In this document: piece after piece, positions 1 to 64,000 of the stretch
Position numbering within the stretch: the first letter of the stretch is position 1
How the letters are laid out: every line of letters starts with the position of its first letter
Origin: an uncultured Bacilli bacterium
GTDB lineage: Bacteria > Bacillota_I > Bacilli_A > RF39 > UBA660
Direction of reading: 5' to 3'
Assembly: GCA_934096805.1 (NCBI GenBank)
Contig: CAKOMW010000002.1
Coordinates: 139,736 to 203,735 of the forward strand
Length of the DNA: 64,000 nucleotides
Notes under the pieces: generated by a model
Told to the model about the DNA's origin: nothing
The model's input: the letters and a program-made list of their open reading frames with translations, nothing else
Databases searched by the model: none
Program-made: the position numbers and the translations under genes

Positions 1-77
1 AGTACATTGAAAATACTTAGTCTTTTTTTCGACTTTTTTCTATAAAAAATAATATACTTAATTAAGGAAGTGATATT

Positions 78-779
78 TTGCTTTTAAGTTTAATTGAGTT
101 ATTAAAGACATTTTTATTTTTTAAGACATCATACTCTAATAATGTTTTTCCTGAACCATTAAGTAAAGAGGAAGAGGAAAAATATATTGAATTATTGCTA
201 AAAAAAGATAAGCATGCAAGAGATACTTTGATAGAACGAAACCTAAGATTGGTGGCCCATATTGCAAAGAAATATGAAAATTCTAATACAGATAATGATG
301 ATTTGATAAGTATAGGAACAATTGGTCTTATCAAAGGAATAGATTCATATTCTAAAAAACACAATACAAAAATTACAACTTACTGTGCTAGATGCATTGA
401 AAATGAAATCCTTATGTATTTCAGAGCTAATAAAAAAAATAACTTAAATATATCTTTAGATGAGCCAATCGGGTATGATAAAGAGGGTAATGATATTACA
501 ATATTAGATGTTTTAAAAACTCCAAGGCCTGATTATGTAGAAGAAATGCATAAAAAAGATAATATTGAATTATTAAAAAAGTATTTGAAACTTCTGACAC
601 CAAGAGAAAAGGAAATAATAGTAAAAAGATATGGATTAGATAATGAAGATGAACAAACCCAAAAACAAATAGCTAAATCACTTAATATTTCTAGAAGTTA
701 TGTATCAAGAATAGAGAAAAGGGCAGTGACTAAGATACTTAGAGAATTTATAAAAAAGGAAGAACCAAGAAAAGAATAA
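78..779 (+). CDS. sigK: RNA polymerase sporulation sigma factor SigK (pro-sigma-K); TTG start
   Basis: 233 aa, colinear with B. subtilis SigK including the pro-sequence (NNVFPEPLS), region 2 (LIERNLRLVAHIAKKYEN, DLISIGTIGLIKGIDSY) and region 4.2 (ISRSYVSRIEKRA); reading frame is uninterrupted. Confidence 0.8.
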   Translation: MLLSLIELLKTFLFFKTSYSNNVFPEPLSKEEEEKYIELLLKKDKHARDTLIERNLRLVAHIAKKYENSNTDNDDLISIGTIGLIKGIDSYSKKHNTKITTYCARCIENEILMYFRANKKNNLNISLDEPIGYDKEGNDITILDVLKTPRPDYVEEMHKKDNIELLKKYLKLLTPREKEIIVKRYGLDNEDEQTQKQIAKSLNISRSYVSRIEKRAVTKILREFIKKEEPRKE

Positions 780-857
780 GAAAATAAAAAAGTAATTGCA
801 TCAAATTAGACGAAACCACTTGTATAAAACAAAGATAAGTAGTATATTATATATAAA

Positions 858-894
858 GAAGCACGTTCCTTGAACGTCGGCTTCCAAGTTTTTT
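858..894 (+). terminator. rho-independent terminator after sigK
   Basis: GC-rich hairpin gaagcacgttc-ctt-gaacgtcggcttc followed by TTTTTT. Confidence 0.6.
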
Positions 895-898
895 GGTT

Positions 899-936
899 GC
901 GACGTTTCTCTATATCAGAGAGACGTCGCTATTTTA
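899..936 (+). terminator. second hairpin terminator (13-bp stem, one mismatch)
   Basis: gcgacgtttctct-atatc-agagagacgtcgc followed by tatttta; GC-rich island in an AT-rich background. Confidence 0.45.
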
Positions 937-1084
937 TTACATATAAAGTTTATGTATTAACATGATGATTATATATAATTGCAATAGGGAGATTATAAAA
1001 AACATTAAGATTGTACAATCTTTCTTGCTCATCATAATAACCACCTCGCTTTCATAGAAAGTGAAGTCAACGCCCAAAGATACG

Positions 1085-1260
1085 TGCATGATGTAACTAT
1101 ATACTATATAAAAGCACAATGCAAATGAGCAAAAATGACATTTGGTATAAAAAACAGTATACAAAATCAAGAATTGCTCTAAGACAAAAATAACTTTTAA
1201 TATAAAAAAAGCATACTAAAAAGTATTGTTTTGTATAAATTAAACAAATTTCTTGAAAAA
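1085..1260. repeat. degenerate solo copy of the Rpn-element leader
   Basis: tataaaagcacaatgcaaatgagc matches the leader core tataaaaacacaatgcaaatgagcaa found upstream of every Rpn-family ORF in the window; no associated ORF. Confidence 0.35.
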
Positions 1261-1379
1261 GAAGTTTTTTTGTATTAAAATTAAACTATAAAAACTAAAG
1301 AGGAGGACAGGTGTAAACAAAAAATCTACGCATAACATATAAACACCTAATAAGTAATATGGTAAACAAATATTCGTCT

Positions 1380-1389
1380 GGGGGGGGGG
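1380..1389 (+). repeat. poly-G homopolymer (10 G) separating an upstream ATG (1359) from the copy-A reading frame
   Basis: Seen directly. ATG at 1359 is in frame 0 and stops at 1401. The long ORF is open from 1366 in the +1 frame and encodes a signal-anchor TM segment (KTIKIISIIILLILIVISISFALG) before the annotated ATG at 1582. 11 G or 8 G would fuse ATG-1359 to the long frame. Confidence 0.6.
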
Positions 1390-1581
1390 CAAAATACTAC
1401 TAACCCTATAAATAAGAAAGGGAAAACAATAAAAATAATATCAATAATAATACTTTTAATACTAATAGTAATTAGTATATCTTTTGCATTAGGAAATATT
1501 GATATAAATATACTAGGAAGAAGAAATATAAAAATATCTAAATGCGAACTAGATATAAACTTTAAAGAAAGTGAAGAACTA

Positions 1582-2802
1582 ATGCTAGTAAGTAAATATC
1601 CCATATCAAAAGAAGAAGCATTAAAGTATAATGCAAAAGAAATAAATATAACAAACAATTCTACATGTGATACAGCTTATTATAAAGTAACAATAAAAGA
1701 CTTAGTAAATTCATCTATAAATAAAGATAAGATTAACTATCAAGTAATAGATAAAAGTACAAATACAGAAACAATAGATAAAAACCCAGATAACTTTAAT
1801 ATAAGTGATTCACTTACTAAAGGAAATACCAAAACATATACAATAAGACTATGGATAGATGAAAGTGCAACCAATACAGATTTATTTATAAATGGAAATA
1901 CAACAAAACCAATAGAATATAAATATGCACTTAACATAGAATCAAGTGATGAAGAGATAAAAGGAGCAGGCATGACAGCAACAGAATTTGCCCAAGCAAA
2001 TGTAGGACAAAATGGCCTAGAACTAGTAACTCATACAATAGATAATACCCTTCAAGTAGATAATAAATTTGCAACAGAATATAGATACAGAGGAGGAGAC
2101 TCAGTAGTAAAGAACTATGTAACATTTAATAATGAAATATGGAGAATAATAGGAATAATACCAACTGAAGATACCTCAGGTAATGTAGAAAATAGAATTA
2201 AGATAATAAGAGATACTTCAATAGGAAATATGAAATGGAATACAAATGATACTAATGATTGGACAAGTGCAACTTTAAATACATACTTAAATAATGATTA
2301 TTATAATACGTTAACAAGTGATGCCAAAAACATGATAGGAACAACAAAATACTATCTTGGAGGATATAACTCTGCAGGTATAACATCTGATGTAATGTGG
2401 CAATATGAAAGAAAGAATGATGCTAATCGAAGTGGATATTATTATGGTACAAATCCAATAATGCAAAATGATGCGAATAAAAAGATAGCAATAATGTATG
2501 CCAGTGATTATGGATATGGAGCATCAAAAGAATGTACAAGTAATGTAGGTGATTATGGGAACAATGCAAGTTGTAAAACAACAAATAATTGGTTAGACAA
2601 AAGTCAAGATACATGGTTGCTTCCGCAGTATTCAGACCTTTCCAACTATGCTTTCCGTGTGAACTCGGCTGGCGATGTCAGTAACAACAGCGTCGACGGC
2701 AGCTACGAACGTGCGGTCCGCCCAGTCCTAAGTCTGTCATCTAACGTAAAGATCTCAGGTGGAGAAGGGACTTTCAGTAAACCATACACGTTGTCACAAT
2801 AA
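1582..2802 (+). CDS. Surface protein paralog A with C-terminal C-type-lectin-like domain (currently N-terminally truncated / phase-OFF). The open frame extends back to 1366
   Basis: C-terminal 250 aa about 85-90 percent identical to 49720-51150 (TEYRYRGGDSVVKNYVTFNNE...AVRPVLSLSSNVKISGGEGT); GC-rich 3' end with hypervariable NNC-codon block at 2644-2712. Confidence 0.75.
   Translation: MLVSKYPISKEEALKYNAKEINITNNSTCDTAYYKVTIKDLVNSSINKDKINYQVIDKSTNTETIDKNPDNFNISDSLTKGNTKTYTIRLWIDESATNTDLFINGNTTKPIEYKYALNIESSDEEIKGAGMTATEFAQANVGQNGLELVTHTIDNTLQVDNKFATEYRYRGGDSVVKNYVTFNNEIWRIIGIIPTEDTSGNVENRIKIIRDTSIGNMKWNTNDTNDWTSATLNTYLNNDYYNTLTSDAKNMIGTTKYYLGGYNSAGITSDVMWQYERKNDANRSGYYYGTNPIMQNDANKKIAIMYASDYGYGASKECTSNVGDYGNNASCKTTNNWLDKSQDTWLLPQYSDLSNYAFRVNSAGDVSNNSVDGSYERAVRPVLSLSSNVKISGGEGTFSKPYTLSQ
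2644..2712 (+). other. hypervariable block (DGR VR-like) in copy A
   Basis: 69 nt differing at about half of positions from the equivalent block of copy B, while the following 40 nt are identical; 13 of 23 codons are NNC (aac, ggc, gtc, agc, gac, tac...). Confidence 0.55.
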
Positions 2803-2823
2803 ATTAAAAAATTCATTAACATA

Positions 2824-2852
2824 TTGCATAATTATTTAGTTTTATGTATAAT
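2824..2852 (+). promoter_or_regulatory. sigma-A type promoter for ileS leader (TTGCAT-17-TATAAT)
   Basis: ttgcat aattatttagttttatg tataat. Confidence 0.6.
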
Positions 2853-2858
2853 ATCTTA

Positions 2859-3117
2859 TGAGGTTATTCTTTTCGGGGGCCCAAGTAACCTCATATTATT
2901 GTGTCAAAAACAAATGATGAAGACGGAAATATATTGTTTTTTAAAGAGAGTTAGTGGTAGGTGTAAACTAATAAAAAAATATATTTCAGATCACTTCTGA
3001 TGTGTTTTATTAAAAGTAAAAACGGTTACGCGTTATAGTATTGAGTAAAAAAATAAGGTGGTACCACGAACATTTCGTCCTTTGGTAACATCTTTTTATT
3101 TTTAAGGAGGAGTTAAT
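2859..3117 (+). promoter_or_regulatory. T-box riboswitch leader of ileS
   Basis: about 260-nt leader; AGAGA box (ttaaagagagttagtgg), T-box core aaggtggtaccacg at 3055-3068, terminator hairpin plus ctttttattttt before the RBS aaggagg. Confidence 0.7.
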
Positions 3118-6100
3118 ATGTTTAAAGAATTAAAGAAAGGACAAATAAGTGAAATTGAAGCATTTTATTCTGAATTTTGGGAAGAAGATAATGTTTTACA
3201 AAAGAGTATAGATAAAAATGATAAATATTTTGTGTTTTATGATGGTCCAGCAACTGCAAATGGGTTTCCGGGGCTTCATCATATGGTTGCTAAGTTTTTG
3301 AAAGATAGTTTTTGTAAGTATAAAACAATGCAAGGTTATAAAGTGCTTAGAAAAGTAGGATGGGATACTCATGGTTTACCTGTTGAACTTGCTGTGGAAA
3401 AAGAATTAGGTTTTAAGTCTAAGACTGATATTGAAAAATATGGTATCGAAGCATTTAATAAAAAATGTAAAGAATCAGTATGGAAAAATGAAAAAGCCTT
3501 CAGTGATTTGACTACCAAAATGGGGCAATTTATAGATTTGAAACATCCATATGTTACATATGATAATAATTACATTGAAACAGAATGGTGGATCTTAAAG
3601 AAATTCTTTGATGAAGGGTTATTTTATGAAGGACATAAGATATTGCCATATTGTCCTAGATGTGGAACAGGTCTTGCATCGCATGAAGTAGCACAGGGAT
3701 ACAAAGAAGTGACTGTAGATACAGTAACTGTACCATTTAAATTAAAAGATGAAGATTGTTACTTCTTAGTATGGACAACAACTCCTTGGACATTATTAGC
3801 AAATGTTGGGTTGTGCGTTAATCCAGAAGAAGAATATATAAAAGCAGAATCAATGGGTTATAATTTTATTGTTGCTAAAAAGCTAGCTAATAAAGTGCTA
3901 GGGGATGATTATAAAGTCCTTGAAACATATAAGGGCAAAGAACTAGAACATAAAGAATATGAACAATTAATATCAGAAATTTCAGTAAATAAAAAAGCTT
4001 TCTTTGTATGTTGCGATAACTATGTAACAATGGAAGATGGTACAGGAATAGTACACCTTGCACCGGCATTCGGAGCTGATGATGCCTTAGTAGGAAGAAA
4101 ATACAATCTTCCATATATAAATCCAGTCGGGGAAGATGGATGCTATACAGAAGGACCATGGAAAGGAACACTTGTTTTTGATGCAGATCTTGAAGTTATA
4201 AAATACTTAAAAGCAAATGATAAATTATTCAAAAAACAAAAAATAGTACACAACTATCCTCACTGCTGGAGATGTTCAACACCACTTATTTATTACTCTA
4301 AACCAAGCTATTACTTAGAAGTAACTAAAATAAAAGACAAAATAATCGAGGCTAATAAAACTGTAAAATGGCATCCAGCATATGTTGGAGAAAAACGTTT
4401 TGGTAACTGGTTAGAAAATTTAAATGACTGGGCGATATCAAGAAACAGATATTGGGGTACACCACTTCCTTTATGGAAATGTGAATGTGGCCATACTCAT
4501 ATGATTGGAAGCAGAGAAGAACTCGTAAACCTTGCTTTAGAAGACATAGATACTTCAATTGATTTACATAGACCATACGTTGACAATGTTCATATTAAAT
4601 GTGATAAATGTGGTAAAACTATGACTAGAACAACAGATGTAATTGATTGTTGGTTTGATTCTGGTTCAATGCCATTTGCCCAATACCATTATCCATTTGA
4701 AAACAAAGAATTATGGGAAACCCAATTTCCAGCAGATTTCATTGCCGAAGGAATAGATCAAACAAGAGGATGGTTCTATACACTTCTAGTAATATCAACA
4801 TTTTTAACAGGAAAAGCACCATACAAAAATGTTTTAGTAAATGACTTATTACTTGACAGTGAAGGCAAAAAAATGTCTAAATCGAAAGGAAATATCGTTG
4901 AACCATTTACTACTATGAAAGAATACGGAGCAGATACAGTAAGATTCTATCTTCCATATGTATCACCAGTATGGACACCACTTAAATTTGATGTAAATGG
5001 TCTAAAAGAAGTACATTCTAAGTTCTTTAACCCTCTTAAAAACACATATTCATTCTTTACAATTTATGCTAATATTGATAATATCGATCCTAGAGAATAC
5101 AATATAGAATACAAAGATTTAGAAGAAATAGATAAATGGTTATTTTCAAAACTAAATAAATTAATCAAAAATGTAACAGATTCATATGAAGAATATGACT
5201 TAAATAAAGTAGTAAAGTATTTAACAGACTTTGTAAGTGAAGATTTATCTAATTGGTATATTAGAAGAAACAGAAAAAGATTCTGGGGAAATGAATTAAA
5301 TAACTCTAAAAAATGTGTTTATTATACAACATATAAAACATTATTAGATTTATCAAAGTTAATTGCTCCAATAACACCATTTATATCCGAAGAAATATAT
5401 CAAAACTTAACAAATGAAGAATCTGTTCATCTAAGTGATTTCCCAAAATATAATAAAGAATTATTAAACGAAGAAATAGAAAAGAAAATGGACTTAGTAA
5501 GAGATTTAATATCACTAGGAAGAAATGCTAGAGAAGAAAAGAAAATAAAAGTTAGGCAACCAATCAAAGAAATAATCCTTGATGGTAAAAACAAAGATAT
5601 TTTAAGTGATTTAACTGACTTAATAAAAGAAGAATTAAATGTCAAAGAAATAGTCTTTGAAGATGATTTGTCAAAATATATGAACTTTGTTATAAAACCA
5701 AACTTTAAAGAAGCCGGAAAAGTACTTGGTTCAAAAATGAAAGACTTTACTAACTTTTTAAGTGATTTAAACGAAGAACAAATAAATAAATTAAGAAATA
5801 ACGAACCAGTCACATTTGAAAACCTAGAAATAACAAGTAACTTAATAGATATAAAAATTATTTCTAAAGAAGGATTCAACACAGCAAGCTTAGATAATAA
5901 TTTTATAATATTAAATACAACTTTAGATGAAGAATTAATAAAAGAAGGATATGCTAGAGAATTTGTTTCAAAGATACAAAACTTAAGAAAAGAAAAAGAC
6001 TTTGATATAGAAAATAGAATAAAATTATCTTATAATTCAAATGATTATTTTGATGATATAGTAAAAGAATTTAATGACTATATTAAAAAAGAAACTTTAT

Positions 6101-6189
6101 CACTAGAAATAGTAAAAGATAATAATCTTAATAACAAACAACTAGTAAATGATATTGAAGTAGCATTTGATGTTGAGAAGATAAAATAA
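3118..6189 (+). CDS. ileS: isoleucine--tRNA ligase
   Basis: 1023 aa; HMGH-type motif (PGLHHMVAK), KMSKS (KKMSKSKGN), zinc-binding CxxC pairs; class I aaRS architecture. Confidence 0.95.
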   Translation: MFKELKKGQISEIEAFYSEFWEEDNVLQKSIDKNDKYFVFYDGPATANGFPGLHHMVAKFLKDSFCKYKTMQGYKVLRKVGWDTHGLPVELAVEKELGFKSKTDIEKYGIEAFNKKCKESVWKNEKAFSDLTTKMGQFIDLKHPYVTYDNNYIETEWWILKKFFDEGLFYEGHKILPYCPRCGTGLASHEVAQGYKEVTVDTVTVPFKLKDEDCYFLVWTTTPWTLLANVGLCVNPEEEYIKAESMGYNFIVAKKLANKVLGDDYKVLETYKGKELEHKEYEQLISEISVNKKAFFVCCDNYVTMEDGTGIVHLAPAFGADDALVGRKYNLPYINPVGEDGCYTEGPWKGTLVFDADLEVIKYLKANDKLFKKQKIVHNYPHCWRCSTPLIYYSKPSYYLEVTKIKDKIIEANKTVKWHPAYVGEKRFGNWLENLNDWAISRNRYWGTPLPLWKCECGHTHMIGSREELVNLALEDIDTSIDLHRPYVDNVHIKCDKCGKTMTRTTDVIDCWFDSGSMPFAQYHYPFENKELWETQFPADFIAEGIDQTRGWFYTLLVISTFLTGKAPYKNVLVNDLLLDSEGKKMSKSKGNIVEPFTTMKEYGADTVRFYLPYVSPVWTPLKFDVNGLKEVHSKFFNPLKNTYSFFTIYANIDNIDPREYNIEYKDLEEIDKWLFSKLNKLIKNVTDSYEEYDLNKVVKYLTDFVSEDLSNWYIRRNRKRFWGNELNNSKKCVYYTTYKTLLDLSKLIAPITPFISEEIYQNLTNEESVHLSDFPKYNKELLNEEIEKKMDLVRDLISLGRNAREEKKIKVRQPIKEIILDGKNKDILSDLTDLIKEELNVKEIVFEDDLSKYMNFVIKPNFKEAGKVLGSKMKDFTNFLSDLNEEQINKLRNNEPVTFENLEITSNLIDIKIISKEGFNTASLDNNFIILNTTLDEELIKEGYAREFVSKIQNLRKEKDFDIENRIKLSYNSNDYFDDIVKEFNDYIKKETLSLEIVKDNNLNNKQLVNDIEVAFDVEKIK

Positions 6190-6199
6190 ATAGTACAAT

Positions 6200-6223
6200 A
6201 AAGGGCTTATAGCTCTTTTTTTG
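6200..6223 (+). terminator. rho-independent terminator after ileS
   Basis: aaagggcttatagctcttttttt. Confidence 0.6.
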
Positions 6224-6267
6224 TTTTATAAAATAAAATGAAGATTGACACTGTTACAAAAAATATA

Positions 6268-6596
6268 TAATTAAGCTATATGAGAAGTTATTATTAATAT
6301 TTAATGAAAATGATAATCAGTTTCTTAAAGATTTAAGTAAGGGTGATGAGATAATGGAAAAGTATGTTAAAGAATCTAAAGAAGTAAGTGAACAAGATGA
6401 AGTAATAGGAATGTATGATAAGGAGTTACATGATGAAAAGCTTCGTTTGGCAGAAAATGATGAGTACAGAGAAAATGGAAAACAAGAAAAAGCTAAAGAA
6501 ACTGCACTTAAAATGCTTCAAGATAATTTAGATTTAGATACTATTTCTAAGTATACTGAACTTTCTATTGAAGAATTAAAGAGTTTACGACAATAG
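6268..6596 (+). pseudogene. 3' fragment of an Rpn/YhgA-like (PD-(D/E)XK, Transposase_31-type) gene, subfamily II
   Basis: frame open from 6249; KLYEKLLLIFNENDNQFLKDLSKGDEIMEKYVKESKEVSEQDEVIGMYDKELHDEKLRLAE is near-identical to the C-terminal third of the intact copy at 38113-39054; the N-terminal two thirds are absent. Confidence 0.7.
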
Positions 6597-6717
6597 GCTC
6601 TTTTTCTTTTAAAACACTAAATTACAAAAACAATTGTTATTTTTTATAAGATATGATATAATACTTCTTGCACTCAAAAGATATAAGTTGCATATATTTG
6701 ATATTGGAGGAGATAAC

Positions 6718-7329
6718 ATGCTAAGTAAATTAAGCGAAAGTTTTATAAATAATTTAGGAGTAGATTGCGATATTATATATGAATCAATAAAAGATATTGT
6801 ACCATTTATTTCAGAATGGCAACTAAAACAAGGATACTTTTATGATGAAGATAAAAAAATAAAAATTATATTAAAAGAAGATAAGCCTAAAAAAGGAATG
6901 CCATATAATAATATTATTATTACTGATGCTATTGCTAATCAAGTAACTTGGCTAAAGGTTTATAAAGATAAATTATTTTGCGAAAAAAATATAATTACAA
7001 GCGAAGAAGATAAAATAAAAGCTTCAACATATTTATTTGATGAAGAAGAATATACTAAAAAGATTTATTCCTTTGTATATAATAATGATTATATTACAGT
7101 TGGAGTACAGTATGATAAAGTTAATAATAAGATGGAAGTCTCTTTAAACACTAATTTAGACGAAGAAAAAGTTACCGATATTTTAAGTAACTATGATATT
7201 TTAAATATTAGAATGTGTGAAGAAAAGAAAGATATTGCTGACTTATTAAAAAATATTTATTTTGATTCATTCTGCGAAACAAAAAAGGAAACAAATAATC
7301 ATGTACTAAAGAGAATACATAAAGGATAA
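6718..7329 (+). CDS. hypothetical protein
   Basis: ORF with RBS ggagga 8 nt upstream of the ATG at 6718; no recognisable motifs. Confidence 0.5.
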   Translation: MLSKLSESFINNLGVDCDIIYESIKDIVPFISEWQLKQGYFYDEDKKIKIILKEDKPKKGMPYNNIIITDAIANQVTWLKVYKDKLFCEKNIITSEEDKIKASTYLFDEEEYTKKIYSFVYNNDYITVGVQYDKVNNKMEVSLNTNLDEEKVTDILSNYDILNIRMCEEKKDIADLLKNIYFDSFCETKKETNNHVLKRIHKG

Positions 7330-7393
7330 TCCTTATGATTTATTCTTTTTTTTTGTCTATTTTTATGTTAAAATTATTTTAGGAGATGATAAG

Positions 7394-8086
7394 ATGAATA
7401 AAAAAGGATTTACATTTGTTGAACTATTAGCGGTAATAGTAATTTTATCTATAATTACAACCCTTACAGTTGTATCTTACAAACACTATGCTAAGCAAGC
7501 AAAAGAAGATGAACTTATTGCTTTAAGAGGAACAGTTGAATCAGCTTATAATAATTACAGGTCAAAAATGTTATATACAAATGGAATAGTAAACAATGAA
7601 GTGAAATTCGGATTTTTAGTTGAGAATAACTATATTCCTAAAAATTTCAATTACAATGATGTTAAATTTAGTGCCAATGATTTAAGTGATAGTAAAATTA
7701 AAGTAGTAACCAAAGGAGAAATGCTAAATGAAACATATTTGAATGGAGGAAGCTGTAACTTTACCGAAATGATAAAATATGGAATATGTAAAACAGATAC
7801 TGATGATAGTTCAGTTGAAGTAAAAGAAGAAAATGGTCAAAAACATGTTGAAGGAACTAGTGATAACGCTACTTACTGTCTCACAGAAGATGCATCATCC
7901 GCTACCACAAATTACTGTCTAGATAATGGGAAAAAAGTCTTTGTAGTACCTTCAGAAGATGAAGCCTATTGTTTATATGTTAAGCATACCAATAATGGAA
8001 CTCGAAAAGAACTAATAAATGATTTTTTAGACTGTAATAAACCATATTGCATGACTAAAGAATTAAGGGAACAAAAATGCAAATAA
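7394..8086 (+). CDS. type IV prepilin-like protein (class III signal, GFTFVE), Cys-rich C-terminal domain
   Basis: MNKKGFTFVELLAVIVILSIITTL is a canonical prepilin peptidase cleavage/methylation motif; stop overlaps mutL start. Confidence 0.7.
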   Translation: MNKKGFTFVELLAVIVILSIITTLTVVSYKHYAKQAKEDELIALRGTVESAYNNYRSKMLYTNGIVNNEVKFGFLVENNYIPKNFNYNDVKFSANDLSDSKIKVVTKGEMLNETYLNGGSCNFTEMIKYGICKTDTDDSSVEVKEENGQKHVEGTSDNATYCLTEDASSATTNYCLDNGKKVFVVPSEDEAYCLYVKHTNNGTRKELINDFLDCNKPYCMTKELREQKCK

Positions 8087-9837
8087 TAAAAATAATGGAT
8101 GAAGACTTATCCAACAAAATAGCAGCAGGTGAAGTAGTAGAATCCTTAATGAGCGTAGTAAAAGAATTAGTGGAAAACTCAATTGACGCTAACTCTTCAA
8201 TAATAAAAATTTATCTTTCAGATTCTGGTATTAAATCCATAAAAGTAGTAGACAATGGAAAAGGAATGTCAAGAGAAGATGCCAATTGTTGTATTCTTAG
8301 ACATGCCACTAGTAAGCTATATACTAAAGATGACCTATTTAACATCAATACTTTAGGCTTTCGAGGAGAAGCCATGCCTTCAATTGCTAGTGTTTCCCAA
8401 ATGATTATCAAAACCAGTGATGGTGAAGAATCTACAAAAATAATAGTAAAGGGAGGTACAGTTGAAGAAATAAAATCAACAGATTTAAGAGGAGGCACCA
8501 CCATTGAAGTAAGTGACATTTTCTATAATACTCCTGCTAGGTTTAAATATCTAAAAAGCTTACATACAGAACTCGCAAACATAACAAACTATGTAAACAA
8601 AATGGCTTTAGCTAACCCTGACATATCATTTTATCTTGAAAACGATGGAAAAGTTTTATTAAACACAGATGGTTCCTCTAATCTCTTAAAAGTAATTAAT
8701 AGCATTTATGGACTTGAAGTAACAAAAAAAATGTTAAAAGTAGAAAGATCAAGCAGTGACTATAAAGTAACTGGATATATTTCTTATCCCGAAATTAATC
8801 GTTCTAGTAGAAACAATATAACCCTTTTAGTAAATGGAAGATATGTTAGAAACAATGATATTACAAGAACAATACTTGATGGCTATCACACATATTTACC
8901 AATCAACCGTTATCCTATTGTTGTATTAAATATTGAAGCCGATCCTTATATAATTGATGTAAATATTCATCCCACTAAAATGGATATCAAATTCTCTAAA
9001 ATAGAAGAATTAAAAGAAATGATTTTTTCCTTAGTTAGTGAGTCATTAAATAAACTCACCTTAATACCAGAGGCAAAATACGAACCACGTCCTATATCTA
9101 ATATTGAAACAGTAACTACTTTAAATGACAAAATAGACTTTAAAGATGAAAAAACTTGCGATACACTAGAAGAAAAAGTGAAATTTGAAGAACTAAACTT
9201 TGATTTTGATAATGACTATACTATTAGTGATAGAAAAGAAGAATATCATAAAGAAAAAATGAAAAAAATAAAACCACTTGCTCTTGCTCATGGAACATAT
9301 ATAATTGGTGAAAACGAAGATGGAATATTTTTAATAGACCAACATGCTGCCAATGAAAGAATCAATTATGAATACTATCTAAAAGAACTAGGAAAAGAAA
9401 ACACTCTTACAAAAGACCTTTTAATACCAATAAAAATTGAACTTTCTAATAACGAATATCTTAGTTTAAAAGAAAATATAAATGTTTTAGATAAAATGGG
9501 CTTTGTTTATGAAGAATTTGGTTTTAATACACTTATTATAAGAAGCCATCCTGCTTGGATTAAACAAGGCTATACAAACGAAACAATTAGAAAAATAATT
9601 GAAGTTATAATTGAAAAAAAAGAATTTAGTAAAGAAAAATTTTTAGAACGTGTTGCCATAACTTTAGCATGCAAAATGTCCATTAAAGCCAATGAACACA
9701 TCTCAGACGAAGAAATGAACTCTTTACTAAATAGATTAAGAGATACAAACAATCCTTTCACTTGTCCACATGGAAGACCCACAATTATTACATTTTCTAT
9801 TTATGAATTAGAAAAAATGTTTAAGAGGGTTGTATAA
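8077..9837 (+). CDS. mutL: DNA mismatch repair protein MutL
   Basis: IAAGEVVESLMSVVKELVENSIDA GHKL ATPase motifs; conserved C-terminal dimerisation/endonuclease region (LIDQHAANERINYE, ACKMSIKAN, FTCPHGRP). Confidence 0.9.
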   Translation: MQIIKIMDEDLSNKIAAGEVVESLMSVVKELVENSIDANSSIIKIYLSDSGIKSIKVVDNGKGMSREDANCCILRHATSKLYTKDDLFNINTLGFRGEAMPSIASVSQMIIKTSDGEESTKIIVKGGTVEEIKSTDLRGGTTIEVSDIFYNTPARFKYLKSLHTELANITNYVNKMALANPDISFYLENDGKVLLNTDGSSNLLKVINSIYGLEVTKKMLKVERSSSDYKVTGYISYPEINRSSRNNITLLVNGRYVRNNDITRTILDGYHTYLPINRYPIVVLNIEADPYIIDVNIHPTKMDIKFSKIEELKEMIFSLVSESLNKLTLIPEAKYEPRPISNIETVTTLNDKIDFKDEKTCDTLEEKVKFEELNFDFDNDYTISDRKEEYHKEKMKKIKPLALAHGTYIIGENEDGIFLIDQHAANERINYEYYLKELGKENTLTKDLLIPIKIELSNNEYLSLKENINVLDKMGFVYEEFGFNTLIIRSHPAWIKQGYTNETIRKIIEVIIEKKEFSKEKFLERVAITLACKMSIKANEHISDEEMNSLLNRLRDTNNPFTCPHGRPTIITFSIYELEKMFKRVV

Positions 9838-9884
9838 TACAACATATTTGTGTATAATATTTAATTACCTAGGAGGTGTGGTTT

Positions 9885-10145
9885 ATGAATGTTGATGTAA
9901 CAGTAAATAGTGTAAGAGAGATAGAATCAGGTACAAACATGCATGGGGTAGTTTCTTCAAACGAAGGCTTAAGTTATAATGAAGCTAGCAACGCTGTATA
10001 TTATTCCTTAGATCAAGAAGGATACTTTGTTAACTCTATTTTTTTAACATATAAAGATGAAAACGCTTACCTTTTTGAAGCAATCGTTAAAAATAAACAT
10101 TATGATGATATGATGAATGAGATATTTGTAAAAACAAGACGTTAA
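9885..10145 (+). CDS. small hypothetical protein
   Basis: aggagg RBS 9 nt upstream; 86 aa. Confidence 0.4.
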   Translation: MNVDVTVNSVREIESGTNMHGVVSSNEGLSYNEASNAVYYSLDQEGYFVNSIFLTYKDENAYLFEAIVKNKHYDDMMNEIFVKTRR

Positions 10146-10154
10146 GGTGATTAA

Positions 10155-10883
10155 ATGATTTATGCAATTGTTGGTCCTACTGGAGTAGGCAAAACTAATC
10201 TTAGTATAAAACTTGCTAAAAAATTAAACGCAGAAATTATTAATTGTGATAGTATGCAAATATACAAAGAATTTAAAATCGGAGTAGGCAAAATAACCGA
10301 TAGGGAAAAAGAAAATATTACTCATCACTTATTTGATGTTGTAAGTATATCTGAAGACTACTCCGTTTTCGATTACCAAAAAGAAGCTAGAAAAATACTA
10401 GATAGTTTATTACAACAAAATAAAAATATTATAATTGTCGGAGGAACCGGTCTATATTTGAAAGCACTTTTATATGACTACACATTTGATAAGAATAAAA
10501 ATGGTAATAAAAAACTATATGATTTTAAATTAATTGGTCTTACTAAAGATAGAGATATTTTATATCAAGACATTAATAAAAGAGTAGATAGTATGATTAA
10601 TGATAATTTAGAAAACGAGGTAAGAGAATTTTACAACAAAGAAATAAACTCTAGAGCTATTACTACTGCAATTGGATATAAAGAATTTTATTCATATTTT
10701 AAAAATGAAATAACTTATGAAGAAACTATTTCTTTAATAAAAAAGAATTCAAGAAACTATGCTAAAAGACAATATACTTTTTTTAATAATCAATTTGCAG
10801 ATATAAAATGGTACAATACAATGAAATTATCTCCTGATGAAATAGTTTCTGATATAATGAGGGATAATTATGAAGATAAATGA
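10155..10883 (+). CDS. miaA: tRNA dimethylallyltransferase
   Basis: P-loop IVGPTGVGKT; MiaA-like length and motifs; no hfq downstream. Confidence 0.85.
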   Translation: MIYAIVGPTGVGKTNLSIKLAKKLNAEIINCDSMQIYKEFKIGVGKITDREKENITHHLFDVVSISEDYSVFDYQKEARKILDSLLQQNKNIIIVGGTGLYLKALLYDYTFDKNKNGNKKLYDFKLIGLTKDRDILYQDINKRVDSMINDNLENEVREFYNKEINSRAITTAIGYKEFYSYFKNEITYEETISLIKKNSRNYAKRQYTFFNNQFADIKWYNTMKLSPDEIVSDIMRDNYEDK

Positions 10884-11502
10884 TAAATTCACTAACAAAA
10901 TACATAGATCCTATAATATTAGGAACATTGAATTAGAAGAAGATTTTAAATTTTTAGAAAAAAACATTTTATTTGAAAATGATAATACGATAATATATTG
11001 TCCTTCCTATTCTTCGGATGTCTGTTTTAAAATTGATAAGTCTTTACTTTATAAAGCACGAGAAACCTATGAAATCGAAGAAATGATTTCTGCTCTTGCA
11101 GATAAACAAGAAAACGTTAAATTGACTGAATTTCCGTATGGTGTTGTAACTCAAGGGAGAAGAGTAATTGGACAAGAAGTAAGACTATACAAAGAATACG
11201 AACCATTATCTAAAAAAGTTTATTCTTTAACAAATGAACAATTTCTAATTGTATGTAAAAAAGTTTCAGAAATAATAAAAGAGTTAATTAATAATGATAT
11301 TTATTATTTAGATATTCATGAAGATAATTTCTTAGTCAATGATGATTTAGATGTAAAGGTAATTGACTTTTCATATAATTGCGTTATATTCTGTCATAAT
11401 AATCAAAATGAAAGTAGATTTTGTCACGAAAAATTAGAATCAATGTTTACTAAGCTAAGTAATTGTCAAAAAGAAGAAAATAACAGTCACAAAACCAGAT
11501 AA
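10870..11502 (+). CDS. small protein-kinase-like fold protein (atypical kinase/APH/Kdo-kinase-like)
   Basis: catalytic-loop-like YYLDIHEDNFLVNDDLDVKVIDFSY (HxDxxxxN ... IDF); start overlaps miaA stop (ATGA). Confidence 0.45.
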   Translation: MKINDKFTNKIHRSYNIRNIELEEDFKFLEKNILFENDNTIIYCPSYSSDVCFKIDKSLLYKARETYEIEEMISALADKQENVKLTEFPYGVVTQGRRVIGQEVRLYKEYEPLSKKVYSLTNEQFLIVCKKVSEIIKELINNDIYYLDIHEDNFLVNDDLDVKVIDFSYNCVIFCHNNQNESRFCHEKLESMFTKLSNCQKEENNSHKTR

Positions 11503-11536
11503 ACTGTTGTTTTTTCAACAATTTTTTTAAAAAAAA

Positions 11537-11565
11537 TTGACAAAAGCAAAAAAATGTGCTATAAT
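11537..11565 (+). promoter_or_regulatory. consensus sigma-A promoter TTGACA-17-TATAAT
   Basis: ttgaca aaagcaaaaaaatgtgc tataat. Confidence 0.7.
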
Positions 11566-11612
11566 TTAGACACTTAATTAGATACCATAGTAGAGAAATA
11601 GGGGGTTATATT

Positions 11613-12044
11613 ATGGAAAATAGGAGATTAAATTATCATTTTGAATATGTTAATGAAAATGAATTTAGAAAAAAAGAAAGGTCAGTAAGAAAATACAACA
11701 TGTTGGCATATAAGAAATTACAATTTGAATATTATCCAGCCATTAGAGAAGGTAATTTTCTTGGTAAACTAGTTGAAAAATCTACTAAAGATGATTCAGA
11801 AAAATATGAATTAAAATTACCTACAGATTCATTATTTTCTAAAGTACATGGTGACGTTGTTTTACATTACACAGTTTATTTAGATAAAAATGTTGTGTTA
11901 CTTGAAACTATCACACCAGAAGATATTTTAGATGAGGGTCATCGTAGTGAGCTAGGAACATACAAAGGAGTTATGATTTCTAGTACTAATGCTCAAAAAG
12001 ATATGTTTAAAGTTAATTTATTAAATGCATTGAACCATAAATAA
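11613..12044 (+). CDS. hypothetical protein (143 aa)
   Basis: RBS agggggt; no secure family assignment. Confidence 0.5.
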   Translation: MENRRLNYHFEYVNENEFRKKERSVRKYNMLAYKKLQFEYYPAIREGNFLGKLVEKSTKDDSEKYELKLPTDSLFSKVHGDVVLHYTVYLDKNVVLLETITPEDILDEGHRSELGTYKGVMISSTNAQKDMFKVNLLNALNHK

Positions 12045-12146
12045 TTGGTTCTTTTTCATTAAAATACAAAAAAACCTAAAAAAGATAAAAAAATAAAAAA
12101 AGAATATTGATTTATTATAAATTATATGATATTATTAAAAAGCAGT

Positions 12147-12223
12147 GGACCCTTAGCTCAGTTGGTTAGAGCATCCGGCTCATAACCGGGAGGTCGTAGG
12201 TTCGAGCCCTACAGGGTCCACCA
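12147..12223 (+). tRNA. tRNA-Met (anticodon CAT; elongator or Ile-lysidine type)
   Basis: cloverleaf ggaccct...agggtcc acceptor, anticodon loop ctCATaa, TpsiC gttcgag, encoded CCA. Confidence 0.85.
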
Positions 12224-12228
12224 TACAT

Positions 12229-12313
12229 GCGGGTATGGCGGAATTGGCAGACGCACTAGACTTAGGATCTAGCGGAGTGATCCATGGGGGTTCAAGTCCC
12301 TTTACCCGCACCA
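12229..12313 (+). tRNA. tRNA-Leu (anticodon TAG) with long variable arm
   Basis: acceptor gcgggta/tacccgc, anticodon loop ctTAGga, long variable arm, GGTTCAAGTCC T-arm, CCA. Confidence 0.85.
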
Positions 12314-12349
12314 ACTTGTTTAATAATTCGTTTATTCGAATTCTATAGA

Positions 12350-12379
12350 AGTCAATCGAAAGATTGCTTTTTTATTTTT
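12350..12379 (+). terminator. terminator after tRNA pair
   Basis: caatcgaaagattg hairpin followed by cttttttattttt. Confidence 0.5.
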
Positions 12380-12412
12380 ATAAGATTACGCAAACAATTG
12401 TATAAAAATTGT

Positions 12413-12441
12413 TTGACAACAGATATAAAACATGTTATAAT
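12413..12441 (+). promoter_or_regulatory. consensus sigma-A promoter TTGACA-17-TATAAT
   Basis: ttgaca acagatataaaacatgt tataat. Confidence 0.7.
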
Positions 12442-12487
12442 ACTGTAATCTTTTAAGATACTAATATTAATTTATGGAGGACCTAAT

Positions 12488-12910
12488 ATGAAAAAAGAAT
12501 GCTTAACCACTTATCAATTTTTACTTCTTTACAGTGCACTATCTATCTATAAAGAAAATTCATTTTTTATATACAATAAAGAATTAGAACAAAAACTAGC
12601 TAAATTCCATGATGTTGAAGCATTTAACATTTTATTTTCGAATATTGAATTAAAACAAACTAATAAAATATTTTCTTTAAACTTAGACGAAGCCTTTGAT
12701 TTAGCATACAAAAAAGGATTGTTAATAGAAGTGCCATTAAGTGACAATAATATATCAGTTATTAATTTTTCAAATGAATTTGCAAATGATATTATAAATA
12801 GTTTTGATAATTCAATAATATATATTGTAAACGATTTAATTGACATGGCAAACGAAGACAAAAAAATATCATTTACTAATAAAAAGAATATTAGAAAGCT
12901 GTACAAATAA
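12488..12910 (+). CDS. hypothetical protein (140 aa)
   Basis: RBS ggagga; no motif recognised. Confidence 0.5.
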   Translation: MKKECLTTYQFLLLYSALSIYKENSFFIYNKELEQKLAKFHDVEAFNILFSNIELKQTNKIFSLNLDEAFDLAYKKGLLIEVPLSDNNISVINFSNEFANDIINSFDNSIIYIVNDLIDMANEDKKISFTNKKNIRKLYK

Positions 12911-12940
12911 TAAATAAATCAAAAAATGAGGGAGATAATA

Positions 12941-13432
12941 ATGAAAACAATATTTTTAGACATTGATGGAGTTTTAAACGACGATGAATTCATGGAAAAA
13001 GCACGTGAACATGATGAAAGATATAATGTTTTCAGTGGAGATTTAGATAAAGAAAAATTAATTCTTTTGAGAAAAATAATCCATAAAACAGACAGCTCAA
13101 TAGTACTCTCTTCTGCTTGGAGAAATGGTATAAATAAATGTGGCAAAATACTAGTGCCAAATGATGAATTTACTATTGAATTATTTAAAATTTTTCATTA
13201 TTATGGATTAGAAATACATGATATTACTGGTTTTCATCCTACTGGGAAGAGATTATTTGAGATAAGAAACTATTTACACGAACATCCTGAGATCACTAAT
13301 TATGTTATTTTAGATGATGAATATATGCCCGATAAAAACTTAGTTCAAACTGATTTTTACAACAAAGGACTTTGTATGAAACATGTTAATGCTTCAATAG
13401 AAATACTAAATAATAAAGTAAGGAAGAGATAA
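12941..13432 (+). CDS. HAD-superfamily phosphatase of the PNKP / Swiss-army-knife RNA-repair type
   Basis: MKTIFLDIDGVL (DxDG motif I), VLSSAWR (motif II-like), VILDDE (motif IV). Confidence 0.6.
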   Translation: MKTIFLDIDGVLNDDEFMEKAREHDERYNVFSGDLDKEKLILLRKIIHKTDSSIVLSSAWRNGINKCGKILVPNDEFTIELFKIFHYYGLEIHDITGFHPTGKRLFEIRNYLHEHPEITNYVILDDEYMPDKNLVQTDFYNKGLCMKHVNASIEILNNKVRKR

Positions 13433-13433
13433 T

Positions 13434-13904
13434 ATGAGTTTAGTTAAAGTAAAAGAATATTTTAAAAAGTATAATATGGAAGATAAGATAATGGAATTTG
13501 CCACCTCAAGTGCAACGGTAACGTTAGCATCAGATGCCATAGGATGTACACCCGATGAAATAGCAAAAAGTTTAGCTTTTACAGTAGGGGACACTCATGT
13601 TATAATAGTGATGGCAGGAAATTCTAGAATAGATAATGCTAAGTATAGAAAAGAATTCAATACTAAAGCTAAAATGATAAACAAAGAAGAACTAGATAAA
13701 CTAATAGGACACGAAGTCGGAGGAATTTGTCCCTTTGCTATACACGATAATGTTTTAGTATACTTAGACAATAGTCTAAAAAGATTTAAATACATTTATC
13801 CTGCATGTGGCAGTAGCAACAGTGCTATTAAACTCAGTATTTTAGAACTAGAAAAATATTCTAACTATGTAAAATGGATAGATGTTTGTAAGGAAGTGAA
13901 ATAA
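13434..13904 (+). CDS. YbaK/EbsC-family aminoacyl-tRNA deacylase
   Basis: GHEVGGICPFA matches the YbaK/ProX GxxxGGxxPF signature. Confidence 0.7.
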   Translation: MSLVKVKEYFKKYNMEDKIMEFATSSATVTLASDAIGCTPDEIAKSLAFTVGDTHVIIVMAGNSRIDNAKYRKEFNTKAKMINKEELDKLIGHEVGGICPFAIHDNVLVYLDNSLKRFKYIYPACGSSNSAIKLSILELEKYSNYVKWIDVCKEVK

Positions 13905-14344
13905 TGGAAAAATTAATGGCATTTTTAACAGTCAGAGAAGAGTTGGAGAAAAGAATAAGTAATTATAGCTCATATAAAGATTTACATCAAATGAAAGTAC
14001 TAAGAGAACAGTTGCTTAAAAATAATGAACTAATAAAAAAAGAACTTAATGAAATTGGAGCTCTATGTATCACATCAAGAGAAGATGCTAAAGTAGGGAA
14101 CATTGATACACGCATAAGAACAAATATCGATAATTTAGTAGGGATATCTAAAGCCATTAAAGATGATGACTTTCGTCTATTATTTTTACACGATGATTTA
14201 GACATCTTTATAAAAAGTATAATTGGTAATGAAGTTTATATAAAAAGCACGTCTAACCAAGAAATAGATATTAATAAAAACAACATATTAGGCTATTTAG
14301 TTCCCTCTAGAGTACTAGAAAAAGAAAATAAGAAACACTTGTAG
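13904..14344 (+). CDS. hypothetical protein
   Basis: 146-aa ORF translationally coupled to the preceding gene. Confidence 0.45.
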   Translation: MEKLMAFLTVREELEKRISNYSSYKDLHQMKVLREQLLKNNELIKKELNEIGALCITSREDAKVGNIDTRIRTNIDNLVGISKAIKDDDFRLLFLHDDLDIFIKSIIGNEVYIKSTSNQEIDINKNNILGYLVPSRVLEKENKKHL

Positions 14345-14400
14345 TTTTTTATTTTTTTATTTATGAAACAAATTTCGATTAACACTGTCTTGACTTTACC

Positions 14401-15237
14401 ATGATTTTGGGTATAATTATTATAGGATGTGATAATTTGAAAACAAGAGTTCTTAGTGCGATAATTATGATTGCAATAGTGGTTCCTTTAATAATACTAG
14501 GGGGAATACCATTTAAAATACTAGCAATAATTATGTCAATTTTAGGCTTAAAAGAATTAATTGACTTAAGAAAAAAAGAAAGCAATATTCCCATTGCTAT
14601 GGAAATAATATCATATTTATTCGTGATGTTTTTAATAGCCTTTGGTAATAATTACTATTTTGTGAACTATTCACTTACTTATCAAATATTTATAGTACTT
14701 TTCTTAGTCTTTTTACTACCATTAGTATTAATTAATAATAATGATAAATATAATATAAAAGATGCTTTATATTTGATGGGTTCAACCCTTTTCTTAAGTA
14801 TTTCTTTTAATACATTTATTTTAGTAGAAAATATTGGACTTACTTATATCCTTTATATCATTTTAATAACAGTTATCACTGATACTTTTGCCTATGTTGG
14901 TGGTAATTTAATAGGTAGACACAAGCTATGTCCCAAAATAAGTCCTAACAAAACAGTTGAAGGTGCAATTGTTGGTGGATTAGTTGGCACAATGATTCCA
15001 ACTTTGTTCTATGCCTTTGTAATTGGTACTAATCCTAATATATTTATTGTAGCAATAGTGACTCTTGTTCTATCAATAATTGGACAACTCGGAGATTTAG
15101 TTTTTTCAAGTATAAAAAGATACTATAAAGTAAAAGATTTCTCTAATCTTATCCCAGGACACGGAGGAATATTAGATCGCTTAGATAGCCTAATCTTTGT
15201 AGTATTAGCGTTTGTATTATTTATGAATATTTTATAA
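14401..15237 (+). CDS. cdsA: phosphatidate cytidylyltransferase
   Basis: multi-TM protein with the CdsA C-terminal signature (SPNKTVEGAIVGG...IKRYYKVKDFSNLIPGHGGILDRLDS). Confidence 0.85.
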   Translation: MILGIIIIGCDNLKTRVLSAIIMIAIVVPLIILGGIPFKILAIIMSILGLKELIDLRKKESNIPIAMEIISYLFVMFLIAFGNNYYFVNYSLTYQIFIVLFLVFLLPLVLINNNDKYNIKDALYLMGSTLFLSISFNTFILVENIGLTYILYIILITVITDTFAYVGGNLIGRHKLCPKISPNKTVEGAIVGGLVGTMIPTLFYAFVIGTNPNIFIVAIVTLVLSIIGQLGDLVFSSIKRYYKVKDFSNLIPGHGGILDRLDSLIFVVLAFVLFMNIL

Positions 15238-15248
15238 GGAGATTTATT

Positions 15249-16292
15249 ATGCTAACATTGATTTTATTTATATTTATTTTAGGTATAATTGTTTTAATTC
15301 ATGAAGGGGGACACTTTCTATTTGCAAAATTAGTAGGCGTTCATGTTTATGAATTCTCTATTGGAATGGGTCCTAAACTTATTCAAAAGATTGCTAAAGA
15401 CGGGACTAAATACTCAATAAGAGCCATTCCTATAGGAGGATTCGTCTCTCTAGCAGGAGAAGAAATAGACGAAAAAGAATTAGAGAAAACAAAAGGGAAT
15501 AATTTACAAGATAAAAAACCATGGCAAAGATTTCTTGTTATGTTCATGGGAGTTGGTTTCAACTTTCTATTTGCTTTTTTAATTCTTATTTTATCTGGTT
15601 TAATATATGGTGCCCCAGATACAAAACCAGTTCTTACTGAAGTAGTAGAAAACTATCCGGCTTACAATGCAGGGTTAAAAAGTGGTGACAAAGTAGTAAG
15701 AATAAATGGACATAAGATAACTTATAAAGAAGATATCTCCTTATATCTAGCAATTGAAGACTTAAATAAACCAGTTGCCTTTGAAGTAATCAGAGAAGAT
15801 GGAACAACTGCCACTTATAATGTACAAGCAGTAAAAGAAAAAACCAATGATACTGATAGATACGTAATGGGTATAGTAATGGGAAGCGAACCTAAACGAG
15901 GACTTATTCCTTCAATTGTATACGGAGTAAATGAAAGCCTTGCTATATTTAAACAAATGTATGTGGTATTAGGAAATCTTTTCACCGGAGGAGTTTCAGT
16001 TAATCAATTAAGTGGCCCAGTTGGCATCTACACAGTAGTAGGACAAATGCAAAGCCAAGGTATCAATGCCTTAATATACTTGATGGCACTTCTAAGCATT
16101 AACGTTGGAGTAATAAACCTTTTACCACTTCCAGCATTTGACGGAGGAAGAATACTATTCCTAATAATAGAAAAAATAAAAGGTAAACCAGTTAGCCCTA
16201 AAGTAGAAAATACTATTCATTCAATTGGATTTATTCTCTTAATACTTTTAATGCTATATGTCACGTTTAATGATATCTTAAGACTATTCTAA
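15249..16292 (+). CDS. rseP: RIP site-2 metalloprotease RseP/RasP
   Basis: HEGGHFLFAK (HExxH), PDZ domain, LPLPAFDGGRI (LDG motif). Confidence 0.9.
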   Translation: MLTLILFIFILGIIVLIHEGGHFLFAKLVGVHVYEFSIGMGPKLIQKIAKDGTKYSIRAIPIGGFVSLAGEEIDEKELEKTKGNNLQDKKPWQRFLVMFMGVGFNFLFAFLILILSGLIYGAPDTKPVLTEVVENYPAYNAGLKSGDKVVRINGHKITYKEDISLYLAIEDLNKPVAFEVIREDGTTATYNVQAVKEKTNDTDRYVMGIVMGSEPKRGLIPSIVYGVNESLAIFKQMYVVLGNLFTGGVSVNQLSGPVGIYTVVGQMQSQGINALIYLMALLSINVGVINLLPLPAFDGGRILFLIIEKIKGKPVSPKVENTIHSIGFILLILLMLYVTFNDILRLF

Positions 16293-16296
16293 ATAT

Positions 16297-16318
16297 AAAA
16301 GCCGATTATGGCTTTTTT
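16297..16318 (+). terminator. terminator after rseP
   Basis: aaaagccgattatggctttttt. Confidence 0.6.
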
Positions 16319-16359
16319 GGTTGCAAAAAGTTTTACAAATGATATAAGGATAAAAAGAT

Positions 16360-17512
16360 AAAAAAGTATAAGTTTTTTAAATTATATATAAAACAATATT
16401 TTTAATAAAAAAATAAGAATCAAATAAGAAAATTCTCTTAAGGGAAATATCTATTTTGGTTCTTTTTTATGTATTTAAAACTTAAAATTACTCATTTGCA
16501 TTGCATTTTTATATGTTATATATTGGTTTTGAAAGGAGGGAAAAGTATGAATCTTATTGGTGATAAGAAAGCTGTTTTAGATAAAGCTATGTCTAAAAAT
16601 GATGCTTATGAACTTGAAGATAGATATGATGGTTATAAAATACCAATTGTATCAGATGCAATGTTTAGAACAATGTTTTATAATGAATCAAGAAAGAAAT
16701 ATGGATGCTATTTAATTGCACTTCTACTAAAGAAAGACTTTAATGAAATCTATAATAATACTACTTTAATAAAAGCTAATATAGATGAAGAAAAAGAAAA
16801 TAAATCTAGAAAGACAGTAGACTATTTATGTAGAATAGATGATGTAGTAGTCAATGTAGAAATGAATAAAAATGCATCCAAGACAAGTTTAGCAAGAAAT
16901 CTAGGTTATATGTTTTCATTATATAATGGTGGAATGACTAAAGGAGATGATTATTTCTTTGAAACTTGTATTCAAATTAACATAAATAACTTTACATTTC
17001 AAGATAAAAACGAAGTATTAGATGAGTATATGATAGTTAATCTAAAAGACAGTGAAGAAGTGTATACAAATAAAATACATATTTATAATATTTACTTGCC
17101 AAATATAAGAAAAAAAGATTATAATAGTCTTGAGGAATATGAGAAGTTATTATTAGTATTTAATGAAAATGATAATAATATTCTTAATGAATTGAGTAAG
17201 GGTGATAAGATTATGAAAGAATATATTGATGATTCTAGAAAAGCAAGTGAACAAGATGAAGTAATAGGCATGTATGACAAAGAGTTGCACGAAGAAAGAT
17301 TAAGAAAATCAGAGTTAAGAGAAGCTAATGAGAATGGAATACAGCAAGGAATACAACAAGGTCGTAGCGAAGGCATCAAAGAAGGTATCGAGAAAACTGC
17401 CCTTAACATGATTCAAAAAAACATTGATTTAAACATCATCTCAGAATGCACAGGTCTTTCATTAGATGAACTAAACAAATTGAAATAGATTAATTTCTAT
17501 TTCTTTTTACTT
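16360..17512 (+). mobile_element. Rpn-family element copy 1 (leader + nuclease gene + 3' hairpin)
   Basis: about 190-bp leader nearly identical (as reverse complement) to the leaders at 39064-39270, 46990-47210, 47690-47868 and 62828-63050; 3' inverted repeat gaaatagattaatttctatttc + T-run at 17482-17510. Confidence 0.65.
16547..17488 (+). CDS. Rpn/YhgA-like recombination-promoting nuclease / putative transposase (PD-(D/E)XK, Transposase_31 type), subfamily I
   Basis: ATG with RBS aaaggaggg; N-terminal IPIVSDAMFRTMF and VDYLCRIDDVVVNVEMNKN (D...E.K PD-(D/E)XK-like) and a C-terminal G-rich repeat GIQQGIQQGRSEGIKEGIEK followed by TGLSLDELNKL, typical of Rpn proteins. The ORF-track start at 16469 includes leader sequence. 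Confidence 0.65.
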   Translation: MNLIGDKKAVLDKAMSKNDAYELEDRYDGYKIPIVSDAMFRTMFYNESRKKYGCYLIALLLKKDFNEIYNNTTLIKANIDEEKENKSRKTVDYLCRIDDVVVNVEMNKNASKTSLARNLGYMFSLYNGGMTKGDDYFFETCIQININNFTFQDKNEVLDEYMIVNLKDSEEVYTNKIHIYNIYLPNIRKKDYNSLEEYEKLLLVFNENDNNILNELSKGDKIMKEYIDDSRKASEQDEVIGMYDKELHEERLRKSELREANENGIQQGIQQGRSEGIKEGIEKTALNMIQKNIDLNIISECTGLSLDELNKLK

Positions 17513-17537
17513 GCTTATTAAATGTTTTATCAAAGTA

Positions 17538-18833
17538 TTACTTCTGCTTCAAATTCTTTTTAATAATCAAATACTGATATGTTGTAATAAATAGGAACTG
17601 TAACAAATAAGCAATTAATAAAGCATACATATTTATATTTAGGAATAAGAGTAAGAACAAAACAATATTTTTGATAATATTACTAAACAAATTAGAGTAC
17701 ATAACGTTTTTACTCTTATTCATAGCTAAAAGAGCAGTAGCAAGTGGTCCTTGCACATATGATATTAAAAATATTATACAAGCTAGAAATAAATAATTAA
17801 GACCAATACTTTCATTGAATAAAAGCCTCATTATTGTATCTGGAAATATAAGCAATATTATTGAACATGGTATACCTATAAGTAAACTAAAAGATATTCC
17901 TTGAATAATTTTACGTTTAATTGCTTTATAGTTCTTTTCTTCATTATACTTAGTAAGAGTAGGGAGTAATGCATTACTAATCGCACCACTAAAGAAACAA
18001 GGGAGAGTTACCATAGGTATAACATACCCTGTTATGATACCATATTCTGATGTTATATATGAATTGCTATAACCTAACTTCAGAAGAACAAACGTAATAA
18101 TAATAGGTTCTAGAAACATACTAAGAGAAGATATTAATCTACCAGCAGTCGTAGGAATAGAAATGCTCATTAAATCCCTCATGTCATTAGGATCAATTAT
18201 AATATCACTTTTATGAATAGTTACTTTTTTAGGCAAAAATAGAAATAATATAAATATTGAAGCTAACTCACTTATAACATTATACAAAACAATACCACTT
18301 ATACACACTATTAAACCATACTGTAATAAATAAGGAGTTATTACAATAGTTATAATAATTCTTACAATCTGTTCAAATAAATTAGAAATAGTATGAGGGA
18401 CCATTCTTTCTTTACCAAAAAAATATCCTCTAGCAATACTAGATAAAGTAATAAAAGGAAGAGTAAAACTTATACATAATATAGGATAATATAAATCTTT
18501 ATTAGCAAGTAAATTATTACTAATAAAAGGACTTAATACTATTAATACTAAAATAATAAATATATCAAATAAAATAGCTATAGGTATAATACCAAAGACT
18601 ATTTTTTTATTATTTCTTTTGTTTTCAGATACAAGTTTGCTAATAGCAATAGGTAAGCTTAAAGTACATATTGTAATAAATAATGTAAAAGTAGGCATTA
18701 TCATCATATAAAGACCTATTCCTTCAACACCAATATATCTAGTAGTTATAATTCTAATTACTAAAGATAATATTTTAGTAATAAAACCACCAATAATAAG
18801 AATAATTGTAGACTTAATAAACTTATCTTTCAT
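17538..18833 (-). CDS. MOP-superfamily polysaccharide flippase (SpoVB/MurJ-like)
   Basis: 431 aa, about 12 TM segments, N-terminal KSTIILIIGGFITKILSLVIRIITTRYIGVEGIGLY resembles SpoVB/MurJ family. Confidence 0.65.
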   Translation of the reverse strand: MKDKFIKSTIILIIGGFITKILSLVIRIITTRYIGVEGIGLYMMIMPTFTLFITICTLSLPIAISKLVSENKRNNKKIVFGIIPIAILFDIFIILVLIVLSPFISNNLLANKDLYYPILCISFTLPFITLSSIARGYFFGKERMVPHTISNLFEQIVRIIITIVITPYLLQYGLIVCISGIVLYNVISELASIFILFLFLPKKVTIHKSDIIIDPNDMRDLMSISIPTTAGRLISSLSMFLEPIIITFVLLKLGYSNSYITSEYGIITGYVIPMVTLPCFFSGAISNALLPTLTKYNEEKNYKAIKRKIIQGISFSLLIGIPCSIILLIFPDTIMRLLFNESIGLNYLFLACIIFLISYVQGPLATALLAMNKSKNVMYSNLFSNIIKNIVLFLLLFLNINMYALLIAYLLQFLFITTYQYLIIKKNLKQK

Positions 18834-18921
18834 AATAAATTAATATGAAATCAAAAAGATAACTTGCTAAAATATTGAAAATATGTTAAATTAGTTATAG
18901 ATAATAATGAGGTGTTTTTGT

Positions 18922-21105
18922 ATGGAAGAAAAAAATAAAACAAATGATATAAAAAAGAAAAAAATAATTAAAATAACACTATATACTTTATGTTTAATAT
19001 TAATACTAGCAATAGGGTCTTTTGCAGTTTATACTGCTAATGTACCAGGTACTGCTTTAAATAAACTTTTAGTGGCATCACCTGATTTTAAATTTAATTT
19101 TACTGAGTCCAATAGTGTTACTCTAAATAATCCAAAAAATAGTGATAAACAAGACTTTAGTTTTAATGTAAAAGGTTCATCTAAAGAGACTAATTATATG
19201 TTTGATATAGACTATAGTATTTATTTAATAATAAACAAAGATAATACTATATCAAATGATAAAGTATATGTTCAGTTATTTGATAAAGATAATAAAAAGA
19301 TAACTGAGGCAACAACAATAAGTAATTTAACTAAAGTAGAAAATAAAGATAATGAGTATGTATTAAAAACAAATAATATGATACTAAGTAATCAAACAAA
19401 AACAGACAACTATATCTTAAAATATTGGTATAATTCTAATAAAGAAATAGAATACACCAAAGATAATACTAGTCAAACAGGAACATATAAAAACAATGGA
19501 ATATTTAATATGACAGTTAATGTTTCAATGAATAAGTTTGACTATGGAAAAGTAGAAAGCTTAAGTATAACAACAGCACCAACAAAAACAGTATATAATG
19601 TTGGAGAAACATTCGACCCAACAGGAATGATAATACAAGCAACACTTAATAATAATACAACCAAGAGTATAACAGATACAAATGATTTAAAAATAAATCC
19701 AAATACAACTTTAACAGCATCAGATACATCAATCACAATAACATATGCAAATAAAACAGCTACACAAGCTATTAAAGTTATAGATTTAAGTAAAGATACA
19801 AGTGGAGCAAATGCACCAGTTCTTACAAGTAATATGATACCAGTATATTATGATGACACAAATAATGTATGGAAAAAAGCAGACTCTACTAATAAGGATA
19901 GTTCTGCTATTTGGTATAATTATGATTATAAAATGTGGGCAAATGCTGTGACTGTTACAGATACAAATAGAAGTACTTATCTAAATGCAAATGCAGGTAC
20001 AGAAATAAATATAAATGATATAAATACAATGTGGGTATGGATACCAAGGTATACTTATACATATTTAAATACAAATACACCACAAGAGATAGGTATTAAG
20101 TTTGAAAATGGAACAGAAAGTACAGGTACAATAAAGTGTACTGATAATGTATCAGGAAGTGGCACAACATCACAAACATGTACAGATAGTAAAAACGGAA
20201 GTTTAAAAGTAGGAACAAGTACATATACCCATCCAGCATTTACATTTGGAGATAAAGAACTAACAGGATTATGGGTAGGTAAGTTTGAGAGTAGTGCAAC
20301 AACAATACCAACAAGTACTTCAACAACAGAATCTACAGTAATAATAAAACCAAATGTACAATCATTAAGATATAAAGCAGTATCATATTTCTTTCGCGAT
20401 GCCCGACAAATGGAGAAAGCAAATAATGTATATGGTTTTCCGCAAAGAATTAGTACATCATTTAATTGGAATGGAGAATTAATTGGAGATACAAATAATA
20501 TAGATATACATATGATGAAGAATACAGAATGGGGAGCAGTAACATATCTATCACATAGTAAGTATGGAATAAATAAAGAAATAGCATTAAATAGTAATAG
20601 TTTATATACAACAGGATGTGGACCTCAATCAAGTGGTTCAACATCATCAGGTTCAACATGTAATGCATATAATACAGAATTAGGACAAACATCAAGTACA
20701 ACAGGAAACGTATATGGTGTGTATGATATGAGTGGAGGTTCCTATGAATATACAATGGGCAATATGGTAAACTCTTCTAATCAGTTCTATGCATCAAATG
20801 CAAGTAATTGGAGTACAACAACATATCCATTATTAAAGTACTATGATAGTTATACATATAATACAAGTTATACAACATATACAAGAGGAAGATTAGGAGA
20901 TGCAACAGTAGAAATGGCACCAACAGGAAACACAGGCAATTGGTATTCAGATTACGTCAACTTTCCGTACTCGTTCAACTCTTGGTTCGAACGTGGGGGC
21001 ACCTTCGTTAATGGTACGAATGCGGGGGCTTTCAACTTCGGCAACAACAATGGTAATGCGACCAATTACTACTCGTTTCGCGTTTCTCTTGGCGCTCTGG
21101 ACTGA
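18922..21105 (+). CDS. Membrane-anchored surface protein paralog C with C-terminal FGE-sulfatase/C-type-lectin-fold domain (DGR-target-like)
   Basis: signal-anchor KKKIIKITLYTLCLILILAIGSFAVYTANVPG; FGE/CLec hallmarks GVYDMSGGSYEYTMGN and C-terminal ERGGTFVNGTNAGAFNFGNNNGNATNYYSFRVSLGAL. Confidence 0.7.
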   Translation: MEEKNKTNDIKKKKIIKITLYTLCLILILAIGSFAVYTANVPGTALNKLLVASPDFKFNFTESNSVTLNNPKNSDKQDFSFNVKGSSKETNYMFDIDYSIYLIINKDNTISNDKVYVQLFDKDNKKITEATTISNLTKVENKDNEYVLKTNNMILSNQTKTDNYILKYWYNSNKEIEYTKDNTSQTGTYKNNGIFNMTVNVSMNKFDYGKVESLSITTAPTKTVYNVGETFDPTGMIIQATLNNNTTKSITDTNDLKINPNTTLTASDTSITITYANKTATQAIKVIDLSKDTSGANAPVLTSNMIPVYYDDTNNVWKKADSTNKDSSAIWYNYDYKMWANAVTVTDTNRSTYLNANAGTEININDINTMWVWIPRYTYTYLNTNTPQEIGIKFENGTESTGTIKCTDNVSGSGTTSQTCTDSKNGSLKVGTSTYTHPAFTFGDKELTGLWVGKFESSATTIPTSTSTTESTVIIKPNVQSLRYKAVSYFFRDARQMEKANNVYGFPQRISTSFNWNGELIGDTNNIDIHMMKNTEWGAVTYLSHSKYGINKEIALNSNSLYTTGCGPQSSGSTSSGSTCNAYNTELGQTSSTTGNVYGVYDMSGGSYEYTMGNMVNSSNQFYASNASNWSTTTYPLLKYYDSYTYNTSYTTYTRGRLGDATVEMAPTGNTGNWYSDYVNFPYSFNSWFERGGTFVNGTNAGAFNFGNNNGNATNYYSFRVSLGALD
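20950..21102 (+). other. VR-like hypervariable-type block at 3' end of copy C
   Basis: about 20 of the last 47 codons are NNC (aac, ttc, tac, ggc, acc) and G/C-ending codons otherwise rare in this genome are abundant (gcg, ccg, acg, tcg, ggg, cgc). Confidence 0.45.
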
Positions 21106-21340
21106 CGAAGTCAGTCAACTCTGTGGGTAGGAAGATGATTGAATTGGTCATTTCTTTCGAATTATAATGTTTGTGACCAAGCAACGTTGGTGTCAGTTCG
21201 GGCTCTGTTTTCCCCGAACTGACCCTGTTCGAAGAACAGGCAGTGCATAAAATAAGATATGTGAAAATAAAAAGAAGAGGTATGAGGGTTATACTTTTGG
21301 TTTCCTTTAGGGAACCAAAAGTTGGTTGAATTTTGTTCTT
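21096..21340 (+). other. GC-rich structured intergenic island with three hairpins, two carrying GAA triloops
   Basis: gactgac-gaa-gtcagtc overlapping the stop codon; gtcagttcggg-ctctgttttc-cccgaactgac; cctgttc-gaa-gaacagg; acttttggtttcc-ttta-gggaaccaaaagt. Confidence 0.45.
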
Positions 21341-21491
21341 TGGAGTCTTTTGATTTTATAAAGCTTATCGAAAATAATAATTGAGGATTATGTTATATTG
21401 GACATAATTCTTTTTTTAGTTCCTTTATGAAAATAATCTTCACTAATAAAAAAATAATACAATATCTTATTTAAAATACATATAATTAATT

Positions 21492-22418
21492 ATGAAATAT
21501 AAGTATCTTTTTTTTGTTCTTATTTTAAGTATAATTATATATTTTATTTATAATACATCTGGTTTTTATATAGGTCTTTTTAATATCTTAAAACAAATTA
21601 TTATTCCTATATTATTATCTTTCTTTTTTGCTTTTAGTTTTTATCCATTATATAAATTACTATGTAATAAAATAAATAGATATTTATCATTATCTATTAT
21701 TTTAATAAGTGTACTTTTTATATTTTTTTTAATGTTTTATTATTCATTTCCTCTTATATATGATGAATTTATTATATTAATTGATTATTTTGATATAAAG
21801 ATTATTAATTATATATATGATTATATAAATATAAATTTTATTACTAAGTCTATTGGTTTATTTACTAGTTTTATATTTGTTTTATTTCTTACTTTTTATT
21901 TTTTATTTTATTTTGATAGAATTATTCTTTTTATCAAGAGTTTATTTAAGTCTAAGTATTATAATTTATTATCTAATATTTATGATGATTTAAATAATTA
22001 TTTTAAAGGTTTTTATCTTCTTATGTTTATAGAAATAATAGAATATTTAATAATATATTATGTAATAGGGCATCCACTTTTTTTAATTCTTGCAGTTTTA
22101 AGTGGAGTAACTAGTATTGTTCCTTATATTGGTGCTTTACTAACTAATTTAATTGCTCTTATTACTAGTTTATCGATATCAAAAGAATTATTTATTTTAA
22201 CTGCTATTAGTATGATAGTAGTGCCAATATTAAACAACTATTTAGTGGAAGTAAAAATATACTCAAATAAGGTTAAATTACCTGTTATAGGTATAATTGT
22301 GTCTATGGTTGTTTTTAGTGCTATATTCGGGGTATATGGGGTAATATTCTGTATACCAATGTATATAGTATTTAAAAATATATTTAATTTTCTTTATTCT
22401 GGAAATAACCATTTATAA
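21492..22418 (+). CDS. AI-2E family (UPF0118/PerM-like) transporter
   Basis: 308 aa, 7-8 TM segments, conserved C-terminal VPYIGALLTNLIALITSL motif. Confidence 0.55.
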   Translation: MKYKYLFFVLILSIIIYFIYNTSGFYIGLFNILKQIIIPILLSFFFAFSFYPLYKLLCNKINRYLSLSIILISVLFIFFLMFYYSFPLIYDEFIILIDYFDIKIINYIYDYININFITKSIGLFTSFIFVLFLTFYFLFYFDRIILFIKSLFKSKYYNLLSNIYDDLNNYFKGFYLLMFIEIIEYLIIYYVIGHPLFLILAVLSGVTSIVPYIGALLTNLIALITSLSISKELFILTAISMIVVPILNNYLVEVKIYSNKVKLPVIGIIVSMVVFSAIFGVYGVIFCIPMYIVFKNIFNFLYSGNNHL

Positions 22419-22917
22419 CCATTTTACTTTCATTAACAACAATAAATGCTTCTTTATCAAATCTTCTAATTAATCTATTTAAACTACTTAAATTATTTTT
22501 ATCAGTTTCAATGAATAATAAGTTCATATCTCTTTTTTTAGTATTACCTTTAATATCCATAATTGATACAGCATATCCTTTTTCATATAATCTAGATAAC
22601 ATATCTGGATAGGCTTCATCTGTTATTACTTGAACAGTATAGTTTCCTTTTATAAAATGAGCAGATATTAATCCACCAACATAAGTACCACTGGCGAAAC
22701 CTAAGGCATAGCTAATTCCTATTAAAATACTAGAACTATCAGTATTAATAGCTTCTTTTACTACTAGAAACCATATTAATACTTCAAAAAAACCTATTAT
22801 ACTAGCATCTCTATAATTACCTTTTACTGTTACTAATGTTCTAAAAGTACCAAGCGAAACATCAAGTACTCTTGCCAAAAATATTTTAAAACATAATAAA
22901 AACATAATAATCACCAT
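22384..22917 (-). CDS. UPF0316/DUF2179-type membrane protein
   Basis: LDVSLGTFRTLVTVKGNYRDASIIGFFEVLIWFLVVKEAI N-terminal membrane module followed by a soluble domain; family assignment is tentative. Confidence 0.45.
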   Translation of the reverse strand: MVIIMFLLCFKIFLARVLDVSLGTFRTLVTVKGNYRDASIIGFFEVLIWFLVVKEAINTDSSSILIGISYALGFASGTYVGGLISAHFIKGNYTVQVITDEAYPDMLSRLYEKGYAVSIMDIKGNTKKRDMNLLFIETDKNNLSSLNRLIRRFDKEAFIVVNESKMVINGYFQNKEN

Positions 22918-22958
22918 TATTATGTTGTATAATTTTGAATTTTTTAAACTAAAAAGTA

Positions 22959-23054
22959 TTAATATCCTAAATAAGATACTACAATTGCCACAGTTGAACC
23001 TAAAATAGCAATTAACATTATATATGTCATAATTTTTTGAAATTTCTTATTCAT
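22959..23054 (-). CDS. 31-aa hydrophobic peptide (MNKKFQKIMTYIMLIAILGSTVAIVVSYLGY)
   Basis: consensus RBS ggagga 9 nt upstream; single TM segment; immediately upstream of 22384-22917. Confidence 0.3.
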   Translation of the reverse strand: MNKKFQKIMTYIMLIAILGSTVAIVVSYLGY

Positions 23055-23158
23055 AGCATTTCCTCCATGTAACAATTGTACCATTTCTTAAAACATATGT
23101 CAAAATTAATTGGTTACAATTTTTAATAAATAATAGTTTATTTAATAGAATTAATTAG

Positions 23159-23809
23159 GTGATTGTGATGAAAATGAGATTAAAAAATAGTACTAAACGT
23201 TTTAAAAAATATAAAATAAACATAAAACTAACTAAAAAAAATATCTTTATATTTCTTATCTCATTCTTAATAATTAGTTTTATATGTGGTATAATATTTT
23301 ACCTTTATTTAAATAATTCAGATAAAGATATAATAAATAAAAATATAAGTAATTACTTTGTCTTAAAAGATAGTTATAATTATGTTAATTTATTTTTTAA
23401 AAGTAGTTTTAATAACATAATAAATAGTTCAATTATATGGTTACTTGGTATTAGTGTAATAGGAATAGTAGTAGTTCTTTTCATATTCTTTTCTTCATTT
23501 TTTAGTCTAGGATTTAGTATGAGTGCAATTATTGGTTTATATGGTGCCAAAGGAATCGGAGGATTACTTTGCTATTTACTATTTTCTAGATGTTTATTTC
23601 TGATTAATATATTTATTCTTACTTTTTTTTCTATTAATATATCTATTAAAATATTTAAGATATGTTTTTTAAAGGATGAAATAAATATTAAAGAAGAAAT
23701 AAAAAAATATTATAAAATACTTATTTTATCACTTTGTATAAGTATTATATGTAGCATTTTAGAAATATTTGTAGATCCATTCATGATAAAACTATTTAAC
23801 TTAATTTAA
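23159..23809 (+). CDS. SpoIIM-like integral membrane protein
   Basis: 216 aa, about 5 TM segments, size and topology of stage II sporulation protein M; B. subtilis-like neighbourhood (spoIIM ... xerD-deoB). Confidence 0.45.
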   Translation: MIVMKMRLKNSTKRFKKYKINIKLTKKNIFIFLISFLIISFICGIIFYLYLNNSDKDIINKNISNYFVLKDSYNYVNLFFKSSFNNIINSSIIWLLGISVIGIVVVLFIFFSSFFSLGFSMSAIIGLYGAKGIGGLLCYLLFSRCLFLINIFILTFFSINISIKIFKICFLKDEINIKEEIKKYYKILILSLCISIICSILEIFVDPFMIKLFNLI

Positions 23810-23856
23810 ACTTTATTTTTATATGATTTTATAGTATAATTATGTCGGTGATACAA

Positions 23857-24960
23857 ATGAAACGAGTAGTAATAGGAATGTCTGGGGGAGTAGACTCATC
23901 AGTTGCTGCAATTATCCTAAAAAACAAAGGCTATGATGTAGTAGGACTTTTTATGAGAAACTGGGATAGCTTAATAAACAATGATATAAAAGGGAATCCA
24001 ACTCTAAATGAAAATATTTGCACTCAAGAGCAAGATTATAATGATGCTTTAAAAGTCTGTAAACAAATAGGTATAGAGTTACACAGAGTTGATTTTGTCA
24101 AAGAATACTGGGATTATGTCTTTACTTATTTTTTAGACGAATTAAAAAAGGGTAGGACTCCTAACCCTGATGTTATGTGCAATAAATATATAAAGTTTGA
24201 TTTATTTAAAAAAGAAGCCCTAAAACTAGGAGCAGATTACATTGCAACTGGTCACTATGCTAGAATAATTGATAATAATCTCTATAAAGGAATAGATAAG
24301 AATAAAGACCAATCATATTTTCTAGCACAACTTTCTAAAGAACAACTAGAAAATGTTTTATTCCCAATTGGTGACTTAGAAAAACCTGAAGTTAGAAAGA
24401 TTGCATTAGAATATGATTTAGTTACCGCGAAAAAGAAAGACTCTACAGGAATATGTTTTATTGGTGAAAGACATTTTAGAGAGTTCCTAAGCAACTATTT
24501 ACCTAATCAACCAGGTAAAATTGTTAATATAGAAACTAATGAAGTACTTGGTAACCATATTGGACTTATGCACTATACAATTGGACAGAGAAGGGGACTT
24601 AACGTCGGAGGAACTGAAGATAGGATGTTTGTTGTTGGTAAAAATTTAGATAAAAACGTTCTTTATGTTGCAATCGGAGAAAACAACAAATATTTATACT
24701 CTGACAGTTGTATAATTGATAATTTAGTAATTAATTATGAAGAACAATTAGAAGAATGTAATGCAAAATTTCGTTATAGAAGCAATGATATAAAAGTAAA
24801 AATCAAAAAACTAGATAATGATAACTTATTAGTTTCTTATGATGATGTAAAATCAGTTACTCCAGGTCAAGTTTGTGCTTTATACATTGATGATAGATGT
24901 ATCGGAAGCGGAATTATAAAAGAAGTCAGAAAAAATGGAAAGAAACTTTGGTATCTATAA
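23857..24960 (+). CDS. mnmA: tRNA-specific 2-thiouridylase MnmA
   Basis: PP-loop VVIGMSGGVDSSVAA; catalytic Cys pair; C-terminal beta-barrel domain. Confidence 0.9.
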   Translation: MKRVVIGMSGGVDSSVAAIILKNKGYDVVGLFMRNWDSLINNDIKGNPTLNENICTQEQDYNDALKVCKQIGIELHRVDFVKEYWDYVFTYFLDELKKGRTPNPDVMCNKYIKFDLFKKEALKLGADYIATGHYARIIDNNLYKGIDKNKDQSYFLAQLSKEQLENVLFPIGDLEKPEVRKIALEYDLVTAKKKDSTGICFIGERHFREFLSNYLPNQPGKIVNIETNEVLGNHIGLMHYTIGQRRGLNVGGTEDRMFVVGKNLDKNVLYVAIGENNKYLYSDSCIIDNLVINYEEQLEECNAKFRYRSNDIKVKIKKLDNDNLLVSYDDVKSVTPGQVCALYIDDRCIGSGIIKEVRKNGKKLWYL

Positions 24961-24989
24961 AAAGTCATTAATATTATAATGGCTTTTTA
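24961..24989 (+). terminator. terminator after mnmA
   Basis: aaagtcatta-atat-taatggcttt + tttt. Confidence 0.55.
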
Positions 24990-25000
24990 CTTTGCAACAC

Positions 25001-25029
25001 TTGACATTTGTTGACACTGGTGTTAGAAT
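25001..25029 (+). promoter_or_regulatory. sigma-A promoter TTGACA-17-TAGAAT
   Basis: ttgaca tttgttgacactggtgt tagaat. Confidence 0.55.
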
Positions 25030-25060
25030 TAAATTATACAAAATAAGGAGGTTACTTTAT

Positions 25061-25834
25061 ATGAACGAAGTAAACAGAATAATTAATGAAAGTGGAATAT
25101 CAAAGGTAAGTGTAGCTAAATTTTTAGGAGTTTCTCGTCAAATGTTATATAATTATTTAGCTCTTTCTTCATTAGAAGAATTACCAAAAGATAAAGAAAA
25201 TAGATTACTACTTTTTCTTGGTGTAGAAAAAGAAGATGAGTTAAAAAATATCAAGGTTAATGAAAAATACATCAAAGAATTAGAAGCAAAAATATCTGAT
25301 GGAATAGTTGACAATGCTAGAGAACAAATAACTGATTTCAAAGGCTTAAGTAAAAAAGAACAATCTTTACTTACCGATTTATTTGTTTATTTAAAAGAAA
25401 AAATAACTGAAGACAATGAAACAAATACTGAAGTTAATTACCAAACATTAAAGTATTTATTAAACTATTTACAAGCTATGGACCAAATGGAAGAATTAAA
25501 ATATATTTTAGCATATTTTGCTAAAACTAACTGTGCCACTAACGTAAATGAATTTATATATGATGAGGATAAACAATATATTTTTGAAGGCATTTTCTAC
25601 TCTGCTATGACGCTTTATTCGAGTAGGGGAGCATCACGTAGTAAAGTAGCAGAACAACATAAAAAGTTTGAAATAGAAATTGCTAAAAAACAAGAAGACA
25701 AATTAAGTAGAACTGAAGAACTATTTACTTTAAGAAAACAAGCTTTACAAGAACTTGGTTATTCTTCAATTAATGAGGCAAATGGAAAAGAAGTTTTTGA
25801 AAAAATTGCTGAAATTATGTCTAGAAAACTTTAA
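25061..25834 (+). CDS. HTH (XRE-like) domain protein
   Basis: RBS aaggaggt; N-terminal ISKVSVAKFLGVSRQMLYNY helix-turn-helix. Confidence 0.55.
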   Translation: MNEVNRIINESGISKVSVAKFLGVSRQMLYNYLALSSLEELPKDKENRLLLFLGVEKEDELKNIKVNEKYIKELEAKISDGIVDNAREQITDFKGLSKKEQSLLTDLFVYLKEKITEDNETNTEVNYQTLKYLLNYLQAMDQMEELKYILAYFAKTNCATNVNEFIYDEDKQYIFEGIFYSAMTLYSSRGASRSKVAEQHKKFEIEIAKKQEDKLSRTEELFTLRKQALQELGYSSINEANGKEVFEKIAEIMSRKL

Positions 25835-25885
25835 TATAATTAAATACGAATATTTTATAAAATTATTATGCTTATAATTTAAATC

Positions 25886-25911
25886 AAGATGGATAATCCA
25901 TCCATCTTTTT
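25886..25911 (+). terminator. rho-independent terminator
   Basis: aagatggat-aatcc-atccatctt + ttttaa. Confidence 0.6.
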
Positions 25912-26297
25912 AACTGTCGATTTAAATTACAGCACTCTATCTTCTCCTAAAAAAGTATACACTCCCCCTACTTCATTAAATTTGAAAAAGAGAGTAGTAT
26001 CCTAAATTAAATTATGGTATAGATGGATTAGAAATCAGACATATCTATAATAGTATTTATTGTTTTTTGTGTTTTTTTAATAGTTTTAGCATTTAAATTT
26101 TTTATATTTTAAAACTCATAATGAAATAAAAATTAATGATAGATATTTGGAAAAAGAAGCTGAACTTAAAGAATTAAGAGAACATAATATTAATATATAT
26201 AAAGAAGAAAATAATCAAAAAGAAGATGAAATATAGCTCATCTTCTTATCTTTTTTCTATCAAAACACAACTTCCGATAATTGATATTATGACATTT

Positions 26298-26744
26298 TTA
26301 CTCAATTTGACTAGTTATGTCTTTACTAGTAATATTAAATTTAATGTGATTTTCAACTACTCCAGAATAGAAATATAACTCATATATTTCTTTTTTAGTA
26401 ATATTATACTCTAATATATATGGTACAGTTTGATTATTTTTTATTATATTACTATTGTTAATATAAGTATTAGGTACTTGTACTTTATTGATATCATAAA
26501 GTTTAAAAGACTTATCACTATCAATAGTAATAGTGCTGCCAGTTTTATTAGTTATGTTTAATTTAATGTTTAGTTTTTTATTAGTTTCATCATATATGAC
26601 TTCATATATTTTCAAGTTAATTTTATCTGCAGTTGCATCTTCATTAACTGAATATTCTGGTTTTATTGGTATCTTTTTATCGCATCCTATTACAAGTAAA
26701 CAAACAGACAAAGCAATTAACGAGATTAAAATTTTTTTAATAAT
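26298..26744 (-). CDS. lipoprotein (GTG start, lipobox LVIGC)
   Basis: extended N-terminus VILLKKILISLIALSVCLLVIGCDKK with RBS gggag. Confidence 0.5.
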   Translation of the reverse strand: MIKKILISLIALSVCLLVIGCDKKIPIKPEYSVNEDATADKINLKIYEVIYDETNKKLNIKLNITNKTGSTITIDSDKSFKLYDINKVQVPNTYINNSNIIKNNQTVPYILEYNITKKEIYELYFYSGVVENHIKFNITSKDITSQIE

Positions 26745-26772
26745 ATCACGCTCCCTTTTTTATTATATTTTT

Positions 26773-27942
26773 TTAAATTAATTTATCTAAGTATGACTCC
26801 CCTATCATCGGAGGGTCTACTTCAAAATTATCAGCAATAGTTGCACCAATATCAGCAAAAGTAGACATAATTGGTAAATTTTTTGGATTTCTAAAGACTC
26901 TACTATAGATTATAACAGGTGTATTTTCTCTAGTATGGTCAGTTCCTGTATATGTTGGATCATTACCATGATCAGCAGTTATAATAAGCAAATCATCATT
27001 ATTTAAATTATTAAGTAACATAGGAATTTCTACATCAAATTCTTCGATTGCATTAGCATAACCTAAAGAATCTCTACGATGTCCATATAATGTATCAAAA
27101 TCATTCAAATTAGCAAAGCATAAACCAGTGAAGTTTTTAGTCATGACATCTAGTAATTTATCAACTGCTTCCTTATTAGAATGTGAAGTTAGCTTCTTAG
27201 TTATTCCTTCTCCATCAAATATATCATATATTTTTCCAATAGATATAACACTAAGTCCTTTATCTTTTAGTTTATTTAATACTGATTTAGTTGGAGGTTT
27301 CAAACTAAAATCACGTCTATTACCAGTTCTTTTGAAATTATCTTTATTACTTCCAATGAAAGGTCTAGCAATAACACGACCAACTTTCCATTCATCTTTT
27401 GTTGTGATGTTCCTAATTATTTCACAATATTTATAAAGAAGATCTACCGGTATTACTGCTTCATGTGCTGCTACTTGAAGAACTGAATCAGCTGAAGTAT
27501 AAATAATTAAAGCTCCAGTTTTTATATGTTCTTCTCCCAATTCTTTGATTATTTCAGTACCAGAGGCAGCCACATTTCCAATTACCTTTCTTCCTGTTTG
27601 AGTTTCAATTTCTTTTATTAGTTCCTTAGGAAAACCTGTTTCTGTAAATGTTTTAAATGGAACATTATTTCTTAATCCAATTATTTCATAATGACCATTT
27701 AAAGTGTCTTTTCCTTTATTATTAGGTCTTGCAATTGTATAATAAGCCTCTGTTTCATCATTTTCATTCATATTAATTGTGTCTAAAAAACCTAGTTTTT
27801 TTAAATTAGGAATAAATAAATTATGCTTGTCATTAATATGTTTTAATGTGTTAGAGCCAACATCTCCATAATTTACAGCATCCTGTGCTTCCCCTACTCC
27901 AAGTGAATCTAAAACTATTAAAAATATTCTCTTAAATTTCAT
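26773..27942 (-). CDS. deoB: phosphopentomutase
   Basis: MKFKRIFLIVLDSLGVGEAQDA...; alkaline-phosphatase-superfamily metal ligands; full-length colinearity with DeoB/Drm. Confidence 0.9.
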   Translation of the reverse strand: MKFKRIFLIVLDSLGVGEAQDAVNYGDVGSNTLKHINDKHNLFIPNLKKLGFLDTINMNENDETEAYYTIARPNNKGKDTLNGHYEIIGLRNNVPFKTFTETGFPKELIKEIETQTGRKVIGNVAASGTEIIKELGEEHIKTGALIIYTSADSVLQVAAHEAVIPVDLLYKYCEIIRNITTKDEWKVGRVIARPFIGSNKDNFKRTGNRRDFSLKPPTKSVLNKLKDKGLSVISIGKIYDIFDGEGITKKLTSHSNKEAVDKLLDVMTKNFTGLCFANLNDFDTLYGHRRDSLGYANAIEEFDVEIPMLLNNLNNDDLLIITADHGNDPTYTGTDHTRENTPVIIYSRVFRNPKNLPIMSTFADIGATIADNFEVDPPMIGESYLDKLI

Positions 27943-27953
27943 GCTATTCCTCC

Positions 27954-28853
27954 TTAAATTTTGTTTCTTTTATGATATTTTAAATAATCATTTCTTTTTT
28001 TCTCATTACTAACATGTGTATATATAGTAGTAGTACTAATGTCACTATGTCCTAAAAGCTCTTGAATGCTTCTTAAATCTGCTCCACAGTTTAACATATG
28101 AGTAGCAAAAGAATGTCTAAGCATATGTGGAGTAATGTTTTTGGTAAGACCTTGTTTCTTAGCTATTTTTTTAAGTATTAACCCAAAACTTTCTCTGCTA
28201 ATCTGTTCTCCTTTATTATTTAAAAACATATAGTCAGTTAATTTTCCTTTCAAAAAACTTCCTCTTATATCCAAATACATTTTTAAATAGTTAAGTGAGT
28301 AAGAACTAACTGGTATAATCCTTTCTTTGCTTCCTTTACCAAAGACTTTAACAACAGCATTTTCAAAATCTACATCATGCATTTTTAGATTTGTCAGCTC
28401 ACTAATTCTAACTCCCGTAGAATACAACATTTCTAACATTGCTTTATTACGATAATCTTCTTTTGTATAAAGTGAAATGTCAAGTAATTGTTTTACTTCT
28501 TTGACAGATAAAACATTAGGCAAAGTTTTCTTTTTTTTAGGTCTATCAATGTTCTCACAAGGATTAATATCTATTTGTTTTTCTTTCAATAAATAGATAT
28601 AAAAGTTGTTCATTGAGGTAATACTATTTGTCTTGGAACTCACTTTATTTAAACTAAAGCTATCTGTCAAATACTGCTCAATGTCTTTTTGAGTAACACT
28701 TAATAATTTTTTATTTTTATTTATTAGGTATTTCTCAAAGGCAATTAGGTTACATTTGTATTTCTTTATGGTAGCTTCACTTAAGTTCCTTTCATACTTT
28801 AAATAATCAATATAATCTAAAATAAAGTCATTGATTTTATAAATATTCCCCAT
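27954..28853 (-). CDS. xerD: tyrosine recombinase XerC/XerD family
   Basis: R..H..R..Y catalytic tetrad context (HMLRHSFATHMLNCGADLRSIQELLGHSDISTTTIYTHV); adjacent to deoB as ripX/xerD is in B. subtilis. Confidence 0.7.
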   Translation of the reverse strand: MGNIYKINDFILDYIDYLKYERNLSEATIKKYKCNLIAFEKYLINKNKKLLSVTQKDIEQYLTDSFSLNKVSSKTNSITSMNNFYIYLLKEKQIDINPCENIDRPKKKKTLPNVLSVKEVKQLLDISLYTKEDYRNKAMLEMLYSTGVRISELTNLKMHDVDFENAVVKVFGKGSKERIIPVSSYSLNYLKMYLDIRGSFLKGKLTDYMFLNNKGEQISRESFGLILKKIAKKQGLTKNITPHMLRHSFATHMLNCGADLRSIQELLGHSDISTTTIYTHVSNEKKRNDYLKYHKRNKI

Positions 28854-28980
28854 ATATATACCTCTTACTAAATATTATAGCATTTTTATTTTAATTATTG
28901 AAGAATATATTTAAAAAGTTTACATTATTTGATACAATAAATATGAAAGTTTTAGAAAAAAAGAAAGGAATGATACTACT

Positions 28981-30195
28981 ATGAATGAACCATTAGCAAT
29001 TAAATTAAAACCAAAATCTTTAAAAGATGTTATTGGACAAGAAAAATTAATAGGAAAAGATAAAATTATTTCTAATATGGTTAAAAATAATAAGATTTTT
29101 TCAATGATTTTATATGGTGAACCTGGTATTGGTAAAACTAGTATTGCCACTGCAATGGTAAATGATTTAAAAACAAACTATCGTTTTTTAAATGCTGTTA
29201 TTCATAAAAAACAAGATTTTGATATAGTTATTGAGGAAGCTAAAATGTATGATGGTATGATTTTAATTGTTGATGAAATACATAGATTAAATAAAGATAA
29301 ACAAGATATTTTGCTCCCTTGTTTAGAAAGTGGACTTATTACATTAATTGGGCTTACTACCTCTAACCCATATCATGTTATAAATCCCGCTATAAGAAGT
29401 AGATGTCAAATATTTAAATTAGAACCTCTTAGTGAAAATGATATTTTAAAAGGACTTAAAAAAGCTATTAAAACAGAATACTTAAAAGATATTAAAATAA
29501 ATAATGAAGCACTAAAGTATATTGCAAAAATATCTAAATATGATTTAAGATTTGCTTACAATCTACTTGAAGTATCATATTATTACAATAAAGAACATGA
29601 TATTAATATAGACGTAGTTAAAACCATTAATAATACACCAATTGTAACAGGCGATAAAAATGAAGAAAGCTATTATAATTCACTATCAGGACTTCAAAAA
29701 TCTATAAGAGGATCTTCAGTAAATGCTGCCCTTCATTATTTAGCACAGCTTCTTATTATGGAAGACTTAGACATTATTTTCAGGAGATTATCCGTTATAT
29801 GTTATGAAGATATAGGACTTGCTAATCCCTCAATTGGCCCAAAACTAAATGCAGTAATTTCAGCTTGTGAAAGAGTTGGTTTACCTGAGGCAAGAATTCC
29901 TTTATCTAATATTGTAATTGAAATGTGTCTTTCTCCAAAAAGTAACAGTGCTTATTTAGCAATAGATAAGGCCATAAACGAAATAAAAGAAAAGTCTATT
30001 GGAAATGTTCCAAGTTTTATTAAAAGTCCTAATATAGGCTATTTATACCCTCATAATTACCCAAATAGTTTAGTTAAGCAAAATTATATGCCTGATAAAA
30101 TAAAAGATAGTGTGTACTATCATCCTAAAGAAACATCCAAGTATGAAAAATCTTTAAAGAGTGTGTATGAAAAGATTAATAAAATAATAAACTAA
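28981..30195 (+). CDS. rarA: replication-associated recombination protein A (AAA+ ATPase RarA/MgsA)
   Basis: Walker A GEPGIGKTS, Walker B ILIVDEIHR, sensor motifs, MgsA C-terminal domain. Confidence 0.85.
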   Translation: MNEPLAIKLKPKSLKDVIGQEKLIGKDKIISNMVKNNKIFSMILYGEPGIGKTSIATAMVNDLKTNYRFLNAVIHKKQDFDIVIEEAKMYDGMILIVDEIHRLNKDKQDILLPCLESGLITLIGLTTSNPYHVINPAIRSRCQIFKLEPLSENDILKGLKKAIKTEYLKDIKINNEALKYIAKISKYDLRFAYNLLEVSYYYNKEHDINIDVVKTINNTPIVTGDKNEESYYNSLSGLQKSIRGSSVNAALHYLAQLLIMEDLDIIFRRLSVICYEDIGLANPSIGPKLNAVISACERVGLPEARIPLSNIVIEMCLSPKSNSAYLAIDKAINEIKEKSIGNVPSFIKSPNIGYLYPHNYPNSLVKQNYMPDKIKDSVYYHPKETSKYEKSLKSVYEKINKIIN

Positions 30196-30324
30196 ATTTT
30201 ATAAATTATACTTTTTTAAAAGAACAGGAATTTGTTCTTTTTTATATTTTGAATTAATTAGAAGATATAAATTTACTAAAAAAGACCATTACAATATTAT
30301 TAGTAATAGTCAAGAAATATTATT

Positions 30325-31017
30325 TTAATCTATATTGAAGAAATTAGTAATTCCCTCTACTCCATCATAGTAATAATTCATCGCTTCAGCACATAAGCTC
30401 ATCTTTTCTTTATCTATAGTTTTATTTTCTTTATATTCTTTTATTATTTGATTAACTAAATTATCATAGTAGAAAGTAATTGAACCATATTTTGACATGA
30501 TAAGAACATTTACTAGGGCATCTATTTTTGATTTAATATCATCTTCTATATTAGATAATAAATAGTCATTAAGTTCTATCTTTTCTCCATCAATTTCTAG
30601 TTTATCTCCTAAAATACTAGATAATTTCTTTTGCAATGGTAATTGTTCATTTTTAATGTCCTCAATTAAATAATTTTTATATTGTAATGCCTTTTCTACA
30701 GTGTATTTTGATATTTCTTTTTGCTTATCATTTATATTTTTAGGAATTATTTCACCCATAGCAAAATCTTTTTCTGCTGTTTTGTTAAATTCTACAACGG
30801 TTTCAGTATCAACATCAATTAAAAGCCAATATTCTGGTATTACCCCTCCTGAAATATCCCAAACTTTATCATCTTCTCTAGTCAACAAGACACCAACGTA
30901 TAGTTTATTGTTGTGGGCTCTAAGCATTGGATATAGAGGAATATATGTTTCCAATCCCTTTTCTTTTTTTATTTTGTTTGCAATATCTAGATACTTATCT
31001 AAGTTTAAATTATTCAT
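30325..31017 (-). CDS. hypothetical protein, translationally coupled to the upstream ECF-type sigma factor (possible cognate regulator)
   Basis: 230 aa; overlaps the 31010-31492 ORF by 8 nt. Confidence 0.4.
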   Translation of the reverse strand: MNNLNLDKYLDIANKIKKEKGLETYIPLYPMLRAHNNKLYVGVLLTREDDKVWDISGGVIPEYWLLIDVDTETVVEFNKTAEKDFAMGEIIPKNINDKQKEISKYTVEKALQYKNYLIEDIKNEQLPLQKKLSSILGDKLEIDGEKIELNDYLLSNIEDDIKSKIDALVNVLIMSKYGSITFYYDNLVNQIIKEYKENKTIDKEKMSLCAEAMNYYYDGVEGITNFFNID

Positions 31018-31492
31018 TATATCTCTCCTTTATCTTTTTTCTAGCATTATATAAATAATATTTTATATTAGATTCGCTAGTTTCAGTATTTTTACTTATT
31101 TCTTTTATTGAAAGGTCATTTAGGTAATACATTTTAAATATTGTTGCTTCTTTTTCTGTTAAACCAATATTATCTAAATTATTTATAATCTCTTTATATA
31201 TGATTTTATCTATCAAAAATACTTCATAACTAGTTTGATACTCTTCTTCAAATGTTATATTGTTTTTTTCTTTAATATATTGTTTTGCTCTGGTGCACCA
31301 AATATTATGAGCAATTTTCCATATTAAATTTTCTATTTTGTCTACTTTTACATTCGCTCCAAAGTATTCAAATATGGCAAGAAAAATACTATTCGTTAAG
31401 TCTTCAGCATCTTCTTTATTATTTGTTTTCTTTAAAGACCAATTATAAATCTTAGAATAATATTCATCATAAATCAAATCCATATCAATCAC
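31010..31492 (-). CDS. ECF-type sigma-70 family factor
   Basis: 160 aa with region-2-like segment (EDLTNSIFLAIFEYF) and region-4 HTH (LSIKEISKNTETSESNIKYYLYNARKKIK). Confidence 0.55.
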   Translation of the reverse strand: MIDMDLIYDEYYSKIYNWSLKKTNNKEDAEDLTNSIFLAIFEYFGANVKVDKIENLIWKIAHNIWCTRAKQYIKEKNNITFEEEYQTSYEVFLIDKIIYKEIINNLDNIGLTEKEATIFKMYYLNDLSIKEISKNTETSESNIKYYLYNARKKIKERYNE

Positions 31493-31570
31493 CTTTCACT
31501 TATATAGTGTTATTTTTTTATATTTGGTTAGTTATTGATTATATTTTTTATATAATTTTAGAAAAGTATT

Positions 31571-32245
31571 CTATTTAATTATATCATTAATTATATAACT
31601 AGTAATTAATAACCCTGCACTTGCAGGAACAAAACAATTACTTCCAATAATAGTTCCTTTTGTTTTAATAGGCATTTCAGTTGATGATACACAAGGTATT
31701 TTACCATTTATTTTTTCATCTTTTACCCATTTTCTAAGAATCTTGGCAATTTTATCATAACTAGTTTTCCTAATATCAATAATCTCTATTTTACTAGGAT
31801 CCATTTTATTACCCATTCCCATTGAAGTAATAAATTTAATCTTTCTACTTAAGCATTCTTTTATTAATAGCTTTTTAGTATTTATGCTATCACAACAATC
31901 TATTAAGTAATCAAAGTCATAATCAAAGAGTTTTTTATAATTTGTTTCATCTATAAACTTATCTATTATTGTAACATTGCAATTTTCATTAATATCTTTT
32001 ATTCTTTCATAGAAAGCATCAGTTTTCTTACGTTTTATATTTTTATTAGTAGCAATTATTTGTCTATTTAAATTAGTTATATCAATAATATCAAAGTCTA
32101 CCAATATGATATTATTTATTCCTGATCTTACAAGAGACTCGGTAACATAGCCTCCTACTCCACCGAGACCCACCACTAATACTTTTGTATCTGTTATTTT
32201 TTTTATATTTTCTGTTCCTATTAATATTTCTAATCTTTCTAACAT
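31571..32245 (-). CDS. ThiF-family E1-like enzyme, probable tRNA threonylcarbamoyladenosine dehydratase TcdA
   Basis: Rossmann GxGxxG KVLVVGLGGVGGYV ... LVDFDIIDITNLNRQ. Confidence 0.65.
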   Translation of the reverse strand: MLERLEILIGTENIKKITDTKVLVVGLGGVGGYVTESLVRSGINNIILVDFDIIDITNLNRQIIATNKNIKRKKTDAFYERIKDINENCNVTIIDKFIDETNYKKLFDYDFDYLIDCCDSINTKKLLIKECLSRKIKFITSMGMGNKMDPSKIEIIDIRKTSYDKIAKILRKWVKDEKINGKIPCVSSTEMPIKTKGTIIGSNCFVPASAGLLITSYIINDIIK

Positions 32246-32270
32246 AGTACCTCCAAAAAAGAAGAAGAGC

Positions 32271-32993
32271 TTAGTCTTCTTCTAGGTTATGATATACATC
32301 TTGAACATCTTCGATTTCTTCTAAAGCATCAATAAGTTTATATATTTTTTCTTTCTTTTCATCATCAAGAGCTACAGTCATACTTGGAATGAATCTTACT
32401 TCATTCATTATTTTTTCTTCAATACCAGCTTCTTCTAAAGCCTTATTCATATTGATAAAGTTTTCAAATGTTGTATAAATAACATATGAGTCTTCTTCAG
32501 TAATAAAATCGATAGCATCATTATTAAGGGCTATCATCATTACTTCATCTTCATCGTAAGTCTTAGGAAGAACAATAATGCCTTTTTTCTCAAACATATA
32601 GCTAACAGAGCCGTCAGTACCTAAATTACCACCACGTTTAGTAAAGGCTGCCCTTACCATACTAGCAGTTCTATTCCTATTATCAGTCAAACAATCAACC
32701 ATAACTGCCACTCCATTAGGCCCATATCCTTCATACCTTACTGATTCATAGTTTGTAGAATCATTCATATTGTGTGCTTTATCAATTGCTGCTTGTATCC
32801 TATCCTTAGGCATATTTTCTGCTTTAGCTTTATCAATAATCATTCTAAGTGACGGATTGTTATCAGGGTTTTTGTCTCCTCCTTTAGCAGCCACATAGAT
32901 TTCTTTAGCTAATTTTTGAAAGATTTTACTTCTCTCAGCATCTATTAATCCCTTTTTCCTTTTAATTGTTGCCCATTTTGAATGTCCACTCAT
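32271..32993 (-). CDS. YebC/PmpR family DNA-binding transcriptional regulator
   Basis: MSGHSKWATIKRKK N-terminal signature and full-length colinearity. Confidence 0.85.
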   Translation of the reverse strand: MSGHSKWATIKRKKGLIDAERSKIFQKLAKEIYVAAKGGDKNPDNNPSLRMIIDKAKAENMPKDRIQAAIDKAHNMNDSTNYESVRYEGYGPNGVAVMVDCLTDNRNRTASMVRAAFTKRGGNLGTDGSVSYMFEKKGIIVLPKTYDEDEVMMIALNNDAIDFITEEDSYVIYTTFENFINMNKALEEAGIEEKIMNEVRFIPSMTVALDDEKKEKIYKLIDALEEIEDVQDVYHNLEED

Positions 32994-33004
32994 CTTATCA
33001 CTCC

Positions 33005-33709
33005 TTAACTTATTAATTTGATTAACATTGGACCTAGTAGTAGTAAAAGCAGTAATGGTATAAAAAATATTACTGATACTATACTTATTTTTACTGGCAT
33101 CTTACTAATTATTGCTTTTGTTTCTAATACCCTTTTTTCTCTTAAATAATCTATTTGATTATACATAGTTTCAACAATATCATTACCAAAGGTATTAGCC
33201 TGTTCAATATTTAATATAATATTATTCACAGTATCACTAGGAATTCTTTTTCTTAAGTCCTCTAATGAATTATTTAAATCTTTTCCAAGATTAATATCTT
33301 TTAATACCTTTTGTATTTCAACTGATAAAGAAGAATCAATGTTTTTAGAAGTAATTTCTAAAGATGTTTTTATGCTCCTACCTGCCTCTAGAGAAAGAGC
33401 AAATACTTCAAAAAAATATAAAGCATCTTTTTCTATTACTTTTCTTCTTTCATTAATCTTAGTATCTAGTACAATAGGAACAAAGAGTACATACACTAAA
33501 AAAGCAATAATTGGTGCAAGTATGTAACCAAAATCCAAGAAATATAATACCACAAAAAATACTAAAATAGAAGATATTAATCTAATATTTAGCAACTTTA
33601 TAGGGTCAGTATTAGAATCTATACCTAGATAAGCTACTTTTTTTTGCATATTTTCAATCTGTCTTTCACTATAAATTTTGTATTCAACTGTTCTTTTATT
33701 TCCTTTCAT
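33005..33709 (-). CDS. Tad/type II secretion platform protein (TadC-like, T2SSF domain)
   Basis: 3 TM segments, T2SSF-like central domain; paired with the upstream TadB-like gene. Confidence 0.6.
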   Translation of the reverse strand: MKGNKRTVEYKIYSERQIENMQKKVAYLGIDSNTDPIKLLNIRLISSILVFFVVLYFLDFGYILAPIIAFLVYVLFVPIVLDTKINERRKVIEKDALYFFEVFALSLEAGRSIKTSLEITSKNIDSSLSVEIQKVLKDINLGKDLNNSLEDLRKRIPSDTVNNIILNIEQANTFGNDIVETMYNQIDYLREKRVLETKAIISKMPVKISIVSVIFFIPLLLLLLLGPMLIKLIS

Positions 33710-33710
33710 G

Positions 33711-34712
33711 TTACCACTCTCTTATCTTTACGATTTTTTTAACTAATATAATATACACTATATATATTAAAATAATTGATATTAATATTATATTTCCTAT
33801 AACTGAAGTAATAAATGTTACAAAGTAAGTTGGATCTAAAAAATAAATAAATATAAATATTAAAAACGGAATAGCAACAAGTACTTTAAAGACAAAATTT
33901 GATAAAGCAAGTGTTGACTCCATTTCGTCTTTTATTCTTTTTCTTTCGATAAAGCTTCTTTCTATTGAAGAGAAAATTTTTGTAATTTTCCCTCCAGTTT
34001 GATTTAAAATAACTAGAGATGAAGCCATATATTTTACTTCTTCCAATTTTACACGTGAAGCAAATCTATCAAATACCACTTGTAAATCAAGTCCATATGT
34101 TAAATCAATTAAGATTTTCTTAAATTCATTACTAATAGGGCCTTCTAATTCAGTTGAAACAAGTTCTACAGCTTGCATAATACTTCTTCCTGATTTAAAA
34201 GCATTATTCATAATAATTACAGCCTTTAAAAAATCTTGTTCTATTCTTTTTTTCATTCTTTTTTCTTTTATTTTTAAGAAAACATCTAGAATAAAGAACC
34301 CTATTAAGAGTGATGCTGTTATTTGAATAAAACTAAACATTTTAAACTTTAATATATTTGATATAATCATAAGTAAAACTGCACATATTGAAAATAATAT
34401 TTTTTTTGATACAAAGTCTAAACTTGTTTCTTTGTACCTACTATCAACTTCTACAAATTTTTCATATCGTTTGCTATAATCAGTTAATATTTTACTTTTA
34501 CTAATTTTTTTACTAATTCCTTTAATTAAACTATAATAAATACTTTGAACTTTTAAAGTAAAAGAAGTTGGTTTATCTGATAAGGCTGTAATTGAAAAGT
34601 TTATAATTCTTTTCTCTTTTTTAATAGAGGTAAGTATTTTAAGAGTTATTATAAAAGCAATAATTACTACTAATATTAGTAATACTTGGATAGCTATATA
34701 TAAACTTTTCAT
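33711..34712 (-). CDS. Tad/type II secretion platform protein (TadB-like, T2SSF domain)
   Basis: N-terminal TM, T2SSF domain (FLKAVIIMNNAFKSGRSIMQAVELV), C-terminal TM bundle. Confidence 0.6.
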   Translation of the reverse strand: MKSLYIAIQVLLILVVIIAFIITLKILTSIKKEKRIINFSITALSDKPTSFTLKVQSIYYSLIKGISKKISKSKILTDYSKRYEKFVEVDSRYKETSLDFVSKKILFSICAVLLMIISNILKFKMFSFIQITASLLIGFFILDVFLKIKEKRMKKRIEQDFLKAVIIMNNAFKSGRSIMQAVELVSTELEGPISNEFKKILIDLTYGLDLQVVFDRFASRVKLEEVKYMASSLVILNQTGGKITKIFSSIERSFIERKRIKDEMESTLALSNFVFKVLVAIPFLIFIFIYFLDPTYFVTFITSVIGNIILISIILIYIVYIILVKKIVKIREW

Positions 34713-34724
34713 ATTATTCCTCCT

Positions 34725-36059
34725 TTAAACTAGTCTTTCAAAGATATCATCAACGGTTTTAACACCTTTGCTTTTTATTTTTTTATATACTTTAGGTATG
34801 TATTTATATAAAACAAATGAACCGTTTACTTCCCCAGAGTCTGTTAATCCTTTTTCTTTGAAAGCAAATATTTCTTTTAGAATTATTTTACCTTCTCTTA
34901 TTCCTGTAACTTCACTAATTGAAGTTATTTTTCTTTTTCCATCAGATAATCTTTCAATATTTACAACGATGTCTATAGCATTTTCTATATATTCTCTAAT
35001 TGCTAATACAGGTATTTGAATACCAGCCATTAAAACCATTGTTTCTAGACGATTAAGGGCATCTTCTGCTCCATTGGCATGAAGAGTTGATAAAGAGCCT
35101 TCATGTCCTGTGTTCATGGCTTGTAGCATGTCAAATGCTTCTTTTCCACGCACTTCTCCAACAATTATACGATCTGGTCGCATACGAAGGGAATTTATTA
35201 CTAAATCACGAATAGTTACTTCTCCTTCTTTTTCATAGTTCATTGTTCTTGTTTCTAAAGAAATAACATGATTTTGTTTTAATTTTAACTCAGCAGCATC
35301 TTCAATAGTAATAATTCTTTCTTCATCAAGTATGAATGATGATAGAACATTTAAAACAGTAGTTTTTCCAGAACCTGTACCACCACATACTAAAATATTT
35401 AACTTAGCCATAACACAGGCTTCCAAAAATCTAGCCATATATGGAGTAAAAGTACCATTTCTAATTAAGTCATCCGCACTAGATAAGTTTTCCTTAAACT
35501 TTCTTATAGTAAGCACTGGTCCATTTAAAGCAAGTGGTGGAATAATAGCATTTATTCTCGAACCATCACTAAGTCTAGAATCAACCATGGGATTAGCTAT
35601 ATCAATAGTTCTTCCAAGAGGTTGAATCATCCTTTGAATAGTTCTTATAATATGTTCATCATTAATAAATGAAACAGATTCATCTTTTATTATTTTACCA
35701 TCTATTTCAATGTATATTTCATCAGGGGCATTAACCATTATTTCAGTAATGCTTTTATCATCTAAAAGCTCAGTAATTGGACCATAACCATTTATTTCAT
35801 TTTCAATTAAGTTAAAAATATGATTTCTTTCTAAATTAGTTAAGTCATATCCTTCCAAAGTAGTATTAATTTCATCATTTATATAATCATTTAAGTATTT
35901 ACCAGTTGGTATATCATTATCTATTATATTTTGAATAATTTTATTTCTCAAAGAATCTAATAAGTTTTTGTCTTTAAAGACACTGTAATCATTTATATCA
36001 GTATTAATATTTCTATTTTTATTTTCAATTTCAAATAGTTCAGAAAGTGTTTTTCTCAT
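34725..36059 (-). CDS. CpaF/TadA-type secretion ATPase (VirB11/GspE superfamily)
   Basis: Walker [12 protein letters not shown], Asp box, His box; 444 aa. Confidence 0.8.
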
Positions 36060-36814
36060 TATTGCACCTCCTTATTATAAAGTTTCTTAGCAATTAGACC
36101 AAAGTGTTTTAAATCTTTTTTAGAAGAAAAGCCATTTGCTAGAATTGGTATTAAGCCTGATGCTACTATCTTATCTAGTTTATTTATATATAGTGTTTTT
36201 GGTAATGTAAAATCAATATTATTTTTTATAATACTTCTTATATCAAATGTTGTATAATAGCTTTTATTCATAATAGATTCATTTAAGACTGTATAATAAT
36301 TATCGAATGAAGCATCTTTTAGTATTGATATAAAAGTTCTTGTATTTTTTAAAGAATATAAATCATTTGATAAAAGAACTAAAATATTATCGCAATTATC
36401 AAGTAAAATGATATTAATTTCATTAAGAATATGAGTTGTATCAAGTAAAATAACATCATATTTATATAAAACAGTATTAAGAATTAAAGGAATATATTTA
36501 GAGTCAATTTTATTAGCTTGTCTTGGGTCTTTTACTGAAGAGATTATATCTATATTTTCATTATAGTTATAGATATAGTCCTCAACTTTTTCATATCTAT
36601 TATTTGATAAATCTTCTACTAAATTAAAGATAGTTTTATCTGCTTTCATGTTTAAAGAAAGAGCAATATCTCCCCCGAACAAATCAAAATCAATAATCAA
36701 AACTTTATAACCAAGTAAATGATAAGTTCCTGCAAGATTAAGAGTAGTAACAGTCTTCCCTACTCCTCCTTTTGCAGAAGTAACTGCAATTATTTTTCCT
36801 TTATCTTTTTTCAT
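36059..36814 (-). CDS. CpaE-like ParA/MinD-family ATPase
   Basis: deviant Walker A SAKGGVGKTVT. Confidence 0.65.
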   Translation of the reverse strand: MKKDKGKIIAVTSAKGGVGKTVTTLNLAGTYHLLGYKVLIIDFDLFGGDIALSLNMKADKTIFNLVEDLSNNRYEKVEDYIYNYNENIDIISSVKDPRQANKIDSKYIPLILNTVLYKYDVILLDTTHILNEINIILLDNCDNILVLLSNDLYSLKNTRTFISILKDASFDNYYTVLNESIMNKSYYTTFDIRSIIKNNIDFTLPKTLYINKLDKIVASGLIPILANGFSSKKDLKHFGLIAKKLYNKEVQ

Positions 36815-36826
36815 ATTTAACCCTCT

Positions 36827-37144
36827 TTATTCTAAATTAACTTCTAAATGATATTTTTTTATTCCTATTATATTTCCAAATATTGAATCTATTTCTTTTT
36901 TTAAATGGATTCCTCCATAAGAAATACTTACTATTTCAATATCTTTGTCATTATCTTTTATTATTTTTTTTATTTCATTTAAATCCTTATTCTCTTTTTC
37001 ATATTCCATAGCAAGTTCTCCGACATTATTTAATTTAGTATTATTTATAGCTATGTAACAAGTATCAAAAACATATGCAAAAAGTGCAATAACAAGTGGT
37101 AATAAAAATACGAAGAGCACTAATGCCTGAGCTTTATTATTCAT
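36827..37144 (-). CDS. TadE/Flp-type prepilin-like protein
   Basis: MNNKAQALVLFVFLLPLVIALFA; shares the NNKAQALV N-terminal motif with two neighbours. Confidence 0.55.
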   Translation of the reverse strand: MNNKAQALVLFVFLLPLVIALFAYVFDTCYIAINNTKLNNVGELAMEYEKENKDLNEIKKIIKDNDKDIEIVSISYGGIHLKKEIDSIFGNIIGIKKYHLEVNLE

Positions 37145-37484
37145 TTAATATTACCCTTTCAGTACTTATTTCATAAGGATTATTGAAAAAAGTTGATGCA
37201 AATGGTGTGATTAAATCAATCTTAGTTGTAAGTGTAATTGTACTTTTATTATTATTATTTTTGTAACTCAATGTAACATCCTTTGGCAAAGTGCTTTTTA
37301 TTTCTTCGTAACTTTTACCTTTTTGTTTGTAAAGTGCTACATCATTCATCATACCTTCCAAAGTATTTTTATTGTAAAAGACAAAAGCAAAGTCTATTAC
37401 AATAAATAAAATCATGATAATTATTGGTAGCAAAATAACAAACTCTACAAGAGCTTGGGCCTTGTTATTTATTCTTTTCAACAC
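37137..37484 (-). CDS. TadE-like pseudopilin (probable GTG start with RBS ggagaagg)
   Basis: (M)LKRINNKAQALVEFVILLPIIIMILFIV; the ORF-track start at 37526 lies inside the preceding gene. Confidence 0.5.
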   Translation of the reverse strand: MLKRINNKAQALVEFVILLPIIIMILFIVIDFAFVFYNKNTLEGMMNDVALYKQKGKSYEEIKSTLPKDVTLSYKNNNNKSTITLTTKIDLITPFASTFFNNPYEISTERVILNE

Positions 37485-37674
37485 AGTACCCTTCTCCAGC
37501 TTTGGCACCTTTATGATATTCTTCACCTACTAAAGCACAGGAAGATTTAGTAATTGAATCTTTTAAATATCCTCCTAGAAAAGTTACTAATGATATAGCA
37601 AGCACACTAATTAAAGCAATTATTAAAACGTATTCTACTAATGCCTGAGCTTTGTTATCTAATCTCATATACAA
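37465..37674 (-). CDS. Flp-type pilin
   Basis: 69 aa, MYMRLDNKAQALVEYVLIIALISVLAISLV; xxxEY Flp motif followed by a hydrophobic helix. Confidence 0.6.
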   Translation of the reverse strand: MYMRLDNKAQALVEYVLIIALISVLAISLVTFLGGYLKDSITKSSCALVGEEYHKGAKAGEGYCVEKNK

Positions 37675-37756
37675 TCACCTATTTTCCTACATTAATTTTA
37701 TTATTTTTTTTGCTTGTTGTCAATTGAATTCTAATAAAAAGTGATATAAAATATAA

Positions 37757-38083
37757 ATGAAGGGATTTGATTTTATGTTTTTAATACTTAATAAAGATAA
37801 AAAGCTTAAAATTAATAGAATTAATAAAATAAAAGGCTTAATGTTTAAAAAAGAGGCAATAAATGAAGGATACATATTTTATAACTGTGGTAGCATTCAT
37901 ACTTTTTTTATGAAACAAGAAATAGATGTTATAGTAATAGACAAAGATAATAAAATAGTAAAAATGAAAAGTAACTTTAAAAAAAATAAAATCTTAATAT
38001 CTAAAGGTACAACTACTTTAGAACTTCCTCTTAATACTTGTAAATATTTCAAATTAAATGATAAAATAAAAATAATAGATTAA
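37757..38083 (+). CDS. DUF192-like small protein
   Basis: 108 aa, weak similarity to the COG1430/DUF192 fold; opposite strand to the pilus genes. Confidence 0.35.
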   Translation: MKGFDFMFLILNKDKKLKINRINKIKGLMFKKEAINEGYIFYNCGSIHTFFMKQEIDVIVIDKDNKIVKMKSNFKKNKILISKGTTTLELPLNTCKYFKLNDKIKIID

Positions 38084-38087
38084 TTTA

Positions 38088-39270
38088 AGACAAAAAAAGA
38101 AATAGAAATAATCTATTTCAATTGGTTTAGTTCCTCTAATGAAAGACCTGTACATTCTGAAATATCAGTAATATCATAACCTTTTTGAAGCATTTTAAGT
38201 GCAGTTTCTTTGATGCCTTCATCATGTCCTATATCGTGTCCTTCTTTAAAGCCTTTTTCTCTGTACTCATCAATTTCCGCTAAACGAAGCTTTTCATCAT
38301 GTAACTCTTTATCATACATTCCTATTACTTCATCTTGTTCACTTGCTTCTTTTGATTCTTTAACATACTTTTCCATTATCTCATCACCCTTACTTAAATC
38401 TTTAAGAAGTTGATTATCATTTTCATTAAATATTAATAATAACTTCTCATATAGTTTAAGTTTATTATAATCTTTTTTTCTTATATTTGGCAAGTATATA
38501 TTAATAATTCTTATCTTATTACTATATATTTGAAAATCATTAATATCTTTGGGTATATGATTAATATTTGTTATATAGCATTCTTCTAGAACATCTTTTC
38601 TACCTCTGAATCTAAAGTTATTTATGTTTATTTGAATTACTTCATTAAAGTTATACTTCTTTCCTCTTTTCATATTTGCACTATATAAAGAAAACATATA
38701 ACCTAGATTTCTTTCTAAACTAGACTTTGAAGTATTATTATTAACTTCAACATTAAGTATCTTACCTTTAATCTTACACAATAAATCTACTGTCTTATTA
38801 CTTTCTTCATTTTTATACTTATCTATATTATTTTTTATAAACTTAGTATTTTTTAATACCTCATTATAATCCTCATTAAATATAGAAGCAATTAAATAAC
38901 AGATATACTCCATTCTAGATTCATTATTAATCATAGTCTTAAACATAGAATCAGATACAATTGGTATTTTATAGCCTTTGTAATAGTCAAGTAACTTATA
39001 ACTATTTGTTTTAGATATTTCTTTATCTAAAGTACATTCTCTAAGATCTAACATAATTTTCACCTCCTTTCATAGAAATATTTACCCCTTTTCTAATTCA
39101 ATATATACCATATAAAAACGCAATGCAAATGAACAATTTTAAGTTTTAAATACACAAAAAAGAACCAAAACAGATATTTTCCTTAAGGGAATTTTCTTAT
39201 TTGATTCTTATTTTTTTATTAAAAATATTGTTTTATATAGAATTTAAAAAACTTATACTTTTTAATTACT
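38088..39270 (-). mobile_element. Rpn-family element copy 2 (subfamily II)
   Basis: same leader (39064-39270) and 3' hairpin gaaatagaaataatctatttc (38099-38119) + T-run as the other copies. Confidence 0.6.
38113..39054 (-). CDS. Rpn/YhgA-like PD-(D/E)XK nuclease / putative transposase, subfamily II
   Basis: IPIVSDSMFKTMINNE, VDLLCKIKGKILNVEVNNN, C-terminal GFKEGHDIGHDEGIKE...TGLSLEELNQLK; ATG 7 nt after aggaggtg. Confidence 0.6.
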   Translation of the reverse strand: MLDLRECTLDKEISKTNSYKLLDYYKGYKIPIVSDSMFKTMINNESRMEYICYLIASIFNEDYNEVLKNTKFIKNNIDKYKNEESNKTVDLLCKIKGKILNVEVNNNTSKSSLERNLGYMFSLYSANMKRGKKYNFNEVIQININNFRFRGRKDVLEECYITNINHIPKDINDFQIYSNKIRIINIYLPNIRKKDYNKLKLYEKLLLIFNENDNQLLKDLSKGDEIMEKYVKESKEASEQDEVIGMYDKELHDEKLRLAEIDEYREKGFKEGHDIGHDEGIKETALKMLQKGYDITDISECTGLSLEELNQLK

Positions 39271-40420
39271 TTTTTAATTTTGTTCCTTTTATTTTATCAT
39301 ATTGTTCTAATAAGTTACCAGGAGTCGTTTTTATAATTTTTTCTTCCTCTTTTTTATTGTCTATAGCAATTGATACCAAATTATCAAATAATTCAGTTTG
39401 ATTCTTTTTCTTAGGCAACCACATATAACCAGCAAGAGAACCTGGAATAGTATTAATTTCATTGACATATATCTCTTTTGTTTTATCATTTATTAAAAAG
39501 TCAATTCTAGCAACGCCACTGCCTTCAAGTACCTTAAATGTCTTTATAGCATATTCCTTTATATCATTTATCATCTCTTTAGATATAAGAGGTTTAGTTT
39601 TCTTTGTATCAACTTCAGTTTTAGAAAAATTATTAACATACTTTTCTTTAAAAGAATAAAACTCACTACTAGAATTTATTTCTTCTATTTCAGATACAAT
39701 TTGTTTTTTATAATTACCAAGTACACTTACATTTACTTCTTTTAAGTTAGGTATTCTTTCCTCAACAATAATTTTTCTATCATATTTTGAAACATTTTTA
39801 ACTTTACTAAAAAATTCTTTTTCATTTTCTGCGATTTCTATTCCAATACTTGAACCAAGTGAAGATGGTTTGATAAATACAGGAAATTTCAAAGTAGCTA
39901 ATTTCTTTTCAACAAGCTTTTTATCACTTAATTCATCAGAATAAAACCAAGTATAGTTAGCAACATTTATATCATTCGTAGTCAATAATTGTTTTTGAAT
40001 AACTTTATCTTGTCCAATGGCCGCTCCAATGACACTAGGACCAGCATATGGGACTCCTAACATATTAAGATAGCCTTGTATAGAGCCATCCTCTAAATAC
40101 GCACCATGACCAATTGGCACAACTAAATCAATTACACATAAATTCTTTTTATAAAATCCTAGTCTTTGTAAAACAAAAGTCTTATCATATTTAACTAAAG
40201 CAACTTTTTTAGCATATCTCTTTACCAAATCAATATCCCTATAATGAAGAATGTTTTTTAGATGCTCTCCTGTGTACCACACATTATCTTTATCTATATA
40301 TATAGGTATTATTTTATACTTGCTTTCATCAGCATAACCCATTGCTTCAATTGCCGAAATTATGCTTATTTCATGTTCGACACTTTTTCCTCCAAAAATA
40401 ACTGCAACATTTAATCTCAT
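39266..40420 (-). CDS. ddl: D-alanine--D-alanine ligase
   Basis: MRLNVAVIFGGKSVEHEISIISA and ATP-grasp motifs (EERIPNLKEVNVSVLGN, NEINTIPGS). Confidence 0.85.
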   Translation of the reverse strand: MRLNVAVIFGGKSVEHEISIISAIEAMGYADESKYKIIPIYIDKDNVWYTGEHLKNILHYRDIDLVKRYAKKVALVKYDKTFVLQRLGFYKKNLCVIDLVVPIGHGAYLEDGSIQGYLNMLGVPYAGPSVIGAAIGQDKVIQKQLLTTNDINVANYTWFYSDELSDKKLVEKKLATLKFPVFIKPSSLGSSIGIEIAENEKEFFSKVKNVSKYDRKIIVEERIPNLKEVNVSVLGNYKKQIVSEIEEINSSSEFYSFKEKYVNNFSKTEVDTKKTKPLISKEMINDIKEYAIKTFKVLEGSGVARIDFLINDKTKEIYVNEINTIPGSLAGYMWLPKKKNQTELFDNLVSIAIDNKKEEEKIIKTTPGNLLEQYDKIKGTKLKK

Positions 40421-40474
40421 CTTATTACTTCCTTTCATTAATAGTATATCAAATTATTAGAAAAAGAAAAAGTG

Positions 40475-41221
40475 CTATTCTGCAACTTGTTCTCCTTTTA
40501 TCTTAACTTTAAACTGATAATTAGTATTACTTGAAGAAACTACTGCGTGAGAACTACCCCATACTTCTCCAGCAGCCGTACATGTAGCTTTTGTTGTATA
40601 AGTAGTATCACTACATACCATATCTTTTTCCTCAGTATTTAACTTTATATCATTATTTCCATTTCCACTTACCCAAGCTTTTAGGACATATGATGCTTTA
40701 TCAGTCTTAGAAAATACTCCATCATCTAGTACAAATTCATTAAAGAACCCATTACTAGATACTTTAGATTGTAAACTTGAAATAGCAACACCAGTAGTAG
40801 CAGTACCTATAATATATTCTTGTTTCTCTGTACCATTTTCAGTATATTTTTTTAGTAAATTAATTTTCACATCGTCACTTGTTATCCCTTCATTACTAAT
40901 GATATCCAAACCTAAATCATATTTTAATATAGCTTCTCCATTAATAGTAGAAACTACATCAAAAGTATATGCTTTATCATCAGTAATACTTGTACCAACT
41001 GCATCAGTAACAGGCTTTTGATCACTTAAAATCATAGCTTTTTCGTTTGCAAAATTAAGTTCTAACTTACCAGAAATAAGTTCATTTTCACTAGTTCCGA
41101 TGAAATTAGCATAATAGTAGGCAAAAGTAGAGCCTAAGACCACTAATACTAAGATAATTGTAGATATAATAACTATCATTTTATCCTTTTTTGATTCTTT
41201 TACTTGTTCCATATATAACAC
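40475..41221 (-). CDS. short member of the surface-protein paralog family (N-terminal module only)
   Basis: anchor KMIVIISTIILVLVVLGSTFAYYYANFIG and YVLKAWVSGN motif shared with copies A, B and C; lacks the lectin-like C-terminus. Confidence 0.5.
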   Translation of the reverse strand: MLYMEQVKESKKDKMIVIISTIILVLVVLGSTFAYYYANFIGTSENELISGKLELNFANEKAMILSDQKPVTDAVGTSITDDKAYTFDVVSTINGEAILKYDLGLDIISNEGITSDDVKINLLKKYTENGTEKQEYIIGTATTGVAISSLQSKVSSNGFFNEFVLDDGVFSKTDKASYVLKAWVSGNGNNDIKLNTEEKDMVCSDTTYTTKATCTAAGEVWGSSHAVVSSSNTNYQFKVKIKGEQVAE

Positions 41222-41338
41222 CTTACCTTATACTTAAATCTTACTAAAAAGTTACAAAAATGTCAATATAACAACAACTATTTTTTAAAAAGTTTTGTCT
41301 AGTAAAAAGAAAAAAGTCCCAAAAAGGAACTTAAACAA

Positions 41339-41563
41339 TTATTTAACTTCATCAACTTTTGCAATCATCTTTAAGATTTCTTCAATTTCTTCATCATCAG
41401 TTACAGAAGTAACAAATTTTTTACCATCAGCAACAGTTTCTCTTAAAACTGTATAATCATTCGTATCATCAAGAGCATAAGCATATATATAGTTATACCC
41501 GAAAAAATTAACTCTTTCTACCACTAGAAATTCTCTACCATCCAATATAATTATTTCATTCAT
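41339..41563 (-). CDS. DUF1292 (YrzB-like) small acidic protein
   Basis: 74 aa, FLVVE...YIYAYALDD...EEIEEIL pattern typical of DUF1292. Confidence 0.5.
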   Translation of the reverse strand: MNEIIILDGREFLVVERVNFFGYNYIYAYALDDTNDYTVLRETVADGKKFVTSVTDDEEIEEILKMIAKVDEVK

Positions 41564-42072
41564 AAGCTTTTTCCACCATTATTCAAATTATTCTCAACAA
41601 AGTTTGCAAGTTCCCCACTTTGAACTACTTGCTCATAATTTTCTTTACTTGGAGCAAAGTAATTACCAGTTGTCTCGGTCATATAATTACAAAATTCTAA
41701 AAAGTCATCATATGTAGTTGTTGTTTGTTCTACTTGAGGAGCATCAGGGATATCAACGACATCAGAAGAATTTTCAGTCATTACTTTATTTACATGATTT
41801 ACTCCAAGAACTCCACCACCAATAATTGCAATTGATAATACTGCCGCTAAAGCTTTTTTACGTGCATCTTTAAACTTAGCTGCCACTCTCTGATTATATT
41901 CTTCTGCTCTTGCTTTATCTTCCTCAATTAATTTAGCAATTCTTTGATTTTGTAACTCAACAAACTCATCTAGCTGTTTTTTATTATCTCTATTTACAAA
42001 TATACGCTTTGTTTCATCATACGAGATAACTAATTCTTCTTGTTTTTCAAAATTTTTATAGTTATTTTGCAT
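41560..42072 (-). CDS. hypothetical single-pass membrane protein
   Basis: coiled-coil N-terminus, TM AAVLSIAIIGGGVLGV; stop overlaps the DUF1292 start. Confidence 0.45.
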   Translation of the reverse strand: MQNNYKNFEKQEELVISYDETKRIFVNRDNKKQLDEFVELQNQRIAKLIEEDKARAEEYNQRVAAKFKDARKKALAAVLSIAIIGGGVLGVNHVNKVMTENSSDVVDIPDAPQVEQTTTTYDDFLEFCNYMTETTGNYFAPSKENYEQVVQSGELANFVENNLNNGGKSL

Positions 42073-42159
42073 TAAGCATTACCTCCATTCACATTATAGC
42101 ATAATAATTTATAATTGGAAATACCTTTAAGAAAAAAAGACTTAATCAAAAGTCTTTAA

Positions 42160-45135
42160 TTAGCATTTATATTCATAAGTTTTTTTAGTTATGGAAGTCT
42201 TTTTGCTACTACAAGTTGAATATGTTTTAGTAGCTCCTTGTCTTCCACTTGTAGAACAACTAGACACATTACTTGTTGAAGATGTATAGTTTCCATATCT
42301 AGAACATGATTCTTCACATTTTTGCATCTTGCACTTTCTTTTAGTACCAGTACCAGACCAGTAATATTTATATAAATTTTTAGTAGAAGAAGTACAATAC
42401 TTTATAGATACACCTGAACTACAATAACGAGTAGCCGCGTTTGATGAAGAACCCCAACTATAATCATGTCCTGTACAACTTCCAGTATAAGTAGTTTTTA
42501 CATAATATGATGATGAACTACAAGTAACTTTAGTAGAACCGTCATTTGTTTCTCTACAACTACTAGGATATGTAGTGCTAACTAATTTCCAAGTTTTAGT
42601 ACATGGTTGATGATATGTCTTAGATTTAGTAGCAGTATTTCCTACAACATCCTTACATTTAGCAGTTACTGTACCACCTGTTGTATTAAAATGACTTGTA
42701 TATGATTCCCCACTTGGAGAAGTAATACTTTTTGTATCAACACCACTTCCAGAGTCTGTACATGTAAATGAAATCTTAGTTGAACCTTTTATTTCAGTTT
42801 TTTCTGGCGAAATAGTAATAACTGGGTCTTTCTTGTCTATTTTCATACTAAATTTAGCAGAAGTAGCTTTATTTCCAGCGTTGTCTACACAAGTAGCAGT
42901 TACCGAATCAGTCCAATTTGAACCATCACTCACTTTAGTAGTGAAATAACTATGTACAGTATCTCCTGTTGAAGGACTTACCATTGATTTTGATTTTACA
43001 CCACTTGTAGCATCAGCAGCACTTAATGATACTTTAATATCAGACATAGTCCATTTACCTGAAGTATATTTACTATTATCTTTAGTTTTAGTACCACTTA
43101 AAGTACAAGTTGGTGGTGTTTTATCTAATTTAGCAACATATGTAACATAGCCACTACATTTTTTAGTATTATTTCCACGACATGCTTTAGCATAATAAGT
43201 AGTAGATGATGTCTCTGTACTTACTGAAGGTTTAGTTGTACTATATATATTATTAGCAGAAGTACCATAATAATATGTTACATTTGAACCACTTCCACTT
43301 GCTTCCAAAGTGTAATCAGCTTTATGCCATTTACCACTTGAAATACTATCACTTGCTGCCAGTGTTGGAGCATCAGGTGCTTTTTCCTCAATTTGATTAA
43401 TATAAGTACTACAATTAGCAGTGTTTCCAACCTCACTTTTAACATGTAAATAATAGAAACCATTTTCATCAACTGTATTATAAACTGTTTGATAATGTTC
43501 ACTTGTATTCATAAAATAACTAGGATCAGAATAACCATTTGTCCAAAGATATCCACTAAGACCAACCTCATCCCTCATTGTACCTGTAAGAGTAGCAGAA
43601 GTCTTATCCTCATCATAAGTAACAGTAATATTGCAACTTGGCATTTTACTCTTATCAACCATTTTTACGTTATCACTATTTATAACACCATTTCCATTAT
43701 TACCAACATTATCTTTTATATTCTTAGTATCAAAACTTAAATATGCATAAGCACCATCTTTATTTTTTTCATAAGCTTTTATTATAAAATTATTAGAAGT
43801 ACTTAAATTTGATACATATTCTATTTTACTAAAATCAGTATAAGTTACATCTGATATATTAAACGAACTCTTATCAATACCATTTGTATCACTACAAGAT
43901 AAACTATAAACTACATAATCAGTTATATTATCTGAAATATCTAATTGTGTTTTTAATGAAGTAAGATTAAAATCTGAATATGGTCCTTTAAACACACATA
44001 CTGGACCAGTATTATCAATAATAAGACCTGCACTATCACTAACCATATCATTACCATTATCATATTCATCATATATTTGATTAGCATTATATTTTAATTT
44101 AAATATTCCATCACTTTCATTAATGACAACTTTTATAATTGCACTTACCTTTTTTTCACTCACATACTGCTTATTAGAACTAGTGTTTACAACAACATCA
44201 CTTTTAGAATCAAAACCTTCTTTTTTAATAAAGCCATTAATTTTACTATCATCATCGCAAGTAATTTTATAATATACAGACTCACCGTTTTTAGCAATAT
44301 TCTTTAAAGTATTTAGACCTGCATCAGCATAAGCTCTAGATAACTTACAACTTGGCCCTTTCCCATCAATTTCTATCCCTAGTTCTACTTGAACATTTGG
44401 AATAGCACTTCCTTTGTATTTACTAGTAATAGAGTTTTCATTAAACTTTACTTTACCTTCTCCAAAAGCATCAGAAGATGAAGTATAAGTACCCACTACT
44501 TTAAATTGTTTCTTTTTAGAATCAATATACTCTTTTGATGTATTAGAATCTTCTAAAGATGAATATGTTCCATTAGTAGTACTAAACATATCATACAAAT
44601 TATTTTTAACAACATTTATATCTTTTCCTTTACAAGCCAATGTCACATTAGCAATATTCTTTCCTTGTTTTACTCCAATTTTCTTTTTATCACTAGTAAA
44701 ATTACAACTTAATACATTATCAAAGTTTTCTGTACAAACTTTATTACCCTTAGTATTAGTATAACCATTATCACATACTACACATCCTGTATATTTATAA
44801 CCATTACCAGACTTAGTCATATATACATAACTTTTACTACAAGAATTTCCTTTTGCATCCTTTAAATCATTTGAAATATAATTATTTGATTTTAGATACG
44901 TATACCACAAAACAATATTACCATCTTCATCAGTATTAGATATAATTTTTCTTTTATTATCACTGAAATAACTCTTAGCAGAAAGAACTAAACTTCTTTC
45001 TAATTGATCATTAACAGTATTATGTCCTTGTATTATGTATCTATTAATAACTAATATGGCAAGAGTTAATAATATTCCTACAATCACTAAAGCTACAAGT
45101 AATTCTATTATTGTAAAACCTTTTCTTTTCTTCAT
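42160..45135 (-). CDS. giant type IV prepilin-like protein (991 aa) with Ig-like repeats and Cys/Ser/Thr-rich C-terminus
   Basis: MKKRKGFTIIELLVALVIVGILLTLAILV canonical G/FTxxE prepilin signal; repeated DxxGN Ig-like motifs (TATCVDNAGNKAT, TAKCKDVVGNTAT). Confidence 0.65.
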   Translation of the reverse strand: MKKRKGFTIIELLVALVIVGILLTLAILVINRYIIQGHNTVNDQLERSLVLSAKSYFSDNKRKIISNTDEDGNIVLWYTYLKSNNYISNDLKDAKGNSCSKSYVYMTKSGNGYKYTGCVVCDNGYTNTKGNKVCTENFDNVLSCNFTSDKKKIGVKQGKNIANVTLACKGKDINVVKNNLYDMFSTTNGTYSSLEDSNTSKEYIDSKKKQFKVVGTYTSSSDAFGEGKVKFNENSITSKYKGSAIPNVQVELGIEIDGKGPSCKLSRAYADAGLNTLKNIAKNGESVYYKITCDDDSKINGFIKKEGFDSKSDVVVNTSSNKQYVSEKKVSAIIKVVINESDGIFKLKYNANQIYDEYDNGNDMVSDSAGLIIDNTGPVCVFKGPYSDFNLTSLKTQLDISDNITDYVVYSLSCSDTNGIDKSSFNISDVTYTDFSKIEYVSNLSTSNNFIIKAYEKNKDGAYAYLSFDTKNIKDNVGNNGNGVINSDNVKMVDKSKMPSCNITVTYDEDKTSATLTGTMRDEVGLSGYLWTNGYSDPSYFMNTSEHYQTVYNTVDENGFYYLHVKSEVGNTANCSTYINQIEEKAPDAPTLAASDSISSGKWHKADYTLEASGSGSNVTYYYGTSANNIYSTTKPSVSTETSSTTYYAKACRGNNTKKCSGYVTYVAKLDKTPPTCTLSGTKTKDNSKYTSGKWTMSDIKVSLSAADATSGVKSKSMVSPSTGDTVHSYFTTKVSDGSNWTDSVTATCVDNAGNKATSAKFSMKIDKKDPVITISPEKTEIKGSTKISFTCTDSGSGVDTKSITSPSGESYTSHFNTTGGTVTAKCKDVVGNTATKSKTYHQPCTKTWKLVSTTYPSSCRETNDGSTKVTCSSSSYYVKTTYTGSCTGHDYSWGSSSNAATRYCSSGVSIKYCTSSTKNLYKYYWSGTGTKRKCKMQKCEESCSRYGNYTSSTSNVSSCSTSGRQGATKTYSTCSSKKTSITKKTYEYKC

Positions 45136-45199
45136 AACAACCACCTATCCTATAATATAATTGTAACTTAAAAAATAATAAAGTGCAACAAAAAAACTG

Positions 45200-45886
45200 C
45201 TAGTTCTTAAGAATAACAGTTTTTAATTTATTTATAACTTTTTTCTCTATTCTAGATATATAAGATTGACTTATTTTTAATTTATCTGCAACATCTTTCT
45301 GAGTCATTTCAGAATACCCATAAAGACCATATCTTAAACACATTATTTCTTTATCTCTAGAATCAAGTTTTTCTAATTCATTTCTTAATAATTGCTTATC
45401 AAGCTCTTCATCAAGAGGTTTAGTAACTATATCTTTTTCTGTTCCTAAAATATCTTCAAGATGTAGTTCATTTCCATCGGCATCAAAACTCAAAGACTCT
45501 TCAAAAGAAATATCTGTTTTGCTTTTTTTTGTTTTTCTAAGAAACATTAGAATTTCATTATCTATACATCTAGAACAATAAGTAGCTAATCTAATATTTT
45601 TATCTTTAGAAAAAGTGTTAATTCCTTTGATTAATCCTATTGAACCAATACTTACTAAATCCTCTAAATCAACTTTAGTATTTTCATATCTTTTAGCTAG
45701 AAAGACCACTAATCTTAAGTTGTGTTCAATTAACTTGTTTCTAGCAGAGTTATCTCCTTTAAAAGATAAATCAATCAGTTTATCTTCTTCCTCTCTTTCA
45801 AGTGGAGGAGGTAAAATATCCGTTGCACCTACATAAAAGATATTATTTTTTCTAAATAATCTTTTTAAAAATATTATAAACTTCAC
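45200..45886 (-). CDS. sigE: RNA polymerase sporulation sigma factor SigE (pro-sigma-E); GTG start
   Basis: YVGATDILPPPLEREEEDKL pro-sequence junction, LIEHNLRLVVFLAKRYEN, DLVSIGSIGLIKGINTF, ISQSYISRIEKKV; colinear with B. subtilis SigE. Confidence 0.85.
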   Translation of the reverse strand: MKFIIFLKRLFRKNNIFYVGATDILPPPLEREEEDKLIDLSFKGDNSARNKLIEHNLRLVVFLAKRYENTKVDLEDLVSIGSIGLIKGINTFSKDKNIRLATYCSRCIDNEILMFLRKTKKSKTDISFEESLSFDADGNELHLEDILGTEKDIVTKPLDEELDKQLLRNELEKLDSRDKEIMCLRYGLYGYSEMTQKDVADKLKISQSYISRIEKKVINKLKTVILKN

Positions 45887-45889
45887 TGT

Positions 45890-46003
45890 ATCATCTCCCT
45901 ATGCAAAATTATATCAACATCTCCTAGTAAAAATTTGTCATTTGATAAACCAATTAATACATTATATTTATAACCAATATCTTTTATGAATATTTTATCA
46001 ATA
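45890..46003 (-). pseudogene. duplicated 3' end of spoIIGA (114 bp, 2 mismatches versus 47875-47988) retained directly upstream of sigE
   Basis: seen directly; encodes ...IDKIFIKDIGYKYNVLIGLSNDKFLLGDVDIILHREMIQ* whose TGA overlaps the sigE GTG; contains the sigE RBS agggag. Confidence 0.8.
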
Positions 46004-47210
46004 ATATTCACTTTTTATTCATAAAAACAAAAGAAATAGAGATTAATCTATTTCAATTTTTGTAGTTCATCTAATGAAAGACCTGTATATTTGGAAACAA
46101 CTTCTAAATCAACATTATCTTGAATCATTTGTTTAGCTATGCTTACTCTTTCTTCTTTTCTGCCTTCGCTACGACCTTGTTGTATTCCTTGTTGTATTCC
46201 ATTCTCATTAGCTTCTCTTATCTCTGATTTTCTTAATCTTTCTTCGTGTAACTCCTTATCATACATGCCTATTACTTCATCTTCTTCACTTGCTTTTCTA
46301 GAATCATCAATATATTCTTTCATAATCTTATCACCCTTACTTAATTCATTAAGAATATTATTATCATTTTCATTAAATACTAATAATAACTTCTCATATT
46401 CCTCAAGTTTATTATAATCTTTTTTTCTTATATTTGGCAAGTAAATATTATAAATATGTATTTTATTTGTATACACTTCTTCACTGTCTTTTAGATTAAC
46501 TATCATATACTCATCTAATACTTCGTTTTTATCTTGAAATGTAAAGTTATTTATGTTAATTTGAATACAAGTTTCAAAGAAATAATCATCTCCTTTAGTC
46601 ATTCCACCATTATATAATGAAAACATATAACCTAGATTTCTTGCTAAACTTGTCTTGGATGCATTTTTATTCATTTCTACATTGACTACTACATCATCTA
46701 TTCTACATAAATAGTCTACTGTCTTTCTAGATTTATTTTCTTTTTCTTCATCTATATTAGCTTTTATTAAAGTAGTATTATTATAGATTTCATTAAAGTC
46801 TTTCTTTAGTAGAAGTGCAATTAAATAGCATCCATATTTCTTTCTTGATTCATTATAAAACATTGTTCTAAACATTGCATCTGATACAATTGGTATCTTA
46901 TAACCTTCATATCTTTTTTCAAGTTCATAGGCATCTTTTTCAGACATAGCTTTATCTAAAACAGCTTTCTTATTACCAATAAGATTCATACTTTTCCCTC
47001 CTTTCAAAACCACTATATACCATATAAAAACACAATGCAAATGAGTAATTTTAAGTTTTGAACATAGAAAAAAGAACCAAAATAGGTATTTCACTTAAGG
47101 GAATTTTTTATTTTGATTCTTATTTTTTATCAAAAATATTGTTTTATATATAATTTAAAAAACTTATACTTTTTTATTCTTTTTATAAGTATCAATCAAT
47201 ACTTAGAGTG
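46004..47210 (-). mobile_element. Rpn-family element copy 3 inserted between spoIIGA and sigE
   Basis: 3' hairpin gaaatagagattaatctatttc 46033-46054 + T-run; leader 46990-47210 including ttataagtatcaatcaatacttagagtg. Confidence 0.65.
46048..46989 (-). CDS. Rpn/YhgA-like PD-(D/E)XK nuclease / putative transposase, subfamily I
   Basis: about 95 percent identical to 16547-17488 and 61874-62827 except in the C-terminal G-rich repeat region (GIQQGIQQGRSEGRKEERVSIAKQ). Confidence 0.65.
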   Translation of the reverse strand: MNLIGNKKAVLDKAMSEKDAYELEKRYEGYKIPIVSDAMFRTMFYNESRKKYGCYLIALLLKKDFNEIYNNTTLIKANIDEEKENKSRKTVDYLCRIDDVVVNVEMNKNASKTSLARNLGYMFSLYNGGMTKGDDYFFETCIQININNFTFQDKNEVLDEYMIVNLKDSEEVYTNKIHIYNIYLPNIRKKDYNKLEEYEKLLLVFNENDNNILNELSKGDKIMKEYIDDSRKASEEDEVIGMYDKELHEERLRKSEIREANENGIQQGIQQGRSEGRKEERVSIAKQMIQDNVDLEVVSKYTGLSLDELQKLK

Positions 47211-47325
47211 TATGAATTAAAGTAGTGCAATCATTTTCCTTATCCTACTTAATAAGTATTAACAATCTTTTTATTAAACTTAAATATTTTTTTATAAAAT
47301 AATTTAAAAAGACAATGTTACTTTT

Positions 47326-47526
47326 TTATTTTATTATTTGCCAATAGCCTGTTTTATCAGAGCCAACTCTTTCAATTACCGAATTATCAATTAATATTTT
47401 AAAATTTCTTTTAATTGTTCTTGCATTAACATTAGTTATATCAGCTATTTCATTTATAGCATTTAATATATTATCCATCTCATTATCAATATAATATATT
47501 GGTTTTATTTCATCAAATAAATTCAT
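47326..47526 (-). pseudogene. orphan C-terminal winged-HTH fragment (Fic/AlbA_2-associated HTH type)
   Basis: 66 aa ...NVNARTIKRNFKILIDNSVIERVGSDKTGYWQIIK with no upstream catalytic domain. Confidence 0.4.
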
Positions 47527-47560
47527 TTATATCACACCACATATAATATTAGTATATCAC

Positions 47561-47584
47561 AAATGTCACTGTAAATGTCACTGT
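47561..47584. repeat. tandem 12-mer direct repeat (aaatgtcactgt x2)
   Basis: seen directly. Confidence 0.5.
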
Positions 47585-47689
47585 ATTTATAATTCTTTGT
47601 TATAGTTAACCAATTTCATGATATATACATATCAGTTAGTAATTTATTACTAACTATAATTTAGATAATTAAAAGTTGTCCTGCTTTAA

Positions 47690-47868
47690 TCTTTCAATAA
47701 CAATATATACCATATAAAAACACAATGCAAATGAGCAATTTTAAGTTTTGAATACATAAAAAAGAATCAAAATAGATATTTCCCTTAAGGGAATTTTCTT
47801 ATTTGATTCTTATTTTTTTATTAAAAATACTGTTTTATATAGAATTTAAGAAACTTACACTTTTTTCT
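47690..47868 (-). repeat. solo Rpn-element leader abutting the spoIIGA stop codon
   Basis: ccatataaaaacacaatgcaaatgagcaattttaag...tttcccttaagggaattttcttatttgattc matches the other leaders; no downstream nuclease ORF. Confidence 0.6.
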
Positions 47869-47870
47869 AA

Positions 47871-48644
47871 CTACATCATCTCCCTATGCAAAATTATATC
47901 AACATCCCCTAGTAAAAATTTGTCATTTGATAAACCAATTAATACATTATATTTATAACCAATATCTTTTATGAAGATTTTATCAATAAAAAAACATTTC
48001 ATCAAACCATTGCCACTTATAGTATTATAGGGAACGTATATATACTTATCACTTTCTAAATTAATATTTTTATTAAGCACTAAAATAGGTTTATCAAAAT
48101 ATGGGTCATATAAATTATTACCAGTATCTAAATAACCAATTAAATTTAAAATATCAGAGCCATTATATAAAGTAACACTATAAAGATTAGATAAATTATT
48201 CTTATAACTTTTACTAAGACGAACATACAAAACTATTATAAAAATAGAAACCATTAAAATTAAAATATTATTTAAAGAAAAACCATTAGTAAAGAAAATA
48301 ACTCCCGAAGATGCTTCCCCTCTTTCAATATTAATTAAATATAAAGAACCACCAAGAATAATAGAAAGCACTATTAAATAAACAAGATTAATAAATGTAT
48401 ATTTAATACTTTTATAAGAAAAAGTAATTATAAGCATAACAATTCCTAAAAACATTTTAATAAAAAAGAATAGTAACCCTCCAATAGATAAAAAAAGAAT
48501 AAAAACAGATAATCCTCCAAACAAAGCACCAAGTATTATTCTTTTTAACTTAGCATTTCTTTTTAAAATAGTATTTATTCCATAAAGAATAATAAAATCA
48601 AATAAAAAATTAATAAAAAAAACATAATCTAAGTATATAGTCAT
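47871..48644 (-). CDS. spoIIGA: sigma-E processing peptidase SpoIIGA
   Basis: MTIYLDYVFFINFLFDFIILYGINTILKR N-terminus and aspartic protease motif GYLDTGNNLYDP, both colinear with B. subtilis SpoIIGA. Confidence 0.8.
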   Translation of the reverse strand: MTIYLDYVFFINFLFDFIILYGINTILKRNAKLKRIILGALFGGLSVFILFLSIGGLLFFFIKMFLGIVMLIITFSYKSIKYTFINLVYLIVLSIILGGSLYLINIERGEASSGVIFFTNGFSLNNILILMVSIFIIVLYVRLSKSYKNNLSNLYSVTLYNGSDILNLIGYLDTGNNLYDPYFDKPILVLNKNINLESDKYIYVPYNTISGNGLMKCFFIDKIFIKDIGYKYNVLIGLSNDKFLLGDVDIILHREMM

Positions 48645-48705
48645 AATACCACCAAGTAAATTATATAAACTATATAAATAAAAATATGTCGAAAAAAAGA
48701 TATCA

Positions 48706-49563
48706 CTATCCTATAGCAATATCTCCCTCTTTACTATTTACTTTAAGTTGATACATTCCTTTATAAGCTTTACCAATTACTACATCACCAGTAGTTTTAC
48801 CAACGCTAACTGAAGCATTTTTAACTTTACGTATAGCAATATCCCCATCATTTGTACTAATACTAGAATTATTAGTTAAATTAATTCCATTAATAGCAAT
48901 ATCTCCTGATACAGTTTTAATATTAGCTTCATCTCTTATTTTATTTACAGCAACATCTCCATCTATTGTATTAATATCTAAAACATGAACTTTATTAATA
49001 GCAATATCCCCATCATCACTCTTAATAGTGGCTTTATTAATTTTACTTAAAGCAATATCTCCGTTAGTAGTATTAATATTTACACTAATCTTGTAATCAT
49101 TACATATAGCAATATCTCCATCAGTAGACACAACATCAACAGTACCAATATAACTTTTAGGTAAGAAAAGAACTAATTTTTGTTTTAAAAAACCTTTCTT
49201 TTCAGAAAAACTATGGTCTATAGCATTAATAACTAAATTCCCTCCATTAGAAGAAGATAATTCAATATTATCCTTATCTGTACCATAATACTTAAGAATA
49301 ATCTTATCACCAGAAGTCTTTTTAATAGCAAGATCATAATATAAAGTATCAAGTTCAATGTCTTTAACCTCAGAAATATTATACTGTTTTTCAAAGACTA
49401 AATTAAGTCTTAAATCAATAACTCCACATAAACGAAGTAGCATAAGTATTACAAAAACACTTACAAAAACTAAAATAATAATATTATTCCTACTAAGTTT
49501 CTTATCTTTAGCTTTAACATCATTACTTACATCTTTTTTCTTTTCATTATCTTTTTTACTCAT
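48706..49563 (-). CDS. DUF4097-like membrane-anchored protein with GDIAI beta-helix repeats
   Basis: N-terminal TM then nine or more repeats of [T/D]NGDIAI[N/R]K. Confidence 0.5.
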   Translation of the reverse strand: MSKKDNEKKKDVSNDVKAKDKKLSRNNIIILVFVSVFVILMLLRLCGVIDLRLNLVFEKQYNISEVKDIELDTLYYDLAIKKTSGDKIILKYYGTDKDNIELSSSNGGNLVINAIDHSFSEKKGFLKQKLVLFLPKSYIGTVDVVSTDGDIAICNDYKISVNINTTNGDIALSKINKATIKSDDGDIAINKVHVLDINTIDGDVAVNKIRDEANIKTVSGDIAINGINLTNNSSISTNDGDIAIRKVKNASVSVGKTTGDVVIGKAYKGMYQLKVNSKEGDIAIG

Positions 49564-49719
49564 AACTAAACTCCTTTTTATTTATATTTTTAATAGGCTT
49601 AAGAGGTCTGTGCGACAAGCGATATTAGAACATTATACAAATTACACTCTATTTATTTACTAATCTTATTTTCTACTGCTCGCCGCAAAATTTTACCTTG
49701 CAGGCTCGCTCATGTTTAC

Positions 49720-51150
49720 TCAACTGATACTAAGAGTATACGGACTACTTGAAGTTCCTTCTCCACCTGAAATCTTTACGTTAGATGACAGACTTAGGAC
49801 TGGGCGGACCGCAAACTCGTAGTTGTAGAAGTAGTTGGCGTTAAGGACACCGCCGGCATCAGCAACAAGGAAAGCGCCGTGGGAAATGTCTGAATACTGC
49901 GGAAGTAACCATGTATCTGCACTTTTATCTAACCAATTATTTGTTGTTTTACAACTTGCAGAGTTATTATATTTATATAAGTTCTGTGTACATTCTTTTG
50001 ATGCTCCATATCCATAATCACTTGCATACATTATAGCTATCTTTTTAGATGAATCACTTTGCATTATTGGATTTGTTCCATAATAATATCCTGTTCTATT
50101 GGCATCATTCTTTCTTTCATATTGCCACATTACATCTGATGTAATTTCTGGATAATTATTATATCCTCCAAGATAATATTTTGTTGTACCTATCATGTTT
50201 TTTGCATCAGTAGTCAAGGTATTATAATAATCATTATTTAAGTATGTATTTAATGTTGCAGTTGTCCAGTTATTTGTAATTTTTGTAGTCCAATGCATAT
50301 TCCCTATGGATTCATTTCTTACTATTTTAATTCTATTTTCTACATTGCCATCTGTATCTTCAGTAGGAATTACTCCGATGATTCTCCATACCTCATTGTT
50401 AAATGTTACATAGTTTTTTACTACTGAGTCTCCTCCCCTGTATCTGTACTCTGTAGCAAAGTTGTCATCTACTTGGAGAGTATCATCTATTCCGTGAGTA
50501 ATTTTTTCAATACCATTTGTGCCTACTGGTATATTTAATAATGGTACCATTTCTTTTGGAGCATCCTCATTATTCACATTAACTCTAAACTTATAACTAT
50601 AAGTAGCTTTGTTAAGTTTATCTGCATCAAAGTTATAGTCTAACCAAGCTCTTAGTCTATATGTTGTTTCATGTTCATTTACCGAGGTTGTAAATGTTTC
50701 TTCTTGTGATTTTATTACATAACTATTTAACTTATTTATAGTGGTAGGTCCAGTTACTAATGTTTCTGTATTGTTTTCTACTTTAGTAAGATATACTTTT
50801 ATATTACTATCTGTAAAACTAGTATAATTATTATTAATAGTTAATGGTTCTAAAACTATATTATAATTCATTTTTCTATCTTCATTAGTGGTCATCATAC
50901 TATATACTTTAAATTCAAAGTAATTAGAACTATTAATACCTTTCTTATCACTAGTAGGAAGAACATTAGTAAGACTTATTTCATTTGTTTCAGCATAAGA
51001 CATCTTTACTTGTCCAGTTGTTATTTTATTACCTAAAGTTGCTAAACCTACATTATATACTGCATAACCTGCGAATGATATAACACTAATCATAAAAAGC
51101 GACAGTGTTATCATCATTAATATTTTTTTACTTTTACTCATATTATCCAT
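49720..51150 (-). CDS. Surface protein paralog B with C-terminal C-type-lectin-like domain
   Basis: signal-anchor ILMMITLSLFMISVISFAGYAVYNVG; C-terminal half homologous to copy A; hypervariable block at 49813-49881. Confidence 0.75.
   Translation of the reverse strand: MDNMSKSKKILMMITLSLFMISVISFAGYAVYNVGLATLGNKITTGQVKMSYAETNEISLTNVLPTSDKKGINSSNYFEFKVYSMMTTNEDRKMNYNIVLEPLTINNNYTSFTDSNIKVYLTKVENNTETLVTGPTTINKLNSYVIKSQEETFTTSVNEHETTYRLRAWLDYNFDADKLNKATYSYKFRVNVNNEDAPKEMVPLLNIPVGTNGIEKITHGIDDTLQVDDNFATEYRYRGGDSVVKNYVTFNNEVWRIIGVIPTEDTDGNVENRIKIVRNESIGNMHWTTKITNNWTTATLNTYLNNDYYNTLTTDAKNMIGTTKYYLGGYNNYPEITSDVMWQYERKNDANRTGYYYGTNPIMQSDSSKKIAIMYASDYGYGASKECTQNLYKYNNSASCKTTNNWLDKSADTWLLPQYSDISHGAFLVADAGGVLNANYFYNYEFAVRPVLSLSSNVKISGGEGTSSSPYTLSIS
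49813..49881 (-). other. hypervariable block (DGR VR-like) in copy B
   Basis: 14 of 23 codons NNC (cac, ggc, ttc, gcc, gtc, aac, tac ...); flanked 3' by 40 nt identical to copy A (gcggtccgcccagtcctaagtctgtcatctaacgtaaagat). Confidence 0.55.
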
Positions 51151-51271
51151 ACTGTAACCTCTCTTTATTATCTATTACAATTATATAAAATATTTAATGC
51201 TTTGTAAAGATATCTTTCTTTTTAATTTTACATTATTTTAATTTTTTGTTAAAATGTATGTGGTGGTTTAT

Positions 51272-52390
51272 ATGAATATAATTGGATTAATCGCAGAATA
51301 TAACCCTTTTCACTTGGGTCATGTTTATCATATTAAAAAAATAAAAGAAATGTATCCTGATTCTTTACTTGTATGTGTTATGTCTTCTTGTTTTTGTGAA
51401 CGTGGTGAAGTAAGTGTTCTTAATAAGTGGGATAAAACTAAATTATGTCTTAATAATGGTATAGATATTGTTATTGAGCTTCCTTTTGTTTTTTCTTCTC
51501 AAAGTGCCGATATTTTTGCTAAAGGTGCAGTTGGAATATTAAATGCTATGGGAGTAAATAAGATTGTTTTTGGTAGTGAGTCTAATGATATAAAACTATT
51601 ATCTGACATTGCAAATCTTCAAGTAAATAATAATAAGTTTGATACTTTAGTTAAATCTTATTTAGATAAGGGTAATAATTATCCTACTAGTTTATCTCTT
51701 TCATTAAAACATTTTAATATTAAAAAAATTGATAGTCCAAATGATTTACTTGGTATTTCTTATATAAAAGAAATTATAAAAAATGAATATAATATTGAAC
51801 CAATAAGTATTAAAAGAATTAATAACTATCATGCTAAAGAAATAGATAATGAAATAATTAGTGCTAGTTTAATTAGAAAATTAATTAATGATAACAAAGA
51901 TATATCTAGTTATATTAACTATGATGATAAAATTATCTATAGAAATACTAATTATTTAGATTTATTAAAATATAAAGTTAGTATTAGTAAAGACTTATCT
52001 ATATATAAAACAGTTGATGAAGGAATTGAATCAAGATTATTAAAGTATATTAATGATTGTTTTTCTTTAGATGACTTAGTTTCTAGAATTAAAACTAAAA
52101 GATATACTTATAACAAAATAAATAGAATGTTAATTCATATTCTAACTGATTTTAAAAAGAATGATTTTAATAATGAATTATCTTACATAAGAGTATTAGG
52201 TTTTAATAGCAATGGTAAAAAATATTTAAATACTATAAAGAAAAATGTTAGTATACCTCTTATTACTAATTATAAAAGTAATTTATATAAAGAACTTGAT
52301 ATTGAGTACAGAGTCACTAAAATATATTCTCTTATTGTAAAAGATGATAGCTTAATAAAAAAAGAATTAAATAAGCCAATAATTATTTAA
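51272..52390 (+). CDS. tmcAL: tRNA(Met) cytidine acetate ligase TmcAL (YlbM family nucleotidyltransferase)
   Basis: GLIAEYNPFHLGHVYHIKK (HxGH-like), VCVMSSCFCERGE, ELPFVFSSQSADIFAKGAV colinear with B. subtilis YlbM. Confidence 0.75.
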   Translation: MNIIGLIAEYNPFHLGHVYHIKKIKEMYPDSLLVCVMSSCFCERGEVSVLNKWDKTKLCLNNGIDIVIELPFVFSSQSADIFAKGAVGILNAMGVNKIVFGSESNDIKLLSDIANLQVNNNKFDTLVKSYLDKGNNYPTSLSLSLKHFNIKKIDSPNDLLGISYIKEIIKNEYNIEPISIKRINNYHAKEIDNEIISASLIRKLINDNKDISSYINYDDKIIYRNTNYLDLLKYKVSISKDLSIYKTVDEGIESRLLKYINDCFSLDDLVSRIKTKRYTYNKINRMLIHILTDFKKNDFNNELSYIRVLGFNSNGKKYLNTIKKNVSIPLITNYKSNLYKELDIEYRVTKIYSLIVKDDSLIKKELNKPIII

Positions 52391-52409
52391 TTCTTTTATT
52401 TTCACTTTT

Positions 52410-53381
52410 TTATTCATCATCTTCAAGAGCAATTATAATATTGTGTGCTATTCTTTCTATTACAGGGACAGCAACACTATTACCAGCTTGTTTATATAGT
52501 TTAGCATCAGACATATTTTCTGGTAATTTATATTTTTTAGGATATCCTTGTGCATAGAAACATTCTAAAGGAGTAAGTTTTCTAATTCCATATTTTGTTT
52601 TTATAAGAGGAACATTGTGTCCTCCTTCTCCCATATTAGCGGTCAAGGTTGGTACTAGTTTGCTTTGATTTTTTCTTACGTATCTTCTTCTCCATTGATA
52701 TACTGTAGAATCATCGTCCATTTCTTTTTCTAGCATGTTATACATTTCATCTTTATATTTTCCTTTTGTATAATAATATTTATCTAAAACTTTGTTTTCA
52801 TAATCAAATATGTCTTTTATTTGTTTTTTTAATGGTATTGGCAAAGGCATTTTAAACTTTTCATAGTCTTTTTTTTCTCTAAAGGCTACAATATAAACTC
52901 TTTCTCTGTTTTGTGGAATATTGCCGTATTCACAGGCATTTAATATTTGGGAACTTATTTTTCCTTTATATCCTGCTTTTTCTAAACATTTTATAACAGT
53001 ATTAAATGTATTACCATTATCATGTCCAACTAAATTTTTAACATTTTCTAAAAAGATTACTCTAGGTTTTCTTTTTTTAAATATTCTTTCCATTTCAAAG
53101 AATAAATCTCCTGTTTTATCGTCTTGAAATCCTTTTCTATATCCTGCAACAGAAAAAGAAGTACATGGGAATCCCCCGACCATAATGTCGAATTCAGGTA
53201 TATCATCAATTAAAACATCATGAATATCTCTGCAGTCAACTTTATTTTTAAAATTTAATTCATATGTTTCCTTAGCAAATTTATCAAATTCATTTGCATA
53301 AACAATTTCACATTTTTTAGTGTTTAAAAAACCTAAATCAATCCCTCCGACTCCAGCGAATAAACTACATATTTTATACAT
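52410..53381 (-). CDS. DNA (cytosine-5)-methyltransferase
   Basis: motif I LFAGVGGIDLGF, motif IV GGFPCTSFS, motif VI ENV, motif X QAGNSVAVPV; start with RBS gggagg. Confidence 0.8.
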   Translation of the reverse strand: MYKICSLFAGVGGIDLGFLNTKKCEIVYANEFDKFAKETYELNFKNKVDCRDIHDVLIDDIPEFDIMVGGFPCTSFSVAGYRKGFQDDKTGDLFFEMERIFKKRKPRVIFLENVKNLVGHDNGNTFNTVIKCLEKAGYKGKISSQILNACEYGNIPQNRERVYIVAFREKKDYEKFKMPLPIPLKKQIKDIFDYENKVLDKYYYTKGKYKDEMYNMLEKEMDDDSTVYQWRRRYVRKNQSKLVPTLTANMGEGGHNVPLIKTKYGIRKLTPLECFYAQGYPKKYKLPENMSDAKLYKQAGNSVAVPVIERIAHNIIIALEDDE

Positions 53382-53462
53382 GTGATTACCTCCCCTGCGG
53401 CGTGCCGCAAATAAATACGAACTTAAAATGAGTAAATTCATCTTTTCCTTTCATATTTATTT

Positions 53463-53990
53463 TTAAATATTCTTTTTTTCAATTCTTCCTCTTCGGATAT
53501 TAAAGATAACAGTTGGTTCAATTTCCAAATCATTAATTATTTTATCAATTATACTAAAGTGTGGTCTTTTTCCTTGTTTTTGATATGATTCAACAGTGCC
53601 ATATGAAGATATTTCTATTTGTTTTAATTGTTCTGAGTTAATTCCTGTATCATATACATATAGCATATTTGTATCAAGATTAAATCTTAAAAAGACTAAG
53701 TCATCAAATTCACATTTTGGACCAAAACTACTCAAGTCTCCATCAAAATTACTTGTAGCTTTGAACTCAATCTTTTTGCCATCTCGTGTCTTAGCATCTC
53801 CCCCAGACTTTTTATTCCATAAAAGATCTAGGCAATAGCAACCCATTGGTTCACTGATTGCATCTGGCATATTCATACCTCTTGATACTAAGCTTTTAAT
53901 ATATGTATTCAAATCTTTCCATTTAAAATAAGCATCACAAGTTTCTTGTATTCTTAGTTCATCAATTTCTACTAAATAATTATTTTTCAT
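53463..53990 (-). CDS. putative type II restriction endonuclease (cognate of the adjacent C5-MTase)
   Basis: 175-aa ORF immediately upstream of and co-oriented with the MTase; small size and position typical of a type IIP REase; family not assignable from sequence alone. Confidence 0.4.
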   Translation of the reverse strand: MKNNYLVEIDELRIQETCDAYFKWKDLNTYIKSLVSRGMNMPDAISEPMGCYCLDLLWNKKSGGDAKTRDGKKIEFKATSNFDGDLSSFGPKCEFDDLVFLRFNLDTNMLYVYDTGINSEQLKQIEISSYGTVESYQKQGKRPHFSIIDKIINDLEIEPTVIFNIRRGRIEKKNI

Positions 53991-54060
53991 TCAATAATAC
54001 CTAAGTGAATTTACTCATAAATAAATTATAACATATTTTTAGTGATTTTTATAATTATTT

Positions 54061-54094
54061 TTGCTTAAAAATAAAAGAGTTATTATACTCTTTT
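54061..54094 (-). terminator. rho-independent terminator
   Basis: aaaagagt-ataata-actctttt followed by atttttaagc on the minus strand. Confidence 0.55.
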
Positions 54095-54524
54095 ACAATA
54101 TCTCAATTTCTTCGATTAAGTCTAATTGTTCCATTAAAGCATTTCTTATTTTCTTTTTACAAATAAGAATATTTTTATTTAGTAATTCTTTATCGTTTTG
54201 TATTTTTTGGGCTTTTATTAAAGCATCATTAACTATTCTACTAGCATTATCTTTAGCTTCTTTTACAATCAAATCAGCTTGACGTTCTGCTAATCTTTTT
54301 ATTTCTGAAGTTGTATATTCAGTTTGACTATTTAAATAAGTATAAGAAGATTCCATTTTTTTATATTGTTCTAATTCCTTATTTAATCTTGCTATTTCAT
54401 CTCTTTGATTTCTAATAGTTAGAACATTCTCTTCTGTTTTTTTTATTACATAATCAACAAACTCATTAACTTCATTTTTATTATAACCCATTGTTTCTTG
54501 ACTGAAATTGTCCATACAAAACAC
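54093..54524 (-). CDS. DivIVA-domain protein
   Basis: N-terminal GYNKNEVNEFVDYV and coiled coil. Confidence 0.6.
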   Translation of the reverse strand: MFCMDNFSQETMGYNKNEVNEFVDYVIKKTEENVLTIRNQRDEIARLNKELEQYKKMESSYTYLNSQTEYTTSEIKRLAERQADLIVKEAKDNASRIVNDALIKAQKIQNDKELLNKNILICKKKIRNALMEQLDLIEEIEIL

Positions 54525-54530
54525 CTCTAA

Positions 54531-54935
54531 TTACCAATCTAATTCGTTTTCTTCTTTTTTACTTTTACTTCCTTTTTCTCCTTCACTTATTTTGCCTTCA
54601 ACATTAAAGTTATTTGGAGCACATAAAAATATTCCATTTCCTAGCTTTTGCATAGTTCCCCCAATAGCATAAATTGTACCACCAAGAAAGTCTACAATTC
54701 TTTTAGCAACTTCTGGAGTTACTCTTTTTAAATTCACTACTACAGAGCATCTCTTTTTAAGATAATCTGCTATTTGTTGTGATTCTGAATAAGCACGAGG
54801 CTCCATAAGAATCATTTGAGCTCCTCCGACCATATCTTTAAAGCCCTCATTTGTTTCATAGTATTCGTCTTCTTTTTTATCTGGGCTTTTTTTATCATCA
54901 CCAATAAAACTTTTAAAATCAAATTTCATAATCAT
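54531..54935 (-). CDS. sepF: cell division protein SepF
   Basis: C-terminal SepF domain VVVNLKRVTPEVAKRIVDFLGGTIYAIGGTMQKLGNGIFLCAP. Confidence 0.75.
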   Translation of the reverse strand: MIMKFDFKSFIGDDKKSPDKKEDEYYETNEGFKDMVGGAQMILMEPRAYSESQQIADYLKKRCSVVVNLKRVTPEVAKRIVDFLGGTIYAIGGTMQKLGNGIFLCAPNNFNVEGKISEGEKGSKSKKEENELDW

Positions 54936-55038
54936 TCCTCCAACTAGTATTCATATATATGATATCAAAAACAAAAGACAATTTCAATATTTTTTACAAA
55001 TAAATTAAAAGATATCAATCTTTAGTTGACATCTTTTA

Positions 55039-55323
55039 TTATCTTGTAACTTGCTTTGTAAGTTTTTCTAATTCTTCTGATGTGGCATTTATTTTAGTTT
55101 GCTTTTTTAATGCTAAAGCAAATAATAGTCCCGATGACACAATCATAGTATATGCAGGAACTGAGCACACATAATCACTTACTTCTTGCATGAATGGTGC
55201 ACCGAGTCCTACAAAGCCTCCACTTATCCCTAAACTAAGTGAACCACATATATAATACTTTTGTTTAGTTTTTAAATTGTTTATATTTATTTTTAAGTTT
55301 TCTATTCTTTTATTTTCTTTCAT
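55039..55323 (-). CDS. small hypothetical membrane protein
   Basis: 94 aa, two hydrophobic segments. Confidence 0.35.
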   Translation of the reverse strand: MKENKRIENLKININNLKTKQKYYICGSLSLGISGGFVGLGAPFMQEVSDYVCSVPAYTMIVSSGLLFALALKKQTKINATSEELEKLTKQVTR

Positions 55324-55341
55324 AAAACCCCCAAAGTCTAG

Positions 55342-56469
55342 TTATTGTTTTAAAAACTTTTCATACTTTTCTATATTTTTATCAGTTAAATCTGTATGAG
55401 ATAGTTTTTCAATTAGACTTTTTTGTTCTCTAGATAATTTCTTAGGGATAACTATTTTTAATTTTACATAGAAATCTCCATAGTTGGAATAGTTTACATC
55501 TTTTACACCTTTTCCTTTTATTCTAAGAACATCGTTTGATTCACTACCTGCTGGTATTGTAAGCGAAACAGTGCCTTTTGGTAGTTTTATATCTTTTTTA
55601 CAACCATTAATGGCTTCAACTATGGTAATAGGAAGTTCTAGAATCAAATCATTTCCATGTCTTTCATAAAAATTATGATCTTTTACTTTGAATTCTATAT
55701 ATAAATCTCCATTTTCACCACCATCCATTGATGGTTCTCCAAGATTAGAAAGTCTAATTCTATTACCATTGTCTATACCTTCTGGTACAGTAACAGTTAT
55801 TGTTTTTTCTACTTTTTGTACTCCCTTGCCACGACATTTAGAACAAGATTTTTCAAAAGTAACGCCTTTTCCTTTACAATCAGGACATGTTGTTTTAGAT
55901 AAGAAACTACCAAACATTGTATTTTGTTGTTTTGTAACAGTTCCACTTCCATGACATGTTTCACAGTTATGTTCTTTAAAACCACCTTTTCCATCACATT
56001 CACTGCATTTTTCAGTAGTAGTTATTTCTATATCTTTTTTACAACCTAGAATAGCTTCCATAAAAGTAATATTCATTACTAAAAGGGAATCATTTCCACG
56101 GGTATTTCTTCTTTTTCTACTGCTTGAGAATCCTGAAAAACCTGAGAATCCTCCGAAGCCTCCACCCATTCCTCCGAATAAATCATCTAATATATCAGAC
56201 AGATCTATATCTTGGAAGTTGAAATCAAATCCTCCGGCACCTGGTCCTTCGAACGCAGCATGGCCATATTGGTCATATTTCTTACGTTTATCAGGATCAG
56301 ATAAAACAGCATAAGCTTCTTGAGCTTCTTTAAATTTTTCAGCTGCGTCTTCTTCTTTAGAAACATCTGGATGATATTTTTTAGCAAGACGCCTAAATGC
56401 CAATTTTATATCAGATTCACTAGCATTTTTATCTATTCCAAGAATCTCATAATAATCTCTTTTTGTCAT
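55342..56469 (-). CDS. dnaJ: molecular chaperone DnaJ
   Basis: J domain with HPD (KYHPDVSK), G/F-rich linker, four CxxCxGxG zinc-finger repeats. Confidence 0.95.
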   Translation of the reverse strand: MTKRDYYEILGIDKNASESDIKLAFRRLAKKYHPDVSKEEDAAEKFKEAQEAYAVLSDPDKRKKYDQYGHAAFEGPGAGGFDFNFQDIDLSDILDDLFGGMGGGFGGFSGFSGFSSSRKRRNTRGNDSLLVMNITFMEAILGCKKDIEITTTEKCSECDGKGGFKEHNCETCHGSGTVTKQQNTMFGSFLSKTTCPDCKGKGVTFEKSCSKCRGKGVQKVEKTITVTVPEGIDNGNRIRLSNLGEPSMDGGENGDLYIEFKVKDHNFYERHGNDLILELPITIVEAINGCKKDIKLPKGTVSLTIPAGSESNDVLRIKGKGVKDVNYSNYGDFYVKLKIVIPKKLSREQKSLIEKLSHTDLTDKNIEKYEKFLKQ

Positions 56470-56482
56470 ACTACTCCTTCTT

Positions 56483-58282
56483 TCATTTTTTTATTTTTTT
56501 AAATTCTTTTAGTGTTTCTTCAAACATCGAAAGGGCATCATCTATTGTATTATCATTAGCTATATCAATACCAACACTCTTTAATATTTCAAGAGGATAA
56601 TCAAATCCACCACTTCCTAAAAATTTCATATAGTTTGAAACAGCATTTTCTTTATTATTTAATATATCATTTGCTATTTTACAAGCAATTGATATTCCAG
56701 TTGCATACTTATATACATAAAAACTATTATAAAAATGAGGGATTCTTGCCCATTCTAATCTAATTAAATCATCATTTATGACGGATGGACCATAATATTT
56801 TTTATTTAAATCATAGTATATATTACAAAAATCATCACAAGTAAGAATTTCATCATTAAATGTTTTCATATGGACAATTGCTTCAAATTCTGCAAATTGT
56901 GTTTGTCTATATAAAGTGGTTCTTATATGTTCCATTAAATTATTTAAATAATATAACTTTTCATTATTATCTTTTGCATTTAAATAACAATATCTATTAA
57001 GTAATATTTCATTAACAGTAGAAGCTATTTCCGCTAGAAAAATAGGATAAGATGCATCATGATATTCTTTATTTTTATGTGAATAAAAGCTATGCATTGA
57101 ATGTCCTAATTCATGAGCAATAGTTGATACATCATTAAAAGTTCCACTAAAGTTTAATAGAACATAAGGAAGGGTGTCATAACTACCCCATGAATAAGCT
57201 CCACTTCTTTTATTTTTATTATTAAATACATCTATACATTTACTATCAAATAGATTTTTTAAGTCTTTTATATAATTGTCTCCAAGTGGAGAAAGTGCTT
57301 TTATTACTAATTCTTTTGCCTCTTCATAAGTATATTTTTTATCTATATTCTTTACTAATGGAACATATAAATCATACATATGCATTTCATTTAGATTAAG
57401 TATTTCTTTTCTAAGTTCCACATATTGATGTAATAAATCCATTCTCTCATTTACTTTGTTTATTAGCTTATTATATAAATCTTCACTTATATCATCATTG
57501 TCTAAGCTCATTGTAATAGGATTTGCATATTTTCTTGTTTTAGCAAGAAAACTATCTACTTTAAGATTACCTTTAAATGTAGATGAAATTGTATTCTTTA
57601 GACCATCATAACCATTATACAAAGATGTAAAAGCTTCTTTTCTTGTCTCTCTATTATTAGACTTAATATATTTTGAATAAGTACTATTATTTAATTCTAC
57701 AATATTTCCATCCTCATCCTTGATATCAGAAAATTTTAAATCCACATCATCAATCATATCAAATGTATCTGAAGGATTTCTAAAGACTTCTCCCAAAGAT
57801 GCAAGTAGTGTTTCTATTTCTTTTGTTAAAGTATGTTCTTTTGTTCTAAATGTATCTTTTAAAACAAATTCATATTTTTTTAGTTCATTGTTTTCATTCA
57901 TATATTTTTCTACTACAGTATAATTACTTTTAAGCAGTTCTGGTGTAAAGAATGATATATCAGAAAATATCTTATCACAAATATTATCTATTTTTTTTAC
58001 TAAAGCAAGATTTTCTGATATTGACATATCTTCATGATGTTTCATATTAGCATATACTACTAATTTATCAATAGTTCTAATTATTTCATAATATTTGTTT
58101 ATTGCTTCAAGTAAAGTTTTATCACTATCAAGCAAATGGTTTTCATATAACTTAAATTCTTTGGTTAAACTAAGTATTTTATTTAAGTCATTTTCTACTT
58201 CTTCACTACTCTTATAAATCTTAGATAAGTCCCACTTATACTTATCGTCAATCTCACATCTTTGTTTGATTTTTTCTTTCAT
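56483..58282 (-). CDS. pepF: oligoendopeptidase F (M3B family)
   Basis: HELGHSMH zinc-binding motif; about 600 aa M3B architecture; unusually located between dnaK and dnaJ. Confidence 0.8.
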   Translation of the reverse strand: MKEKIKQRCEIDDKYKWDLSKIYKSSEEVENDLNKILSLTKEFKLYENHLLDSDKTLLEAINKYYEIIRTIDKLVVYANMKHHEDMSISENLALVKKIDNICDKIFSDISFFTPELLKSNYTVVEKYMNENNELKKYEFVLKDTFRTKEHTLTKEIETLLASLGEVFRNPSDTFDMIDDVDLKFSDIKDEDGNIVELNNSTYSKYIKSNNRETRKEAFTSLYNGYDGLKNTISSTFKGNLKVDSFLAKTRKYANPITMSLDNDDISEDLYNKLINKVNERMDLLHQYVELRKEILNLNEMHMYDLYVPLVKNIDKKYTYEEAKELVIKALSPLGDNYIKDLKNLFDSKCIDVFNNKNKRSGAYSWGSYDTLPYVLLNFSGTFNDVSTIAHELGHSMHSFYSHKNKEYHDASYPIFLAEIASTVNEILLNRYCYLNAKDNNEKLYYLNNLMEHIRTTLYRQTQFAEFEAIVHMKTFNDEILTCDDFCNIYYDLNKKYYGPSVINDDLIRLEWARIPHFYNSFYVYKYATGISIACKIANDILNNKENAVSNYMKFLGSGGFDYPLEILKSVGIDIANDNTIDDALSMFEETLKEFKKIKK

Positions 58283-58331
58283 ATTTTCTCCTTTTTATAT
58301 ATAAGGGAAGTCGTTTGACTTCCCTTTTTTA

Positions 58332-60182
<1,851 letters not shown>

Positions 60183-60743
60183 TTACTCATTTATTATAAC
60201 CATTGCTGGTCGTAAAACTTTGTCTTTATATGTATAACCCTTCTTATAAACTTCTAAAACAACTGAAGGTTCCTTAGTTTCATCTTTTTTTACTGCTACG
60301 CTTTGATGATACAAAGGATTAAACTCTTTACCAAGAGCATCTATTTCTTTCACTTCATAGCTATTTAATAAGTCAATAATTTGGTTATAAATGAGTCTAA
60401 AACCATCAAGATAACTCTTAAATGTTTCATCTTCATTTTTGAGTGCTATTTCAAAATTGTCTACAATCAGTAGTAATGAAGATAATAAATCACCATTAGC
60501 ATATTTGAGCAAATTAGATGTTTCCTCATCTTTCCTTTTACGATAATTAATTAAATCTGCTTTGTGTCTTAAAACCTCATTGTTAGAGTTTTCCATTTCT
60601 TTTTTTAAAGCATCAATTTGTTGTTTCAAATTATCAATTTCTTCATGTTTATTCTTTTTGTTTTTGGTATGCTTTTCAGACATTTTGTTTGAACTTTCTA
60701 GTACTTCTTCATTCAAAGTCTCATTAATTTCTTTCTCTTCCAT
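60183..60743 (-). CDS. grpE: nucleotide exchange factor GrpE
   Basis: coiled-coil N-terminus and GrpE C-terminal domain (RHKADLINYRKR, VLRPAMVII). Confidence 0.9.
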   Translation of the reverse strand: MEEKEINETLNEEVLESSNKMSEKHTKNKKNKHEEIDNLKQQIDALKKEMENSNNEVLRHKADLINYRKRKDEETSNLLKYANGDLLSSLLLIVDNFEIALKNEDETFKSYLDGFRLIYNQIIDLLNSYEVKEIDALGKEFNPLYHQSVAVKKDETKEPSVVLEVYKKGYTYKDKVLRPAMVIINE

Positions 60744-60754
60744 AATCTCTCCTT

Positions 60755-61741
60755 TTATTTAAGATGCTCCTTTATATAACTTAAAAGCGATACTACTCGA
60801 TCATATTCCATTCTCTTTGGACCAATTATTGCAATCGTTCCTTCATCACCGTCAGTTTTATATTTTGTTTTTATAACAGTCACATCATCATCTAGATTAG
60901 ATTCTTGTCCAATATAAATATTTATATCTCCATCATCCTCAGAAACTGTATCAAACAAAGAAGTATCTTCAAATTTATTAAGAATTTTTTTAATTTTATC
61001 TACGTTGTTAAATTCTGGTTGGTTTAAAATATTATTTTTACCTACAAATGACATATCGTTTTTACTAATCATATCACTAAATACATCGTAGAAAGCATTG
61101 TAGATTATTTCATGTTGTTCAACATATTGATTAATAATTGGTTTTATTTCAAACTCAAGTTTTTTATTAATTTCGTCTATTGGTGTTCCAATAAGCAACT
61201 TATTGATTAACTCTACAGTTTTTTGAATATCTTCATTTGAAACATTTGAAGCTTCAATATTCTTATGTTCAACATGACCTTTATCAGTAACAATAATTGC
61301 TAAAATTTTAAAATCACCAAGAGGTAGAACCTCAACTTTCTTAAGTTTGTTTTCATTGGACTTAGAACCAAGAACAACTGATGTATAATCAGTAAGTTCA
61401 GATATAATAGCAAGACTCTTTTTAATCACATCATTCATTTCTAATTTATTATTATTAAAAATAAGTTGAAGTTTTAATAAGTCATCACCATTCATTTTCT
61501 TGGGCTCCATCAAATTATCTACATAATATCGATAACCCTTTTCACTAGGTATTCTACCTGATGAAACATGAGTCTTTTGTAAATAACCTAGGTCCTCCAA
61601 AGTAGACATATCATTTCTGACTGTAGCACTGGAACAATTAAGTTCATCACATATTAGTTTAGAACCAACTGGATTAACACTCTTAACGTACTCAGTAACA
61701 ATCAGTTGTAGTATTTTTTCCTGTCTCGAAGTTAACATCAT
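60755..61741 (-). CDS. hrcA: heat-inducible transcription repressor HrcA
   Basis: MLTSRQEKILQLIVTEYV winged-helix N-terminus; RBS aaggaggt; precedes grpE-dnaK. Confidence 0.85.
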   Translation of the reverse strand: MMLTSRQEKILQLIVTEYVKSVNPVGSKLICDELNCSSATVRNDMSTLEDLGYLQKTHVSSGRIPSEKGYRYYVDNLMEPKKMNGDDLLKLQLIFNNNKLEMNDVIKKSLAIISELTDYTSVVLGSKSNENKLKKVEVLPLGDFKILAIIVTDKGHVEHKNIEASNVSNEDIQKTVELINKLLIGTPIDEINKKLEFEIKPIINQYVEQHEIIYNAFYDVFSDMISKNDMSFVGKNNILNQPEFNNVDKIKKILNKFEDTSLFDTVSEDDGDINIYIGQESNLDDDVTVIKTKYKTDGDEGTIAIIGPKRMEYDRVVSLLSYIKEHLK

Positions 61742-61748
61742 AACCTCC

Positions 61749-61775
61749 TTTAGCACTCGCTTTTTCCTTGTGCTA
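61749..61775. promoter_or_regulatory. CIRCE operator (imperfect)
   Basis: ttagcactc-gctttttcc-ttgtgctaa versus consensus TTAGCACTC-N9-GAGTGCTAA. Confidence 0.6.
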
Positions 61776-61796
61776 ATTATATTATAATATTATATG

Positions 61797-61823
61797 TTAG
61801 CATTGTCAAGATATGAGTGCTAA
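61797..61823. promoter_or_regulatory. CIRCE operator (second copy)
   Basis: ttagcattg-tcaagatat-gagtgctaa. Confidence 0.65.
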
Positions 61824-61845
61824 TTTTTTTAATTTTTTTTCAATA

Positions 61846-63050
61846 AGTGTAAAATAAAAGAAATAGAATTAATCTATTTCAATTTTTGTAGTTCTTCAAA
61901 TGAAAGACCTGTGCATTCTGAGATGATGTTTAAATCAATGTTTTTTTGAAGTAGTTTAAGAGCAGCTTCTTTAGCTTTTTCTTTTTTTCCTTGCTGTATT
62001 CCTTCTTTGATGCCTTCACTACGACCTTGTTGTATTCCATTCTCATTAGCTTCTCTTAACTCTGATTTTCTTAATCTTTCTTCGTGTAACTCTTTATCAT
62101 ACATTCCTATTACTTCATCTTCTTCACTTGCTCTTCTAGAATCATCAATATATTCTTTCATAATCTTATCACCCTTGCTTAATTCATTAAGAATATTATT
62201 ATCATTTTCATTAAATACTAATAATAACTTCTCATATTCCTCAAGTTTATTATAATCTTTTTTTCTTATATTTGGCAAGTAAATATTATAAATATGTATT
62301 TTATTTGTATACACTTCTTCACTGTCTTTTAGATTAACTATCATATACTCATCTAATACTTCGTTTTTATCTTGAAATGTAAAGTTATTTATGTTAATTT
62401 GAATACAAGTTTCAAAGAAATAATCATCTCCTTTAGTCATTCCACCATTATATAATGAAAACATATAACCTAGATTTCTTGCTAAACTTGTCTTGGATGC
62501 ATTTTTATTCATTTCTACATTGACTACTACATCATCTATTCTACATAAATAGTCTACTGTCTTTCTAGATTTATTTTCTTTTTCTTCATCTATATTAGCT
62601 TTTATTAAAGTAGTATTATTATAGATTTCATTAAAGTCTTTCTTTAGTAGAAGTGCAATTAAATAGCATCCATATTTCTTTCTTGATTCATTATAAAACA
62701 TTGTTCTAAACATTGCATCTGATACAATTGGTATTTTATAACCATCATATCTATCTTCAAGTTCATAAGCATCATTTTTAGACATAGCTTTATCTAAAAC
62801 AGCTTTCTTATCACCAATAAGATTCATACTTTTCCCTCCTTTCAAAACCAATATATAACATATAAAAATGCAATGCAAATGAGTAATTTTAAGTTTTAAA
62901 TACATAAAAAAGAACCAAAATAGATATTTCCCTTAAGAGAATTTTCTTATTTGATTCTTATTTTTTTATTAAAAATATTGTTTTATATATAATTTAAGAA
63001 ACTTATACTTCTTAATTATTTTTATAAGTATTAATCAATACTTAGAGTGT
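61846..63050 (-). mobile_element. Rpn-family element copy 4 inserted between the hrcA promoter/CIRCE region and argS
   Basis: 3' hairpin gaaatagaattaatctatttc 61860-61880; leader 62828-63050 including ttataagtattaatcaatacttagagtg. Confidence 0.65.
61874..62827 (-). CDS. Rpn/YhgA-like PD-(D/E)XK nuclease / putative transposase, subfamily I
   Basis: ATG 62827 with RBS ggaggg; C-terminal repeat variant GIQQGRSEGIKEGIQQGKKEKAKE. Confidence 0.65.
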   Translation of the reverse strand: MNLIGDKKAVLDKAMSKNDAYELEDRYDGYKIPIVSDAMFRTMFYNESRKKYGCYLIALLLKKDFNEIYNNTTLIKANIDEEKENKSRKTVDYLCRIDDVVVNVEMNKNASKTSLARNLGYMFSLYNGGMTKGDDYFFETCIQININNFTFQDKNEVLDEYMIVNLKDSEEVYTNKIHIYNIYLPNIRKKDYNKLEEYEKLLLVFNENDNNILNELSKGDKIMKEYIDDSRRASEEDEVIGMYDKELHEERLRKSELREANENGIQQGRSEGIKEGIQQGKKEKAKEAALKLLQKNIDLNIISECTGLSFEELQKLK

Positions 63051-63108
63051 CTTATCAAAGACTTATATGGAAACATTATAGCTGGATGTTTTTGCATTCT
63101 AAAGTTAT

Positions 63109-64000
63109 TTACATTTCACTTGGAATATCTATTATTAACATGCTAAGTAGTTTTTTTATGACATCATAAGTGTATGAAAGTAGGTTAAGCCAATCATTTT
63201 TATTATTTTCATCCTCTAAGTTAGATATATTATTATTTTGATAGAAAGTATTGGTAAGGACTGCTAAATCATAAAGATATTCTGCAATATAATTAGGCAT
63301 TCTTTCATCACATGAACGTGTTACAACATTGTTTACATCAAGTAGTTTTTTTCTTAAGTTTCTATCATCTTCATTATATATTTTACTGCTCAAAATACTA
63401 TTTTCTTTTTTTGAATTAATAAGTTTTCTTATTCTAACAGCAGTATATAAAATATATGGTCCTGTTTTTCCATTTACATCAGCAAATTTTTCTATATCAA
63501 ATATATAGTTCTTTTCACGATTGTTTTGAAGATCTGCAAACTTAAGGATTGAGTTAACTATTATATCAATGTCTTCTTTTTTCATGTTTTTATTAGATTC
63601 TTTTTTCGATATAAATATTTTTTTTGTTTGTTCAATTAAATCATCTAGTTTTAGAGTTTCGCCACTTCTAGTTTTGAATGGCTTACCATCTGGGCCATTT
63701 ATCGTTCCAAAGGCATCATGTTCTAAAGATACATTTGGTGTTAGCCCGCTTTTATAACAGGCTCTGAAAACTTGTTCAAAATAAAGACTTTGTCTATTGT
63801 CTACGACATATATAATATAATCTGGATTAAAATCTTTCATTCTTTGATAAATTGTAGCAAGATCGCTTGTAGCATATAGGAATCCTCCTGTTTTACCTTG
63901 AATAATAAGAGGTGGAACTTGTTTTTTGTCGTCTTCTTTAGCTACTCTTATTATTTTGGCTCCGTCGTCTATTTCAACTACTTTTTTTTCTTCAAAAAAT
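63109..64000 (-). CDS. argS: arginine--tRNA ligase (C-terminal part; gene continues beyond the window edge)
   Basis: frame open to position 64000 (…IIQGKTGGFLYATSDLATIYQRMKDFNPDYIIYVVD); DALR anticodon-binding domain KTGPYILYTAVRIRKLI. Confidence 0.8.
   Translation of the reverse strand, partial: FFEEKKVVEIDDGAKIIRVAKEDDKKQVPPLIIQGKTGGFLYATSDLATIYQRMKDFNPDYIIYVVDNRQSLYFEQVFRACYKSGLTPNVSLEHDAFGTINGPDGKPFKTRSGETLKLDDLIEQTKKIFISKKESNKNMKKEDIDIIVNSILKFADLQNNREKNYIFDIEKFADVNGKTGPYILYTAVRIRKLINSKKENSILSSKIYNEDDRNLRKKLLDVNNVVTRSCDERMPNYIAEYLYDLAVLTNTFYQNNNISNLEDENNKNDWLNLLSYTYDVIKKLLSMLIIDIPSEM

Follow-up and report, generated by a model that had tools for sequence, protein, structure and literature searches.

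Homopolymer contingency loci are textbook features of Campylobacter, Haemophilus, Neisseria and Helicobacter. In the opa genes of Neisseria, a family of surface adhesins, CTCTT repeats are located in the region coding for the leader peptide; the copies switch independently of each other, and most of them are off. Variation of the Opa proteins themselves proceeds via recombination and not via a DGR-like block. The lic1 locus of Haemophilus influenzae carries CAAT repeats and has start codons in two frames. When a contingency tract is 'locked', it is usually through an interruption that leaves it in frame. Campylobacter jejuni is devoid of MutS and MutL. Its poly-G contingency loci (e.g., those for the capsule and for flagellar modification) have tracts of G8-11, occur many times per genome and concern surface structures (cf. 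PMC3417653). DUF6273 is a C-type-lectin-like target domain of DGRs, in which the variable region is located at the C-terminal end (PMC10743442, PMC11792537).

Here we present an analysis of a poly-G tract in the 5' part of a DUF6273 gene (gene A), which is found in a stretch of 64,000 nucleotides (the window) from an uncultured Bacilli bacterium. The tract is best explained as a phase-variation switch that operates by slipped-strand mispairing in the region coding for the N-terminus; it would be OFF in this copy, and each tract-bearing DUF6273 paralog would possess one of its own. We put the probability of this reading at roughly three in four.

Poly-G tract, reading frames and start region of gene A

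From position 1359 on, the window reads ATGGTAAACAAATATTCGTCT-G10-CAAAATACTACTAA. An earlier note on this DNA had reported an ATG at 1359, a tract of ten G at 1380-1389 and a stop at 1401, all of which are exact in the sequence. It had also described the frame of gene A as open from 1366, and this frame does run to 2802 and encodes KGKTIKIISIIILLILIVISISFALGNID; its product begins with QNTTNPINKKGKTIK, followed by a hydrophobic helix. A scan at G10 revealed no ATG, GTG or TTG in the frame of gene A upstream of 1582. The product from the ATG at this position was said to be anchorless, which agrees with the location of the helix (approximately 1417-1491) upstream of it. The coordinates of all features are summarized in Table 1.

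The consequences of tract length were determined by rebuilding the region with 6-14 G. ATG-1359 was joined to the long open reading frame (ORF) by G6, G9 and G12 only, with 479, 480 and 481 codons before the stop, respectively; with G8 and G11 a stop was reached after 16-17 codons. A change in repeat number thus toggles the frame in silico, with fusion at G9 and G12 (480 and 481 aa) and a stop after 14-17 codons at G10 and G11. The lengths originally proposed to restore the fusion, 11 G or 8 G, are ruled out by this simulation. The ORF 3' of the tract is intact for 470 codons.

The GC content of the window is 26.6%, and the G10 tract is the sole G/C run longer than 5 in the 64 kb. The expected number of G runs of at least 10 ranges from 5e-5 (independent bases) to 2e-4 (first-order model). 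Regarding the 64 codons between the tract and 1582, the frame of gene A contains 0 stops, versus 15 and 7 in the other two frames, and the same stretch is stop-free in 0.075% of local shuffles (p ~7.5e-4). A chance origin of the tract was rejected on account of the expectation of at most 2e-4 together with the stop-free frame.

Table 1. Features of the gene A locus and its surroundings (positions within the window)
Feature	Position	Strand	Basis
Sigma-70-type promoter of gene A, TTGAAA-17 nt-TAAAAT	1253..1281	+	Consensus scan, 10/12
SD AGGAGG (1301-1306), then GTG-TAA start-stop (1311-1316)	1301..1316	+	Direct reading
Candidate hairpin AGGTGT (1309-1314) / ACACCT (1343-1348) between SD and ATG	1309..1348	+	RNAalifold; tentative
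Family start ATG-1359 and 14-codon out-of-frame peptide MVNKYSSGGGAKYY, TAA 1401-1403 in the G10 state	1359..1403	+	
Frame of gene A, stop 2800-2802, 480 aa if fused to ATG-1359 at G9	1366..2802	+	
Poly-G tract, 10 G; putative switch, OFF length in this copy	1380..1389	+	Sequence and tracts of relatives
N-terminal transmembrane helix (signal-anchor or signal peptide), preceded by basic KKGKTIK segment	1417..1491	+	AlphaFold2, paralog alignment
Beta-sandwich domain, approximately residues 62-200	1543..1959	+	
Internal ATG, first canonical start of the gene frame at G10; 406 aa without membrane helix	1582..1584	+	
DUF6273 domain, C-type-lectin-like fold	2224..2739	+	
VR-like hypervariable block, 50-55% GC, NNC codons	2626..2712	+	
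Nearly invariant GC-rich GCGGTCCGCCCAGTCCT, directly 3' of the variable block; IMH-like by analogy	2713..2729	+	
MutL homologue (MutL_C, DNA_mis_repair and HATPase domains), 6.7 kb from the tract	8077..9837	+	

A block CTTGAAAAAG...TA(T/A)AAT is present upstream of all 17 tract-bearing loci that were aligned. The SD of gene A is located 53 nt upstream of ATG-1359, and no SD is found within 15 nt of this codon. The SD and the GTG of the window are homologous to the SD and the ATG/GTG start of compact paralogs (e.g., L014 and L027); in 15 compact paralogs GGAGG is located 7 nt before the ATG/GTG. L027, which is compact and carries protein P0124, reads AAGGAGGAAAACTATGAACAAATATTCGTCT-G10. The window and ten other sites have GTG-TAA after the SD, then approximately 45 nt to the ATG. 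That the ATG of this long-spaced layout is used is suggested by the ON alleles L001 and L031 and by the probably locked-ON L028, all of which have that layout. We infer that gene A at G9 yields protein from ATG-1359, with no SD at normal spacing. The candidate hairpin could possibly bring the SD near the ATG, as a 'split' ribosome-binding site. Its RNAalifold consensus stem comprises 6 pairs, of which 5 are compensatory through L030, where a different inverted repeat (AGAAATTT/AAATTTCT) occupies the equivalent place; the single-sequence fold of 1290-1420 was no better than those of shuffles (z = 0.35).

No RNA known to Rfam was found at the tract, and the sole Rfam match was a T-box leader (RF00230, 94.9 bits) at 2905-3085 on the plus strand, upstream of the isoleucyl-tRNA synthetase gene at 3118-6189. 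The minus strand of the window carries three paralogous PD-(D/E)XK 'transposase' (PDDEXK_2) genes (38113-39063, 46048-47094 and 61874-62905) whose upstream elements are repeated. The 72-nt PDDEXK_2 upstream element also occurs alone, at 1096-1167, just before the promoter of gene A, and a sequence like this element (CGCCCAAAGATACGTGCA...) precedes the lectin genes in L006, L008 and L015.

Encoded protein and its variable C-terminal block

The protein restored by fusion to ATG-1359 matched Pfam DUF6273 just above the threshold. An AlphaFold2 model built from 75 homologues (mean pLDDT 81) comprised an N-terminal helix (residues 20-44 of the restored protein), a beta-sandwich and a large C-terminal domain; a model from a 13-sequence alignment had a pLDDT of 54 and was not used. 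Paralog B (49720-51150, minus strand) is 52% identical to gene A over the full length; it starts at a canonical SD-ATG of its own and lacks a G tract. The proposed homology of the N-terminal anchors is borne out by paralog B, as the 52% identity includes the anchor, but hardly by the ORF at 40475-41221, which is only weakly similar to gene A (32% over 66 aa, E = 0.007).

When the G9-restored protein was searched against a database, more than 2,400 relatives were obtained, all of them from gut metagenomes or MAGs. Full-length homologues measure 475-492 aa, cover 100% of the restored query and start with MINKYSSGGGQNTT, MNKYSSGGGQNTT or MINKYSSGGGGNIT. Regarding the N-terminal classes, the first consists of full-length proteins (M(I/V)NKYSSGGGQNTT..., MNKYSSGGGQ..., MINKYSSGGGGNIT... 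and MTNNNSYGGGQNTY...) and the second of proteins that begin with MGGGQNTY.... The third comprises calls from an internal Met (MLVSKYPISKEE..., 404-418 aa), which is the same Met as in the window, and the fourth comprises paralogs with unrelated N-termini and without the glycine run. An identical 406-aa product, P0001, is recorded on 6 contigs, records that indicate the off frame and not the tract length. Look-ups of the exact products of the 406-aa ORF, P0001 and P0070 returned no record. Many of the longer paralogs (approximately 560 aa) have a dockerin domain (PF00404). Three tandem family genes each are present in L029 and L122; in such tandem sets (L029 and L122, but also P0018, P0025 and others) every gene comes with a promoter and a tract of its own. 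The sequence 3' of the tract (CAAAATACTAATAATAAAATAAAAC...) of some array members no longer codes for the membrane helix.

The 3' end of the gene is hypervariable. Copies A and B are 82% identical over their last 780 nt, with the substitutions crowded at approximately 2626-2712. In a 13-member alignment, codon positions 1 and 2 vary within the block, and the third-position C and the flanks are fixed. The variability is thus C-terminal, falls within a C-type-lectin-like domain and affects positions compatible with AAC -> NNC, as adenine-directed mutagenesis by a DGR would be expected to produce. A DGR-like block is also found in copy B (49746-49960, minus strand) and at the 3' ends of the genes in L001-L030. 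Within the orthologous pairs examined, no difference was observed inside the block.

A blastn search of the window and L001-L032 revealed no second copy of VR, as a template repeat, outside the 3' ends of the genes, and scanning the ORFs of the window, L001-L032, L122 and L123 for an RT-like Y[AVMIL]DD motif context gave no hit. Two pattern scans of viral contigs gave 0 hits and 89 chance hits, respectively, the latter in high-GC contigs and without similarity to VR. Taken together, the window, approximately 166 kb of related flanks and the viral contigs yielded no template repeat, reverse transcriptase or Avd. The suggestion that the protein is sequence-variable is therefore sustained as far as the NNC pattern and the DUF6273 domain are concerned, whereas its counterpart, a TR or RT, was absent from the sequences searched; targeting of the block by a DGR is plausible from its sequence.

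Tracts in related loci and alternative readings

The DNA of 32 related loci (L001-L032) and of L122 and L123 was compared with that of the window. These loci were taken from GTDB species representatives (Hadza MAGs), other metagenome contigs and ENA assemblies, and all comparisons are between consensus metagenome assemblies. One contig (L024, positions 1-25) begins exactly at the tract, in garbled form (GGCCGCCCCAATACT), and assembly seems prone to breaks or errors here.

The 133 kb of DNA from related loci contain 23 G/C runs of at least 7, every one of them at the homologous position of the gene. The tract follows the ATG/GTG by 18-21 nt, i.e., it lies approximately 7 codons in, directly before CAAAATACT...AACCC; at most sites this start codon is preceded by a canonical SD. 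The start codons of the tract loci alternate between ATG and GTG, and the indels before the tract are of 3 nt. Among the 28 homologous sites (window included), G9 occurs once, G10 21 times and G11 six times; the 27 sites other than the window come from uncultured gut Bacilli. The frame 3' of the tract was open in all 19 sites measured, over 417-653 aa in 17 of them; in the other two, L014 and L015, the contig end truncates it to 223-224 aa. A frameshift private to the window was rejected because related loci have a tract at the same position and open ORFs behind it.

Tract length differs between near-identical loci, and the ORFs remain intact in the off alleles. The loci L002 and L031 are syntenic, with the same neighbours, and stem from two different samples. 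Over 3,456 nt their identity is 99.94%, and they differ in one SNP and in the tract, and in nothing else. The tract of L002 is G11, out of frame and with a 410-aa call, whereas that of L031 is G10, in frame and with a product of 484 aa (MINKYSSGGGVNST...). Between L001 (G11, on) and L032 (G10, off), identity amounts to 99.4%, and differences occur solely within the gene's first 500 nt (L001 2031-2522), where the tract and the codons that follow it are affected as well. Such a pattern resembles a gene-conversion patch derived from another paralog.

Protein clusters at 90% identity hold all frame states. Among the 15 members listed for the P0069 cluster, nine have 582 aa (MGGGQ...), three have 588 aa (MTNINSYGGGQ...) and three have 512-514 aa (internal Met). 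The P0017 cluster contains four 410-aa calls and one full-length protein of 484 aa, and in the P0002 cluster the lengths are 482 aa (two proteins) and 408 aa (one protein). The ON length is G9 in L015, G10 in L031 and G11 in L001. It is not universal because of small differences after the tract, as expected for a length that is set by mutation and not by design. In L028 (415-424) the tract is interrupted (GGGGGGAGGG) and in frame, giving MKNNYSLGGRDTT...; judging from its sequence, this locus is a probable phase-locked ON derivative. P0004 (MKNNYSLGRDTT...) resembles this interrupted in-frame allele.

The frame is joined to the SD-proximal start in four of the 28 uninterrupted sites (L001, L015, L031 and the locus of P0177, which was counted as in frame from its protein), and 24 of the 28 are off-frame. 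The length distribution is narrow (75% G10), and the members of each of the five most similar pairs of loci (95-97% flank identity) share the same tract length. For these reasons, switching may be slower than in the classical examples, or G10 itself may be favoured. At the locus of gene A itself, G10 alone was seen at the DNA level, in the window and in L123, which comes from a second sample, is 97% identical to the gene A locus and has the same sigma-factor neighbour.

The preponderance of G10 (21 of 28 sites) would also agree with programmed recoding, which we regard as unlikely although it fares best among the alternatives. A stable G10 would in that case give a low, fixed level of full-length protein via RNA polymerase slippage or +1 ribosomal frameshifting, with a second ATG as an additional start in those paralogs that have TAT before the tract. 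A homopolymer is well established to permit perfect re-pairing after a +1 or -1 slip. TAT precedes the tract in 14 loci (L003-L008, L011, L014, L015 and L019-L023), where AT together with the first G of the tract makes up a second ATG, and at G10 this ATG is in frame (tcgtATGGGGGGGGGCAA -> MGGGQ..., i.e., tcgtATGGGG..., e.g., L004 1498-1509), and gene callers have called MGGGQNTY... in 42 of the 179 proteins retrieved. Because of this second start, genes with TAT would have three states, namely the SD-ATG in frame at G9, the SD-less ATG alone at G10 and no start at G11. However, the second ATG is without an SD, and ribosomes coming from the upstream SD-ATG would read across it. The window copy has TCT instead of TAT, and the equivalent codon is CTG, so that G10 leaves it without a canonical in-frame start. 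Moreover, ON alleles at G9, G10 and G11 and the interrupted tract in frame indicate that direct in-frame translation is clearly used, and the one-G difference at 99.94% identity means that tract length does change.

Still less probable is a pseudogene, in which a fixed frameshift would have killed gene A and left the tract functionless. The exclusive occurrence of G10 at the locus of gene A, the truncated 406-aa product on 6 contigs and the lack of an SD near ATG-1359 are compatible with it. The 470 codons after the tract are intact, however, and the 64 codons that go untranslated when translation starts at 1582 are nevertheless stop-free and conserved. Intact ORFs are also present behind out-of-frame tracts in approximately 20 other loci, and the tract has been kept uninterrupted, although decay would be expected in a genome with 26.6% GC. 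The least credible alternative is a sequencing or assembly error, with a true tract in frame (e.g., G9) and miscalls that mimic both frameshift and polymorphism: long G runs are error-prone, the tract of L024 is garbled and all data are metagenome assemblies, but the off-frame call recurs independently (P0001 on 6 contigs, L123, 24 of 28 sites), the A/T runs in the flanks of the tract are of constant length in the alignment, no frameshift was found in the gene body of any locus measured, tract lengths occur on both sides of the mode, and for each state several contigs carry the gene-caller product.

Proposed switch and comparison with known systems

The reading of the earlier note as a contingency switch is supported by the conserved tract, its lengths of 9-11, the one-G difference between L002 and L031, the mixed clusters, the intact ORFs and L028. 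Slipped-strand mispairing at replication would lead to gain or loss of one G and would shift the frame between ATG-1359 and the rest of the gene, i.e., the basic N-tail, the membrane helix, the beta-sandwich and the DUF6273 lectin-like domain. We infer that such length changes occur within the population at high and reversible frequency. At G10, ribosomes from ATG-1359 would halt after 14 codons, and the start at 1582 lies behind the helix. With one G fewer (G9) or two more (G12), the outcome would be an anchored protein of 480 or 481 aa, respectively. When the switch is ON, the tract would contribute Gly3 or Gly4 to the cytoplasmic N-tail, and N-terminal peptides of the family product would read MVNKYSSGGGQNTT.... 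With a promoter and a tract of its own for each tract-bearing paralog, a cell lineage would express a changing subset of the family. As a MutL homologue is encoded in the window, mismatch repair is not obviously absent, and the background is not of the repair-deficient Campylobacter type.

A wider, two-tier repertoire is conceivable, but we consider it doubtful as a whole. It would consist of approximately ten or fewer anchored DUF6273 lectin genes, both dispersed and tandem, whose ligand-binding tips are rewritten by a remote DGR and each of which has its own poly-G gate, with three output levels in some copies; each lineage would display a small, changing subset of receptors, with mismatch repair intact. 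If the binding domain is diversified by a DGR, on/off choice among paralogs would be combined with hypermutation of the binding site.

If the switch is confirmed, tract length in sequencing reads would be an easy marker of surface variation in vivo for this lineage of the non-industrial gut, and many 'anchorless' DUF6273 proteins of 406-418 aa in the databases would be off-phase calls of anchored proteins of approximately 480 aa. In literature searches, no homopolymer switch was found described for uncultured gut commensals of the Firmicutes type or for this lineage, and no report of one on a DGR target. The mechanism would be of a well-known kind; its occurrence in this host lineage and in this protein family is new, as is the probable pairing with DGR-type hypervariation.

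Gene A and its relatives resemble DGR targets such as the phage 'tentaclins' and the Faecalibacterium prophage targets in their DUF6273 domain and C-terminal variable block (PMC10743442, PMC11792537). With DGR targets, among them TvpA of Treponema denticola and Mtd of a Bordetella phage, they share NNC variability followed by an invariant GC-rich element, and the protein of gene A is structurally similar to TvpA and CTLDs. Unlike DGR targets, the genes are chromosomal, dispersed and present in multiple copies, with no TR, RT or Avd in the sequences searched. The N-terminal DUF6273 of the Thomasclavelia ramosa IgA peptidase (PDB 9qa6) is only 16% identical, and the M64 peptidase domain of that enzyme is absent here.

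The likeness to lic1 is restricted to the TAT subfamily, which has two starts in different frames, so that two of three frames can give a product; by analogy, the products of the two frames probably differ in level. The window copy differs in having CTG for the second ATG, and the repeat of lic1 is a tetranucleotide. As in opa, a multigene surface family carries a repeat in each copy near the N-terminal signal region, although the repeat is a homopolymer here and a pentamer there, and the proteins are unrelated. The tract itself corresponds to those of C. jejuni: the G run is located in the 5' part of the ORF in an AT-rich genome, a single G toggles the frame, and the ON length is gene-specific. 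In contrast to C. jejuni, the host belongs to an uncultured, sporulating, MutL-encoding gut Bacilli lineage of the Gram-positive type, and the tracts are all located in one paralogous family, at one homologous codon position.

Follow-up and report, generated by a model that had tools for sequence, protein, structure and literature searches.

Probable DGR variable regions at the 3' ends of two DUF6273 surface-protein genes of an uncultured gut Bacilli bacterium

Two paralogous genes, copy A and copy B, in the window (the whole 64,000-nt stretch of DNA analysed here) probably carry DGR variable regions at the C-terminal end of a DUF6273 domain in membrane-anchored surface proteins. A DGR origin of both regions is well supported by the target domain, by the pattern of variation across the family, by the reverse transcriptase (RT) cassettes of relatives and by adenine specificity, in agreement with the earlier note on this DNA, which had read the two genes as targets carrying DGR variable repeats. 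It is very probable that both regions were written by such a cassette, and the chance that the cassette is still present and active in this genome is nearly even. To our knowledge, prokaryotes have no natural system other than DGRs for the targeted hypermutation of proteins. The genes and the features within them are as follows.

1582 to 2802, plus strand: open reading frame (ORF) of copy A as it stands, 406 aa, with an internal Met start and without a membrane anchor
1359 to 2802, plus strand: full-length frame of copy A, 480 aa, with an N-terminal membrane anchor, open only with a poly-G tract of G9 or G12
49720 to 51150, minus strand: ORF of copy B, 476 aa, with the N-terminal membrane anchor intact and no poly-G leader
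2224 to 2739, plus strand: DUF6273 match of copy A, residues 215-386 (Pfam PF19789, E = 2.5e-5, 24.6 bits)
49786 to 50322, minus strand: DUF6273 match of copy B, residues 277-455 (PF19789, E = 1.9e-4, 21.8 bits)
2621 to 2728, plus strand: variable region of copy A, from the blastn alignment to the template repeat of the related locus L030
49797 to 49907, minus strand: variable region of copy B, from the same kind of alignment to the L030 template repeat (window 49907-49797)
2644 to 2712, plus strand: 69-nt NNC-codon block of copy A, the core of its variable region
49813 to 49881, minus strand: 69-nt NNC-codon block of copy B, the core of its variable region
2713 to 2752, plus strand, and 49773 to 49812, minus strand: 40 nt common to A and B, an IMH-like end plus a conserved tail

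The PF19789 match of copy A lies above the curated gathering threshold of 23.5 bits and that of copy B slightly under it, and precomputed PF19789 annotation is present on many homologs. Earlier publications describe DUF6273 as a target domain of DGRs in which the variable region occupies the C-terminal end, and predict a C-type-lectin-like fold for it (PMC11792537, PMC10743442). AlphaFold2 models of full-length copy B and of the copy A domain (with the most diverse alignment) were both of low confidence, and a Foldseek search and a PDB sequence profile search were uninformative as to the fold. Both copies have a chromosomal setting amid housekeeping genes (IleRS, spoIIGA and the dnaK operon). 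At its N-terminus, full-length copy A matches P0016 and P0007, two orthologs of full length. Copy B is recorded with its exact 476-aa sequence on nine contigs.

The shared C-terminal domain had been put at about 85-90% nucleotide identity between the copies, and upstream of the block 84% was measured (541/642). Identity falls to 58% (29 mismatches) in the 69-nt block and returns to 40/40 in the stretch that follows, as claimed. NNC codons make up 13 of 23 codons in the block of copy A and 14 of 23 in that of copy B, again as described, while C-ending codons are indeed rare elsewhere in the two genes (34/384 and 37/454, i.e. 8-9%), an enrichment with binomial p = 1e-8 for A and 2e-10 for B. The 3' ends are as G+C-rich as had been noticed, with 52-54% G+C in the blocks and 55-56% in the variable regions against 26.6% in the window. 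As to its extent, the block of 69 nt is real, but the stretch homologous to the template is longer, about 108 nt. Neither variable region contains a stop codon or a frameshift, and the IMH-like end of each is intact. A chance or compositional artefact, such as foreign G+C-rich DNA inserted at the gene ends, would account for the local rise in G+C only; it would leave unexplained the NNC enrichment, the exact 26-nt 3' flank (two occurrences against 0.00 expected) and the recurrence of the same structure, with conserved flanks, in about a thousand homologs (969 in a single-sequence search, 2145 in a profile search), and can practically be dismissed.

The 40-nt stretch opens with the G+C-rich GCGGTCCGCCCAG and then encodes AVRPVLSLSSNVK. 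Among 33 genes, the majority base reaches at least 90% in most of its columns and 83% at third codon positions. At the end of their variable regions, copies A and B read GCGGTCCGCCCAG followed by TCCT. The corresponding end in relatives is CGCCCAG followed by TCCT, whereas the template reads CGCCCAG followed by CCCCTTAAAAAACC, and the matching stops there, with T after CAG in the one and C in the other. Template homology in relatives stops at a G+C-rich end that differs between target and template, as IMH and IMH* do in DGRs.

The relatives are uncultured human-gut Bacilli with roughly 10-15 such paralogs per genome. In an alignment of the best 120 of the 969 homologs, protein columns with more than 3 bits of entropy, whose residues (N, S, Y, D, G and others) form an AAC-derived spectrum, alternate with near-invariant ones exactly at the block. 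A cognate cassette was found on five related contigs, in the order: one paralog, the template repeat directly behind it, a MutS-I-like ORF, bAvd (in most cases) and the RT. The cassette of L030 is laid out as follows.

8144 to 10828 of L030: target gene
11023 to 11131 of L030: template repeat
11310 to 11684 of L030: MutS-I-like ORF
11674 to 12783 of L030: RT, with the motifs IGNMTSQ and YMDD and matches to Pfam RVT_1 and to the PHROG reverse transcriptase

The L052 cassette has the same layout, and the metagenome contig L055 carries a template repeat similar to that of L030. Template repeats of L056 and L057 are accompanied by bAvd (PHROG 'Avd protein of DGR') and an RT; bAvd (Pfam PF22296) and the MutS-I-like ORF are the accessory proteins found beside the RT in relatives. 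One cluster of RT homologs is named 'Mycoplasma sp. CAG:611'.

Variation in the family follows the adenines of these templates, as the earlier note had expected of a DGR, both by the protein pattern in the best 120 homologs and by an entropy test: in 13 gap-free variable regions, the entropy of columns with a template adenine was 1.39 bits, against 0.41 bits for the remaining columns (p = 2.5e-13). In the MAG CAKOLK, the single L030 template matches the variable regions of L006, L011, L015 and L030 on four different contigs, and these differ from it at 13-19 of 34-36 adenine sites and at 1-3 of 68-69 other sites. Such a one-sided difference between template and variable region, and the dependence on the adenines of an RT-adjacent template, would both be unexplained if no retroelement were involved and the region were a binding-site loop shaped by ordinary diversifying selection and gene conversion among paralogs. 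The same holds for the local jump in G+C and the codon periodicity. We therefore consider that explanation highly unlikely, although two observations agree with it. Cassette exchange is real in the family; the earlier note had named whole-cassette exchange as a finding that would count against a DGR, and it does occur, but beside the adenine-specific variation and not in its place. Furthermore, two variable patches upstream of the block (around window positions 2545-2565 and 2605-2610) show an NNT spectrum of variation among family members and lie beyond the reach of the templates that could be aligned to the gene (L030, L052 and L055), all of which end short of both patches. A search of the cassettes for a second template for these patches gave no significant match in any of them.

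For copies A and B themselves, adenine specificity was assessed with templates of relatives. Copy A is changed at 16/36 template-adenine sites and 8/66 other sites, and copy B at 19/36 and 11/66. When A, B and a third copy (P0041, on L003) were compared with the L030 and L055 templates, the share of differing sites was 43-54% at adenines and 12-21% elsewhere (Fisher p = 2e-4 to 8e-3), a proxy comparison since both templates are foreign. Among the 45 columns that vary between A, B and the third copy, 32 are at adenine sites and 13 are non-adenine in all four related templates comparable in register. Accordingly, the statement that all A/B codon pairs could be reached from AAC applies to many pairs but not to every one: TAT/GGC, AAC/GCT, TCG/GAT, GCT/GCC and GTG/GTT are exceptions, and these five differ also where no related template compared in register has an adenine. 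In relatives, too, many variable regions mismatch the template at non-adenine sites (6-17 mismatches).

At non-adenine sites of the variable region, A and B differ at 12/67 positions (18%), which equals the background divergence of the paralogs (16%), so that the two cannot both be fresh copies of one template of the family type. In the 3' half of the variable regions and the next 40 nt, all differences are compatible with the adenines of one template. The predicted form of the template is CCGCAGaATTCAGACaaTTCCaAC...GTCaaTAaCaaCAaCaaCaaCaaCaaCaACGAaaaTGC[G/C]GT[C/G]CGCCCAGCCC, in which a lower-case a denotes a predicted adenine.

In agreement with the earlier note, neither an RT nor a template was detected in the 64 kb. 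A blastn search of the window with the variable region (word size 7) returned only A and B, a tblastn search with 189 queries (184 DGR-type RTs and five Avd/MutS-like accessory ORFs) gave only noise (best E = 0.028), and two degenerate template-like patterns had no match. None of the best 120 RT homologs is on the 281,103-nt contig to which the window belongs, and no RT/template cassette lies within 10 kb of the third copy. A scan of a genome collection with the pattern TACGANNNTGCGGTCCGCCCAGTCC gave 0 matches; this pattern was too strict, because templates read CAGCCCC, which made it unmatchable, and it also fixed the variable adenines. A pattern for the template 3' end, CGCCCAGCCCCTTAAAAAAC, had 0 matches in viral contigs and two in metagenome contigs. 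Both matches were rejected as the template of this genome, since L055 carries a family template from another organism and L054 is a chance match. On the contigs of eight RT homologs (including P0122 and P0129), templates were found on five (P0123, P0124, P0127, P0183 and P0218); none of the five ends in GCGGTCCGCCCAG, and two belong to a different target type. The pattern scans of genomes, viruses and metagenomes and the RT-homolog contigs together thus yielded no template ending in GCGGTCCGCCCAG.

The RT and template of this genome were found neither in the window nor in the collections searched, which is compatible both with a cassette that acts in trans and with a relic. It is quite possible, though we would place it below an even chance, that the cassette has been lost or is silent here and that A and B change by ordinary substitution and exchange of 3' cassettes. 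Consistent with a relic are the failure to find the cassette of this genome anywhere searched, the background-level divergence of A and B at non-adenine sites, and several observations on other loci. Two 3' cassettes each recur in identical form on paralogs with differing backbones, one in P0046 and P0022 and the other in P0019 and P0050. L012 and L019, orthologs in two different species-level MAGs, have almost the same variable region. L051, a close ortholog of A, has a different and A+T-richer 3' end that lacks both the NNC periodicity and the G+C-rich end, as if its variable region had decayed. Likewise, the variable region of copy B is identical on L001 and L002, the two near-identical contigs checked, but these represent essentially the same strain as the window, with at most 2 SNPs outside a repeated PDDEXK_2 element, and so have little power to judge its stability. 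Against a relic, 52-56% G+C and a clean NNC pattern have been kept in a genome of 26.6% G+C, whereas strong A+T mutation pressure should wear down an abandoned region, as has apparently happened in L051. Furthermore, most contigs with an RT cassette of the family are very short and broken off at the template (L053, L056-L058 and L060-L063), so that absence of a cassette from bins and long contigs is weak evidence.

If the cassette is active, the standard DGR mechanism, as suggested by homology, would apply. A template repeat elsewhere in the genome would be transcribed and copied into cDNA by a DGR RT together with bAvd and a small MutS-domain-I-like protein, with misincorporation opposite template adenines during cDNA synthesis. 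With the G+C-rich end GCGGTCCGCCCAG as anchor, this cDNA would then take the place of the variable region. Template AAC and AAT codons would in this way become NNC and NNT, and the ligand-binding face would be recoded with no stop codons arising. The layout expected is that of relatives, with the cassette directly downstream of one paralog, outside these 64 kb; in relatives, the cassette appears to act on paralogs located on other contigs.

Copy A differs from copy B in its 5' end. The earlier note had placed the copy A gene at 1582-2802, which is correct as an ORF; the true start is ATG 1359, which is out of frame owing to a homopolymer tract.

1380 to 1389, plus strand: G10 homopolymer tract, 21 nt past ATG 1359, a candidate slipped-strand phase switch

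With ten G residues, the start codon of copy A is out of frame and translation would stop after 14 codons, while replacement of the tract by G9 or G12 gives a 480-481-aa ORF from ATG 1359. It is the only run of at least 9 G in the 64 kb (expected 0.02). The leader and tract recur 25 times in the window and the fetched loci, with lengths of 9 (4 cases), 10 (17 cases) and 11 (4 cases); three of the 25 are in frame and 22 out of frame. A G10 tract is likewise present at the related locus L051. The exact G9 and G12 on-versions of copy A were searched for in the protein collection, and neither is there. Judged by these reading frames, tract length appears to set the frame and to differ between copies as in contingency genes, and the G10 tract, which would at present be in the off state, probably gates the expression of copy A as well.

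We tentatively suggest, as a possibility that falls somewhat short of even, that the surface of these bacteria is varied in layers across the 10-15 or so DUF6273 paralogs, by a DGR acting in trans, by poly-G switching and by exchange of 3' cassettes. A single DGR cassette would rewrite the binding face of several dispersed paralogs, slipped-strand mispairing in the conserved 5' poly-G leader would switch most paralogs off and a few on, and recombination would exchange whole 3' cassettes between them. If the poly-G leader is a true switch, hypermutation, on/off switching and cassette exchange would be combined in one gene set.

The DGR of the mtd gene in Bordetella phage BPP-1 is reportedly the prototype of these elements. 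Copies A and B and the cassettes of their relatives resemble it in the adenine-specific differences between template and variable region, the AAC-rich templates, the G+C-rich IMH/IMH* end, the Avd accessory protein and a target gene that carries its variable region at the 3' end. The BPP-1 system differs in being phage-borne with a single cis target, whereas the genes described here run about 75-85 nt beyond the variable region and the cassettes of relatives add a MutS-domain-I-like ORF and serve several dispersed targets. Related as well are the chromosomal multi-target DGRs said to include Treponema denticola TvpA and its paralogs and Legionella LdtA, and the many-target DGRs reported from reduced-genome CPR and DPANN organisms. 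These share an RT and template serving several surface-protein paralogs in trans, and small-genome hosts that are probably host- or community-dependent; what sets them apart from the uncultured gut Bacilli is another host clade and another family of target domains. For the chromosomal multi-target DGRs, the searched literature yielded no mention of targets with a poly-G leader.

The DUF6273 targets of Faecalibacterium prophages and the 'tentaclin' phage receptor-binding proteins have the same Pfam domain and the same C-terminal placement of the variable region (PMC11792537, PMC10743442). Those targets are phage tail or decoration proteins, one or two of them beside the RT, in contrast to A and B, which are chromosomal and membrane-anchored, belong to a family with many paralogs in relatives and have no cassette nearby. 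The poly-G leader resembles those found in Campylobacter, Neisseria and Haemophilus on surface and glycosylation genes subject to phase variation (PMC3025981, PMC2192423). Common to both are a G9-G11 tract just within the 5' end of a surface-protein gene, a single in-frame length class, tract lengths that vary among paralogs as well as among orthologs, and a majority of copies in the off state. Unlike those contingency loci, the tract described here is a candidate switch, and the genes that carry it are simultaneously DGR targets. A DGR target family under the control of a phase-variable homopolymer was not encountered in the searched literature.

With this locus, the known DGR targets gain a large family, as yet unnamed, from uncultured gut Bacilli, and chromosomal multi-target DGRs show how a small-genome, host-associated bacterium can vary its surface. 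For annotation, it shows that even a window with neither an RT nor a template can reveal variable regions. Since the RT cassettes of this family are on tiny contigs broken at the template, MAG-based surveys of DGRs will under-count both cassettes and targets.

Hairpins were also found past the stop codons of both genes.

2857 to 2895, plus strand: terminator-like hairpin past the stop codon of copy A (-16.7 kcal/mol for a 98-nt stretch, z = -2.0)
49678 to 49709, minus strand: hairpin directly past the stop codon of copy B (z = -1.8)

The hairpin element of copy B also trails the RT-adjacent target genes of L052, L056 and L057 (z = -5.2, -3.7 and -2.9, respectively), and the bases of its outer stem change between loci with the pairing preserved.

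The C-terminal domains of copies A and B, two paralogous membrane-anchored protein genes, were 84% identical (541/642 nt) upstream of a 69-nt block in which nucleotide identity fell to 58% (29 mismatches), and the 40 nt directly 3' of the block were all identical. The positions are as follows.

1582-2802, plus strand: open reading frame of copy A, paralog of copy B
49720-51150, minus strand: open reading frame of copy B, paralog of copy A
2644-2712, plus strand (copy A), and 49813-49881, minus strand (copy B): 69-nt block with the drop in A/B nucleotide identity

NNC codons accounted for 13 of 23 codons of the block in copy A and 14 of 23 in copy B, compared with 34/384 and 37/454 in the remainder of each gene (p = 1e-8 and 2e-10), and the G+C content of the block was 52-54% versus 26.6% for the whole window. 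These features lie far outside what chance would produce, which confirms the earlier note on the single divergent stretch within otherwise similar domains, the excess of NNC codons and the unusually high local G+C.

DUF6273 was the only Pfam match of both copies, above the curated cut-off for A and slightly below it for B. According to two papers, this domain is a target of diversity-generating retroelements (DGRs); the variable region occupies its C-terminal end, and the predicted fold resembles that of C-type lectins (PMC11792537, PMC10743442). Two AlphaFold2 models were of low confidence (mean pLDDT 47 and 51), and neither fold searches nor sequence searches were informative. The genes neighboring copies A and B are housekeeping genes (IleRS, sigma factors, SpoIIGA and the hrcA-grpE-dnaK-dnaJ operon), and the host resembles a low-G+C, Firmicute-like organism. 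The closest public genomes are metagenome-assembled genomes (MAGs) of uncultured human-gut 'Bacilli', and one reverse transcriptase (RT) cluster of the DUF6273-target DGR family carries the name 'Mycoplasma sp. CAG:611'.

DGR cassettes were found in related genomes, including locus L030 on contig 7 of MAG CAKOLK, which has the following features.

8144-10828: target gene
11023-11131: template repeat of 109 nt, 195 nt downstream of the target gene, repeating the gene's own variable region
11310-11684: MutS-I-like ORF of 124 aa, with a weak MutS-domain-I match

The L030 template carries adenines at the positions that are variable in the target, and the L030 RT (369 aa) contains the motifs IGNMTSQ and YMDD. 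Locus L052 has the same layout, with the target gene directly upstream of the template, while in L056 and L057 the end of an upstream gene precedes the template, which is followed by bAvd (PHROG 'Avd protein of DGR') and then the RT. Another template of the same type was found in L055. Template and variable region cease to match after ...CGCCCAG in L030, L052 and L055, where the variable region continues with TCCT and the template with CCCC, a layout that would be expected for IMH and IMH*.

ORFs of 119-126 aa resembling that of L030 were also located between the template and bAvd/RT in L052 (4508-4867), L056 (541-921) and L059 (363-737); their MutS-domain-I match is weak (E about 1e-3, close to the Pfam cut-off), and L030 seemingly has no separate bAvd ORF. 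A conserved non-coding stretch, AAAGGACAAAACATATCTTTGAG...ATATATGTATGG...ATACGTCA...AAAGCATATAA, is located between the template and the first accessory ORF (L030 11131-11310; L052, L055, L056 and L057), and AAGGTATGTTTGA is conserved directly upstream of the template; these are probably the spacer and the 5' end of the DGR RNA. A conserved hairpin lies directly 3' of the stop codon of copy B (49678-49709, minus strand) and of the genes that precede the templates in L052 (about 3787-3819), L056 (about 65-95) and L057 (about 40-70). It consists of CCUGCARGG, a short loop and a CCUGCGG-like arm, with G·U pairs, and its outer-stem bases vary between loci with pairing preserved. Its role may be that of a terminator or of a DGR target-recognition element.

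Evidence of action in trans came from aligning the L030 template to the variable regions of its own MAG. In four of these, located on four separate contigs (L006, L011, L015 and L030), 13-19 of 34-36 adenine sites were changed, compared with 1-3 of 68-69 other sites. The remaining paralogs of this MAG had 6-17 non-adenine mismatches to the template, indicating that a different template acts on them or that none does any more. Template-adenine columns had an entropy of 1.39 bits and the other columns 0.41 bits (Mann-Whitney p = 2.5e-13) in a set of 13 gap-free variable regions drawn from several genomes.

When copies A and B and the third copy of this genome (P0041) were compared with L030 and L055, the closest foreign templates, 43-54% of adenine sites differed versus 12-21% of the remaining sites (p = 2e-4 to 8e-3). 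The interpretation of the A and B variable regions as DGR-type regions of DUF6273 target genes is supported, the retroelement itself being outside the window or lost. Thirty-two of the 45 columns that vary among the three copies have an adenine in at least one related template, whereas none of the four related templates comparable in register has an adenine at the remaining 13. At non-adenine sites A and B differ at 12/67 positions (18%), matching the 16% divergence of their background, and they are therefore not both recent copies of a single family-type template. These conflicts are concentrated in the 5' half (GTG AAC TCG GCT in A versus GTT GCT GAT GCC in B). Starting with the codon GTC near 2680 and continuing to the end of the identical 40 nt, all A/B differences are compatible with template adenines. 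DGR homing can proceed by partial, 3'-anchored replacement of the variable region, and the adenine-compatible 3' half fits such replacement and gene conversion between A and B equally well. Before CCAG, A and B have GCGGTCCGC versus GCCGTGCGC in the third copy and the L030 and L055 templates, which suggests either two template variants or common ancestry of the A and B tails.

A DGR serving A and B may still be live in this genome, since both variable regions retain a clean, stop-free NNC pattern, an intact IMH-like end and high G+C despite strong A+T pressure. No template or RT was found in the 64-kb window, as the earlier note had stated, or beside the third copy, and this genome's cassette was not found in any collection searched. 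Also in favor of activity, RT cassettes of the family typically lie on 1.4-3 kb contigs that end at or near the template and thus escape binning. Against a live DGR stand the missing cassette, the 13 non-adenine columns and the background-level non-adenine divergence. Furthermore, the copy B variable region is identical on two further near-identical contigs (a weak test, as they differ from the window by at most 2 SNPs outside a repeat), the exact copy B protein is recorded on 9 contigs, and static variable regions occur in relatives, e.g. L012 and L019.

A PDDEXK_2 (Rpn-type) transposase-like element is present in the window in three copies with 92-94% mutual identity (46048-47094, minus strand; 16350-17507; 61851-63050). 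Nearly all differences between the window and the near-identical contigs L001 and L002 fall within the copy at about 46.4-46.8 kb, probably as a result of assembly collapse.

Comparison of 3' ends indicated a second source of variation. L051, a close ortholog of A (10720-11330 compared with window 2300-2900), matched A completely over the first ~115 nt compared (window 2300 to about 2415), and the 1.7 kb aligning further upstream showed about 94% identity. Its 3' end differs from that of A, being A+T-richer and no longer showing NNC periodicity or a G+C-rich end, and apparently represents a swapped, decayed cassette. The variable region and 3' tail are the same in proteins P0046 and P0022, and P0019 and P0050 are identical over their C-terminal ~135 residues; the best full-length window matches differ within each pair (B and A; B and the third copy, respectively). 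These alignments suggest that paralogs exchange entire 3' ends by recombination. Whole-cassette exchange, which the earlier note had set against the DGR interpretation, thus appears to occur, in addition to adenine-specific variation rather than in its place.

The listed ORF of copy A begins at an internal Met. Upstream are ATG 1359, AAC AAA TAT TCG TCT and a G10 tract (1380-1389), the sole run of at least nine G in the window (expected 0.02). Reading from ATG 1359, G10 leads to a stop after 14 codons, whereas with G9 or G12 the frame is open through the membrane anchor, giving 480-481 aa and matching full-length orthologs. The same leader occurred 25 times in the window and fetched loci (L004, L008, L012, L015, L017, L022, L024, L026, L027, L032-L036, L039, L040 and L051), always at the 5' end of a DUF6273-family paralog. 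It is made up of ATG, a run of five to six conserved codons, G9-11 and CAAAATACT, preceded in most copies by a ribosome-binding site. Tract lengths were G9 in four, G10 in 17 and G11 in four, placing three in frame and 22 out of frame, and length differs between MAGs at seemingly orthologous copies with the same downstream leader context (e.g. G9 in L039 versus G10 in L024). On-alleles of copy A were absent from the protein collection. The leader has the anatomy of a homopolymer contingency locus and may act on DGR target genes as a slipped-strand phase switch; a literature search found no link between DGR targets and homopolymer phase variation. DUF6273 targets and chromosomal multi-target DGRs have already been described, and what may be new is that DGR targets, a conserved poly-G on/off leader and cassette exchange are combined in one gene family, with 10-15 members, in an uncultured gut lineage.

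Searches with the A domain and with a profile returned 969 and 2145 homologs, respectively. In the best 120 of the 969, columns with more than 3 bits of entropy, with the residue spectrum N/S/Y/D/G/H/R/I/F, alternate with near-invariant columns, coinciding exactly with the 69-nt block plus a few codons upstream. In four of the related MAGs, about 8 to 13 matching loci each were found on separate contigs; the third copy lies on the window's 281-kb contig, beyond the window, and this genome therefore holds at least three copies.

Two small variable patches were observed upstream of the variable region (about 2545-2565 and 2605-2610 in A; about 49958-49990 and about 49913-49920 in B), with the codon patterns TTA-NNT-NNT-TAT-NNT-NNT and AGT-NNA-NNT. 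Family-wide they have an AAT-like residue spectrum, yet adjoining adenines are invariant. The templates aligned to the gene end short of these patches, and a search for a second template serving them found none. In distant members, the same domain follows other modules, such as dockerin (PF00404 in P0316, P0317, P0324 and P0348) and Big_3 (PF07523 in P0319), and in L049 (3320-5389) it is combined with a type-IV-pilin-like N-terminal methylation motif and a phage Gp10_C baseplate domain. The DUF6273-type domain appears to be a portable binding module.

Follow-up and report, generated by a model that had tools for sequence, protein, structure and literature searches.

Multi-copy rpn genes with a predicted upstream terminator and promoter in an uncultured Bacilli bacterium: probable toxin-antitoxin units shuffled by recombination

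Why does a single stretch of bacterial DNA hold several related nuclease-like genes, each framed by the same flanking sequences and placed beside genes such as rseP or hrcA? The window, that is the whole stretch of 64 kb analysed here (G+C 26.6%), from an uncultured Bacilli bacterium, raises this question. A first-pass annotation had described a family of mobile Rpn/YhgA-like elements with a conserved leader and a 3' hairpin, accompanied by a 3' fragment and by two leaders without a gene. We consider it probable that each copy is a self-contained, insulated rpn gene with a toxin-antitoxin or phage-defence function, and that the copies are shuffled by recombination and not by transposition. For this organism we infer toxicity, antitoxin action, the defence role and the start and stop points of transcription from the literature or from the anatomy of the units.

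Four rpn units and the proteins they encode

The window contains four intact open reading frames encoding proteins of 313-317 amino acids, located exactly where they had been annotated; the corresponding units are referred to as c1 to c4 (Table 1). As proposed earlier, the proteins fall into two subfamilies, with c1, c3 and c4 on one side (97-98% identity across about 1 kb in a repeat finding over the window) and c2 on the other; between the two, the nucleotide identity of the coding sequences is 58-76%. The neighbours of the four copies are rseP, ddl, argS/hrcA and spoIIGA/sigE, which confirms the sites described beside rseP, hrcA and spoIIGA-sigE and adds ddl. The end of the c4 unit lies upstream of hrcA, about 100 nt from its start. 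The inverted repeat reported for the 3' end was found in all four copies: it consists of GAAATAGA, 5-6 further nucleotides and TCTATTTC, carries the stop codon within its 5' arm and is followed by a T-run. We predict this hairpin with its T-run to be a weak downstream terminator.

Table 1. Positions of the rpn units and of associated features, counted from the first nucleotide of the window; promoters, terminators and small proteins are predictions.
Feature	Position	Strand	Details
Rpn unit c1	16361..17507	+	upstream block 16361-16546; rpnL ORF 16547-17488 (313 aa); 3' hairpin 17482-17507
Rpn unit c2 (second subfamily)	38095..39263	-	ORF 38113-39054; repeats GFKE-GHDI-GHDE-GIKE
Rpn unit c3	46029..47257	-	ORF 46048-46989; additional upstream palindrome 47186-47205
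Rpn unit c4	61856..63044	-	ORF 61874-62827, 317 aa, one additional 4-aa repeat; upstream palindrome 63025-63044
Upstream hairpin and T6, c1	16415..16468	+	intrinsic-terminator-like; -15.3 kcal/mol, z -3.8
Equivalent upstream hairpins	39156-39209, 47068-47121, 62906-62959, 47758-47811	-	equivalents of the c1 hairpin
Sigma-A type promoter, c1	16496..16524	+	TTGCAT-17-TATATT
Equivalent promoters	39100-39128, 47012-47040, 62850-62878, 47702-47730	-	equivalents of the c1 promoter
Candidate internal rpnS promoter, c1	17096..17125	+	TTGCCA-18-TATAAT, 11/12 consensus match
Identical internal-promoter 30-mer, other copies	38464-38493, 46411-46440, 62249-62278	-	same sequence in 4/4 copies
Predicted RpnS of c1, 91 aa	17213..17488	+	SD GGGTGAT-N6-ATG at 17200-17215
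Internal ATGs, other copies	38374-38376, 46321-46323, 62159-62161	-	conserved SD-ATG arrangement
Four-amino-acid repeat tract, c1	17336..17395	+	GIQQ-GIQQ-GRSE-GIKE-GIEK; hypervariable segment
Stand-alone rpnS-type gene	6245..6596	+	ORF 6354-6596, 80 aa, no 4-aa repeats; SD GGGTGAT at 6341
Promoter-like TTGACA-15-TATAAT of stand-alone rpnS	6245-6271	+	sequence match
Upstream block (47683-47879) and Fic remnant (47326-47526, 66 aa)	47326..47879	-	in-frame deletion of SoFic-type Fic gene
Duplicated 3' end of spoIIGA (115-120 nt)	45885..46004	-	just upstream of sigE; partner 47870-47989; 97% identity
Promoter core (1098-1129) and 32-aa hydrophobic peptide ORF (937-1035)	937..1129	-	not an Rpn element

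All four proteins match PF12784 (PDDEXK_2) at E ~1e-13 and with 49-52 bits against a cut-off of 27.4. The NCBIfam model TIGR01784 ('Rpn family recombination-promoting nuclease/putative transposase') is reached with 67-69 bits (68.7 and 67.2) against a cut-off of 52.1, and at the level of Rpn the family assignment thus stands. The Pfam family that had been named, PF04754 (Transposase_31 / YhgA-like), gave no match at E<=1 for any of the four proteins, so that the search proposed for confirming the family points to PF12784 instead. In this respect the window proteins differ from the Rpn proteins of E. coli, as they do in the putative third catalytic residue, which is Asn. An alignment of 22 homologues revealed D92, E105 and N107 to be invariant, and these residues look like the E-x-N version of the PD-(D/E)XK motif. 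The third active-site position would then be Asn and not Lys or Gln; nuclease activity of the window proteins is predicted, not certain.

In the AlphaFold (AF2) model (pLDDT 72.5) the N-terminal domain is rich in beta strands, and the C-terminal part consists of a 45-residue helix (245-290) followed by two short helices (295-302 and 306-312) with a pLDDT of about 85. The best PDB fold matches of the model are PD-(D/E)XK nucleases (McrC, Shedu), weak ones with E>=0.01; none reached E<=0.001, the crystal structure of RpnA-S was not among the matches, and a PDB search by sequence was uninformative. PF27070 (HTH_Rpn_C) is found among the precomputed annotations, and together with the AF2 helices this indicates the presence of the small C-terminal helical/HTH domain, the RpnS part. 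Scanning the 91-aa and 80-aa C-terminal pieces with hmmscan yielded no match at E<=0.01. Searches for identical proteins gave none for c1 with either start codon and none for hrcA with a GTG start, and the DUF192 protein had its sole match on a contig of 601 nt.

A predicted small protein within the gene and a stand-alone relative

According to the published work on this family (Zhong et al. 2023, PMC10400941), rpn genes encode the toxic DNA endonuclease RpnL, and an internal promoter together with an internal start codon of rpn gives rise to RpnS, a small C-terminal antitoxin. The four-amino-acid repeats of RpnS are hypervariable, which is true of C. difficile too, and RpnL is neutralised only by an RpnS of matching repeat number. 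Separate rpnS genes are known, the copy number of rpn can be high, and phage protection is reported for at least one Rpn protein. Moreover, neither inverted repeats nor target duplications nor fixed ends accompany the gain and loss of rpn genes, and a role as transposase was regarded as unlikely.

Nearly all features flagged in the window are already explained by these hallmarks. Like RpnA-E of E. coli, RpnP2 and the Rpn proteins of Clostridioides difficile (Zhong et al. 2023, PMC10400941; Kingston et al. [quoted passage not shown] A stand-alone rpnS, many copies per genome, gain and loss of single genes without terminal inverted repeats or target-site duplications and an association with other defence genes, here SoFic, are likewise shared with the known systems. 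With the window, the organisms with multi-copy, rapidly diversifying Rpn toxin-antitoxin genes come to include a gut spore-former that is uncultured and very AT-rich (26.6% GC), and the window independently reproduces the variation of the four-residue repeats, the stand-alone antitoxin genes and the imprecise gain and loss.

All four copies share the same sequence of the candidate internal promoter, even c2, which is only 58-76% identical elsewhere. Met223, which would be the internal start, is nearly invariant among the 22 homologues. On the level of sequence, an internal promoter and a start codon that would yield a separate small protein are thus both in place.

The C-terminal G-rich repeats, which had been noticed to differ among the copies, are the four-amino-acid repeats described for RpnS in PMC10400941. 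Between copies that are 100% identical upstream, the nucleotide identity of the tract falls to 41-68%, and the tract varies also between strains at one and the same locus. Homologues have lengths of 305, 309, 313 and 317 amino acids, with insertions and deletions in multiples of four, and the orthologue of c2 in another strain (L015) has no repeats.

The segment at 6265-6596, annotated earlier as a 3' fragment from 6268 onwards, contains an intact ORF for 80 amino acids and is 94% identical to c2. The ORF begins at the Met that serves as internal start in the full-length genes and is preceded by the same SD; the homology to the full genes starts at the -10 of the internal promoter, with a TTGACA upstream. 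From these features the segment reads as a stand-alone rpnS rather than as a fragment. In one relative (L050), rpn is directly followed downstream by an rpnS-type gene.

We suggest that the full-length protein, RpnL, would be a DNA endonuclease of the PD-(D/E)XK type that bears a helical/HTH domain at its C terminus, and that RpnS of about 91 amino acids would be made from TTGCCA-18-TATAAT and GGGTGAT-N6-ATG at Met223. [quoted passage not shown] A toxic enzyme combined with a small HTH-like neutraliser recalls autoregulated type II toxin-antitoxin operons, and the strongly conserved promoter region of the units could act as an operator; unlike in these operons, the antitoxin is encoded within the toxin gene, and a palindromic operator conserved across lineages was not found.

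The block upstream of rpn

Each of the four copies is preceded by a block of about 190 nt, which occurs once more at 47683-47879; the identity ranges from 85 to 100%. The claim that every copy carries the same 5' leader is borne out for this block, not for the first segment quoted for it, ttataagtattaatcaatacttagagtg, which contains a palindrome and was found only upstream of c3 and c4. A pattern of 32 nt representing the promoter core matches the window six times, where chance alone would give 0.00 matches. Scanning a genome collection with this core identified a single true relative, L015, which is an uncultured 'Bacilli' MAG; four further matches are attributable to chance.

The block is mostly made up of a putative upstream terminator and a putative sigma-A promoter, with the SD of rpn about 15 nt beyond the promoter and a predicted 5' UTR of only about 15-45 nt. 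The term 'leader' is therefore misplaced. A generic terminator scan of 16200-17700 found nothing; it missed the hairpins because their stems have fewer than three G-C pairs. At a G/A polymorphism of the stem, the G variant can still pair as U-G in the forward strand but leaves a C-A mismatch in the reverse strand, which indicates that the selected structure is the RNA of the forward strand. The genes upstream retain separate terminators of their own.

We compared the rpn loci of relatives, the proteins of which are 68, 53, 52, 48, 46 and 41% identical to that of c1. These loci lie at unrelated sites, i.e. before gatCAB, after serS, after ezrA and before ffh. Six lineages have a hairpin with a U-run at the equivalent position; the stems comprise four unrelated sequences, the tails are T5-T7, and the dG values range from -6.8 to -15.3 kcal/mol and the z scores from -2.3 to -4.2. 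In all eight lineages, TTGCAT, TTGACA or TTTACA is separated by exactly 17 nt from TATATT or TATAGT, and the sequence of the spacer drifts. The order of elements in the relatives is hairpin with U-run, a conserved element of about 20 nt, and promoter. Hence, the upstream architecture is retained at about 40-68% protein identity and at unrelated genomic sites, and the sequence of the hairpin turns over.

Two parts of the block go beyond what a terminator plus a promoter accounts for, namely its conserved 5' part (AAAAAGTRYAA ... AATTnTATATAAAAyA) and the conserved stretch of about 20 nt upstream of the -35. Two other candidates were rejected: a palindromic operator overlapping the -35 (GTCAnnTGAC), seen in some relatives, is absent from others and not conserved, and a sporulation-sigma promoter in the 5' boxes does not agree with the box spacing, which is not conserved.

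In the mechanism that we favour, the upstream hairpin with its U-run would block read-through from the housekeeping operon, the sigma-A promoter with the conserved block upstream of its -35 and a short 5' UTR would drive rpn, and the weak hairpin and T-run at the stop codon would close the unit. Such an insulation makes sense, in our reading, for a toxic gene located behind rseP, ddl, argS or spoIIGA.

The block is also found outside rpn units. The 'solo leader' of the first-pass annotation is not free-standing debris: it precedes an ORF for 66 amino acids, which is what an in-frame deletion has left of a 322-aa Fic/winged-HTH gene. This gene is intact in other strains, where it sits behind the same upstream block in the spoIIGA-sigE spacer, and it matches the SoFic defence model (PADLOC PDLC03963) with an E value of 2.5e-38. 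SoFic resembles rpn in occupying this spacer in other strains, in its upstream block and in being a single-gene toxic effector too; it differs in the protein, which is unrelated (Fic and winged HTH), and the window has only the 66-aa remnant. The degenerate leader reported at 1085-1260 shares only the promoter core of about 32-45 nt with the rpn units, here in front of a gene for a 32-aa hydrophobic peptide that belongs to a separate small multi-copy family. Homology beyond the core was rejected, since the upstream part does not exceed the AT-rich background: its score was equalled or surpassed by 179 of 2000 controls. From their sequences, the solo leaders and the 3' fragment appear to be functional parts of other genes and not debris.

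These units differ from the published Rpn genes, as far as the accessible parts of PMC10400941 report them, by the conserved upstream terminator and extended promoter region borne by the unit, kept down to about 40% protein identity and found before SoFic too. This is a modest new detail. How RpnL is silenced and released is a stated open question for the Rpn family in the available literature, and the conserved control region is a concrete place to look.

It is conceivable, at a low probability, that the block, with its terminator, the element of about 20 nt, the promoter and the 5' boxes, is a portable regulatory module for toxic or defence genes, containing an operator for a common signal and serving as a homology arm for the exchange of effector ORFs at a fixed site. 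Such a signal could be, for example, autoregulation by RpnS/HTH or a phage- or damage-responsive factor. The block accompanies rpn down to about 40% protein identity and precedes SoFic, and its core stands before the type-I-toxin-like peptide family.

A functional RNA is another reading of the block, either an attenuator or riboswitch-like leader or an antitoxin-like small RNA ending at the hairpin terminator. Between the subfamilies the block is 91-95% identical against 58-76% for the coding sequence, it is recognisable at 52% protein identity, the forward-strand hairpin with its U-run is conserved and the 5' boxes lack an explanation, all of which would suit an RNA. However, no Rfam 15 family reached the gathering threshold anywhere in the window, only noise appeared at E<=5 in 16300-17560, and the fold of the whole block is no better than that of shuffles (z -0.15); a structured-RNA leader thus received no support. 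Duplex energies between leader and mRNA are no better than those of shuffles in eight lineages (z -1.2 to +1.3), and an antisense-type action on the rpn 5' UTR was not supported either. Moreover, by eye there is no credible sigma-A promoter upstream of the hairpin, the spacing of the 5' boxes is not conserved, and a strong predicted promoter follows downstream of the hairpin. We therefore regard a functional RNA as unlikely and retain the terminator and promoter.

Mosaic copies and strain-variable sites

The identity between the copies is unevenly distributed. In sliding comparisons, c1, c3 and c4 are 100% identical over the nuclease domain (16683-17084), with 86-88% between c1 and c3 in the upstream block and 41-68% among the three in the repeat tract. 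The pattern between c1 and c2 is the opposite: 91-95% in the upstream block, 86-90% in the region of the internal promoter, 81-93% in the last 60 nt and 58-76% in between. Two relatives share the same upstream junction and have different Rpn subfamilies and different downstream genes. The copies are mosaics, a structure to be expected, as we infer, from recombination between the conserved segments. In the proposed mechanism, the copies would spread and diversify by recombination between the upstream block, the internal-promoter region and the last 60 or so nucleotides, which would lead to mosaics, to swaps of alleles and to presence/absence differences with imprecise ends.

The adjacency of spoIIGA and sigE is ancestral in sporulating Firmicutes, and the island between them is therefore an insertion. 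A duplication of the 3' end of spoIIGA brackets this island of 1985 bp and is present in all haplotypes. Three haplotypes of the spacer were found among strains: an intact SoFic without Rpn, a SoFic remnant together with Rpn, as in the window, and remnants only. Strains with an intact SoFic have no Rpn unit at this site. Compared with the SoFic haplotype, c3 is an insertion of about 1.25 kb (47257-46004) with ambiguous junctions and no target duplication.

Presence/absence polymorphism was seen at the spoIIGA-sigE site only; each of the 10 strain contigs for the rseP site has the unit, and so have all three contigs for the c2 site. The cross-strain comparison that had been proposed thus gave a polymorphic spoIIGA-sigE site alongside filled rseP and c2 sites. 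It is exactly at unit boundaries, 17508 and 39264, that synteny with other assemblies is lost, in metagenome contigs in which chimeric joins via the 1.2-kb repeat are possible. Terminal inverted repeats, target duplications and precise ends were looked for and not found, and the left ends differ between the copies. Of the claim that the units are mobile elements, the strain differences at spoIIGA-sigE and the breaks at unit boundaries speak in favour, and the lack of repeats, duplications and precise ends, together with the ten filled rseP contigs, against. Among the IMG/VR viral contigs no relatives were found, and relatives on plasmids are at most 30% identical.

The filled rseP and c2 sites would also be expected if the copies were old, fixed paralogues that do not move, remain similar only by gene conversion and are polymorphic by deletion of an ancestral copy; the 100% identity over 400 nt in three copies with diverged flanks is a conversion signature that fits as well. 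We hold this to be quite improbable, since the units of relatives lie at other sites (after serS, after ezrA, before ffh, before gatCAB), one shared upstream junction is followed in two relatives by different Rpn subfamilies and different downstream genes, and the haplotypes with intact SoFic have neither an Rpn unit nor a scar.

The least probable explanation is that the units are autonomous IS-like transposons, with Rpn as transposase and the 5' and 3' hairpins as ends in the manner of IS200/IS605: they do resemble insertion sequences as short single-gene intergenic repeats with hairpins near both ends, in many copies beside housekeeping operons of this genome and of relatives, with one site present or absent, synteny breaks at the unit boundaries 17508 and 39264 and a historical 'putative transposase' annotation of the family, but unlike IS200/IS605 they have no defined ends, terminal inverted repeats or target-site duplications, their left boundary varies between copies, the two hairpins are mutually unrelated, terminator-like, each with a T-run and completely changed in sequence between lineages, a Fic gene, too, has this block in front of it, the protein is no known transposase fold acting on its own, and PMC10400941 draws the same negative conclusion for the Rpn family.

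In our preferred reading, the copies are insulated rpn genes exchanged by recombination. Between spoIIGA and sigE, this species has a small site for defence genes that varies from strain to strain.

Duplicated spoIIGA end and SoFic remnant upstream of sigE

The final 115-120 nt of spoIIGA are present twice (97%) in the window, at 45885-46004 and 47870-47989, where the two copies flank the 2-kb island, the insert between spoIIGA and sigE that carries an Rpn unit. Owing to this duplication, the sequence upstream of sigE is still the native one and the gene keeps its overlapping start. We found the duplicated spoIIGA 3' end in every strain haplotype, and a spoIIGA-sigE junction without the island was not seen in this species. 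In other strains, the spacer holds a SoFic-type Fic/winged-HTH defence gene (L002, 3848-4816; also L004-L006), of which a 66-aa in-frame fusion is left at 47326-47526 of the window, shortened because of a deletion between AAATGAAA microhomologies.

Sequences bordering the Rpn units

Directly beyond the terminator of c4, the intact Rpn unit next to hrcA, the region 61757-61855 holds the intact hrcA promoter (TTGACA-17-TATAAT) together with two CIRCE-like inverted repeats (TTAGCAC...GTGCTAA), which are also intact. The annotated GTG start of hrcA lies within CIRCE, and translation probably begins in reality from the ATG at position 61741.

On the 5' side, a 20-nt near-perfect palindrome, TAAGTATTGATTRATACTTA, at 47186-47205 and 63025-63044, immediately precedes the conserved upstream block. 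It is restricted to c4 and to c3, the unit in the 2-kb island, and is not followed by a T-run. In one locus of another assembly (JABLTK010106767.1, about 215-330) the inner part of the upstream hairpin has the opposite orientation to that in all other copies while the outer arms are the same, which looks like the flip of a quasi-palindrome.

Small hydrophobic peptide module

The module at 835-1130 resembles a type I toxin. Its peptide gene (see table) has a promoter core with the same pattern as the rpn promoter and a conserved 5' UTR reading AGCACGTATCTTTGGGCG... On the + strand there is a convergent promoter-like region, and the transcript predicted from it would begin with a similar AGCACGT... 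sequence. Four further copies, with peptides of 26-27 aa, were found in one metagenome (L029, L030, L038, L040). The module matches no Rfam family.

Peptide-module features and RNA elements in the window
Feature	Position	Strand	Remark
Small-peptide gene, 32-aa hydrophobic ORF	937-1035	-	within the module
Terminator, GC-rich, bidirectional	899-929		belongs to the module
T-box leader	2905-3085		upstream of ileS; 94.9 bits
tRNA-Met/tRNA-Leu pair	12147-12313		

Other repeats

Two DUF6273-like paralogues, at 1582-2802 (+) and 49720-51150 (-), form inverted repeats of 80-85% about 47 kb apart, and a third adjoins the c2 Rpn unit in another assembly (L015). Two 374-aa Rpn homologues (P0109 and P0110; L053 and L054) have the entire C-terminal region, which resembles the predicted small antitoxin RpnS, duplicated in tandem, and their genes adjoin a tyrosine recombinase gene.

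Follow-up and report, generated by a model that had tools for sequence, protein, structure and literature searches.

The window analyzed here (the whole stretch of DNA, 64,000 nucleotides long) comes from an uncultured gut Bacillota with a small genome and a G+C content of about 26%. By its gene content, the minus-strand segment 33005-37674 corresponds to a small, minimal Tad (type IVc) operon of the monoderm kind, composed of flp, tadE, a tadF-like gene, tadZ, tadA, tadB, and tadC (Table 1). A first-pass annotation had recognized there TadC-, TadB-, CpaF/TadA-, and CpaE-like genes together with three small prepilins, and we recovered all of them on this strand, at the positions given in the table. 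An unrelated stretch of 4.5 kb, containing p170, DUF1292, ddl, and an Rpn-family gene, separates the operon from the gene of a giant prepilin.

Table 1. Features of the Tad operon, the giant prepilin gene, and their surroundings (positions in the window).
Feature	Position	Strand	Description
tadC	33005..33709	-	platform protein, 234 aa, single T2SSF domain (Pfam E 6.6e-16)
tadB	33711..34712	-	platform protein, 333 aa, single T2SSF domain (Pfam E 5.4e-11)
tadA/cpaF	34725..36059	-	secretion ATPase, 444 aa; Pfam T2SSE E 3.6e-62
tadZ/cpaE-like	36059..36814	-	ParA/MinD-type ATPase, 251 aa; AAA_31 E 4.7e-19
tadF-like	36827..37144	-	minor prepilin, 105 aa; leader MNNKA then QALVLF; weak Pfam TadE match (E 0.046)
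tadE	37137..37484	-	minor prepilin, 115 aa from GTG at 37484 (ORF to 37526); leader MLKRINNKA then QALVEF
flp	37465..37668	-	major prepilin, 67 aa; leader MRLDNKA then QALVEY; C-terminal Cys pair
putative sigma-A-like promoter	37695..37723	-	TTGACA-17-TAAAAT, 5' of flp; 11/12 consensus positions
DUF192 gene	37757..38083	+	divergent from flp; Pfam DUF192 31.1 bits (threshold 27)
Rpn-family (PDDEXK_2) gene	38113..39063	-	recombination-promoting nuclease or putative transposase; TIGR01784 67 bits
giant modular type IV prepilin	42160..45135	-	991 aa, ATG at 45135; leader MKKRKG then FTIIELLV
putative sigma-A-like promoter	45160..45188	-	TTGCAC-17-TACAAT, within the 55 nt separating sigE from the giant pilin gene
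sigE	45200..45886	-	neighbor, outside the system; top NCBIfam match SigE, 313 bits

The order of the Tad operon is the same across 61 related species; several of its genes overlap, and yebC comes directly next. TadA/CpaF has homologues of 66-79% identity in more than 60 species, and its top NCBIfam match is the TadA-family ATPase TIGR03819, with a score (315 bits) below the 373-bit cutoff. The TadZ-like protein also matches the ParA, CbiA, and MinD-family profiles. Among the 61 related Tad loci, tadZ is present in all, tadB in 59, and tadC in 56, while flp is absent from 23 of the 45 loci having sufficient upstream sequence. The DUF192 gene is found upstream of 19 of the 22 flp-containing loci versus none of the 23 flp-less ones. 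The sigma-A-like promoter located 5' of flp would drive the transcription of the seven genes; we consider it as a lead only, because such matches are no commoner than chance in this AT-rich DNA. The three prepilins would then enter the membrane before being processed, TadE and TadF would act as priming minor pilins and TadZ as a positioning ATPase, and a TadA hexamer would power the TadB/TadC platform, leading to Flp polymerization. The expected product of the operon is probably an adhesive pilus.

The three small prepilins are, as annotated, of the class-III type and part of a Tad/Flp locus, and we could refine this assignment to one Flp major pilin and two TadE/F-type minor pilins. When scored alone (as a 69-aa ORF), Flp matches Pfam Flp_Fap with an E-value of 4.7e-5 and 23.5 bits, i.e., below the threshold of 32.2; 24 of its 25 lineage orthologues match this family, and the orthologue profile matches the solved Tad pilins PDB 8u1k (E 1e-6) and 8u2b (E 8e-6). 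Two residues, C44 and C62, are invariant among these orthologues. TadE (as a 129-aa ORF) is above the Pfam TadE threshold (44.3 vs 22.9 bits) and matches Class_IIIsignal (E 0.006). The gene-caller starts shorten both proteins, Flp beginning at 37668 (67 instead of 69 aa) and TadE at 37484 (115 instead of 129 aa), and TadE is annotated as 115 aa in L001-L006. The 105-aa ORF matches Pfam TadE weakly, and we regard it as a second TadE/F-like minor pilin because of its position and orthology; orthologues reading GQ[T/S]L[V/I]LF were found by BLAST in 16 of the 61 relatives.

In all three prepilins, the residue that precedes the cleavage site is Ala instead of the usual Gly. The processing-site motif described as common to them holds for N-K-A-Q-A-L-V, but Flp reads D-N-K-A-Q and not N-N-K-A-Q. 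At the DNA level, this N-K-A-Q-A-L-V pattern occurs three times in the window versus 0 expected from shuffles, and Ala(-1) is fixed in the three prepilins of seven assemblies of the host species. We do not retain the idea that this motif defines an unusual, separate processing class. Indeed, the spacing from the cleavage site to Glu+5 and Tyr/Phe+6 is canonical; among 120 Flp homolog clusters, 113 have Gly and 6 have Ala at position -1, and homologs that are 94% identical to Flp have a Gly there. L021 also has Ala(-1) in its TadE, as does L057 in a GFT-type pilin, and prepilin peptidases are reported to cut after Gly or Ala (PMC3244431). Ala(-1) is a minor and probably tolerated allele of the usual Gly and no new signal class. 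The tadF-like gene and flp share 17 identical nucleotides, AAAGCTCAGGCATTAGT, spanning the cleavage site, and the +3 residue of the TadF-like protein is Ala where its relatives have Thr or Ser, which points to gene conversion between the two genes. An aspartic (A24) peptidase encoded elsewhere would remove the short leaders after Ala(-1), leaving mature proteins that begin with QALVE[Y/F] or QALVLF; Flp and TadE have the usual Glu+5.

The annotation had seen no prepilin peptidase in the window, and our motif and HMM searches for A24 peptidases over the 64 kb were likewise empty. None was found within 10 kb of CpaF in any of the 61 relatives, and a Tad locus lacking its own peptidase is the normal situation in this lineage. 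All A24 enzymes detected in the lineage are of the PilD type (A24_N_bact plus Peptidase_A24). Of 80 lineage loci, 31 have such an enzyme next to the PilB-like ATPase, and in L108 this pair is accompanied by a PilC containing two T2SSF domains. The lineage has a second, complete PilB/PilC/PilD set with its own adjacent pilins. In Bifidobacterium breve, the prepilin peptidase is also encoded away from the Tad locus. Most tad loci are reported to include a TadV-type peptidase (Imam et al., PMC3244431), whereas none was seen near the locus in the 61 relatives.

The operon resembles the monoderm Tad/Flp systems, i.e., the B. breve locus and the operons of Clostridia and Bacilli (Imam et al. 2011, PMC3244431), with the same core (Flp, TadE/TadF, TadZ, TadA, TadB, and TadC), no secretin, and a Flp carrying Glu+5 and Tyr+6. 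It differs from them by the replacement of Gly by Ala(-1) in all three prepilins, by a lineage-specific C-terminal extension of Flp with a conserved Cys pair, by a TadZ of only 251 aa, and by the tight coupling of the DUF192 gene to flp. A Tad-type locus is likewise conserved in TANB77, an uncultured clade of reduced-genome human gut Bacillota, where it encodes CpaB, a TadA of 640 aa, a TadB/C fusion of 693 aa, and several pilin-like proteins of 143-237 aa (PMC11680825), whereas in the window TadB and TadC are separate proteins and the Flp/TadE genes are of the classical kind. A DUF192 gene also consistently accompanies the Tad genes of Bulleidia extructa, a small-genome Bacillota (PMC12786226), but there tadV comes first and DUF192 lies near the 3' end, while in the window tadV is lacking and DUF192 is divergent from flp.

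Such a pilus could serve mainly for natural transformation or nucleotide scavenging, and not for adhesion. The genomes of the relatives are small (1.2-1.34 Mb), and this role has been reported for some reduced-genome Tad systems: the Tad pili of Liberibacter are reported to be essential for DNA uptake (PMC8513845). Moreover, TIGR03819 is described in NCBIfam as the 'conjugal transfer-associated' TadA family. However, no DNA-translocation genes (comEA, comEC) were seen among the window ORFs or beside the Tad operon, the separate PilB/PilC/PilD system could fill the Com role, and the sequence does not tell DNA uptake and adhesion apart. We find a pilus mainly devoted to DNA uptake very unlikely.

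The earlier description of the 991-aa protein, a type-IVa-like prepilin whose body is Ig-like and whose tail is rich in Cys, Ser, and Thr, is borne out. The protein is above the thresholds of N_methyl (33.7 vs 21.2 bits) and TIGR02532 (28.6 vs 16.3), and comprises a pilin head ending near residue 140, then about seven Ig-like beta-sandwich domains that extend to around residue 845, and a tail (846-991) with 7.5% Cys, 22% Ser, and 17% Thr. Its AF2 model (pLDDT 75.7) presents a long N-terminal helix followed by beta-sandwich domains, the head (residues 1-140) being modeled at low confidence (pLDDT 35-63), and its Foldseek matches are multi-Ig-domain proteins. We found 31 full-length homologs with 36-46% identity, in which G6, F7, T8, and E11 are invariant; the family is lineage-specific and reaches 1132 aa. 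Among the best 150 representatives, about 58, ranging in length from 130 to 1389 aa, have only the head in common with the giant pilin, and head-only paralogues (128-132 aa) are 47-52% identical to the head of the giant pilin.

The concept of modular pilins is well established (PMC8179133). Its examples include ETEC CofB and, in Streptococcus sanguinis, PilB with a vWA module and PilC with a lectin module; they likewise fuse a class III signal and pilin module to bulky C-terminal, presumed adhesion modules (Raynaud et al. 2021, PMC8179133), and the giant family similarly reuses one head with many cargos. Yet the giant pilin is much larger, the maximum being 860 aa in the InterPro survey made in that study, its cargo consists of a multi-domain Ig-like stalk and a Cys-rich tail without Pfam signature, and the genes of its family are orphaned from the machinery, often as tandem arrays in which 2-4 paralogues follow a head-only pilin of about 130 aa. 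The conserved 130-residue head would thus carry an Ig-like stalk of about 700 residues and a Cys-rich tip. The giant pilin is most likely cleaved by the PilD-type peptidase of the lineage and would most likely be displayed on a type IV filament, at its tip or as a minor subunit, acting there as an adhesin.

The 991-aa protein might also stay unpolymerized, its class III signal being a cleaved membrane anchor from which the Ig-like stalk would span the wall to show the Cys-rich tip. Its long string of Ig-like domains resembles wall-spanning adhesins, and no machinery genes adjoin any member of the giant family. Archaeal sugar-binding proteins carry class III signals without forming long filaments, and another NCBIfam match of TadA is a 'bindosome' ATPase. 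Nevertheless, the pilin head is strongly conserved, including Glu+5, the head-only paralogues found directly upstream of the giants in relatives fit a filament core with modular variants, and the characterized modular pilins become part of pili (PMC8179133). A mere anchor seems to us quite unlikely.

The giant gene starts 55 nt past the sigE stop, on the same strand, and no terminator-like hairpin was found between them, so that read-through from the spoIIGA-sigE transcript is possible. This vicinity had suggested a sporulation- or spore-associated filament, in which the giant pilin, the Tad pilus, or both would be under the control of sporulation sigma factors, and two relatives could be read in the same way: L108 has a 125-aa pilin after sigE and a 305-aa pilin before spoIIGA, and L063 has spoIIGA-sigE 3 kb upstream of its Tad genes. 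However, the gene following sigE differs in every species examined: in L173 it encodes a DUF6273 protein, in L063 a surface protein of 774 aa, and in L174 Abi_2. A true sigE (62% identity, with spoIIGA) lies within 10 kb of only 1 of the 61 related Tad loci, and the sigma matches near four others reach only 24-29% identity. The giant family is found upstream of spoIIGA in L173 and away from sigE in four other species (L087, L088, L170, and L171), each time after a small head-only pilin. The predicted promoters 5' of flp and of the giant gene are both sigma-A-like. Finally, two Rpn-family copies (38113-39063 and 46048-47094) bracket the sigE-to-ddl segment, with direct repeats D1-D3 and D5; the window arrangement is thus flanked by Rpn-family repeats, and 120 nt of the spoIIGA 3' end are duplicated. 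We judge a sporulation filament highly improbable. That the giant gene follows sigE, and that sigE lies close to the Tad operon, would result from a local rearrangement around the Rpn-family repeats, not from sporulation control, and the sigE adjacency looks accidental, without functional link.

The short surface protein at 40475-41221, formerly placed inside the locus, lies in the 4.5-kb intervening stretch instead. Its lectin-family label is not kept either: the family is Pfam DUF6273, whose function is not known, and this 248-aa protein has no DUF6273 domain, sharing with the protein at 18907-21105 only an N-terminal module (26% identity).

The location of the giant family in L087, L088, L170, and L171 also speaks against counting the giant pilin as a component of the Tad locus, as first proposed. 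On the other hand, GFTxxE-type pilin genes occur inside the Tad operons of five relatives, and the independence of the giant pilin from Tad is therefore probable but not certain. Between flp and tadE, L062 has a pilin of 1074 aa with DUF285 repeats and L014 one of 151 aa, and L061 has a 591-aa pilin in the flp position (all three pass Pfam N_methyl), while L055 and L036 have pilin genes, recognized by their GFT motif, directly after tadA. L062 and L061 recall the TadG-type large pseudopilins (TadE-like N-terminus plus vWA or other domains), which embody the same idea of a large adhesin-like subunit with a prepilin N-terminus in a Tad operon; here the N-terminus is of the GFTxxE/N_methyl type and, in the window, the gene is outside the operon. 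GFTxxE-type modular pilins, including the 991-aa protein, could thus be Tad substrates, with one PilD-type peptidase maturing both signals and giant adhesins at the Tad tip. The flp-less loci, the lack of TadV-type enzymes near any Tad locus of the lineage, and the common layout of both signals ([K/R/N]-[G/A], cleavage, four residues, Glu) would agree with such a hybrid system. But the arrangement concerns only 5 of the 61 loci, outside the host species no giant-family gene was seen less than 10 kb away from Tad or PilB genes, and the complete PilB/PilC/PilD set is the conventional partner of GFTxxE pilins. Pilin genes are also widely scattered in these genomes, and some of the operon insertions are perhaps incidental. 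We consider a hybrid system unlikely.

We favor, with a probability of about 0.7, two independent surface-filament components, the Tad operon and the modular giant pilin, which stand near each other by chance in a gene order resulting from rearrangement. Both would then represent additional examples of already known kinds.

The locus is built of known kinds, i.e., a Tad operon carrying a minor cleavage-site allele and a very large member of the modular pilins, which lies beside this operon but is independent of it (coordinates in the table). The Tad/Flp-like pilus locus recognized in the first-pass annotation is confirmed by T2SSE, T2SSF, AAA_31 and TadE matches. The top NCBIfam match of TadA is the TadA family TIGR03819, at 315 bits, below the 373-bit equivalog cutoff, while the TadE prepilin passes Pfam TadE (44.3 bits for a threshold of 22.9). 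The TadF-like protein, whose TadE match is weak (E 0.046), is the orthologue of the second TadE/F gene of the relatives. Taken alone, Flp scores 23.5 bits with Flp_Fap, under the threshold of 32.2, and its XXXXEY motif is present as QALVEY, with Ala instead of Gly at position -1. Flp_Fap is matched by 24 of 25 lineage Flp orthologues, and their profile retrieves the solved Tad pilins PDB 8u1k and 8u2b, with E-values to 1e-6. The receiver-like N-terminal domain of TadZ is probably absent from the window protein, given its length of 251 aa. Most gene junctions are overlaps or spacings of at most 12 nt (12 nt counted from ORF coordinates), the stop codon of flp has a weak hairpin behind it, and the gene order is identical in all 61 lineage relatives recovered (related Tad loci of the same lineage). 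The locus is an ordinary, standard monoderm Tad system. On the same strand, yebC starts 11 nt beyond tadC, and the first terminator-like site comes after it; this tadC-then-yebC order is also found in 8 of the 61 relatives. The lineage Flp also keeps a C-terminal extension with invariant C44 and C62 (motif GGYLKD...TK.SC...G.KPGEG.C), which is lacking in the 45-residue chains of the solved Tad pilins; its cysteines suggest a disulfide-closed loop.

Coordinates of the features discussed, in the window and in homologous loci retrieved for comparison (L handles)
Sequence	Feature	Position	Strand	Details
Window	flp	37465-37668	-	67 aa; Flp_Fap match
Window	tadE	37137-37484	-	115/129 aa; Pfam TadE
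Window	tadF-like gene	36827-37144	-	105 aa; weak TadE match
Window	tadZ/cpaE-like	36059-36814	-	251 aa; AAA_31, ParA, MinD families
Window	tadA/cpaF	34725-36059	-	T2SSE, E 3.6e-62
Window	tadB	33711-34712	-	one T2SSF domain, E 5e-11
Window	tadC	33005-33709	-	one T2SSF domain, E 7e-16
Window	yebC	32271-32993	-	YebC/PmpR-family regulator
Window	DUF192 gene	37757-38083	+	upstream of flp
Window	small ORF	37720-37875		51 aa
Window	giant pilin gene	42160-45135	-	991 aa
Window	orphan type IV prepilin gene	7394-8086	+	230 aa; N_methyl 26.5 bits
Window	SigE	45200-45886	-	
Window	SpoIIGA	47871-48644		
Window	SigK	78-779		
Window	Rpn-family (PDDEXK_2) gene	16469-17488	+	recombination-promoting nuclease/putative transposase
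Window	Rpn-family (PDDEXK_2) gene	38113-39063	-	as above
Window	Rpn-family (PDDEXK_2) gene	46048-47094	-	as above
Window	Rpn-family (PDDEXK_2) gene	61874-62905	-	as above
Window	surface-protein gene	1582-2802	+	membrane-anchored
Window	surface-protein gene	18907-21105	+	membrane-anchored
Window	surface-protein gene	40475-41221	-	membrane-anchored
Window	surface-protein gene	49720-51150	-	membrane-anchored
Window	XerD-like recombinase gene	27954-28853		
Window	cytosine-5 DNA methyltransferase-like gene and adjoining ORF	52410-53990	-	343 aa and 175 aa (translations only)
L062	GFTxxE pilin gene region	4613-8892		1074 aa; DUF285 leucine-rich-type repeats; between flp and tadE
L014	GFTxxE pilin gene region	7887-8900		151 aa; between flp and tadE
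L061	GFTxxE pilin gene region	6679-9234		591 aa; at flp position
L055	GFTxxE pilin gene region	1516-4969		after tadA
L036	GFTxxE pilin gene region	10001-11840		after tadA
L088	four-giant tandem array	240-13123		each paralogue ~970-1100 aa
L171	four-giant tandem array	843-13960		each paralogue ~970-1100 aa
L108	PilB/PilC/PilD-type system	10001-14136		
L032	PilB/PilC/PilD-type system	492-3659		

The three prepilins of the operon share an unusual processing site with Ala at position -1, i.e., the residue before the cleavage site. The DNA pattern coding N-K-A-Q-A-L-V is found three times in the window when none is expected, and seven independent assemblies of the species all show Ala(-1) in each of the three prepilins, whereas position -2 of TadE is either Lys or Thr among them. 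A cut after this Ala gives QALVEY in Flp and QALVEF in TadE, with canonical spacing to Glu+5 and Tyr/Phe+6. In the Flp, TadE and TadF of relatives, position -1 is Gly in essentially all cases, the TadE of one relative (L021) being the exception. A broader search gave Gly in 113 and Ala in six (5%) of 120 Flp homolog clusters, and clusters 94% identical to the window Flp carry Gly; Ala(-1) was also seen in a GFT-type pilin of another locus (L057). According to Imam et al. (PMC3244431), prepilin peptidases cleave at Gly or Ala. A distinct archaeal-like signal class, for which we obtained only weak Class_IIIsignal and TIGR04205 matches, was rejected because relatives have Gly and the remaining motif is canonical Flp/TadE. 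The motif noticed at first reading is real, its three copies being non-random, but it is no separate class, and Ala(-1) is best read as a tolerated minor allele. In the window, tadF and flp share 17 identical nucleotides spanning the cleavage site, where the tadE codons differ, and TadF has Ala at +3, which is Thr or Ser in relatives; together, these two features suggest gene conversion.

Such prepilins are matured by a peptidase, and none had been visible in the window. Using a G-x-[G/A]-D-x-K regular expression and an HMM trained on TadV-like sequences (four, from distant loci), we indeed obtained no A24 peptidase (TadV/CpaA) match in the 64 kb, nor within 10 kb of CpaF in the 61 lineage relatives. 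A TadV-like gene is carried by the distant Tad loci L073, L077, L078 and L084. Two neighbouring candidates for a hidden peptidase were discarded, namely the DUF192 protein, a known small beta-fold family, and the 51-aa ORF, both devoid of the Asp motifs and of multi-pass membrane topology. In some relatives, the Tad locus has a PilB-like ATPase roughly 8 kb away, and in 31 of 80 lineage loci (L090-L169) an ORF of 210-293 aa with the motif [S/T/A]-[M/L]-G-[G/D]-G-D-[I/V]-K is convergent with such an ATPase (these are stop-to-stop lengths, and some ORFs are cut by contig ends). In one of them (L108), this ORF has A24_N_bact and Peptidase_A24 domains, and next to it are two pilin genes and a PilC of 597 aa in which T2SSF occurs twice; in the second system of another locus (L032), the adjacent 424-aa pilin has a DUF6273 domain. 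The lineage thus possesses a second type IV filament system, of the PilB/PilC/PilD type. When metagenome contigs were scanned with the PilB-like ATPase of the lineage, PilD and PilC were found in relatives, and no locus was attributable to the window species. PilD is the only prepilin peptidase seen among the lineage loci searched, and we infer that it also processes the Tad prepilins and that the window species has it.

The most likely start of the giant protein is the ATG at 45135, which is preceded by AGGTGG and on which the gene callers agree. Its leader, MKKRKG, is followed by FTIIELLVALVIVGIL. Its first description, as a type IV prepilin with an Ig-like body and a Cys/Ser/Thr-rich tail, is supported. 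Indeed, it passes the thresholds of N_methyl (33.7 bits for 21.2) and of TIGR02532, and G6, F7, T8 and E11 are invariant, along with many conserved Cys, in 31 homolog clusters (874-1132 aa, 36-46% identity, 17 of them covering at least 85% of the query). In an AlphaFold2 model made from the homolog alignment (mean pLDDT 75.7), an N-terminal helix (residues 10-59) and a poorly resolved head (the N-terminal ~140 residues) precede about seven confident beta-sandwich domains, which span residues ~140-845. In the tail, modelled with low confidence, Cys accounts for 7.5% of the residues, Ser for 22% and Thr for 17%. With Foldseek against the PDB, only generic Ig-like domain chains were retrieved (CEA, DSCAM, GhpA fragments and PrgB), none of them informative as to a binding module. 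When 1.84 billion representatives were searched exhaustively, eight full-length relatives and 1537 matches at E ≤0.001 were obtained; among the best 150 of these, about 58 align solely to residues 1 to ~140, in proteins of 130-1389 aa. The head thus acts as a carrier shared by many different cargos. By its modelled architecture, i.e., an N-terminal pilin module plus extra modules not peculiar to pilus biology, the protein falls within the definition of modular pilins, and its design is that of PilB and PilC of S. sanguinis; the largest modular pilin in Raynaud et al. 2021 has 860 aa (PMC8179133). Its candidate partners for cleavage, N-methylation and filament assembly are the PilD-type peptidase, PilB and PilC present in relatives. 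A second orphan type IV prepilin (MNKKG followed by FTFVELLAV) is encoded elsewhere in the window by a gene overlapping the mutL start, and its head is 30% identical to that of the giant.

In other species, giants sit behind a head-only paralogue of 128-132 aa, 47-52% identical to the head of the giant, and form arrays of up to four (L087, L088, L170, L171/L172), with neither machinery genes nor sigE adjacent in these loci. The head-only pilin leading the arrays is about 130 aa long (132 aa in L171; cut by the locus edge in L088), and L087 also contains a truncated head-plus-tail variant of 349 aa. Such arrays and variants indicate that the giant prepilins undergo rapid modular diversification. 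Between two strains compared, the giant is 97% identical and its neighbours 99-100%.

The position of the giant gene, directly behind sigE, had raised the idea of a sporulation-associated filament, and read-through from sigE into the giant gene is possible. However, the linkage to sigE is not conserved among the species compared. A true sigE lies within 10 kb in only 1 of the 61 related Tad loci, and the gene following sigE varies: an Abi_2 gene in L174 (SigE 91% identical), a DUF6273 protein in L173 (SigE 87% identical; its giant pilin is 4.5 kb upstream of spoIIGA), a 774-aa surface protein in L063 and a 125-aa pilin in L108. Moreover, sigma-A-like promoters precede both flp (an 11-of-12 match immediately 5' of the gene) and the giant gene (TTGCAC-17-TACAAT, after sigE), and we treat them as leads only because the pattern is no commoner than in shuffled DNA (125 matches for 127 expected). 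The sporulation reading is thus not supported, and the post-sigE slot behaves as a variable one, occupied by surface and accessory genes. Between the giant gene and flp lie 4.5 kb of unrelated genes, i.e., p170, those of a DUF1292 protein and a 248-aa membrane protein, ddl and an Rpn-family gene. The four Rpn-family copies have repeated flanks, direct repeats of this element bracket the ddl-to-sigE segment, and one copy splits spoIIGA from sigE, a normally adjacent pair; the 3' end of spoIIGA (47870-47989) has a 120-nt, 97%-identical duplicate just upstream of sigE (45885-46004). The proximity of sigE is best read as a by-product of rearrangement.

Other features of the window are worth recording. 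Two of its surface-protein paralogues share 70% identity over 322 residues of their C-terminal part, including a DUF6273 domain (Pfam scores of 21.8 and 24.6 bits for a threshold of 23.5), a domain which in L032 is fused to a prepilin N-terminus; the 732-aa and 248-aa surface proteins have only their N-terminal module in common (26% identity). Near 26 kb (24000-28000), the GC skew turns from positive to negative and the genes from the plus to the minus strand, which, with the nearby XerD-like gene, would fit a replication terminus. The methyltransferase-like gene and its adjoining ORF could be a small restriction-modification pair.

The separation between the Tad operon and the GFTxxE-type pilins is less sharp in some relatives. 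Indeed, GFTxxE-motif pilin genes (151-1074 aa) are located inside the Tad operon of five of them (L062, L014, L061, L055 and L036), and the three products scanned with Pfam (L062, L061 and L014) pass the N_methyl threshold; besides, roughly one in two related Tad loci is without any flp. These two observations keep alive the reading that Tad machines assemble GFTxxE-type modular pilins, which we nevertheless hold to be unlikely. The DUF192 gene, for its part, is upstream of 19 of 22 flp-containing Tad loci and of none of 23 flp-less ones (L008-L062; Fisher p 6e-10, phylogeny ignored). It keeps its place beside flp despite insertions between flp and tadE, and in loci of Dehalococcoidia and Terriglobia (L069, L079 and L085) it comes after tadC; the same DUF192-Tad association is described in a Bulleidia extructa paper (PMC12786226). 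In a wider proposal, the boundary between IVa-like and Tad systems would be blurred: one Gly/Ala-tolerant PilD would mature the Flp/TadE and GFTxxE prepilins, the giant modular pilins (to ~1100 aa, tandem-diversifying) would be exchangeable host- or microbe-binding tips of the Tad pilus, and DUF192 would be an unrecognised Flp-specific accessory factor. Taken jointly, we judge these steps improbable, at the lower end of what we grant to the assembly of GFTxxE pilins by Tad machines. The comparison leaves three testable leads, i.e., the DUF192-flp gene pair, the GFTxxE pilin genes inside Tad operons and the alternation of Gly and Ala at the site where prepilins are cut, none of which overturns current understanding.

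Both Tad pili and modular pilins have an established role in colonisation. The window has a G+C content of ~26%, and its exact CpaF is also carried by human-gut metagenome contigs, including Hadza samples; the contigs with exact CpaF and SigE matches reach 0.2-1 Mb. The closest CpaF among one genome per species is 79% identical, and the top matches belong to metagenome-assembled genomes titled uncultured Bacilli, Tenericutes, Mollicutes or Erysipelotrichaceae, Clostridium sp. CAG:710, Firmicutes bacterium CAG:822 and Candidatus Coprosoma, two of the top genomes being closed (1.20 and 1.34 Mb). These gut occurrences and small genomes of relatives designate an uncultured, small-genome gut member of the Bacillota. 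For other uncultured gut clades with reduced genomes, a link between pilins and immune effects in the host has recently been drawn (PMC11680825). Here, a clade known only from metagenomes (1.2-1.3 Mb) keeps a conserved Tad operon and a second PilB/PilC/PilD system, and its pilin-anchored giant proteins, with a predicted adhesin role, form a large repertoire that diversifies fast. Surface attachment is thus a sizeable investment for so small a genome.
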